Origin: Aliivibrio fischeri ES114
GTDB taxonomy: Bacteria > Pseudomonadota > Gammaproteobacteria > Enterobacterales > Vibrionaceae
Assembly: GCF_000011805.1 (NCBI RefSeq)
Contig: NC_006841.2
DNA length: 32,000 bases
Reading direction: 5' to 3' (one strand)
The position numbers were made by a program, and so were the translations under genes. Shown here one piece after another: positions 1 through 32,000 of this stretch; the stretch's first letter is position 1; the number at the start of each line of letters is the position of its first letter. The notes under the pieces were generated by a model. The model had not been told where the DNA came from and made no database searches. It worked only from the letters and a program-made list of their open reading frames with translations.

Positions 1-1
1 C

Positions 2-496
2 CCACTACCAGAAGCGCAGCTTGACCGTTTCTTAATGCATTTGGATGTGGATTACCCTGGCGCACAAGACGAACTAGCCATTCTGCGTTTAAATCGTGGT
101 GAAGCCTTGGGTGAGCAAGCACAAAGACCACAACCATTAGCACAAAGTGAGATTTTCAGTGCTCGTAAAGAAGTGTTATCCATTTACATGGCACCTGAAA
201 TCGAGCAATACATTATTCGTATTACGATGGCGACACGTAAGCCTGCACAATACTGCCAAGAGTTAGCAAACCAACTTGAAATGGGTGTTAGCCCACGTGC
301 GACATTAGCGTTAGATCGTTGTGCTCGTGCACATGCATGGTTAGCAGGTCGTGATTACGTAAGCCCTGAAGATGTTCAAGCTATGGCTTATCCTGTATTA
401 CGTCACCGACTGCTATTAAGCTTCCAAGCGCAAGCAGAAGGCACAACGGCAAATAAAGTCATTGAGCGTTTATTACAAATGGTAGCGGCGTCTTAA
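2..496 (+). CDS. MoxR-family AAA+ ATPase, C-terminal part (5' end lies upstream of the window)
   Basis: The frame is open from nt 2 (PLPEAQLDRFLMHLDVDYPG...). LPEAQLDRF plus the following helical lid region is typical of MoxR/RavA-type ATPases. It is followed by DUF58 and VWA genes, as in Bat/MoxR operons. Confidence 0.85.
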   Translation, partial: PLPEAQLDRFLMHLDVDYPGAQDELAILRLNRGEALGEQAQRPQPLAQSEIFSARKEVLSIYMAPEIEQYIIRITMATRKPAQYCQELANQLEMGVSPRATLALDRCARAHAWLAGRDYVSPEDVQAMAYPVLRHRLLLSFQAQAEGTTANKVIERLLQMVAAS

Positions 497-544
497 TTTA
501 ATCAAGACACATTGCTAAACGTTAATTCGACATAAGCAGATATT

Positions 545-1504
545 GTGAAGAAAACAAATACACTAACACTGCCACCACACAGCAATGGCGTTACCTTGTC
601 ACTTAATGAGTTGGTTCACTATAAGAACCACTCATTACAGTGGTTACCGCCAGCACAATCTGTATGGTCAAAAATGAATGGCAGTCATCAAAGCCGTCAA
701 AAAGGCCGTGGCATGGATTTTTCTGAAGTACGCCAGTATCAACCGGGGGATGACATTCGCTCTATTGATTGGCGTGTCACTGCACGTACAGGAAAACCAC
801 ATACCAAGCTCTACAGTGAAGAGCGAGAACAACCAACCATGCTTTTTGTGGATGTCAGTGACACCATGCGTTTTGGTTCACAGCTTCTATTCAAATCCGT
901 TCAAGCTGCGCATTTTGCCAGTTTGCTAAGTTGGATAACCTTAGCTGAAAAAGATCGCGTTGGTGGGATCATCTTTGATGGTAAATCCACACTCGATTGT
1001 AAGCCCTCTTCTCGTCAGAAAGTGGTCTTACAATTTCTTCAAAAGATCATTGAGCGTCATAACACCACGTCATCAAATACAGAGCAAACGACAACGCAGC
1101 AAACGGATTCTTTTGTTAAAGGGTTACAGCAGTTACAACGTTTGTGTCCAAAAGGCAGTGAAATCGTCATCATCAGTGATTTCTACGCACTTACGGACGA
1201 TTGCAAAGCGATATTCAGTCAATTAAGCAAACACAATCGCATTCAGTTTGTGATGATAAACGATCCATTAGAGCAAGGGGTGACCCGTTTTAATGGCGTA
1301 GAGCATGTGTCTGATAACAAACGTTCAGCATGGTTAGATTTCTCCTCTCTTTCCACTAAAAATGCCTTACAACAACAGGCGAACCTACATAAAGCGTATG
1401 TACAAAACATGGCAATGCAATTGGGCATTCATTTACATACCCTATCGTCAGGTTTTCCTTTATTAAACCAATTAACCACAGCACAGGATAAAGGAAATAA
1501 TTAA
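545..1504 (+). CDS. DUF58 family protein (vWA-like fold, MoxR partner)
   Basis: GRGMDFSEVRQYQPGDDIRSIDWRVTARTGKPHTKLYSEERE is the characteristic DUF58 core. The start is a GTG at 545 and is uncertain. The stop overlaps the next start (TAATG). Confidence 0.85.
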   Translation: MKKTNTLTLPPHSNGVTLSLNELVHYKNHSLQWLPPAQSVWSKMNGSHQSRQKGRGMDFSEVRQYQPGDDIRSIDWRVTARTGKPHTKLYSEEREQPTMLFVDVSDTMRFGSQLLFKSVQAAHFASLLSWITLAEKDRVGGIIFDGKSTLDCKPSSRQKVVLQFLQKIIERHNTTSSNTEQTTTQQTDSFVKGLQQLQRLCPKGSEIVIISDFYALTDDCKAIFSQLSKHNRIQFVMINDPLEQGVTRFNGVEHVSDNKRSAWLDFSSLSTKNALQQQANLHKAYVQNMAMQLGIHLHTLSSGFPLLNQLTTAQDKGNN

Positions 1505-2037
1505 TGTCTTTATCTTCAACAGCAGCGCCAAATGCTGCATCACCGTCCGCCCCATTGCCTTTAGCGGATTTACATTTACCAGAAGCACCAAGCTTCTCGC
1601 TGTCATGGCAAGGTTACGGATTAATTTTTCTTATTATTGCTTGTATTGCTCTTCTTGTTTGGGCTTTTATGGCTTACAGAAAAAAACGACGCCTTCAACG
1701 GGTCGCTTTATCGGAATTAGCGAAATTAAAGCCAGAACAGACTCGTGATGTAGCAAAGCTATTAAAACAAGCTGCATTGAGTCATTTCTCTCGTCAGCAA
1801 ATTGCAGCGCTGCATGGACTCGCTTGGTGGAATTTTATTGAACAAAAGCTTCCGACAAAAAAACAAGCCAATGTTCACTTTGCTACTCGCTCAGAAATGC
1901 TAGAGAAAGCCTTATACGGCAAAGTGCCTTTATCTGAAACCAATCAGAAACGCTTTTATGATGATGTGCGTTACTGGTTGATTCATGCATTGCCTGCAAA
2001 ACAACAAAAAGCAGAGCAAGGAGCAAAACATGATTGA
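1504..2037 (+). CDS. DUF4381-like single-pass membrane protein
   Basis: It has a Pro/Ala-rich N-terminus, one hydrophobic helix (GLIFLIIACIALLVWAFMAY) followed by RKKRR, then ALSELAKL. Position and size match the small membrane protein between DUF58 and BatA in Bat-like operons. Confidence 0.7.
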   Translation: MSLSSTAAPNAASPSAPLPLADLHLPEAPSFSLSWQGYGLIFLIIACIALLVWAFMAYRKKRRLQRVALSELAKLKPEQTRDVAKLLKQAALSHFSRQQIAALHGLAWWNFIEQKLPTKKQANVHFATRSEMLEKALYGKVPLSETNQKRFYDDVRYWLIHALPAKQQKAEQGAKHD

Positions 2038-2995
2038 ATTTATGTGGTGGTGGGTATGGTTTTTATTGCCAATCCCATTGGTGATCTATTTCTTAATGCC
2101 AGAAAAAGAAGCTGGCGAAGCGATTCATTTGCCTCGTTTACCTGACCAAGGTGAATACAAACAACCAAATAAACGCATTAATATTGGCTTATTATCATTG
2201 GCTTGGCTTTTATTGATAGCGGCACTTGCACGTCCTGTCTGGTATGGCGAGCCTGTGGATATTCAGCCAGAACACAGAGACATGATGTTGGTGGTGGATT
2301 TATCCGGCTCTATGGCAGAAGAAGACATGAAAACCAGTAATGGTGATTTTGTTGACCGCTTAACCGCTGTTAAGCAAGTGGTGTCCGATTTTATTGACCA
2401 ACGTAAAGGCGATCGCCTAGGCTTGGTGCTGTTTGGTGATCACGCTTATCTTCAAACGCCTCTCACCTTTGATAGAAACACAGTACGTGAGCAATTGGAT
2501 CGTACCGTGCTAAATCTTGTAGGCCAACGCACCGCGATTGGTGAAGGTTTAGGACTGGCAACCAAAACCTTTATTGAAAGTAATGCACCACAAAGAACCA
2601 TTATTTTATTAAGCGATGGGGCTAATACGGCAGGTGTACTAGAGCCATTAGAAGCAGCGCAACTAGCAAAAGATAATCATGCCAAGATTTACACCGTTGG
2701 TATTGGCGCTGGTGAAATGCAAGTACGTGGATTCTTTGGAAAACAAACGGTAAATACCGCTCGTGATCTGGATGAAGATACCTTAACCAAGATTGCGACA
2801 ATGACTGGCGGACAATATTTCCGAGCTCGTAACGCCGATGAACTTGCAGAAATTTATCAAACCATTGATGCATTAGAGCCTGTGACTCAAGCAACACAAA
2901 CTTGGCGTCCCCATGAAGAGTGGTTCCGTTACCCACTAATGGGCTATTTGTTTGTTCTTTTCATTATTGTTGGAGTAAGAAAACGCCATGGCTAA
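2030..2995 (+). CDS. VWA domain-containing membrane protein (BatA-like)
   Basis: The N-terminal TM segment MIEFMWWWVWFLLPIPLVIYF is followed by a MIDAS-type VWA motif (MMLVVDLSGSM ... LLSDGANT) and a C-terminal TM. I chose the ATG at 2030, which overlaps the upstream stop by 8 nt, rather than the ORF-track start at 1985. Confidence 0.85.
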   Translation: MIEFMWWWVWFLLPIPLVIYFLMPEKEAGEAIHLPRLPDQGEYKQPNKRINIGLLSLAWLLLIAALARPVWYGEPVDIQPEHRDMMLVVDLSGSMAEEDMKTSNGDFVDRLTAVKQVVSDFIDQRKGDRLGLVLFGDHAYLQTPLTFDRNTVREQLDRTVLNLVGQRTAIGEGLGLATKTFIESNAPQRTIILLSDGANTAGVLEPLEAAQLAKDNHAKIYTVGIGAGEMQVRGFFGKQTVNTARDLDEDTLTKIATMTGGQYFRARNADELAEIYQTIDALEPVTQATQTWRPHEEWFRYPLMGYLFVLFIIVGVRKRHG

Positions 2996-4895
2996 TTTTA
3001 CTTTTCTCTATCCGATGTGGTTTTTAGCCCTCATACCATTAGTGGCTTTGATTGTTATTCAACGAAAAAACCAACATCACGGTGGCTTAATCGCCCCACA
3101 CATAGCAAAACAACTTGGCATGGTTCAAAAAAAGAACGGCCATGGTTTTTTATACGGACTCAGCGTTATTTGGTTTTGTGTGACAACTGCACTTGCAGGA
3201 CCAAGTTTTGGCTATAAAGAAACACCGAGTTTTCAGCTTTCTGGCGCTCGAATTCTTGTCATGGATATGTCTCGCTCTTTGTATGCGACGGATCTTAAAC
3301 CTAACCGTTTAACCCAAGCAAAATACAAAGCCAAAGATCTTCTTCCTTACTGGAAAGAAGGCATGACAGGGTTAGTAGCTTATGCTAACAGCAGTTATTT
3401 AGTAAGTCCGTTAACAGGTGACAGCAAAACGTTAGATAATCTCATTACTAACCTATCCCCTGAAATCATGCCTTATAAAGGGAAAGGAAGTAATTTATCG
3501 ACAGCAATCAATCAAAGTATTGAGATGATGAAAAAATCTGGCCATCAGCAAGGCGATATCGTTGTCTTAACTGACGGTATTTCTTCATCACAACTTAAAA
3601 AAGTCACTGTACTAATTGATGGTACCAAGTGGCGTATTAGTTTATTGGGTGTCGGAACCACTAATGGCGCACCTATCGAGCTGCCTAATGGTCAATTATT
3701 AACGGACAACACGGGTAAAACGGTCGTCGCAAAACTCAATCCACAACCATTACAGCAAATAGCGACGGAAACGCATGGTGTGGCGCAGCTTATCCAATCG
3801 GATAACAGCGATATTGATGCTATCGTTCGGTTAACCAAAACACCTTTAGAGCAAGTAACAAAAAACAGCGATACACAAGTGAACAGTCGTGCAAACCACG
3901 GATACTGGTTACTCTTCCCTATTGTATTGCTTTCACTATTTGCTTTTCGAAAAGGAATGATTTTAGCTTTATTGCTTGTATTGTTACCTGTAGATAAGTC
4001 CATGGCGAATACGTTGTTATCAAACGATTACAACGCTCACCAACAATATGAGCAAAAAGAATATCAAGCGGCCAGTGAACAATTCCAATCCAAACAATGG
4101 AAAGGAGCGGCTCAATATAAAGCGGGAGATTATAAAGGCGCTATTGAAAGCTTAACTGGCCTTAGTGATGTTCAATCACAATATAATCTTGCGAATGCAT
4201 TAGCGCAAAATGGACAACTTGAAGACGCTAAAGCTCAATATGAATCTTTATTACAAGCTAATCCTGACATGAAGGATGCTAAAACCAATTTGGATATCGT
4301 CAATAAAGCGCTAGAGCAACAGCAACAGCAACAGCAACAGCAAAACGATAAGAATAAACAATCGGATAAAAACAAAGACAATAAAGAGCAAGATCAGAAT
4401 AAAGATAAGCAAAACCAAGATAACAAAGACGGCTCTGATCAATCTTCAGATTCTAAAAACTCGCAATCTCAAGATTCACAGCAGAATCAGCAGAATCAGC
4501 AGAATCAGCAGAATCAGCAGAATCAGCAGAATCAGCAGAATCAGCAGAAGGATAAATCTCAATCTGAGAACGAGTCAAAATCAGATAAACAAGAAAAATC
4601 CGATGCTTCTTCTCAAGAGCAGAAACAACAAGCTCAAGATAAAAAGCAGCAAGAACAGAAAGAGAAAGAAAAATCAGCACAAGCAAGCGATAAGCAAAAT
4701 GACGCAAAGAAAGAGAAGAAACAAGCTCAAATGCAGTCTCAACAGGGTCAAGTTGATAGCGATGCAAAAACAACGGATCCACGTTTACAAAAACTAGAAC
4801 AATCAGGTGCTAAAGAAGACGAACTGCTTCGTGCCCTACTCTATTTACAAGCTCAACAACAAGAGCCACCACAAGCTTCTGAGAACGAATGGTAA
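2988..4895 (+). CDS. VWA + TPR membrane protein (BatB/BatC-like fusion) with a long Q/N/K/D/S-rich low-complexity C-terminal region
   Basis: An N-terminal TM is followed by a VWA-like segment (ILVMDMSRSL ... VVLTDGISS), a second TM (YWLLFPIVLLSLFAF), TPR-like repeats (YKAGDYKGAIESL, YNLANALAQNGQLEDAKAQYESLL) and about 170 aa of low complexity. The start overlaps the BatA-like stop by 8 nt. Confidence 0.8.
   Translation: MANFTFLYPMWFLALIPLVALIVIQRKNQHHGGLIAPHIAKQLGMVQKKNGHGFLYGLSVIWFCVTTALAGPSFGYKETPSFQLSGARILVMDMSRSLYATDLKPNRLTQAKYKAKDLLPYWKEGMTGLVAYANSSYLVSPLTGDSKTLDNLITNLSPEIMPYKGKGSNLSTAINQSIEMMKKSGHQQGDIVVLTDGISSSQLKKVTVLIDGTKWRISLLGVGTTNGAPIELPNGQLLTDNTGKTVVAKLNPQPLQQIATETHGVAQLIQSDNSDIDAIVRLTKTPLEQVTKNSDTQVNSRANHGYWLLFPIVLLSLFAFRKGMILALLLVLLPVDKSMANTLLSNDYNAHQQYEQKEYQAASEQFQSKQWKGAAQYKAGDYKGAIESLTGLSDVQSQYNLANALAQNGQLEDAKAQYESLLQANPDMKDAKTNLDIVNKALEQQQQQQQQQNDKNKQSDKNKDNKEQDQNKDKQNQDNKDGSDQSSDSKNSQSQDSQQNQQNQQNQQNQQNQQNQQNQQKDKSQSENESKSDKQEKSDASSQEQKQQAQDKKQQEQKEKEKSAQASDKQNDAKKEKKQAQMQSQQGQVDSDAKTTDPRLQKLEQSGAKEDELLRALLYLQAQQQEPPQASENEW
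4317..4343 (+). repeat. (CAACAG)4+CAA microsatellite encoding Q9
   Basis: Read directly: caacagcaacagcaacagcaacagcaa. It is in frame in the BatB-like CDS. Confidence 0.9.
4479..4550 (+). repeat. Perfect 9-bp tandem repeat (CAGCAGAAT)x7 plus one variant unit CAGCAGAAG, encoding (QQN)7QQK
   Basis: Read directly from the sequence. The units are identical at the nucleotide level and in frame within the BatB-like CDS. Confidence 0.95.
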
Positions 4896-6562
4896 TACCG
4901 ATGAAAAGACACTTAAACTACCAATCTTCAATAATGAAAACATCACTGATGAAGAAAATACTATTACTGCTTACCCTGACTATCAGCGGAATTTCGTACG
5001 CCAACGCCCAAGCGATTGCAACTGTTAGCAAAAACAACATTACTGAAAACGAAGTTATTCAACTGATGGTGTCAGTAGATAAAAGCGCAGATCAAAGTAA
5101 GTTTGATATTAGCCAGCTCGGACCGGATTTTCGTTCAGGCCAAGTCAGCTTTGGGAGCTCTCGTTCATTAGTTAATGGCGATTACAGTGTTCAAAGCCAA
5201 TGGACTGTATCGATTGCACCAACCAAAATGGGGATATTAACCATTCCAAGTATGGAGGTTGCAGGTGAACAAACAAACCCAATCAACATTCGTGTAAATA
5301 AAGACGCAACGGCACCAAAAAGCAGCGATATTATCAAAGTCAGCGGTGAGTTAAGTAAAAACGAATTGTACGAAGGTGAAACGGCACAATTTAATGCCAA
5401 AATAGCCATCTTTGCTGATATTCGTCGTTTAAAAGATCCAAATATCATTACTCCTCAAGGAAACGGTGTTGAATTTTCTCCTATTGGTGAAAGTAAACAA
5501 TATCAAACTGTTATTGATGGTTTACAAGCAACTGTGGTTGAACAGGTATTTAGTCTAAGCGCAAACAAAGCAGGTAAATTAACCTTTGATGGCTTGGCTT
5601 TTACGGGAGGATTAATACAAACCGATCGTTACGGTCGTAGCACCAAGTTAATTCCATTAAACATAAACCCAAAACAATACTCAATTAATGTATTAACTAA
5701 ACCATCTGATTACAAAGGAACATGGTTACCAACCAGTGATTTGAAACTAGGTCAGCAATGGCTCGTTGATGGCAAAGTCCTAACCAACACAGAGGTTGAA
5801 GCTGGCACAGCCATTACTCGCCAAATCACCCTAATGATGGCTGATGTCCCACCAGAAAAGTTGCCATCTATTGATATTAGTTATCCAAAATCAGTTCGTA
5901 TGTACGACGAAAAGCCGACCATTGGTAAAGACAGCCAAGGGAATAGTGTGATGACCATTAAACAAGTGATCATTCCACATACATCGGGCCAAGTTAAATT
6001 ACCAGCGGTATCGATTCAATGGTGGAACAGTAAAACGCACAAAGCAGAAGTCGCAAAATTAGATTCATTAATGCTAACCGTGACACCAAACAGTCAAAAA
6101 ACCGAACAAACGATCAAGCAACAAACAAATGAGCAATCGAAGACCGTAATAAAACGAGAAGTTGATCACGGTATTTGGCCTTATACCACCCTAGGTTTTG
6201 CTATTTTATGGCTATTAACACTTATTGCTTGGTATAAAGCACGAAACAGTGTGAGCAAAGAAACATTAACGGTTACATCGAATCATGCTATATCAAATAG
6301 TGATATTTCTATATTAATTACGGCACTTAAATCAGACAATACAATACTTGCACACCAGATCATTCAAGACCATGCTGATGACTGGAAAGCAAAAGGAATC
6401 GATACAGATAAAGTCAAAGTGCTCATTGAGAAATTAAGCCATGCTAAATACTCAAGCAAATCAGAAAACACTGATAAAGAAAGGCTTATTAAAGAGGTAA
6501 CTCAACAATTAAAGGTGAGTAAAAAATCAAAATCAAGCCCAGCAGAACTTGAAGCATTATAG
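4889..6562 (+). CDS. BatD-like (oxygen-tolerance family) membrane-anchored periplasmic protein
   Basis: It has a signal peptide (MKKILLLLTLTISGISYANAQA), a long beta-rich ectodomain, one C-terminal TM (WPYTTLGFAILWLLTLIAWY) and a cytoplasmic tail. It is the last gene of the MoxR/VWA operon. The start is ambiguous among ATGs at 4889, 4901, 4934 and 4949. Confidence 0.75.
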   Translation: MVIPMKRHLNYQSSIMKTSLMKKILLLLTLTISGISYANAQAIATVSKNNITENEVIQLMVSVDKSADQSKFDISQLGPDFRSGQVSFGSSRSLVNGDYSVQSQWTVSIAPTKMGILTIPSMEVAGEQTNPINIRVNKDATAPKSSDIIKVSGELSKNELYEGETAQFNAKIAIFADIRRLKDPNIITPQGNGVEFSPIGESKQYQTVIDGLQATVVEQVFSLSANKAGKLTFDGLAFTGGLIQTDRYGRSTKLIPLNINPKQYSINVLTKPSDYKGTWLPTSDLKLGQQWLVDGKVLTNTEVEAGTAITRQITLMMADVPPEKLPSIDISYPKSVRMYDEKPTIGKDSQGNSVMTIKQVIIPHTSGQVKLPAVSIQWWNSKTHKAEVAKLDSLMLTVTPNSQKTEQTIKQQTNEQSKTVIKREVDHGIWPYTTLGFAILWLLTLIAWYKARNSVSKETLTVTSNHAISNSDISILITALKSDNTILAHQIIQDHADDWKAKGIDTDKVKVLIEKLSHAKYSSKSENTDKERLIKEVTQQLKVSKKSKSSPAELEAL

Positions 6563-6585
6563 ACTTTAACTGCATAAATGAATTT

Positions 6586-6612
6586 AAGGCTGGCTATGTG
6601 TCAGCCTTTTTA
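6586..6612 (+). terminator. Rho-independent terminator of the Bat-like operon
   Basis: The stem aaggctg / cagcctt is followed by a T-run (aaggctggctatgtgtcagccttttt), 24 nt after the stop. Confidence 0.75.
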
Positions 6613-6911
6613 ATCTCTCACCACACCCCAGCACTTCCACTCTTTCTTAATCTCATCCAGATAAGTACTTTCTTCGTATTTGTAATTTTTCACTAATGGT
6701 TTGCGCAAACGATCACGCTCAAATATTCAGATAAAAATGGATGTATCTTCACACAATGTTCGATTTACCATTGACTTATTCGATGGAAAGCTCAATTATC
6801 ACCTTATCAAATGTTCACTACCATCGCATTTGCTCAAACAAGCACAGATGGAAGCGAGACGGACTTTAAAAGAATGTGCTAAATCGCATATGACAAGTAA
6901 GGGTAAGTAGT

Positions 6912-7862
6912 ATGACAACTAAACTAGAACAACTTCGTAAACTAACAACAGTAGTAGCTGACACGGGTGACATTGAAGCAATCGCAAAGTACACGCCTGA
7001 AGATGCAACAACGAACCCTTCTCTAATTCTAAAAGCGGCAGAAATTACTGAATACGCACCACTAATCGATGCGTCGATTGAATACGCTAAAGCGCAAAGC
7101 AACGACAAAGCACAGCAAGTTCAAGATACTTGCGACATGCTTGCAGTTAACATCGGTAAAGAAATTCTTAAAGTCGTACCTGGCCGTATCTCAACAGAAG
7201 TAGATGCTCGTCTTTCTTACGATACTGAAGGCAGTGTGGCAAAAGCACGTCAACTGATCAAAATGTACAACGATGCAGGCATTACTAATGACCGTATCCT
7301 TATCAAACTGGCTTCTACTTGGGAAGGCATCCGTGCTGCAGAGATCCTAGAAAAAGAAGGTATCAACTGTAACCTAACTCTTCTATTCTCTTTCGCTCAA
7401 GCTCGCGCATGTGCTGAAGCTGGTGTTTACCTGATTTCTCCATTTGTTGGTCGTATCATGGACTGGTACAAAGCGAAAGAAGGTCGTGACTTTGAGCCAA
7501 GCGAAGATCCAGGTGTTGTTTCAGTTACTGGTATTTACAACTACTACAAAGAACACGGCTACAACACAGTTGTGATGGGTGCAAGCTTCCGTAACATTGG
7601 TGAAATCCTTGAATTAGCAGGCTGTGACCGCCTAACAATTAGCCCTAACCTACTTCAAGAACTTGAAGAAGCAACAGGTGAAGTGGTTGAGAAACTGGTT
7701 GATACAAACGGCAACAAAGCCCGTCCTGCAGCAATGACTCACGCAGAGTTCCTATGGGATCATAACCAAGACGCAATGGCGGTTGAGAAACTGGCTGAAG
7801 GTATCCGTAACTTTGCGGTTGACCAAGGTAAATTAGAAGCAATGATTGCAACTAAGCTTTAA
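6912..7862 (+). CDS. talB: Transaldolase B
   Basis: It is near-colinear with E. coli TalB as I recall it ([71 protein letters not shown]). SD is aagggtaag. Confidence 0.97.
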
Positions 7863-7868
7863 TTTCTA

Positions 7869-8141
7869 GGTTTCAGATCGGTCGGCAAGCTCCCTTGCAG
7901 AATTCAGGGGGGTTTGCATTTATACCAATGCAAGTAATTAGATGACCTATTTATTACGCAGGAAAATCACTTAAGAGTAAGGCAAAAAATCTTATAAGTA
8001 GTTAGTCTACAATAATAATTTTTAACGCAACTATTGAGTTATTTAACCAGTAATAATAATCAGATAATTAATGGAATTGGTATTAGTTCAAAAGTCACCA
8101 CAAACACCTCTGAACCCTTTAAGCGAAGCGATCTGAACCCT
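7869..8141. repeat. Imperfect inverted-repeat arms (7869-7916 vs 8101-8140) enclosing an AT-rich core of about 185 bp in the talB-tktA spacer
   Basis: Outer block: ggtttcagatcg (7869-7880) vs the reverse complement of cgatctgaaccc (8129-8140), 11/12. Inner block: ttcaggggggtttg (7903-7916) vs the reverse complement of caaacacctctgaa (8101-8114), 12/14. There is also a 10-nt direct repeat tctgaaccct at 8109 and 8132, and a local hairpin ttgcatt/aatgcaa at 7914-7934. Confidence 0.4.
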
Positions 8142-8175
8142 GCTCTATTCTTTTCAAATATTCGAGTTAAACATT

Positions 8176-10167
8176 ATGAACCGTAAACATCTAGCAAATG
8201 CAATCCGTGCTCTAAGCATGGACGGCGTACAACAAGCAAACTCTGGCCACCCTGGCGCACCTATGGGCATGGCTGATATCGCTGAAGTTCTTTGGCGTTC
8301 TCATTTAAATCACAACCCAGCAAACCCAGAGTGGGCTGACCGCGACCGTTTTATTCTTTCAAACGGTCATGGCTCTATGCTGATTTACTCTCTGCTTCAC
8401 CTTTCAGGTTACGAGTTATCAATTGATGACCTTAAAAACTTCCGTCAACTTCACTCTAAAACTCCGGGTCACCCAGAGTATGGCTATGCGCCAGGTGTTG
8501 AAACAACTACAGGTCCTCTAGGTCAAGGTATTACCAATGCTGTTGGTATGGCGATGGCTGAAAAAGCATTAGCGGCACAATTCAACAAAGAAGGCCACGA
8601 TATCGTTGACCACTTCACTTATACATTTATGGGTGATGGCTGTCTGATGGAAGGTATTTCTCACGAAGCGTGTTCACTTGCTGGTACGTTAGGCCTAGGC
8701 AAATTAATCGCATTCTGGGATGACAACGGTATCTCTATCGATGGTGAAGTTGAAGGTTGGTTCTCTGATGACACACCTAAACGCTTTGAAGCGTACGGCT
8801 GGCACGTAATTCCTGCTGTTGATGGTCATGATTCAGATGCTATCAATGCAGCAATTGAAGCGGCTAAAGCCGATCCTCGCCCTACTCTTATTTGTACGAA
8901 AACTATTATCGGTTTTGGTTCTCCTAACAAACAAGGTACACACGACTGTCACGGTGCTCCACTAGGCGCTGACGAAATTAAAGCAGCAAAAGCACAATTA
9001 GGTTGGGAGCACGGCGCATTTGAAATTCCGCAAGAAGTTTACGCAGAATGGGACGCGAAAGAAACAGGCGCAGCTAAGGAAGCGTCGTGGAACGAGAAAT
9101 TTGCAGCTTATGAAGCAGCATACCCAGAACTTGCAGCCGAATTTACTCGCCGCGTAAACGGTGATTTACCAAAAGAGTGGGAAGAAAAAGCATCAGCAAT
9201 CATTGCTGATCTTCAAGCTAACCCTGCAAACATCGCATCACGTAAAGCGTCTCAAAACGCATTAGAAGCATTTGGTGCTATGTTACCTGAATTCATGGGC
9301 GGCTCTGCTGATCTTGCACCTTCTAACCTAACAATGTGGTCTGGTTCTAAGTCTCTAGAAGCAAACGACTTCTCTGGTAATTACATTCATTACGGTGTTC
9401 GTGAATTTGGTATGACAGCAATCATGAATGGTATTGCTCTGCACGGTGGTTTCGTACCATACGGCGCAACGTTCCTAATGTTCATGGAATACGCTCGTAA
9501 CGCAATGCGTATGGCTGCACTAATGAAAGTGCAAAACATCCAAGTTTACACGCACGACTCTATCGGTCTTGGCGAAGATGGTCCAACTCACCAGCCAGTT
9601 GAGCAAATTGCTTCTCTACGTCTAACTCCTAACATGAGCACATGGCGTCCATGTGACCAAGTTGAGTCAGCTGTAGCATGGAAACTAGCTATCGAGCGTA
9701 AAGATGGTCCATCTGCACTTATCTTCTCTCGTCAAAACCTTGCACAACAAGAGCGTGATGCAAAGCAATTAGCGAACATCGCTAAAGGTGGCTATATCCT
9801 TAAAGATTGTGAAGGTCAACCAGAGTTAATCCTTATTGCAACGGGTTCAGAAGTTGAACTAGCAATTGAAGCAGCAGCACAACTGACAGCAGAAGGTAAA
9901 GCGGTACGTGTTGTTTCAATGCCATCAACAGATGCATTTGATAAGCAAGACGAAGCATACCGTGAAGCAGTACTTCCATCAGCGGTAACTAAACGTATCG
10001 CAATTGAAGCGGGTATTGCTGATTTCTGGTACAAGTACGTAGGTTTCGGTGGCAAGATCATCGGCATGACAACATTTGGTGAGTCAGCACCTGCTGATGA
10101 GCTATTCAAAATGTTTGGTTTCACTACTGAAAACGTAGTAAACACGGCAAAAGAATTGTTAGCTTAA
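8176..10167 (+). CDS. tktA: Transketolase
   Basis: Strong colinear similarity to E. coli TktA from memory ([64 protein letters not shown]). Confidence 0.97.
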
Positions 10168-10186
10168 TAACAAACGCTTTATAAAC

Positions 10187-10217
10187 AAAAGCCTCGCTAA
10201 TTCAGCGAGGCTTTTTT
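10187..10217. terminator. Bidirectional intrinsic terminator between tktA and the acyltransferase gene
   Basis: In aaaagcctcgctaattcagcgaggctttttt, the 7-bp GC-rich stem has an A-run on the 5' side and a T-run on the 3' side. Confidence 0.85.
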
Positions 10218-10251
10218 ATATTGAGAAATAGTTTTGAATTAAATACAACTT

Positions 10252-11187
10252 TTATGCGTATCGATTCATCTCTTCTGAGTCTTCTGGTAACGTTTTGAAG
10301 CGTTTATGTAGCCACATCCATTGCGAAGGTTCTTTCTCAATTAAACGTTCAATCTCTCTATTTAGTACATTTGCAGCTGTAACAGCATCACGGCGTGGAA
10401 TATCATCACTAATGTCATCCCCTATTTCTAAAGTATAGTGATTGTCAGTTCGTATACTGGTACCCGACATAACAGCACACTTTGTCATATCAATTAAGAA
10501 ACTGGAACCCGTAGTTGTTGCCGCTTCTTGAACAGCAAAAAATGGAACAAACACTGAGTTACGGCGGCCATAGTCATGATCAGGCAAATACCACAAACGA
10601 TTTCCAGACTTAAGAACCTTAATCATGCTTTTAACATCATGACGGTCAATCATCTTATGACCTTTACGCGTACGTCCGCGATGTTGAATAAATTCATACA
10701 CAGGATTGCTATTAGCACGATACACGCCATAACCAGGAGCAAAAAGACTAAAAATTCGAGCTGTCATTTCAAGATTTAAAAAATGACAACACAGCACTAA
10801 TACGCCTTTACCTTCTTGCTCTTTTTCTAACATTTTCTCTTGGCCAATAATGGATATATGACGCTTAACACGCCAATCAGGCCAAAACCAAGCCATACCG
10901 GTTTCAATTAATGCTAACCCAGTATTCTTAAAGTTTTCATTCACTAATCGCTCAATTTCTGTTTGTGAATAATGAGGAAAACATAATGCTAGATTTTTTC
11001 GAGCAACGTTCGCACGCTTTTTTAAGCAAAATTTAGATAAACATCCGATTCCATTCCCTATTCTTTTAAGGACGACGAACGGAAGTACATTAACCAATAC
11101 AGCAAGAAAAGAAAAAGATAGCCATACAAGCCAGTACTTTGGAGACAACAGCGCCCATGTAAATTTAGGACTTGGAACTGTTTTCAT
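10252..11187 (-). CDS. LpxL/LpxM (HtrB/MsbB)-family lipid A secondary acyltransferase
   Basis: The N-terminus MKTVPSPKFTWALLSPKYWLVWLSF parallels E. coli LpxL (PKFSTALLHPRYWLTWLG). The HX4D-type region (CCHFLNLEM) and the C-terminal EPSQWMWLHKRFK are family hallmarks. I chose the ATG at 11187, which has a GGGTGA SD; the ORF track extends to the TTG at 11202. Confidence 0.85.
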   Translation of the reverse strand: MKTVPSPKFTWALLSPKYWLVWLSFSFLAVLVNVLPFVVLKRIGNGIGCLSKFCLKKRANVARKNLALCFPHYSQTEIERLVNENFKNTGLALIETGMAWFWPDWRVKRHISIIGQEKMLEKEQEGKGVLVLCCHFLNLEMTARIFSLFAPGYGVYRANSNPVYEFIQHRGRTRKGHKMIDRHDVKSMIKVLKSGNRLWYLPDHDYGRRNSVFVPFFAVQEAATTTGSSFLIDMTKCAVMSGTSIRTDNHYTLEIGDDISDDIPRRDAVTAANVLNREIERLIEKEPSQWMWLHKRFKTLPEDSEEMNRYA

Positions 11188-11407
11188 TTTTTCACCCATC
11201 AAAACTAAGACACCTGTCTCAGAAATATAATTAAAGTGAAATTTTAGTTGAAAAGTTTAATAAGCTCAATCAAGTTTGATCAAATTATTTTCAAAAATAT
11301 CAATTACCTTGATTGAGGCTTATTCATTATAAATAGTTACGTTTTGAATCATTATTTAATTCGACAAATTAGAACTGTGTCGAATAACTTATAAAATACA
11401 GTATTAA

Positions 11408-12226
11408 TTATAATAATTCATCACTATTAATTGTTTCATAAAGTTCTTTTAACAAACCTGATTCAATATTAATCAAACCATCTGATAAATGTATATAATT
11501 ACCTTCAGTTACATTTAGCAATATATTTTTTCTGATATCTTCACTTTCTTTTGATTCTTTATTTTGAAAATGAAAATGTTGTATTTTCTCATAAACCATT
11601 TCTGAGACCTGATCAATTTGTTCTTGCGTTAAACAAACTCGAGACATTCCTACTACTGGTCTTTTTGCTTGTGATAATACTTCAAGCCTTAATTTCTCGG
11701 TAAACAAAGTATCTAATTTAGAACCTTCAAAAAAGGTATAATAAGGAGGAGTAAGAAAGCATGGTGAACCATCACTTTTCAGTTCAACCAAACCCATAAT
11801 CTCCAATGCTCTCAAATAGATATAAACACTCTGTTCATTCAAATGGTTTTCATTAGCCACCTCTTGTACATCTTTTCCTTTGACATGAACTTCATAGAAA
11901 AAATCATACAAATAAGGGTGATTATAAAAGATTTCGTCAAGAACTTCGGTTCTCGTTCCTTCTTCTTTATTGTGAATATCACGTGCAATTTGTGAAAGTT
12001 CTTCTAGATTGGTATTTAATACGGTTGCATATTCCATTAATTTATCAATACCAATTGAATTACTATGAAAATGTCTTTTTAATGTCGAAATAGGTACATT
12101 TACTTTTAATGACAATTCATTATAAGTAAGATCATTTTCTTTTAATTTAACTCGTAATGCATTTAATAATAAACTAGCACAAAATCCCATAACGACTTCC
12201 TTGATGTTATTTCTTATTTTTTTCAA
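11408..12226 (-). CDS. Transcriptional regulator with an N-terminal XRE/Cro-type HTH and a central winged-helix-like segment
   Basis: The XRE-like HTH is LTYNELSLKVNVPISTLKRHFHS. The MarR/ArsR-like wHTH is VQEVANENHLNEQSVYIYLRALEIMGLVEL. The gene is very AT-rich and divergent from the barrel/protease genes. The start could also be the internal Met (MGFCASLL). Confidence 0.6.
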   Translation of the reverse strand: MKKIRNNIKEVVMGFCASLLLNALRVKLKENDLTYNELSLKVNVPISTLKRHFHSNSIGIDKLMEYATVLNTNLEELSQIARDIHNKEEGTRTEVLDEIFYNHPYLYDFFYEVHVKGKDVQEVANENHLNEQSVYIYLRALEIMGLVELKSDGSPCFLTPPYYTFFEGSKLDTLFTEKLRLEVLSQAKRPVVGMSRVCLTQEQIDQVSEMVYEKIQHFHFQNKESKESEDIRKNILLNVTEGNYIHLSDGLINIESGLLKELYETINSDELL

Positions 12227-12343
12227 TTTACTTTATATCATTCTAAATTACTAGTTCGGTTTCATTTTTTGGAGTGAAGCAACTCATAAATTAAAACCCT
12301 CTTAGTTATAAAACTGTAATCATTGCACCACTTTCGCGCAAAG

Positions 12344-12359
12344 GTTACAAATATGTAAC
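12344..12359. promoter_or_regulatory. Inverted repeat GTTACA-N4-TGTAAC in the divergent regulator/barrel promoter region (candidate operator)
   Basis: gttacaaatatgtaac has perfect 6-bp arms. It lies about 80 bp upstream of the barrel-gene ATG (12440) and about 120 bp upstream of the regulator start. Confidence 0.3.
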
Positions 12360-12439
12360 AACGTCAATTTAATGACAAATAATAATAACAGCGTCAGTTA
12401 TCGCTCATGATGAGCACTTTATCGACATGGAAGTCATAT

Positions 12440-13300
12440 ATGCGGACAAAACTATTAAAACAGTCAGCACTATCGAGCTTCATTTTTTGTACTTCAGCAC
12501 TAGTTCATGATGCTTTTGCAGAAGATACGAACAAGGAAGAAATACCTGCTGAATCCACAGAGATAGAACAAGACTCAAATTTAAAATGGGGCGGCTCATT
12601 AAGCCTTGGGTATGACAGTAATCTTTACTCAGCTTCTGATTATCGCTCAAGTCGTGCTATTTCATTTCATGGTTCACTTCATTTGGCATTTTGGGAGCAC
12701 TACTCTCTTTATTCCAATACAGGTGGTTACCGTACATTACAAAATGCTGAAGGATTCTATTCTACAGATACGGTTGTTGGTTTATCGCGCTCATCACTGC
12801 TCACTTTTGGTGATACAGGACGTATGTCTATCAGTGGGCAATTTTCAATCCCAACATCACAAGCGTCTCAAGATAGTTTTCTCAATACCGCTTTTCGTAT
12901 ACAAACCCCATTTACTTTCAAGTTAGCGGACGTTGGTTTCCTTATTGCACCTCGTGTTCGTAAAAACTTTCACCAGTACACTACCTCACCATCAGGCAAC
13001 GTAAATATATCGTGGGGATTATCTTTATTATTAGGAGCAAATTATAACTATGGCGATGCTTTCTTCTCAGTATCGGCATTAGGAGGAACCTCTATAAATT
13101 ATAACGGTCGCTGGGCAGATGGTTACAGCTATGGTGGTAACGTCAGCGCTGGTTATAACTTTTTAGAGGACCTTTCTATTTCATTAACACTGGCTTCTTC
13201 CGGTGTATATACAGATGCAGCACAAGGAACATTAGGCAGCTTTAATCTTTTTGATGAAGCAAAAGCAACCTACTCGCTTGGCATGACTTATTCATTTTAG
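12440..13300 (+). CDS. Putative outer-membrane beta-barrel protein (family not recognised)
   Basis: The signal peptide is MRTKLLKQSALSSFIFCTSALVHDAFA|EDT. The mature part shows repeated amphipathic alternating segments (WGGSLSLGYDSN, AISFHGSLHLAF, RMSISGQFSIP, AFRIQTPFTFKL, ISWGLSLLLGANYNY, YSYGGNVSAGYNF, LSISLTLASSGVY). The C-terminus ATYSLGMTYSF ends in Phe, as in OMP C-terminal signatures. I chose the ATG at 12440, which has a GGAAG SD. Confidence 0.6.
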   Translation: MRTKLLKQSALSSFIFCTSALVHDAFAEDTNKEEIPAESTEIEQDSNLKWGGSLSLGYDSNLYSASDYRSSRAISFHGSLHLAFWEHYSLYSNTGGYRTLQNAEGFYSTDTVVGLSRSSLLTFGDTGRMSISGQFSIPTSQASQDSFLNTAFRIQTPFTFKLADVGFLIAPRVRKNFHQYTTSPSGNVNISWGLSLLLGANYNYGDAFFSVSALGGTSINYNGRWADGYSYGGNVSAGYNFLEDLSISLTLASSGVYTDAAQGTLGSFNLFDEAKATYSLGMTYSF

Positions 13301-13332
13301 GGATAAAATAATAAAAACAGGATGTGAACAAT

Positions 13333-16300
13333 ATGACATATAAAAAGCTTACATTAGCTGCAGCGGTAACCGTTGCACTCACTGGTTGTGCGCCAGAAGA
13401 ACAAGAATATGACACTCTTGATAAAGACCTTACTGAAGTTAAAGTACAAGATTTACGTGTTGAAGGCCGCTGGTTTTATGCTCCAACTACCGGAGCTGCA
13501 CCTCGCTTTGCTGTAACTCAATTTCCATTTTTACAAGGTATGGGACGTTATGTTGAGCTTTGCTTTTCAGATGAAGGCTTAGAAGTTCGTGGCTATGACA
13601 ATAATAATCCTGATCTTTTATTACCAAAAGATAAAAACGGCTTCTGTTTACCGCAAGATGAAAGCAATATCGGCTCTGATGACCAAGTTAACTTTCCTCA
13701 TGTTATGACCATCCCTGGTAGTTATGCGAAATACCAATGTCGTGAAGATAACTACGGAGATTGTACTAACGTTGAAGAAAAAGATTCAGATCCAAACCTT
13801 GGCAACACCACTTTTAGAAACAATACCCACTTTACGCCAAGCCCTGAATCAACATTAGTGAGTGATTTAAACTGGGACGAACTCTATGGCACTAAAGACG
13901 GATTAACACCACAAGGATCACCAGAAGTGATCTCTTGGGAGTTTGACCCTAAAAAAGGCGTATTAAACTTCGAACTTGAACAAACATTTAAGATTAATTT
14001 TTCTAAATTATCGCGTTATATGGATTGGTCAGCAATGGAAGAAGAGTTGGCTAAAGGCTCATTTAAGTCTCGCTTCTATTACTCCCTTGTACATGAAAGT
14101 CACATAGCATCAGAAGATTATCAACCTGTCTTATATCCGGTGAATGATGAAAACGACATTGGTTTCTTTACCACAACAACAAAAGTAAGAGATCCAATCA
14201 CTAACAAATACGATGCTGTCACTTATTTGAACCGTTTTAATCCGGCTCAAGGCTCAATCAAATATTACTTATCAGATAACTTTTTTGAAGAGAAGAATAA
14301 GCTTTTCTTAGACTCGACGATCAATACCGTTAATAAAATGAACGAAACTCTTCGTTTACTTGAACCAAACTCAAACAAACCTATGATTGAGATTGTTAAT
14401 AAATCAGAAGGAATGGGAATTCATCCGGGTGATCTTCGCTATAACGTCATTAATCTTGTCGATGAACCGCTTGATAACGGGTTACTTGGTTATGGTCCAT
14501 CTATTGCGCACCCGAGAACTGGTGAGATCATTAAAGCACACGTAAACCAATATTCTGGCGTTGCACGTCGTGGTGTTCCATTTTACTGGGATAATATGGC
14601 GCGACTGTATAACCGTGGACAACTTGAAATGAATGGTTTAGCTGCAGAAGAATCAGCATCTGCACAATCAAGATCAGAACTTCAAACTAATAGATCCGTC
14701 TCTGAATCACTTTACGCCAATCATAATCAACATGCTCATAATACAACCTCCATTTCAATTAATGAAGAAACAGCAATTGAGTTTTTAGCCCAACAAAGCT
14801 TAAAACAAAAATTGGCGCAAGGTCCAACGATATTAAAACCTGTCAATGATGACATGGATCTTGAAGATATTGTTCGAGCAGAAGAGGAGCGTCTTGCATT
14901 TTGGAGTGAAAACAACGCCTACCCTATTGAAGCGTCATGGGTGTCGTCTTCAAGTAAAGCCGTTATTGATAACTTACCTCTTGTTGACGAAGGTTACTTC
15001 ACGAATATTACGGATCCAGAAACAGGTATTGTTACTAAAACACTAAAACCATGGGCCCTACTGCCAGACCATCTTCAGACGGTTGCAGCTGATGCGATTA
15101 CCGTAACAACTTATGCGAACACTTTAGTTCATGAAATTGGTCATAATGTAGGTTTACGTCATAACTTTAAAGGCTCGAATGACATTGATAACTACCTATC
15201 AAAAACACAATCTAAACTACTTGGCTTAAGCAACATTCCAGCGTACAGCTCAACAATGGATTACGCACCAAGTATGCTTGATGAAATCCCAACTTGGGGT
15301 CTATATGACTTAGCTGCATTTAAATTTGCATACGCTCGTAAACTTGATCTTGTTGAAGCATCACCGATGAGCGCTGAACAACGCGCGTCTGAAGGTGGTG
15401 AAGCTGCATATGCTAACTCTTTCTACAGTCAATACGGTGCAACCGCTGAAAATGAATCTCTTATGGTTTGTACTGAGCAATCACAAGTACTTGATGCTCA
15501 AGGTCAAGCAACGGGACAATCAAACTACACCTGTGATTTCTCTCGTTTAGATACTGCAGCACTAAATGGCAATCCACTTGCTGAACATGGTGTACTTTAC
15601 TACCTAGATGACATACTCGGTTTCACTCGTAAGTCTTATGCTTTCTGTACCGATGGTAATGTTTCTGGCAATAGCGATTGTAACCGTTTTGATGAAGGGA
15701 CAAACCTACAAGAAATCGCCACTTACAAATGGCAGCAATACTTAGACAGCTACGACTCACGAAATGCTGGGCTATATAATGATGGGCTTTATAATTCTAA
15801 TTACCCATCTTATATTATTCGTCGCTTCCGTGAAATGAACACAATACGTGACATGATTGAAGACAATGAACGTGTCGACCAACTATTTCACGATTATGGT
15901 GACGCCTCACCTTCAAATAAGCCGACCGAATTTTTACAAATGGTTGCAGCCAATCCGAATACCTGTGTTTATTCAGAAGATAGAGATGAAAGAGCTGGTA
16001 ACTCGTGGTTATGTGATTATGCCTTTGGTGCGAAAAAAGCTTCTGAATTTTTCTTAGATGTATTACGTACACCAGAAACGCAATGTATTATCACTGACCG
16101 TTCGGGAACTATGCGCAGTATTTCTCTTGGTGAGGCATTAACAGCACAAAGTTATACTATTCCAAGTGAATACGATATTACTCGTGCAGATTGTTTCGAT
16201 GAGGTTGCTACTCCAATTCTTGAATCTTTATATGGAGCAACTGAAATTCATGCCAAATCAATTAACTCTAAGTTCTTAAACTCGGTAGGTTCGTTTGACC

Positions 16301-17424
16301 CATCAAACCCGTATTCAAATGCAGTTTCTGTATTAGGTATGTGGCCAGATAAAGGATTAGCAAGTTACCAATTGGCTCGTCGTTTCTCTTTCCGTTACAC
16401 AGATGAAACTGCGTTTGCTTCTTTACTCGACTTACCTGGGGTTAAAGCCGAATACGATGCCATTATGGCGCACATTGTTGCAAAAGAACCACTAGCCAAT
16501 GCCGTTGAGTTTGTTGATAGAGCTGGTGCACCTTATGAACCAATCATCGATGTTAACTTACACGTTTCACAACTGGTAGAAGCACTACCACCAATGCCAC
16601 GCGGTATCGAATCATTCTATGGTTTAACTCGCACTGGTAGAACCGATATGTCGAGCATGATTGTGTATATGGGTACTCGACAAATGCTGACTTCTGATTA
16701 TAAATTTGCAGAAACAGCCCTACAGCAACGTAACAGCTTAACAAAACAGCTTGATCAATATGGTTTGCTTGGTGGTGATGGATTAACGGTTTCAATTGGA
16801 GGCATTAATTACACCATCACTAAGGACAATACACTAGCGAATCGTGTCGCTTCAAAACTGTTTACAAGTGAAGGTTACACAGCAAAAATTGCGCTAGATA
16901 ATACGTCAGCTGAAACATTAACGAATATTCTTAATGCATGGCAACCAGTAGCAGGGTTTAAATCATCGTTCCATACGCCAATTCTTGCCCTTGATGCACC
17001 ATTTATTGAATTGATCATTAATTCATATAAAGCACAAATTGCCTCTGGTGAAATTGATTTAAGCAATGGTATGAACAACCAGATCTTTAATGCAGTTATT
17101 AACGGGGTTCTATCACAACCTGATGTTACTTATAACCCAGAAACAGGTACCGTTACATCAAATACAGGTAAAGAGCACAGTATAAGCAGTGTAATTTCTA
17201 TCATTGATTATACAATGGCATACGTAAATGCTGGACTTGATCCAACACTTCTTACGGCAAGCTATGCCCTATACGACGGCTTTACTGGAGCAGAAGAAAC
17301 CAATCAGTTTGCTTGGACGCTCACATTAGAAATGATTAAAGCCTATCAATCAGGTGATTATACAAACATGGTTGGCGAACATTACGAAGCACTTCGTAAA
17401 CTCCCAGTTCACAAAATTTATTAA
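13333..17424 (+). CDS. Large (1363 aa) lipoprotein with a metzincin-type zinc metalloprotease motif
   Basis: The lipobox is MTYKKLTLAAAVTVALTG|C, with Ala at +2. HEIGHNVGLRH (nt 15130-15162) is an HExxHxxGxxH motif, and a Met-turn-like SSTMDYAP follows about 30 residues later (ATG at 15256). The SD AGGA lies 10 nt upstream of the ATG at 13333. The gene starts 32 nt after the barrel-gene stop. Confidence 0.8.
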   Translation: MTYKKLTLAAAVTVALTGCAPEEQEYDTLDKDLTEVKVQDLRVEGRWFYAPTTGAAPRFAVTQFPFLQGMGRYVELCFSDEGLEVRGYDNNNPDLLLPKDKNGFCLPQDESNIGSDDQVNFPHVMTIPGSYAKYQCREDNYGDCTNVEEKDSDPNLGNTTFRNNTHFTPSPESTLVSDLNWDELYGTKDGLTPQGSPEVISWEFDPKKGVLNFELEQTFKINFSKLSRYMDWSAMEEELAKGSFKSRFYYSLVHESHIASEDYQPVLYPVNDENDIGFFTTTTKVRDPITNKYDAVTYLNRFNPAQGSIKYYLSDNFFEEKNKLFLDSTINTVNKMNETLRLLEPNSNKPMIEIVNKSEGMGIHPGDLRYNVINLVDEPLDNGLLGYGPSIAHPRTGEIIKAHVNQYSGVARRGVPFYWDNMARLYNRGQLEMNGLAAEESASAQSRSELQTNRSVSESLYANHNQHAHNTTSISINEETAIEFLAQQSLKQKLAQGPTILKPVNDDMDLEDIVRAEEERLAFWSENNAYPIEASWVSSSSKAVIDNLPLVDEGYFTNITDPETGIVTKTLKPWALLPDHLQTVAADAITVTTYANTLVHEIGHNVGLRHNFKGSNDIDNYLSKTQSKLLGLSNIPAYSSTMDYAPSMLDEIPTWGLYDLAAFKFAYARKLDLVEASPMSAEQRASEGGEAAYANSFYSQYGATAENESLMVCTEQSQVLDAQGQATGQSNYTCDFSRLDTAALNGNPLAEHGVLYYLDDILGFTRKSYAFCTDGNVSGNSDCNRFDEGTNLQEIATYKWQQYLDSYDSRNAGLYNDGLYNSNYPSYIIRRFREMNTIRDMIEDNERVDQLFHDYGDASPSNKPTEFLQMVAANPNTCVYSEDRDERAGNSWLCDYAFGAKKASEFFLDVLRTPETQCIITDRSGTMRSISLGEALTAQSYTIPSEYDITRADCFDEVATPILESLYGATEIHAKSINSKFLNSVGSFDPSNPYSNAVSVLGMWPDKGLASYQLARRFSFRYTDETAFASLLDLPGVKAEYDAIMAHIVAKEPLANAVEFVDRAGAPYEPIIDVNLHVSQLVEALPPMPRGIESFYGLTRTGRTDMSSMIVYMGTRQMLTSDYKFAETALQQRNSLTKQLDQYGLLGGDGLTVSIGGINYTITKDNTLANRVASKLFTSEGYTAKIALDNTSAETLTNILNAWQPVAGFKSSFHTPILALDAPFIELIINSYKAQIASGEIDLSNGMNNQIFNAVINGVLSQPDVTYNPETGTVTSNTGKEHSISSVISIIDYTMAYVNAGLDPTLLTASYALYDGFTGAEETNQFAWTLTLEMIKAYQSGDYTNMVGEHYEALRKLPVHKIY

Positions 17425-17434
17425 CCTCCCCCAA

Positions 17435-17465
17435 TAAAAAAGCCAGCATAACCGCTGGCTTTTCT
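17435..17465. terminator. Bidirectional intrinsic terminator shared by the metalloprotease gene and the nitroreductase gene
   Basis: aaaaaagccagcataaccgctggcttttcttc has a 7-bp stem agccagc/gctggct flanked by an A-run and a T-rich run. Confidence 0.8.
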
Positions 17466-17484
17466 TCATCTTAAACACTAAGAG

Positions 17485-18141
17485 CTAAAGAATGGTAATT
17501 ACATCTTCAAATGCTTTGCGGGATTTAGGTAAAGAAGCATTGTAATCCTCACTTGGATGATGATAACCAATGGCTAAAGCAACATGGCATTCATACCCTT
17601 TTAATTCATCAGCAAAAATTTCACTGAGTAATTCAGGATCAATCCCTTCCATTGTTGTTGAATCAATGTTCAGTCTAGCTAATGTATGCAAAGCATTACC
17701 AAGAGCTAAATAAGCTTGAGGTTTCGTCCATGCTTTATGCTCACCATTTTCATCGCAGTTCAATTCTACAAACTTAAACGAGGCAAAAGCAGCTTCTTTT
17801 TGCTCTTCAGTAATACGCTTGTCAGCAACCGCTTTAGATAAAACCACATCATAATCATCTCGTGTATACGAAAGCTTATTTGCAAATAAAATCACATGAG
17901 AACACGCTTTGATGTGCGGTTGATTAAACTGATGCATATTTGCAAATGAATCATGCATACGTTGCTTTGCTTCATCAGACTCAATCACAATGAACTTCCA
18001 AGGCTGTGAGTTAATTGAAGAAGCGGATAAACGCAGAGCCTCAAGTAAAACCGCTAAATCTTCTTGAGATACTTTCTTTGATGAGTCATATTTTTTTGAT
18101 GTATAACGATTTTCAAGATCATGAATAATTGGATGCGTCAT
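17485..18141 (-). CDS. Oxygen-insensitive NAD(P)H nitroreductase / major NAD(P)H-flavin oxidoreductase (FRase I, NfsB family)
   Basis: The 218-aa product MTHPIIHDLENRYTSKKYD...SINSQPWKFIVIES...AFEDVITIL matches my recollection of V. fischeri FRase I in sequence and length and has NfsB-family motifs. The longer ORF-track start (18234) is unlikely. Confidence 0.9.
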   Translation of the reverse strand: MTHPIIHDLENRYTSKKYDSSKKVSQEDLAVLLEALRLSASSINSQPWKFIVIESDEAKQRMHDSFANMHQFNQPHIKACSHVILFANKLSYTRDDYDVVLSKAVADKRITEEQKEAAFASFKFVELNCDENGEHKAWTKPQAYLALGNALHTLARLNIDSTTMEGIDPELLSEIFADELKGYECHVALAIGYHHPSEDYNASLPKSRKAFEDVITIL

Positions 18142-18230
18142 AATAATAAGCCTTACTTGTTGAAATTTTAATCCACTGACATTCTTGTCTGCGCAACTTA
18201 TGATGTCAACAAGCAAGACACACTCAATAT

Positions 18231-19664
18231 TCAATTTGCCATAGTGACACGGTTTCGTCCGTTATTCTTAGATTGATATAGAGCAGCATCGGCACGTTTG
18301 TATGCATCTGAAAACGTCGTGTCATCATCTACAACACCACCAATTGATACTGTTACATGCAGATCTGCAATTAATTCTTTTTCTATCGCTGATCGTATCC
18401 TCTCAGCTTTTTCTTCTGAATTCGTAACACTAACGGAGTCCAACAAAATGATAAACTCCTCTCCTCCCCAACGAATACAATAATCTTGGTTACTTCTTAC
18501 TGAGGCTAAAATACGTTGCGCAATTTGCTGAATGACTTCATCACCTTTCTTATGACCATAGGTATCGTTAATTTGTTTGAAGTTGTCTATATCAATAATC
18601 AACAATGAAAATGCCTTCATTTTTTTCAGGCGTTTTTCATAAAAGTCACGGCGATAAAACCCTGTCATCGTATCATATTGCAACAAAAACTTGCTGCGCT
18701 TTACATTATAGCCAATTGCAAACAAAGCTAAGGTAATGAACAACGAAGGAAAAATTATTTTCTTTATTAAATCAACAAGGTTTATCCCTAATGTAAATGG
18801 GTCTAACTCAGAACATGGGAGATAAGCCGATTTTTGATATAAATTATTTTTGTTTTGACTGTTCACAACCATATTTTTGATTTTGTTATAGTGCTCTATT
18901 CTCTCATGTAAAAGTGATGCTTTAATATCAACGACTAACAGTGCATCTAAGTGTCGTTTATTATAGATAGGATAATATATCGAGCGAATATTCTCACTCG
19001 TACCATCTTCTATGTATTTTTCCGTCAACTTCAGGTTACAACCATAAAAAGATTGATAGGTTTGTTTTAAATTTTCATTATCTACAATGTGTGAGATAAC
19101 GTTATCTTCCTCTATCTTCTCATAAAATTGCTCATAACTATCTCTGATCGGATCTAAATGAAAATAACTCGATGGGTTCTGGAAGACAGCGATTGTCCAT
19201 AAATTATCACCAATAAGTTTCTCTAACTCAGTTCGTAATTTACTTATCCCTTCAGATAAAACCTTAACTTCTGTATCTCGAGTAACAACAACAGTGACAT
19301 CATTCCTAAAATAACGCCCTTCATCTAATGTGATAGCTGTTGCATTATTATAATAAGATGAGAAACGTCGACTTATCGAATAGACACTTTTATAGTCATC
19401 TACAATTTCACGCTCTAATCGATTCACTGAAATGATATTGAAGAAGAAATAGCAAATTAAACATACGCAAAAGATCAAAGTCCACATTTTCAAAATAATA
19501 AAAATATAGCTTTTTAACTGTGGCAACATTAATCGTCTTAGCATCGTCATTCTTTGAGTAGTAAAAGGTGCGAAATATATAGCAACAATAAAAGGAATCA
19601 ATCTTTGTTTTTTATAAAGTGAGACATTGTCTCCAATTAGAGAAAGCCTAACATAACCACCCAC
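18231..19664 (-). CDS. Membrane-bound diguanylate cyclase (GGDEF) with a Cache-like periplasmic sensor region
   Basis: The C-terminal GGDEF domain includes FYRRDFYEKRL, LLIIDIDNFKQINDTYGHKKGDEV, RWGGEEFIILL and YQSKNNGRNRV. Two hydrophobic segments flank about 230 aa ending in RSIYYPIYNKRHLDALLVVDIKASLL (Cache-like). The GTG start at 19664 is preceded by AAGGAA with a 7-nt spacer. Confidence 0.85.
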   Translation of the reverse strand: MGGYVRLSLIGDNVSLYKKQRLIPFIVAIYFAPFTTQRMTMLRRLMLPQLKSYIFIILKMWTLIFCVCLICYFFFNIISVNRLEREIVDDYKSVYSISRRFSSYYNNATAITLDEGRYFRNDVTVVVTRDTEVKVLSEGISKLRTELEKLIGDNLWTIAVFQNPSSYFHLDPIRDSYEQFYEKIEEDNVISHIVDNENLKQTYQSFYGCNLKLTEKYIEDGTSENIRSIYYPIYNKRHLDALLVVDIKASLLHERIEHYNKIKNMVVNSQNKNNLYQKSAYLPCSELDPFTLGINLVDLIKKIIFPSLFITLALFAIGYNVKRSKFLLQYDTMTGFYRRDFYEKRLKKMKAFSLLIIDIDNFKQINDTYGHKKGDEVIQQIAQRILASVRSNQDYCIRWGGEEFIILLDSVSVTNSEEKAERIRSAIEKELIADLHVTVSIGGVVDDDTTFSDAYKRADAALYQSKNNGRNRVTMAN

Positions 19665-19865
19665 AAAAACATTCCTTTAATTTATAGAAATATAAAATTC
19701 ATTCATTAAAACAACAATTAAAAACAAAACTTACAACATAAGTTTAAATTCTCATCGAAACATCACGATACAAAAAAGCGTATTTTTTGTGATCTAAGTT
19801 GTCATTTTAGCTGAAAATGTATGCTAGGGTTTTAATGTATTGTTATCAAAAGGAGAGAAGTAATT

Positions 19866-20063
19866 ATGAAACCTGAATTTGTTTATCAAGTGCCAGCGGA
19901 ATTTGGTGCTACAGGTTTGGCAACAGCAGAAAAAGAAGCAGAAGCTTTGTATTCTGAGTTACTAGGTAAAGGCGCAAGAAACATGACAGAAGTGAAAATA
20001 GAATTGAAAGATTCTAATGTCATTGGCAGCTGGGTTATTGATGGCGAAAGATACTTCATGTAA
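19866..20063 (+). CDS. Small hypothetical protein (65 aa)
   Basis: A strong SD (aaaggagagaagtaattATG) and its own downstream terminator hairpin bracket the ORF. The composition is non-repetitive and protein-like. I recognise no family. Confidence 0.55.
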   Translation: MKPEFVYQVPAEFGATGLATAEKEAEALYSELLGKGARNMTEVKIELKDSNVIGSWVIDGERYFM

Positions 20064-20081
20064 CTAATATAACTGTAGCAA

Positions 20082-20118
20082 AATGGACCTATTGTTTGAT
20101 AGGTTCATCCATTTTTTT
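20082..20118 (+). terminator. Intrinsic terminator after the 65-aa ORF
   Basis: In aatggacctattgtttgataggttcatccattttttt, the interrupted stem (atgga/tccat and cctat/atagg) is followed by T7. Confidence 0.6.
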
Positions 20119-20255
20119 AAAAGCTCACATCGAATACCACTACACCCCCTATTGTTCCTTCATCGCTCACATTTCATATGTTTTTTATAATTTTATTTTA
20201 ACAATGCCATTATTCATAATATAATGTGAAGCATCTCGCATAATTGACTTTATAT

Positions 20256-20966
20256 ATGTTTAAACGTGTAACATTTGGTTTCAGAATAAGAAAACAACTT
20301 AAAAACAATAGAGTAACTCTTCCTCCAAGGTTATCTCTATTCCAAAGAGTTAGGCTACCATCCTCGTTAAAAATAGAAGAAAACGTTGCGTTTCGTGACG
20401 GCTATTTATTATGGAGCATGGGGGCATACTCATATAGTTATAGTCAACTTGAAAGAAATACAATCGTTGGACGTTACTGCTCAATCGCGAAAGATGTGAC
20501 AATTTTAGGCTACCAACACCCTCTACATCGTTTTACGACAAGTACTGTAACCTATTCTAATGATGAGTTTGCACTATCTGGTTTACAACAAGAGTCATTA
20601 AAAGAAAATAAAGACTACGTTCCACAACCCATCATCATTAAGAATGACGTTTGGATTGGAGCTAACGTAGTACTAAAACCAGGCATTACAATTGGTAATG
20701 GCGCTGTTATTGCAGCTAATGCAGTCGTAACTAAAGATGTTCCTGATTACGCTATTGTTGGCGGGATCCCAAGTAAACTTATAAGGTACCGTTTCAAAGA
20801 AGAAGTGATTAACGACTTATTAGATATAAAATGGTGGGAATATGACTTTTTAGACTTCCAATCTATCCCATTAGACTCTGATATTAATGACTTTATTCGA
20901 GATTTTAAACAGTTAGTCGATAGTAATAGCATCAAAAAATACCATCCAAAAACGTTTACCATATAA
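20256..20966 (+). CDS. Hexapeptide-repeat xenobiotic acyltransferase (XAT/CatB/Vat-like) family protein
   Basis: Left-handed beta-helix repeats are present (IKNDVWIGANVVLKPGITIGNGAVIAANAVVTKDVPDYAIVGGIPSKLIRYRF). The XAT-type region is GAYSYS...IVGRYCSIAKDVTILGYQHPLHRFTTS, and the C-terminus has a Vat-like LLDIKWWEYD. There is no clear SD, and a TTG at 20244 is an alternative start. Confidence 0.75.
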   Translation: MFKRVTFGFRIRKQLKNNRVTLPPRLSLFQRVRLPSSLKIEENVAFRDGYLLWSMGAYSYSYSQLERNTIVGRYCSIAKDVTILGYQHPLHRFTTSTVTYSNDEFALSGLQQESLKENKDYVPQPIIIKNDVWIGANVVLKPGITIGNGAVIAANAVVTKDVPDYAIVGGIPSKLIRYRFKEEVINDLLDIKWWEYDFLDFQSIPLDSDINDFIRDFKQLVDSNSIKKYHPKTFTI

Positions 20967-20983
20967 TTTTATTCTACGTACAC

Positions 20984-21008
20984 AAAAAAGGGTCGCAAAC
21001 TGCGACCC
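20984..21008 (-). terminator. Intrinsic terminator of guaC
   Basis: In aaaaaagggtcgcaaactgcgaccc, the stem is gggtcgc/gcgaccc and the T-run is on the minus strand, 34 nt beyond the guaC stop. Confidence 0.75.
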
Positions 21009-21041
21009 TAACTTATTCGTTATTTCATTAAAAGTGAGTTA

Positions 21042-22085
21042 TCACTCTTTACCGAAAACGTTGTTCTCTTGCTCTTGTACTCGAATGAAAGTAGTACGCT
21101 TAGTTAGCTCTTTAAGCTTTGCTGCGCCTACGTATGTACAAGTTGAACGTACACCACCAAGGATGTCAGAAATCGTGTTATGAACTGAACCACGGAATGG
21201 TAATAGAACGGTTTTACCTTCAGCAGCACGGTACTTAGCAACACCACCAGAGTGTTTGTCCATCGCGCTTTGTGAAGACATTCCGTAGAACTTCATGAAC
21301 GTCTTACCATCTTGTTCGATAACTTCACCGCCGGACTCTTCGTGACCAGCTAGCATACCACCAAGCATTACGAAATCAGCACCGCCGCCGAACGCTTTAG
21401 ATACGTCACCCGCACACGAACAACCACCGTCACCGATAATACGACCACCAAGACCGTGAGCAGCATCTGCACATTCGATAATTGCAGAAAGTTGTGGGTA
21501 ACCAACACCTGTTTTAACACGTGTAGTACATACAGAGCCTGGGCCAATACCTACTTTTACAATATCTGCACCAGCAAGGATAAGCTCTTCAACCATATCA
21601 CCAGTTACAACGTTACCCGCAGAAATCACTTTATCAGGGAATTCAGCACGCACTTTTTCAACATATTGAACTAGGTGTTCAGAGTAACCATTCGCAATAT
21701 CAATACAAATAAAGATCAAATCATCGGTTAATGCCATGATATCTTTAGTTTTTTGGAAATCAGCTTCTGAAGTACCAGTAGAAACCATTGCGTTTTTAAG
21801 AACAGAAGCATCGTTCTCTTTAATAAACTCAGCCCAATCAGCAACAGTGTAGTGCTTATGTACAGCAGTCATTACACCATGCTCAGATAATGCCTTCGCC
21901 ATTGCAAAGCTACCTACAGAATCCATGTTAGCTGCAATTACAGGTGTACCAGACCATTGACGTCCGCTATGTTTGAATGTAAAATCGCGGGTTAATTCAA
22001 CCTGAGAGCGACTTTTCAGCGTTGAACGCTTAGGTCGAAACAGTACATCTTTGAAGCCTAACTTTAATTCTTGTTCGATACGCAT
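21042..22085 (-). CDS. guaC: GMP reductase
   Basis: [31 protein letters not shown]..., the IMPDH/GMPR barrel motifs ([19 protein letters not shown]-like RIIGDGGC) and the 347-aa length are typical of GuaC. SD is gaggaa. Confidence 0.96.
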
Positions 22086-22171
22086 GATAAATTCCTCGTC
22101 TTATCGATAAGGCTCTACTACCTCTTGTTGCCTTTGGCAGAAGGCAGTTAACAAACCAAGATAGCAGGCAC

Positions 22172-22203
22172 AAAAAAACCGGGGCGCTGGCAGGCGCTCC
22201 GGT
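22172..22203 (-). terminator. Strong GC-rich hairpin plus U7 (minus strand) inside the guaC 5' leader / guaC-gsk spacer
   Basis: The 10-bp stem ACCGGGGCGC (22178-22187) / GCGCTCCGGT (22194-22203) has one G-U pair and the loop TGGCAG. On the minus strand it is followed by seven T (22172-22178); on the plus strand only four T follow. Confidence 0.6.
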
Positions 22204-22210
22204 TTTCAGT

Positions 22211-22238
22211 ATTATAGGCCCAGAAACCTTTTTAGCAA
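22211..22238 (-). promoter_or_regulatory. Sigma70-like promoter candidate reading toward guaC (TTGCTA-16 nt-TATAAT)
   Basis: The minus strand carries a consensus TATAAT (plus-strand attata, 22211-22216) and TTGCTA (plus-strand tagcaa, 22233-22238) separated by a 16-nt spacer. Confidence 0.45.
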
Positions 22239-22412
22239 GTCTGATAATTCAATTTTTTTTGTGATATCATCGATTAAAGTGCAAACAAAAACCACGAAAT
22301 AGTTAATTGCACTACCCCACACAAAAATTTAGATTATTATCCTGCAAATTATCACTTACCTAAAGTTTTGTAAAAAAGTAGAATTAGCTAAAATACGTAA
22401 CTTTATGTTCAA

Positions 22413-22428
22413 AAGTAAACGTTTGCTA
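22413..22428. promoter_or_regulatory. PurR-box-like palindrome upstream of gsk
   Basis: AAGTAAACGTTTGCTA has a perfect AAACGTTT core and 12/16 identity to the E. coli PurR consensus ACGCAAACGTTTGCGT as I recall it. It lies about 118 bp upstream of the gsk ATG. Confidence 0.4.
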
Positions 22429-22545
22429 TTTCTAGCCAAAGTCTACCTTGATCAACTTCTCATTTTTTTACTATTTTCATGAATAGATATCGAATTTAAT
22501 GTGATATACTTACGGAAAATTCACTCATTAACTGATCTTTAATAC

Positions 22546-23850
22546 ATGAAGTTTCCTGGCCAACGTAAGTCTAAACACTATTTTCCAGTTCACACTCGCG
22601 ATCCTCTAGTGAATCAAATCAACCAAACGCCTAAACTTGAACGCACTCACCTTATCGGTGTTGGTCAAACAATCGTAGATATCGAAGCAAAAGTAGACGA
22701 TGACTTTCTAAACCGTCATCAATTAAGTAAAGGTCATTCATTAGTTCTTGAAGAATCAAAAGCAGAAGCTTTATATAAAGAACTATTTGAAAGAAACTTG
22801 ATCAGTCATGAGTATCCTGGCGATACTATTGGTAATACACTTCATAACTATTCTGTACTTGCTGATAGCAAATCTATTCTTTTAGGTGTTATGAGTGAAG
22901 ATATCAAAATTGGTTCTTACGCTTACCGTTACTTATGTAACACAACAAGCCGTATGGACTTAGACTACCTACAGCCAGTTCAAGGTCCTATTGGCCGTTG
23001 TTACACGTTAATTTCTGAAGATGGTGAACGTACGTTTGCGATCAATGAAGGCGACATGAACCAACTGTGCCCTACTCATGTTCCAGAGCATATTTTCGAA
23101 AAAGCATCTGCACTAGTGATTTCCTCTTACCTTGTTCGTGGTAAAGAAGGTGATCCTATGATGGATGCAGTGCGTAAAGCTATCGATTGTGCAAAATCTC
23201 ATAACGTTCCTGTCGTTCTTACTTTAGGTACTAAATACGTTATCGAAGGCAAAGCAGAATGGTGGCAGACTTTCTTGAAAGAAAACGTAACTGTTGTTGC
23301 GATGAATGAAGAAGAAGCAGAAGCACTAACTGGTGAAAAAGATCCACTATTAGCCGCTGATAAAGCCTTAGAATGGGTTGATTTAGTACTTTGTACCGCT
23401 GGACCAATTGGCTTATACATGGCTGGTTTTACAGAAGAAAGTATTAAGCGTGAAACAAGCAAACCACTTCTTCCTGGTAACATTCCTGAGTTTAACCGCT
23501 TTGAATACAGCCGTCCGATGGTTAAAGCGTTATGTAAAAAACCAATTAAAGTATCTTCTCACATTGCACCGTATATGGGTGGCCCTGTTGAGATCAAAAA
23601 TACGAATGGTGCTGGTGATGCCGCATTATCTGCTCTTTTACATGATATGGCAGCGAACTACTATCATAAAGAAAATGTACCAAATTCAAGCAAGCATGAT
23701 GCTGAGTATTTGACCTATTCTTCTTTCTCTCAAATTTGTAAATACTCTAACCGTGCAAGTTACGAAGTATTAACTCAACACTCTCCACGTTTATCTAAAT
23801 CAATGCCTGAACGTGAAGATTGTTTAGAAGAAGCTTACTGGGAGCGTTAA
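22546..23850 (+). CDS. gsk: Inosine-guanosine kinase
   Basis: It is colinear with E. coli Gsk from memory (MKFPGQRKSKHYFPV, DIEAKVDD, GSYAYRYLCNT, PVVLTLGTK, NTNGAGD, EREDxLEExYW-R C-terminus). Confidence 0.96.
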   Translation: MKFPGQRKSKHYFPVHTRDPLVNQINQTPKLERTHLIGVGQTIVDIEAKVDDDFLNRHQLSKGHSLVLEESKAEALYKELFERNLISHEYPGDTIGNTLHNYSVLADSKSILLGVMSEDIKIGSYAYRYLCNTTSRMDLDYLQPVQGPIGRCYTLISEDGERTFAINEGDMNQLCPTHVPEHIFEKASALVISSYLVRGKEGDPMMDAVRKAIDCAKSHNVPVVLTLGTKYVIEGKAEWWQTFLKENVTVVAMNEEEAEALTGEKDPLLAADKALEWVDLVLCTAGPIGLYMAGFTEESIKRETSKPLLPGNIPEFNRFEYSRPMVKALCKKPIKVSSHIAPYMGGPVEIKNTNGAGDAALSALLHDMAANYYHKENVPNSSKHDAEYLTYSSFSQICKYSNRASYEVLTQHSPRLSKSMPEREDCLEEAYWER

Positions 23851-23872
23851 ATCCTATTAGCATCTGGTTCAT

Positions 23873-23905
23873 AAAAAAATCCGACGGTTAAACGTCGGAT
23901 TTTTT
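23873..23905. terminator. Bidirectional intrinsic terminator between gsk and ppiC
   Basis: aaaaaaatccgacggttaaacgtcggattttttg has the 8-bp stem atccgacg/cgtcggat with A7 on the 5' side and T5 on the 3' side. Confidence 0.85.
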
Positions 23906-23926
23906 GTATTTATAATTCAGTTTTAA

Positions 23927-24205
23927 TTAAGTGCGGTATAGAACCTTAACAACATGCCAACCGAACTTTGTTTTTACTAAATGTGGAACTAAAGTTTCGC
24001 CGCTAAAACACACTTTATCAAACTGAGGTACCATTTGACCTTTCTTGAATTCACCTAAGTCACCGCCTCTTTTACCAGAAGGACAGCTTGAATATTTCTT
24101 TGCTAGTACGTGAAACTTAGCGCCTTTTTTAAGCTGTTGGATAATATCTTCTGCTTGTTCTTTATGCTTAACAAGAATATGTAGAGCCGCTGCAGTATTC
24201 GCCAT
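23927..24205 (-). CDS. ppiC: Parvulin-type peptidyl-prolyl cis-trans isomerase C
   Basis: The 92-aa product with AAALHILVK, [25 protein letters not shown] and KVLYR closely parallels E. coli PpiC. Confidence 0.95.
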
Positions 24206-24345
24206 GAATGCCTCAATTTATTTAAATAACGATTTAGCGTAATTATATCGTTTATGTCACCATAATTGATAGTCTCACCTTTAAAAACCGTCTCAAAAAA
24301 ACTACAATCTCATTTATAAAAGTAAAATCTAAAAGGCTATCACTT

Positions 24346-25242
24346 ATGAAAAGCAAGGCGAATCAATCGCAAGGTATGCTGCTATTCAAACTCACACTAA
24401 ACCAAAGGTTTGCTATTGGCACCTTGAAAGTTCGTGAGATCGTACCTTTCCAGCCTCTCACATCTATCCCCTATTCTCATCATCATGTTTTAGGTACCGC
24501 AACCATAAGAAATATGGCGATACCAATTATTGATATGGCAGCAGCAGTTGGATTTCGACCATTACAAAAAGAAGAACTTGATAGCTGTTATATCATCATT
24601 ACTGATTGCATGCGTACTGTTGTTGGGTTCGCAATCAGATCTATCGATAAAATAATAGAATGTGATTGGAAAGCAATTGAAGCCTCTCCACCAACCGCTG
24701 GTTCTAATGTTTTTGTTACTGGTATTACACGAGTTGAAGATAAAATCGTTCAATTACTCGATGTTGAACTGTTACTATCAAAAATCTATCCAGAAGATAC
24801 TTCTAATTTATATCCTATCTTGGCGGACGTTGAAAGAGAGAAACTAAAACCGTTAAACATACTATTAGTTGATGACTCTTTTGTTGCACGTAAACAGCTT
24901 TCAACTGCACTCGACAGTATTAATATCCCTTATGATGTTGCAACAAACGGTTTAGATGCTTATGAAATACTAAAAAAATCATCTGATGAAGGTAAACCAT
25001 ATAATATCGTTGTTAGTGATATTGAAATGCCGGGATTAGATGGATACGAATTGGCTTTTGAGATTCAAAATGACAATCGATTAAAAGATGCTTATGTCAT
25101 TCTTCATACCTCACTTTCAAGTGAGATCTGTGTAGAGCAAGCGCACCAAGTCGGTGCTCACGAAGCCCTAACAAAATTTGAAGCGACGGAATTAGTTCAA
25201 GCAATGCTTCGTGGTGCAAACCACAACAACCGAGCTGCTTAA
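24346..25242 (+). CDS. cheV: Chemotaxis coupling protein CheV (CheW-like domain plus receiver domain)
   Basis: The N-terminal CheW-like region contains FAIGTLKVREIV and IPIIDMAAAVG. The C-terminal REC domain contains ILLVDDSFVARKQL, VVSDIEMPGLDGYEL and ILHTSLS. Confidence 0.88.
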   Translation: MKSKANQSQGMLLFKLTLNQRFAIGTLKVREIVPFQPLTSIPYSHHHVLGTATIRNMAIPIIDMAAAVGFRPLQKEELDSCYIIITDCMRTVVGFAIRSIDKIIECDWKAIEASPPTAGSNVFVTGITRVEDKIVQLLDVELLLSKIYPEDTSNLYPILADVEREKLKPLNILLVDDSFVARKQLSTALDSINIPYDVATNGLDAYEILKKSSDEGKPYNIVVSDIEMPGLDGYELAFEIQNDNRLKDAYVILHTSLSSEICVEQAHQVGAHEALTKFEATELVQAMLRGANHNNRAA

Positions 25243-25252
25243 TTAACCTGCG

Positions 25253-25300
25253 CATACAAAAATAACTTACACATACAAAAATAACTTACACATACAAAAA
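25253..25300 (+). repeat. 19-bp tandem repeat, about 2.5 copies (catacaaaaataacttaca)
   Basis: Two perfect copies lie at 25253-25271 and 25272-25290, with a partial third (catacaaaaa) running into the terminator stem. Confidence 0.9.
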
Positions 25301-25332
25301 ACCGCATTACCCTAGGATAATGCGGTTTTTTT
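25295..25332. terminator. Bidirectional intrinsic terminator between cheV and the MaoC-like gene
   Basis: caaaaaaccgcattaccctaggataatgcggttttttt has the 9-bp stem accgcatta/taatgcggt with an A-run on the 5' side and T7 on the 3' side. Confidence 0.85.
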
Positions 25333-25363
25333 ATATTTTTGTTTATTACTTAAAATTAAAGAA

Positions 25364-26047
25364 TTAAAAGTACAGACGAATTACCGATACGGCTACACAC
25401 CCAGGGCGGCGACACTTTTCAATTTCAACTTTAACTTCTGTCTCAATCTCTAAACCACGCTTGATTGGTGTCACTGACATCAGTGTGCTTCTTGCTCGAA
25501 TACGCTTACCCGCTTTAACTGGATATGGAAAACGCACTTTATTTAAACCGTAGTTAACAGTCATCTTTGCTGTTGGGAACAGTAAGTTATCGCTACCGAC
25601 GTTATCTGTTAGTTTTGACAACATAGAAAGTGTAAGAAAGCCGTGTGCGATAGTGGTTTTAAAAGGTGATTCTGCCGCTGCTCTCTCAGGATCGGTATGA
25701 ATCCACTGCGGATCCTCCGTCACTGCACCAAAACTGTTAATTCGCTCTTGATCCATTAGTGACCAATCACCTACATGAATTTCTTCACCTAAACGAGCAG
25801 TTAGCTCTTCAAAAACGTTTTGTGTTTCTAAGTTCATTTCAATTGGCTCAGGTTGAACAACTTCTTGCGACTGTCCATTTGCAGCACGCTTATGTTCTTT
25901 AACCCACGAAATAATGTGAATATTGTTGGCTTTATTTAAAAACTCAATCCAGTAATCATAAATGGTTGGTGACATCCAGTCTTTCAACTCGAACGGATGC
26001 TTCGCAAGATATTCACGCTTATGCTTTAGAAAATCGACAACCTTCAT
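25364..26047 (-). CDS. MaoC-like (R)-hydratase/dehydratase hot-dog fold protein with an N-terminal extension of about 70 aa
   Basis: The MaoC hydratase motif region is FGAVTEDPQWIHTDPERAAAESPFKTTIAHGFLTLSML. I do not recognise the N-terminal 70 aa. Confidence 0.8.
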   Translation of the reverse strand: MKVVDFLKHKREYLAKHPFELKDWMSPTIYDYWIEFLNKANNIHIISWVKEHKRAANGQSQEVVQPEPIEMNLETQNVFEELTARLGEEIHVGDWSLMDQERINSFGAVTEDPQWIHTDPERAAAESPFKTTIAHGFLTLSMLSKLTDNVGSDNLLFPTAKMTVNYGLNKVRFPYPVKAGKRIRARSTLMSVTPIKRGLEIETEVKVEIEKCRRPGCVAVSVIRLYF

Positions 26048-26395
26048 AGAGAAACCTTATTTGATATCTAATCGTAAAAACAATGCTTAATAGCCAGATT
26101 GCGTAATTGTGTTACACATCACGTTTTTTTGCAAATTATTTCCTAGCTTACACCTGTTCGCTCTAATTAACTTTTCCCTTACTAAACAAACAACTATCGA
26201 TAATGAACACTGTTCAAAAAAAATCTATTATGAGAAGTAATGCTCATATTTCAGCAAATAAATCATAGAAAGACGTTAAAATACACACTAATTCCACACT
26301 TATTTTAGTGACTATTATGCTCTAATTATGAGTTTTCAATCGCATTTTTGATAATTCATGTGAATTAGCTTAGATTAAATATTCCCAAAATCAAT

Positions 26396-26428
26396 AAACA
26401 AAAAACCTCTGAATAAATACAGAGGTTT
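26396..26428 (-). terminator. Intrinsic terminator of gcvT
   Basis: In aaaaaacctctgaataaatacagaggtt, the stem is acctctg/cagaggt and the T-run is on the minus strand, about 60 nt beyond the gcvT stop. Confidence 0.7.
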
Positions 26429-26487
26429 TCAAATAACTCAAACTATTTATGATCAACAAACGATCAAACACTTCTTGTTGTTATTAA

Positions 26488-27606
26488 TTATCCGCGATAA
26501 TAGCGCTGAGGAACAAATGGCATCTTCTCAACCGTCATTGGAAGTTTCTTTCCTCTTACATCAGCAAATACTTCAGTGCCAAGGCTCGCAAGATCGGTTC
26601 GTACATATGCCATTGATACAGGCTTTCCTGCTGTTGGCCCCGCTGTACCACTCGTTACAATGCCAATTTCATTATCATCCGCATCATAAAGCTTACATCC
26701 TTCACGCACAGGCGCTTTAGTTTGTCCAACAAGACCGACACGTTTTCGATTTACATCTTTTGTTTCAATCTGCTTTAAAATAACATCAGCACCAGGGAAA
26801 CCAGCGACACGTTCACCATCAGCACGACGGTTTTTACTTATTGCCCATAAAAGACTAGCTTCTACTGGTGTCGTTGTCGTATCTAAATCATGTCCATACA
26901 GACACAAACCACATTCTAAGCGTAATGAGTCACGAGCACCTAAACCTATCCATTCCACTTCTTCAAATGAGGTTAAGGTCTCTGCTAATTCTGCTGCTTT
27001 ATCATTTGGTACTGATATTTCATATCCATCCTCTCCAGTATAACCAGAGCGGCTGACATAACATTCAATGCCACTGATCTCTACTACTGCCGTATCCATA
27101 AATAGCATATTAGAAACAGAAGGTTGAAGTCGTGATAATACGTCGGCAGCTTGTGGACCTTGAAGAGCCAATAAAGCTCGATCTTCAATAACTTCTATTT
27201 CAACATCAGAAGGTAAATTAGCTACTAAGTGCGCAATATCTTGTTCTTTACACGCTGCATTTACTACAACAAACAGATGATCACCAAAGTTGGCTACCAT
27301 CAAATCATCCATAATGCCGCCATTATCATTAGTAAAAAATGCATATCGCTGTTTCTGAGAAGGGAGATCGATAATATCTACAGGAACCAAAGCTTCTAAT
27401 GCAGCAGCTGCATTTTTTCCTTTAAGTCTAAGTTGCCCCATGTGCGATACATCAAATAAACCAGCGGCATTACGAGTATGAAGGTGCTCTTTTTTTACAC
27501 CAAGTGGATACTGCACTGGCATTTCATATCCTGCAAATGGCACCATCTTTGCGCCAGCTGCTACATGAATTTCGTAAAGTGCCGTTTTATGTAATTGTTC
27601 TGACAT
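26488..27606 (-). CDS. gcvT: Glycine cleavage system aminomethyltransferase (T protein)
   Basis: The 372-aa product has KTALYEIHVAAGAKMVPFAGYEMPVQY, LFDVSHMGQ, RSGYTGEDGYEIS and ARDSLRLE. SD is ggagat. Confidence 0.95.
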   Translation of the reverse strand: MSEQLHKTALYEIHVAAGAKMVPFAGYEMPVQYPLGVKKEHLHTRNAAGLFDVSHMGQLRLKGKNAAAALEALVPVDIIDLPSQKQRYAFFTNDNGGIMDDLMVANFGDHLFVVVNAACKEQDIAHLVANLPSDVEIEVIEDRALLALQGPQAADVLSRLQPSVSNMLFMDTAVVEISGIECYVSRSGYTGEDGYEISVPNDKAAELAETLTSFEEVEWIGLGARDSLRLECGLCLYGHDLDTTTTPVEASLLWAISKNRRADGERVAGFPGADVILKQIETKDVNRKRVGLVGQTKAPVREGCKLYDADDNEIGIVTSGTAGPTAGKPVSMAYVRTDLASLGTEVFADVRGKKLPMTVEKMPFVPQRYYRG

Positions 27607-27671
27607 TCTTCTATCTCCATTTGCCGATGTATGGCTGAATTTGTCGTTATAAAAAGTGTTGAGCTATGTTT

Positions 27672-28328
27672 CTATTTTGCTGTCACCCAAAGAATTTGAG
27701 CATCTTCTTTACTGATTGATATTAATACGTGTCCCATACTTGCGTCGTAATAAACGCTATCTCCAACCATCAAATTTACTGGTTCATAAAATTCACTGTA
27801 AAAACATACTTCCCCCTCAAGAACTAATAAAAACTCTTCACCATCGTGACGAACCCATTCTGCATACGCATCAAAATCTCTAGCTCGAATTCGACTTTTA
27901 AAAGGCACCATTTTTTTATTAGATAATTGCGTGGCAAGTAACTCATGTTCATACGTCGCCGTTGGGTGAGGTTTACCTTGCTCAGCTAAAGTAATATCAC
28001 GTCTACCTGCCGCCCCTTTTGTTTTAGGCGGTTCAAAGATTTGTGGGATATCAATATCCAAGCCTGTCGCTAACTTTTGCAATGCTTGAAATGTTGGTGA
28101 TATTTGCTCGTTTTCTATTTTTGATAAGGTTGAGCGTGCTAACCCCGTCCTTTTACTCGCCTCTTCCAGCGTTAAACCGAGTTGAATCCGTATATCTTTT
28201 AATCTTTGCCCAAGATCAAGTGGAGCAATCGGTTGCTCTTCGTTATTTTTCTCAACTTTAACGATTTTTGCTTCCTGCATGTTTATTTTTTCTGCGCTCA
28301 CATAGCGCTCCTTGTGCTCATTAATCAT
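27672..28328 (-). CDS. XRE-family HTH plus cupin domain transcriptional regulator, apparently co-transcribed with gcvT
   Basis: The HTH_3-type region is LGQRLKDIRIQLGLTLEEASKRTGLARSTLSKIENEQISPT. The C-terminal cupin-like region contains HDGEEFLLVLEGEV and GDSVYYDASMGH. It sits 65 nt upstream of gcvT with no terminator between them. An alternative start is the GTG at 28301, preceded by AAGGAG with a 6-nt spacer. Confidence 0.8.
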   Translation of the reverse strand: MINEHKERYVSAEKINMQEAKIVKVEKNNEEQPIAPLDLGQRLKDIRIQLGLTLEEASKRTGLARSTLSKIENEQISPTFQALQKLATGLDIDIPQIFEPPKTKGAAGRRDITLAEQGKPHPTATYEHELLATQLSNKKMVPFKSRIRARDFDAYAEWVRHDGEEFLLVLEGEVCFYSEFYEPVNLMVGDSVYYDASMGHVLISISKEDAQILWVTAK

Positions 28329-28375
28329 TCAAATTGCGCTATTAATATTCACTTTACTGGAGAAAATTGCGAGAT

Positions 28376-28447
28376 AAAAGGAAACAACAATGTCTAAATA
28401 GTGCGCTAGGTAGCAAAAAAGGAAACAAAGTTTCTTATTGGAAACTT
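28376..28447. promoter_or_regulatory. Repeat cluster in the divergent gcv promoter region: 12-mer AAAAGGAAACAA x2 (41 bp apart), palindrome GAAAC-AAA-GTTTC, and a third GGAAAC
   Basis: aaaaggaaacaa occurs at 28376-28387 and 28417-28428, gaaacaaagtttc at 28422-28434, and ggaaac at 28440-28445. All were read directly from the sequence. Confidence 0.3.
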
Positions 28448-28595
28448 CATCGTTGAATGTTGCATTTCACACTTGTATGTTTATCGAATGTAATGTGATG
28501 GCTGTTATTAATACAGATAACACTCTATTTGGTTTTATTTAATACAATTTCGCTTAACGCTATTTGCTTAATGCAATTCAATCTGGAGAAGTATC

Positions 28596-28976
28596 ATGGA
28601 AAAAGATCTTAAATTCACAACAAGCCACGAATGGGTACGTGACAATGGCGATGGCACAGTAACGGTTGGTATCTCTGATCACGCTCAAGGTCTACTTGGT
28701 GACGTTGTTTTTGTGGACTTACCTGAAGTGGATGACGAAGTAACTACCGGTGAAGGATTCTCTTTAGTTGAATCAGTAAAAGCCGCATCTGATATTTATT
28801 CTCCAGTTACTGGTGTGATTGTTGAAATCAATGAAGAGCTAGAAGACAGTCCAGAGCTGGTAAACGAAGAACCATACGAAAGCGGTTGGATTGCTCGTAT
28901 TAAGCTTTCAGATTCATCTGAATTAGAAAGCCTAATCCCGAGCGACACTTATCTTGAAAGCCTAGACGAAGAATAA
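28596..28976 (+). CDS. gcvH: Glycine cleavage system H protein (lipoyl carrier)
   Basis: The 126-aa product has KFTTSHEWV and the lipoyl-lysine motif [18 protein letters not shown] is ggagaa. Confidence 0.96.
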
Positions 28977-28999
28977 AAATCATAAAAAGGATTAAGATA

Positions 29000-31867
29000 A
29001 TGAGTCAGCTTCTTCAACAATTAGGCACGGATAATGAGTTTATCCGTCGCCATAATGGACCTGCTTCTTCTGAACATCAGCATATGCTCAACACTATTGG
29101 TGCTGAAACGTTACAACAATTAATTGAAGAAACCGTTCCAAGCTCAATTCGTTTACCTCAACCAATGCAACTCCCTCATGGCCTATCAGAAAATGCCATG
29201 CTTGCTGAGTTAAAACAGATCGCGCAACAAAATACACTCAATACCAGTTATATCGGCCAAGGGTATTACAATACTCACACACCTAATGTGATTTTACGTA
29301 ATGTTTTAGAAAACCCAGGCTGGTATACCGCTTATACTCCTTACCAACCTGAAATTTCTCAAGGTCGCTTAGAAGCGTTATTAAACTATCAACAAATGGT
29401 GATGGATTTAACCGGACTTGAGATTGCTAACGCTTCCCTGCTTGATGAAGCAACGGCAGCAGCAGAAGCCATGACACTATGTAAACGTGGCGGAAAAAGC
29501 AAAAGTAATCTCTTTTTCGTTGCTGATGATGTTCACCCACAAACCTTAGCGGTTATCAAAACTCGTGCAAAATTCATCGGCTTTGATGTGGTTGTTGATC
29601 ATGAATCAAATCTTGATTCTCATGATGTGTTTGGTGCCCTACTGCAATACCCTGGGACAACAGGTGAAGTAAAAGATCTGACTGATCTTATTGCTCAGGC
29701 TCATACCAAGAAAACTCTCGTTATTGTTGCAACCGATCTGTTGGCGTCTGTGCTACTTAAACCTGTTGGTGAGATGGGGGCAGATATTGCTATTGGTAGT
29801 GCGCAGCGCTTCGGTGTACCAATGGGGTACGGTGGTCCTCACGCCGCATTCATGGCGACACGTGAAAAATTAAAACGCTCAATGCCGGGTCGTGTCATTG
29901 GTGTCTCCATTGACTCAAAAGGCAATCAAGCACTCCGTATGGCAATGCAAACTCGTGAGCAGCATATTCGTCGTGAGAAAGCGACATCAAATATTTGTAC
30001 AGCTCAAGCATTACTGGCGAACATGGCTTCTTTTTATGCCGTGTATCATGGTCCAGAAGGGTTAAAAACCATTGCTCGTCGTGTCCACCACTTTACAGCT
30101 ATTGTGGCAAAAGCATTACAAACAGCAGGTTTTGAACTAGAGCACCAACATTTCTTTGATACCTTAACCGTTAAGACTGAACAACAGACAGATATTTTGT
30201 ACACTAAAGCGTTGGCTTCAAGCATTAATCTACGCAAATTTGATACAAAATTAGGAATCAGTTTTGATGAAACCACTACGGTTTCGGATCTCGTTACTCT
30301 ATTAGCGGTATTTGGTATCGATAATGCGGAATGTGAAACCTTATCTGCTGAAGTAGGAAAAGATGAATTTGCTGCCATTCCTAAACATTGTCAGAGAACA
30401 TCTTCCTTTTTAACTCATCCAGTATTTAATACGTACCATAGTGAAACACAAATGCTACGTTATTTGAAAAAACTGGAAAACAAAGACTTCTCTTTAACTC
30501 ATGGCATGATCCCACTAGGCTCTTGCACCATGAAATTAAACGCCGTTGCAGAAATGCTGCCTGTTACATGGCCAGAGTTTGGTGGTATTCACCCATTCGC
30601 ACCACTAAACCAAGCTGCGGGTTATACAACACTAGCAACGTCACTAAAATCCATGTTATGTGAAATCACAGGTTATGATGAGTTTTCATTGCAACCAAAC
30701 TCGGGCGCTTCTGGTGAATACGCAGGTCTAATTGCGATTCAACGTTACCATGAGAGCCGTGGTGACGCTCACCGTAATGTTTGCTTAATCCCAAGCTCTG
30801 CACACGGTACTAACCCTGCCACTGCATCTATGGTATCGATGAAAGTTGTCGTAGTTAAATGCGATGAAAACGGCAATATCGATATGATCGATTTAGCTGA
30901 GAAAATTGAAAAGCATCAAGAGAATCTATCAAGCATCATGATCACTTACCCTTCTACGCATGGCGTATATGAAGAGCAAGTACGTGAAGTGTGCGATATG
31001 GTACATGCAGCTGGTGGTCAAGTGTATCTTGATGGTGCCAATATGAATGCGCAAGTTGGTTTAACAAGCCCAGGTTTCATCGGCTCAGATGTATCTCACT
31101 TAAACCTACACAAAACCTTCTGTATTCCACACGGTGGTGGTGGTCCGGGTATGGGTCCTATTGGTGTTAAATCACACCTTGCGCCTTTCCTTCCGGGTCA
31201 CACTGAAAACGGTGTTCAAGGAATGGATTATGCTGTTTCAGCTGCGGATTTAGGCAGTGCCTCTATCTTACCAATATCATGGGCATATATTGCTATGATG
31301 GGTGAAATGGGTCTGACTGAAGCGACAAAAGTGGCGATATTAAATGCCAACTATGTAATGGAACGCCTACGCCCTCACTACCCTGTGTTATACCGTGGTA
31401 CCAATGGTCGTATTGCGCACGAATGCATTATAGATATTCGTCCATTAAAAGAGACGACAGGCATTAGTGAAGAAGACATTGCAAAACGATTAATGGACTT
31501 TGGTTTCCATGCTCCAACCATGTCATTCCCAGTTGCTGGAACCTTAATGGTTGAGCCAACGGAATCTGAAGACCTAGCTGAACTGGATCGTTTCTGTGAC
31601 GCGATGATAGCGATTCGTGAAGAGATGAATAAGGTTGAGCAAGGTGAATGGCCATTAGACAACAACCCACTTGTTAATGCACCACACACACAAGTCGATT
31701 TAATGTCTGATAGCTGGGAACATCCATATACTCGTGAAGTAGCATGCTTCCCATCATCACAATCAAAAGATTCTAAATACTGGCCTACCGTCAACCGTGT
31801 AGACAATGTGTATGGTGATCGTAATTTAATCTGTTCATGCCCAAGCATTGAGAATTACGAAGAGTAA
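29000..31867 (+). CDS. gcvP: Glycine dehydrogenase (decarboxylating), P protein
   Basis: The 955-aa product has [28 protein letters not shown] and the PLP-lysine region [19 protein letters not shown]. It starts 23 nt after gcvH with SD aagga. Confidence 0.97.
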
Positions 31868-31897
31868 CACTCACCACTAACAACCTATCTATATAAA

Positions 31898-31929
31898 ATA
31901 GACAAGCGTATGTTTGTCTATTTTTTTTA
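31898..31929 (+). terminator. Intrinsic terminator of gcvHP
   Basis: atagacaagcgtatgtttgtctattttttttt has the stem atagacaa/ttgtctat followed by T9. Confidence 0.8.
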
Positions 31930-32000
31930 TCTAAAAAATGAATCATTCCTTTCCCTTTTGCTACATGAAAAAATCGTAATCATGATGTAATAGGATTAAT

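Follow-up and report, generated by a model that had tools for sequence, protein, structure and literature searches.

Organization of the locus

Why does a gene for a small outer-membrane protein stand directly ahead of one for a lipoprotein protease of 1363 residues, and what might the two products do together? This question is raised by a locus within a 32,000-nucleotide stretch of DNA (referred to here as the window) from chromosome 2 of Aliivibrio fischeri. The barrel gene is equivalent to VF_A0689 and the protease gene to VF_A0690; relative to A. fischeri sequences the barrel is 97–99% identical and the protease 99% identical, and the protein clusters that they match contain VF_A0689 and VF_A0690 of strain ES114. 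An earlier note on this DNA proposed a self-contained unit of three genes, and the features that it described (a regulator, a protein with a signal peptide, a lipoprotein, their motifs and a terminator) were all found at the positions it gave (Table 1). The flanks are also as it described them, with a lipid A acyltransferase gene, lpxL (NF005340, 474 bits), bounding the unit on one side, and a hairpin with a 10-bp stem and T-runs on both strands on the other. No Rfam families were found in the window.

The open reading frame of the barrel extends from 12407 to 13300 on the plus strand, and the ATG at 12440 is the real start because Met12 is the invariant start among homologues. The earlier note placed the barrel stop 32 nt before the giant lipoprotein, and the stop (13300) and the protease ATG (13333) are indeed so spaced. 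Because this short spacer carries a ribosome-binding site, and a scan between the two genes revealed no terminator-like site, it is probable from these signals that barrel and protease are co-transcribed. The two reading frames are not chance occurrences, since both are conserved with intact motifs across dozens of genera and species. A search of the literature on VF_A0689, VF_A0690 and their protein families recovered no experiment or study of these genes.

Table 1. Features of the barrel–protease locus (window positions)
Feature	Positions	Strand	Remarks
HTH-like regulator	11408..12190	-	260 aa from likely start ATG 12190; ORF reaches TTG 12226
Two adjacent palindromes, candidate operator	12344..12377		Aliivibrio alignment; overlaps promoter-like site
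12-stranded outer-membrane beta-barrel, VF_A0689 type	12440..13300	+	286-aa precursor, ~259 aa mature
Barrel–protease spacer, 32 nt	13301..13332	+	AGGA at 13320, without terminator
Lipoprotein metzincin, VF_A0690 type, Pfam DUF4953 family	13333..17424	+	1363 aa
Lipobox LTGC (Cys19) and acidic tether motif	13378..13413	+	Translation, family consensus
Exchangeable protease body, aa ~251 to end	14083..17424	+	Two allele classes in Aliivibrio
Zinc site HEIGHNVGLRH (15130-15162) and Met-turn STMDY (15250-15264)	15130..15264	+	Invariant residues in homologues
Bidirectional intrinsic terminator	17438..17463		Common to convergent nitroreductase gene

The lipoprotein has the motifs of a metzincin

The giant lipoprotein had been described as carrying HEIGHNVGLRH and a Met-turn-like STMDY, and both the HExxHxxGxxH site (aa 600–610) and the Met-turn (aa 640–644) are present, with residues H600, E601, H604, H610, M642, D643 and Y644 invariant in 33 homologues. 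By these residues, the VF_A0690-type lipoprotein is a metzincin with an intact active site. It matches PF16313 (DUF4953, 'Met-zincin', EcxA zinc-binding domain) at 25.1 bits against a cut-off of 24.2, in an alignment that spans only profile positions 16–95 of 316; all 33 homologues match the same family, with a best E value of 6e-11. More than 538 homologues were found, and among the 120 best there is no member without the metzincin; the N-terminal domain used alone as a query returned two fragments. Besides metzincin-motif families, a Pfam scan of the protease and the 33 homologues gave one marginal match to an unrelated DUF.

Several better known proteases were considered as relatives. PF10462 (Peptidase M66) reaches 18.0 bits, below its cut-off of 20.6, and aligns with the zinc helix alone; some database entries nevertheless label homologues as 'M66 family'. 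The CpaA and Mep72 models score 14–17 bits against cut-offs of 645–750. Among structures in the PDB, adamalysins, pappalysin and serralysin match the zinc helix only, with E > 0.01, and a Flavobacterium elastase lipoprotein is a gluzincin and unrelated. The gamma-proteobacterial proteases StcE/TagA (M66), SslE/AcfD (M60-like), CpaA and Mep72 are comparable in that they are large, secreted or surface zinc proteases that have either a lipobox at the N-terminus or an accessory gene dedicated to them, but only the zinc-binding helix aligns with the VF_A0690 type, and we know of no cognate 12-stranded barrel for any of them.

The barrel belongs to an unclassified family

The VF_A0689-type protein has the attributes of an outer-membrane beta-barrel: a signal peptide (ending in HDAFA and followed by ED), a closed antiparallel barrel, and a C-terminal aromatic residue, the terminal Phe of TYSF. 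An AlphaFold2 model built with 60 homologues has a pLDDT of 86.4 overall and above 95 in the mature part, and its DSSP string reads as 12 strands, two of them with short breaks such that the count is approximate; the figure agrees with the twelve or so strands previously counted by eye. About 21 residues precede strand 1 in the mature protein and are variable and of low confidence. The model contains no periplasmic domain, and neither it nor the homologue alignment gives evidence of a conserved plug helix or coiled coil at the N-terminus.

Foldseek matches the model with probability 1.0 to many outer-membrane proteins, the best being FapF, OmpG and a COG4313 channel (TM 0.5–0.63). FapF, which transports unfolded polypeptide, is the closest (TM 0.53–0.63 to 5o65, 5o67 and 5o68), and the COG4313 (Phenol_MetA_deg) structure 4rl8 gives TM 0.56–0.59; in the VF_A0689 type, however, a conserved N-terminal plug helix is not apparent, and the partner genes are different. 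By sequence, the 286-aa protein (a 297-aa ORF) could have proved to be a known porin or a member of some other family, and searches of Pfam, NCBIfam and PDB sequences matched it to none; among PDB sequences, a FadL homologue alone matches, and weakly (E = 0.0027). Among 60 family members scanned there are scattered weak matches to the MBB clan; PF13557 is matched weakly by three distant members and not by the VF_A0689-type barrel itself. A KdgM-type porin was rejected, as PF06178 appears in one of the 60 (E = 0.068) and is not matched by the VF_A0689-type barrel. An exhaustive profile search yields 127 representatives, and with the VF_A0689-type barrel as its first member they make up a barrel family that has no classification so far.

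Conservation within this family is highest in extracellular loops L3, L4 and L6 (~1.9–2.15 bits), which contain the motifs LPTSExS, KNFHxYxT and DAERGTLG. The periplasmic turns have the lowest values, ~1.0 bit for four out of five.

Barrel and protease are paired across genomes

A genome scan with the profile of a 14-sequence barrel alignment shows the protease directly downstream and on the same strand in all 39 genome loci retrieved via the barrel. The same arrangement, with the protease immediately downstream, is seen at all 13 informative metagenome loci, whose barrels form a subfamily ~23% identical to the VF_A0689 type. In the reverse direction, 12 protease homologues, including those from Aeromonas, Ferrimonas, Motilimonas and Bacteriovoracaceae, and with as little as 27% protease identity, were checked for a barrel, and a verified one lies upstream in 11 of them. 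In every genome that could be checked the barrel is accompanied by the protease, so that the refuting condition set by the earlier note, a barrel of known family that does not co-occur with the protease, does not hold. The intergenic distance is ~25–90 nt at most loci and ~200 nt at two, as measured from tblastn matches, and at three loci the stop-to-stop frames of the two genes overlap. Many Vibrionaceae have the pair, among them V. parahaemolyticus (in a 2416-member protein cluster), V. vulnificus, V. harveyi, strains of V. cholerae and the squid symbiont A. fischeri, and so do Aeromonas and the predatory Bacteriovoracaceae.

It could be argued that the two genes are unrelated and merely happen to be neighbors in A. 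fischeri. We regard this explanation as refuted for practical purposes, as order, orientation and spacing are kept at more than 60 loci from at least two phyla and in differing genomic contexts, with flanking genes that vary by lineage and only barrel and protease constant. The proposed three-gene unit fares less well: the pair stands, but the regulator joins it only in some lineages (Aliivibrio, a few Vibrio species and Motilimonas), which leaves two genes as the conserved core. Their constant pairing in Vibrio and related marine bacteria points to an uncharacterized outer-membrane machine of two proteins, whose most likely task is to place the protease on the cell surface. We also compared the barrel tree with those of protease segments (mirror-tree), and obtained r = 0.72 for the N-terminal region and 0.57–0.69 for the other segments, which does not clearly discriminate among them.

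A conserved lipidated tether accompanies the barrel

The lipobox cysteine (Cys19, codon 13387–13389) is present at all 44 loci, three Aeromonas FGC boxes having been recognized by eye, and 117 of the 118 full-length protease homologues have a lipobox. The residue at +2 is Ala or Gly, not Asp. What follows the cysteine is strongly constrained: the tether of the VF_A0690-type protease begins C-A-P-E-E-Q-E-Y-D, the family consensus is C-[GA]-[AP]-[DE]-[DE]-[QR]-x-Y-[DE] with the Tyr at +7 in 52 of 53 sequences, and the distance from the cysteine to a PSTGAAPR motif is 30–32 aa in all 53 that could be scored. To our knowledge, such conservation of both sequence and length is unusual for lipoprotein linkers. 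The sole exception among the 118, P0129, has an ordinary signal peptide in place of lipobox and tether, and it is also the one among the 12 homologues checked that has no barrel gene within 4 kb. Lipobox and barrel are present or absent together, the exception being a single case.

The genomic neighborhood offers clues to a different role, in which the barrel would be a substrate-specific channel for oligopeptides produced by the protease, wherever the latter is located, with subsequent uptake by a peptide ABC transporter, the whole constituting a small TonB-independent protein-utilization locus. At 14 of 45 loci, and at one further locus (L070), the pair adjoins an opp/dpp-type peptide ABC transporter; pair and transporter point the same way at 13 of these 14 loci and at L070. 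In Motilimonas a peptide ABC ATPase and a pyroglutamyl peptidase lie near the pair. The top structural matches of the barrel are channels, FapF among them as a polypeptide transporter, and conserved inward or outer loops typify specific channels, so that the loop conservation described above is equally expected of one. However, the opp adjacency represents a single syntenic site (oppF–miaE) in the Vibrio lineage and is absent from Aliivibrio, the harveyi clade, most Photobacterium and Aeromonas; small peptides already enter through general porins; the conserved lipidated tether is left unexplained by a channel; and P0129 would still make peptides, yet it has no barrel. We consider the channel explanation unlikely, but with enough in its favor to be taken seriously.

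A hybrid form would have the protease cap the channel, by analogy with SusD/RagB on SusC/RagA. Those systems share the strict one-to-one adjacency of barrel and lipoprotein and a link to peptide use, and the VF_A0690-type lipoprotein could similarly cover the conserved extracellular face of its barrel. They differ in that SusC and RagA are 22-stranded and TonB-dependent whereas the VF_A0689-type barrel is 12-stranded and without a TonB box or plug, and in that the lipoprotein here is a 150-kDa enzyme. If the barrel does prove to be a peptide channel, the pair would be a compact protein-utilization unit outside the Bacteroidota.

Two allele classes of the protease in Aliivibrio

Comparison of Aliivibrio sequences reveals a sharp partition within the protease. 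The N-terminal 250 aa are 86–100% identical and the barrel 71–99%. The remainder of the protease exists in two classes that are only 29–47% identical to each other, both of which occur in A. fischeri. Relative to strain L002, the DNA breakpoints are at ~14568 and just past the stop codon, at ~17438. Aliivibrio thus has two protease alleles that are deeply diverged and are joined by intragenic recombination. Such a pattern would be expected of a moiety that is exposed and under selection; the deep dimorphism in A. fischeri is suggestive of selection acting at the cell surface, and it may have a bearing on specificity for host or niche.

Relationship to known secretion systems

The earlier note recognized neither protein as a member of the families of Slam, MtrB or two-partner systems, and this is correct, as there is no Pfam or NCBIfam support for any of them. 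The closest parallel in genetic logic is with Slam (type XI secretion), where a barrel gene likewise adjoins one for a lipobox protein (TbpB or HpuA) and the barrel is both required and enough for the lipoprotein to appear on the surface (PMC5449769). However, every Slam has an N-terminal TPR domain (PMC5449769), which the VF_A0689-type barrel does not, and Slam has 14 strands where the model of the VF_A0689 type reads as ~12. DUF560 (PF04575) is not matched by the barrel (E<=1) or by the 60 family members (E<=0.1), and a scan of the protease and 33 homologues finds no Pfam-recognizable TbpB-like domain in the cargo. Slam adjacency is ~52% and its cargo diverse, whereas for the VF_A0689 type adjacency is essentially 100% and there is one cargo family.

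Type V secretion provides a second parallel, in that it too combines a 12-stranded barrel with a very large passenger, and the ~30-residue linker beside the membrane anchor could fill the pore. It differs in that barrel and passenger are here two polypeptides and a lipid anchors the passenger. Neither the barrel family nor the protease has a POTRA, TPS or autotransporter Pfam match, and autotransporter barrels are absent from the 50 best Foldseek matches of the barrel model. Membership in the MtrB/PioB group was likewise rejected: there is no Pfam match, and the barrel, with ~259 aa and ~12 strands in its mature form, compares with ~26–28 strands and decaheme partners.

A proposed model for surface display of the protease

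We favor, tentatively and at slightly less than an even chance, the explanation that the lipoprotein protease has in the barrel a dedicated partner by which it is displayed or anchored on the cell surface, the pair being obligate, co-transcribed and one-to-one. Sec would export the protease, which would then receive its lipid at Cys19 and be delivered to the outer membrane, where the 12-stranded barrel, having no periplasmic domain, would serve as its dedicated partner; the conserved lipidated tether of ~30 residues would engage the barrel, and the catalytic body of ~1300 residues would be held on the cell surface above the conserved extracellular loops. Six features argue for surface display: the strict pairing of barrel and protease over large distances, the operon signals between them, the conservation of the lipoprotein tether, the joint presence or absence of lipobox and barrel, the location of the greatest barrel conservation in extracellular loops, and the allelic dimorphism of the protease body. 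From these we infer a physical interaction between the two proteins, exposure of the protease, and a role of the pair in translocation. Several points count against this explanation: the barrel has no periplasmic recognition domain comparable to the TPR of Slam or the POTRA of TpsB, a specific channel would be just as likely to have conserved loops, P0129 is one case, and the mirror-tree correlations do not clearly set the N-terminal region apart.

The route across the membrane is a separate matter. A folded 150-kDa protein cannot traverse the lumen of a 12-stranded barrel, and export through it therefore needs an unfolded or threaded mechanism; we know of no precedent for threading through a barrel that acts in trans. 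One speculative scheme, which we would not expect to hold but think worth stating, is that the pair is a new, minimal Slam-independent route for surface lipoproteins of gamma-proteobacteria in which the barrel acts in trans on its cognate lipoprotein, with the tether lodged inside the barrel or lying against it while the metzincin is threaded out, such that it would resemble a 'split' type V system (intimin-like) with a lipid anchor in place of the covalent link.

Alternatively, the barrel may have no part in export. The type II secretion system of vibrios could by itself bring the lipoprotein out, as this pathway does for lipoproteins such as pullulanase and SslE, or the protease may be kept facing the periplasm; the barrel would then be a docking site, a stabilizer or a regulator of activity. 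The protease has several conserved cysteine pairs, which fit with periplasmic folding before export as in type II substrates, and the absence of a periplasmic domain in the barrel is also in keeping with this alternative. However, the cysteine partners are 8–36 residues apart, and threading would also tolerate such pairs, as autotransporters do when closely spaced pairs occur in their passengers; barrel conservation is on the extracellular rather than the periplasmic side; and no secretion genes accompany the pair at the loci for which flanking genes are listed. We therefore judge this alternative to be quite improbable. If the barrel is a display device, as we favor, the pair would open a class of outer-membrane machines not described before, together with a new surface-protease family of relevance for colonization and nutrition.

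A divergent regulator and its candidate operator

The divergently transcribed gene, presumably VF_A0688 from the tags of its neighbors, is 99% identical to a 260-aa gene in L002. The earlier description of its product as a dual-HTH regulator holds in part: there are two separate HTH-like regions, a Cro/C1-type one at aa 24–77 and a TrmB/winged-helix one at aa 111–152 (with TrmB and HTH_40 matches), but both are under the Pfam cut-offs (HTH_26, 19.4 versus 22; HTH_3, 16.2 versus 23; TrmB, 20.6 versus 25.6), and the assignment is plausible but weak. Homologues lie divergently upstream of the pair at 14 of 45 loci and at one further locus (L048), including one in Motilimonas with 35% identity.

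An automatic repeat finder reported only weak, long-range inverted pairs in the divergent intergenic region. Alignment of seven Aliivibrio sequences shows that its best-conserved stretch consists of two palindromes, GTTACA-N4-TGTAAC (12344–12359) and CGTCA-N6-TGACA (12362–12377), which overlap a promoter-like match at 12355–12383. We propose these as a candidate operator for the barrel–protease operon, through which the divergent HTH regulator probably acts in Aliivibrio, a few Vibrio species and Motilimonas. The regulator has a GC fraction of 0.285, compared with 0.389 for the window.

Conservation of the barrel-protease gene pair

Gene order in other genomes and in metagenomes indicates that the outer-membrane barrel gene (VF_A0689) and the lipoprotein protease gene (VF_A0690) are, in themselves, a conserved unit. 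A scan from the barrel side, using one genome per species, gave 40 loci in Aliivibrio, Vibrio, Photobacterium and Aeromonas, and at all 39 loci with downstream DNA a protease homologue lies directly downstream of the barrel on the same strand. When metagenomes were scanned with a barrel subfamily merely ~23% identical to the window barrel, a large lipoprotein was the next gene in 13 of 13 informative loci; 12 of these lipoproteins contain HExxHxxGLRH, and the remaining one ends before that site. Viewed from the protease side, 11 of 12 homologues, with identities down to 27%, have a gene of 257–289 aa immediately upstream, and all 11 of these belong to the barrel family, as profile searches (E 2e-29 to 4e-84) or else pairwise comparisons with alignment show. 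For Slam, the type XI secretion barrel, ~52% of genes adjoin a lipoprotein gene (PMC5449769).

The neighbours of the pair vary by lineage: Aliivibrio has tkt/lpxL, many Vibrio species have oppF-miaE, and different genes adjoin it elsewhere. At the Vibrio site (L001, L005, L015, L017–L024, L028, L034 and L070) the pair lies between an opp/dpp-type peptide ABC transporter and miaE. Ferrimonas sp. YFM (L047) carries two barrel-protease pairs, tail to tail in inverted orientation, which shows that barrel and protease are duplicated together. The pair is also present in Bacteriovoracaceae-type predatory bacteria (L046, L050–L055), and in the metagenome loci L051 and L052 the stop-to-stop frame of the barrel is ~100 aa longer at its 5′ end and includes a lipobox-like motif.

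Gene layout and boundaries

All of the genes described in the earlier note are present in the ORF list, which confirms the observation. The shorter regulator start agrees with the gene as annotated in a different A. fischeri assembly (99% identical), and the internal start of the barrel is preferred because no homologue departs from Met12 as its start. No terminator-like site is seen in the spacer between barrel and protease. The window proteins are 97–99% identical to A. fischeri sequences, in clusters that contain ES114 VF_A0689 and VF_A0690, whose database annotations are hypothetical or a generic 'zinc-dependent metalloprotease'. GC content is 0.285 in the regulator and 0.305 in the divergent intergenic region, with 0.40 in the barrel, 0.395 in the protease and 0.389 in the window.

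Features of the window and tether motifs of the protease family
Feature	Position	Strand	Details
Bat/MoxR-type operon	35–6562		AAA+ ATPase tail, DUF58, DUF4381, two VWA proteins, BatD
LpxL-type acyltransferase gene	10252–11202		presumably htrB1
Regulator ORF	11408–12226	minus	272 aa; likely start ATG 12190, giving 260 aa
Palindrome pair	12344–12377		GTTACA-N4-TGTAAC and CGTCA-N6-TGAC(A/G); most conserved intergenic stretch across Aliivibrio species
Barrel ORF	12407–13300		297 aa; real start ATG 12440
Barrel-protease spacer	barrel stop to protease start		32 nt; contains AGGA
Protease ORF	13333–17424		1363 aa; starts with ATG
Protease mosaic region	14083–17424		DNA breakpoints ~14568 and ~17438; loci L002, L011, L012
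Protease C-terminus	17350–17424		[Y/F]xxxLxxLP, then variable tail
Hairpin	17438–17463		10-bp stem, T-runs on both strands; between protease and convergent nitroreductase gene
GGDEF gene	18231–19664		AT-rich
Tether, Vibrio and Photobacterium			C-G-A-D-D-Q-x-Y-D
Tether, Aliivibrio			C-A-P-E-E-Q-E-Y-D
Tether, Aeromonas			C-G-A-G-D-E-P-Y-K
Tether, Bacteriovoracaceae-type			C-A-K-E-K-x-Y-D; differing, basic-acidic

On one flank lie tal, tkt and an LpxL-type lipid A acyltransferase gene, and on the other genes for an NfsB-like nitroreductase and a GGDEF protein. The acyltransferase gene, taken in the earlier note as one limit of the module, does lie between tkt and the regulator in the window, but it is absent in some Aliivibrio species (L011, L012, L014) and is therefore no fixed boundary. 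The GGDEF gene is 59–66% identical between Aliivibrio species, compared with 85–95% for its neighbours, and is divided into two gene calls in L002.

The barrel family

The barrel carries a signal peptide (…HDAFA|ED) and a C-terminal …TYSF; at thresholds up to E≤1, Pfam and NCBIfam contain no match to it. A word-indexed search recovered 11 clusters only, all at least 70% identical and one or more of them labelled A. fischeri, and an exhaustive profile search returned 127 representatives at E≤1e-3, almost all of them 260–390 aa long. A scan of 60 of these relatives against Pfam and NCBIfam gave no more than scattered weak matches to various membrane-barrel families (DUF2490, BBP2, OMP_b-brl and Phenol_MetA_deg, with one to KdgM at 0.068), and none of the 60 matches DUF560, the Slam family against which a comparison had been proposed. 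A profile search of PDB sequences gave nothing meaningful. The protein is an outer-membrane barrel whose family is unclassified.

While a first AlphaFold2 model from 12 close sequences was mediocre (pLDDT 63.8), a 60-sequence alignment gave a model with pLDDT 86.4, and >95 across the mature part. The DSSP string of this model reads as 12 antiparallel strands with periplasmic turns of 2–4 residues and longer extracellular loops; two strands are briefly broken, so that the strand count is a reading of a predicted model and not a computed value. The best real superpositions in a Foldseek search of the PDB are FapF, the Pseudomonas transporter of amyloid polypeptide (TM 0.53–0.63), OmpG, and the COG4313 channel 4rl8, and the predicted fold places the barrel among generic small-to-medium outer-membrane barrels. 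Conservation peaks in extracellular L3 (LPTSExS), in L4 where strand 7 ends (PRxRKNFHxYxT), and in L6 (DAERGTLG), and reaches its minimum in four periplasmic turns out of five; loops and turns are assigned from the predicted model, with both termini taken to be periplasmic as is usual. On that topology the functional surface points outward or into the lumen.

The protease family

The protease has a lipobox (LTGC, Cys19), a zinc motif (HEIGHNVGLRH, aa 600–610) and a Met-turn (STMDY, aa 640–644), all invariant across 33 aligned homologues of 27–88% identity. It is a member of the uncharacterised metzincin family DUF4953 ('Met-zincin'), scoring 25.1 bits, just over the Pfam threshold of 24.2; all 33 homologues match this family too. 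Matches to M66, reprolysin, M43, M10, CpaA and Mep72 are limited to the zinc helix and fall below cut-offs. Among solved structures there is no sequence relative beyond the zinc helix, so that the ~600 aa before and 720 aa after the catalytic motif are without recognised domains in Pfam, NCBIfam or solved structures. A homologue search gave >538 matches, and the family extends over Vibrio, Aliivibrio, Photobacterium, Grimontia, Enterovibrio, Aeromonas, Ferrimonas, Motilimonas, Psychromonas and Bacteriovoracaceae. Many database entries label it 'MoxR-like ATPase' or 'ATPase', for which the sequence gives no basis. Nearly all homologues end in a conserved [Y/F]xxxLxxLP and a variable tail of 2–20 residues, unlike the rest of the C-terminal region, which is poorly conserved; this motif may act in sorting or have a structural role.

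The lipid anchor and the role of the barrel

Residues following the lipidated cysteine are conserved family-wide (see the table), with a tyrosine at +7 in 52 of 53 scored sequences and 30–32 residues from the cysteine to the first conserved globular motif in all 53; lipoprotein linkers are normally variable. The acidic patch in this tether resembles the lipoprotein export signal of Bacteroidota, a likeness that may serve as a lead. Among 118 full-length protease homologues the lipobox is absent only in P0129 (L067), which has an ordinary signal peptide and no tether motif. P0129 is also the sole homologue examined without a nearby barrel gene, a six-frame profile search finding nothing at E≤1 within 4 kb. 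The correlation of lipobox and barrel, based on this single exceptional homologue, suggests that the barrel accompanies the lipid anchor and not simply protease activity.

The best-supported reading, which we hold tentatively, is that the barrel displays the lipid-anchored protease on the cell surface or anchors it there. The two proteins would form an obligate complex, the barrel recognising the conserved tether and acting as a dedicated partner that places or holds the protease there. In the main rival, which we consider less likely, the barrel serves as a channel for peptides released by the protease; the structural neighbours of the barrel are channel-like and a peptide ABC transporter adjoins the pair in about a third of loci, but this adjacency is limited to one syntenic site, and the lipobox-less homologue without a barrel also argues against it. 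A hybrid of the two, a protease-capped channel such as SusCD or RagAB, fits all of the data.

A folded 150-kDa protein is too large for a 12-stranded lumen. Display by the barrel might therefore take one of two forms. The tether may fill the pore and the protease body be threaded out, in a split, intimin-like arrangement; the protease cysteines are paired, with partners 8–36 residues apart, and this is compatible with threading. Alternatively, another machine may move the protease and the barrel dock it. A docking barrel combined with type II secretion of the protease, or with a periplasmic location, seems to us quite improbable.

Slam with its surface lipoprotein and SusC-SusD are closest to the pair in genetic logic, although the defining features of Slam are missing, there being neither DUF560 nor a TPR domain in the barrel. 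FapF and COG4313-type barrels are structurally nearest, without sequence membership. Two-partner secretion, MtrB and KdgM were also considered, and their defining features are lacking in the pair. In the literature library searched, no paper mentions the two genes or their family. The pairing of a dedicated barrel and its cognate lipoprotein is an arrangement already known in kind, whereas the split-autotransporter-like reading, if true, would be categorically new.

Protease alleles in Aliivibrio

Across Aliivibrio the first 250 aa of the protease are 86–100% identical and the barrel 71–99%, but past residue ~250–410, catalytic domain included, the proteases fall into two classes only 29–47% identical to each other. 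A. fischeri has both, with 1363 aa in the window and 1449 aa in strain GCA_007989845.1, and the latter allele is 91–98% identical to that in other Aliivibrio species. The DNA of the two strains is 96% identical up to the first breakpoint and again from the second. The protease gene is a mosaic, which reflects trans-species polymorphism or else a transfer of alleles. In A. fischeri the barrel, the regulator and the flanks are 96–99% identical despite the two alleles. Similarly, the cassettes at the Vibrio oppF-miaE site are highly divergent, the protease being 27–63% identical to that of the window, while the flanking genes are 62–85% identical to those of V. cholerae. Polymorphism that is long-lived or exchanged in this way would be a typical mark of surface molecules that are exposed.

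The regulator and a candidate operator

The regulator contains two weak HTH-like regions. Homologues are divergent upstream of the pair at all Aliivibrio loci, at four Vibrio loci (53–66% identity) and in Motilimonas (35% identity over 251 aa), and absent at most Vibrio, Photobacterium and Aeromonas loci, so that the three-gene unit proposed in the earlier note stands for the former and not for most others. The four Vibrio loci share no other flanking gene with the window, and the link of the regulator to the pair therefore looks functional but optional. The palindrome pair overlaps a promoter-like site 65–95 nt upstream of the barrel start, and is a candidate operator for this regulator.
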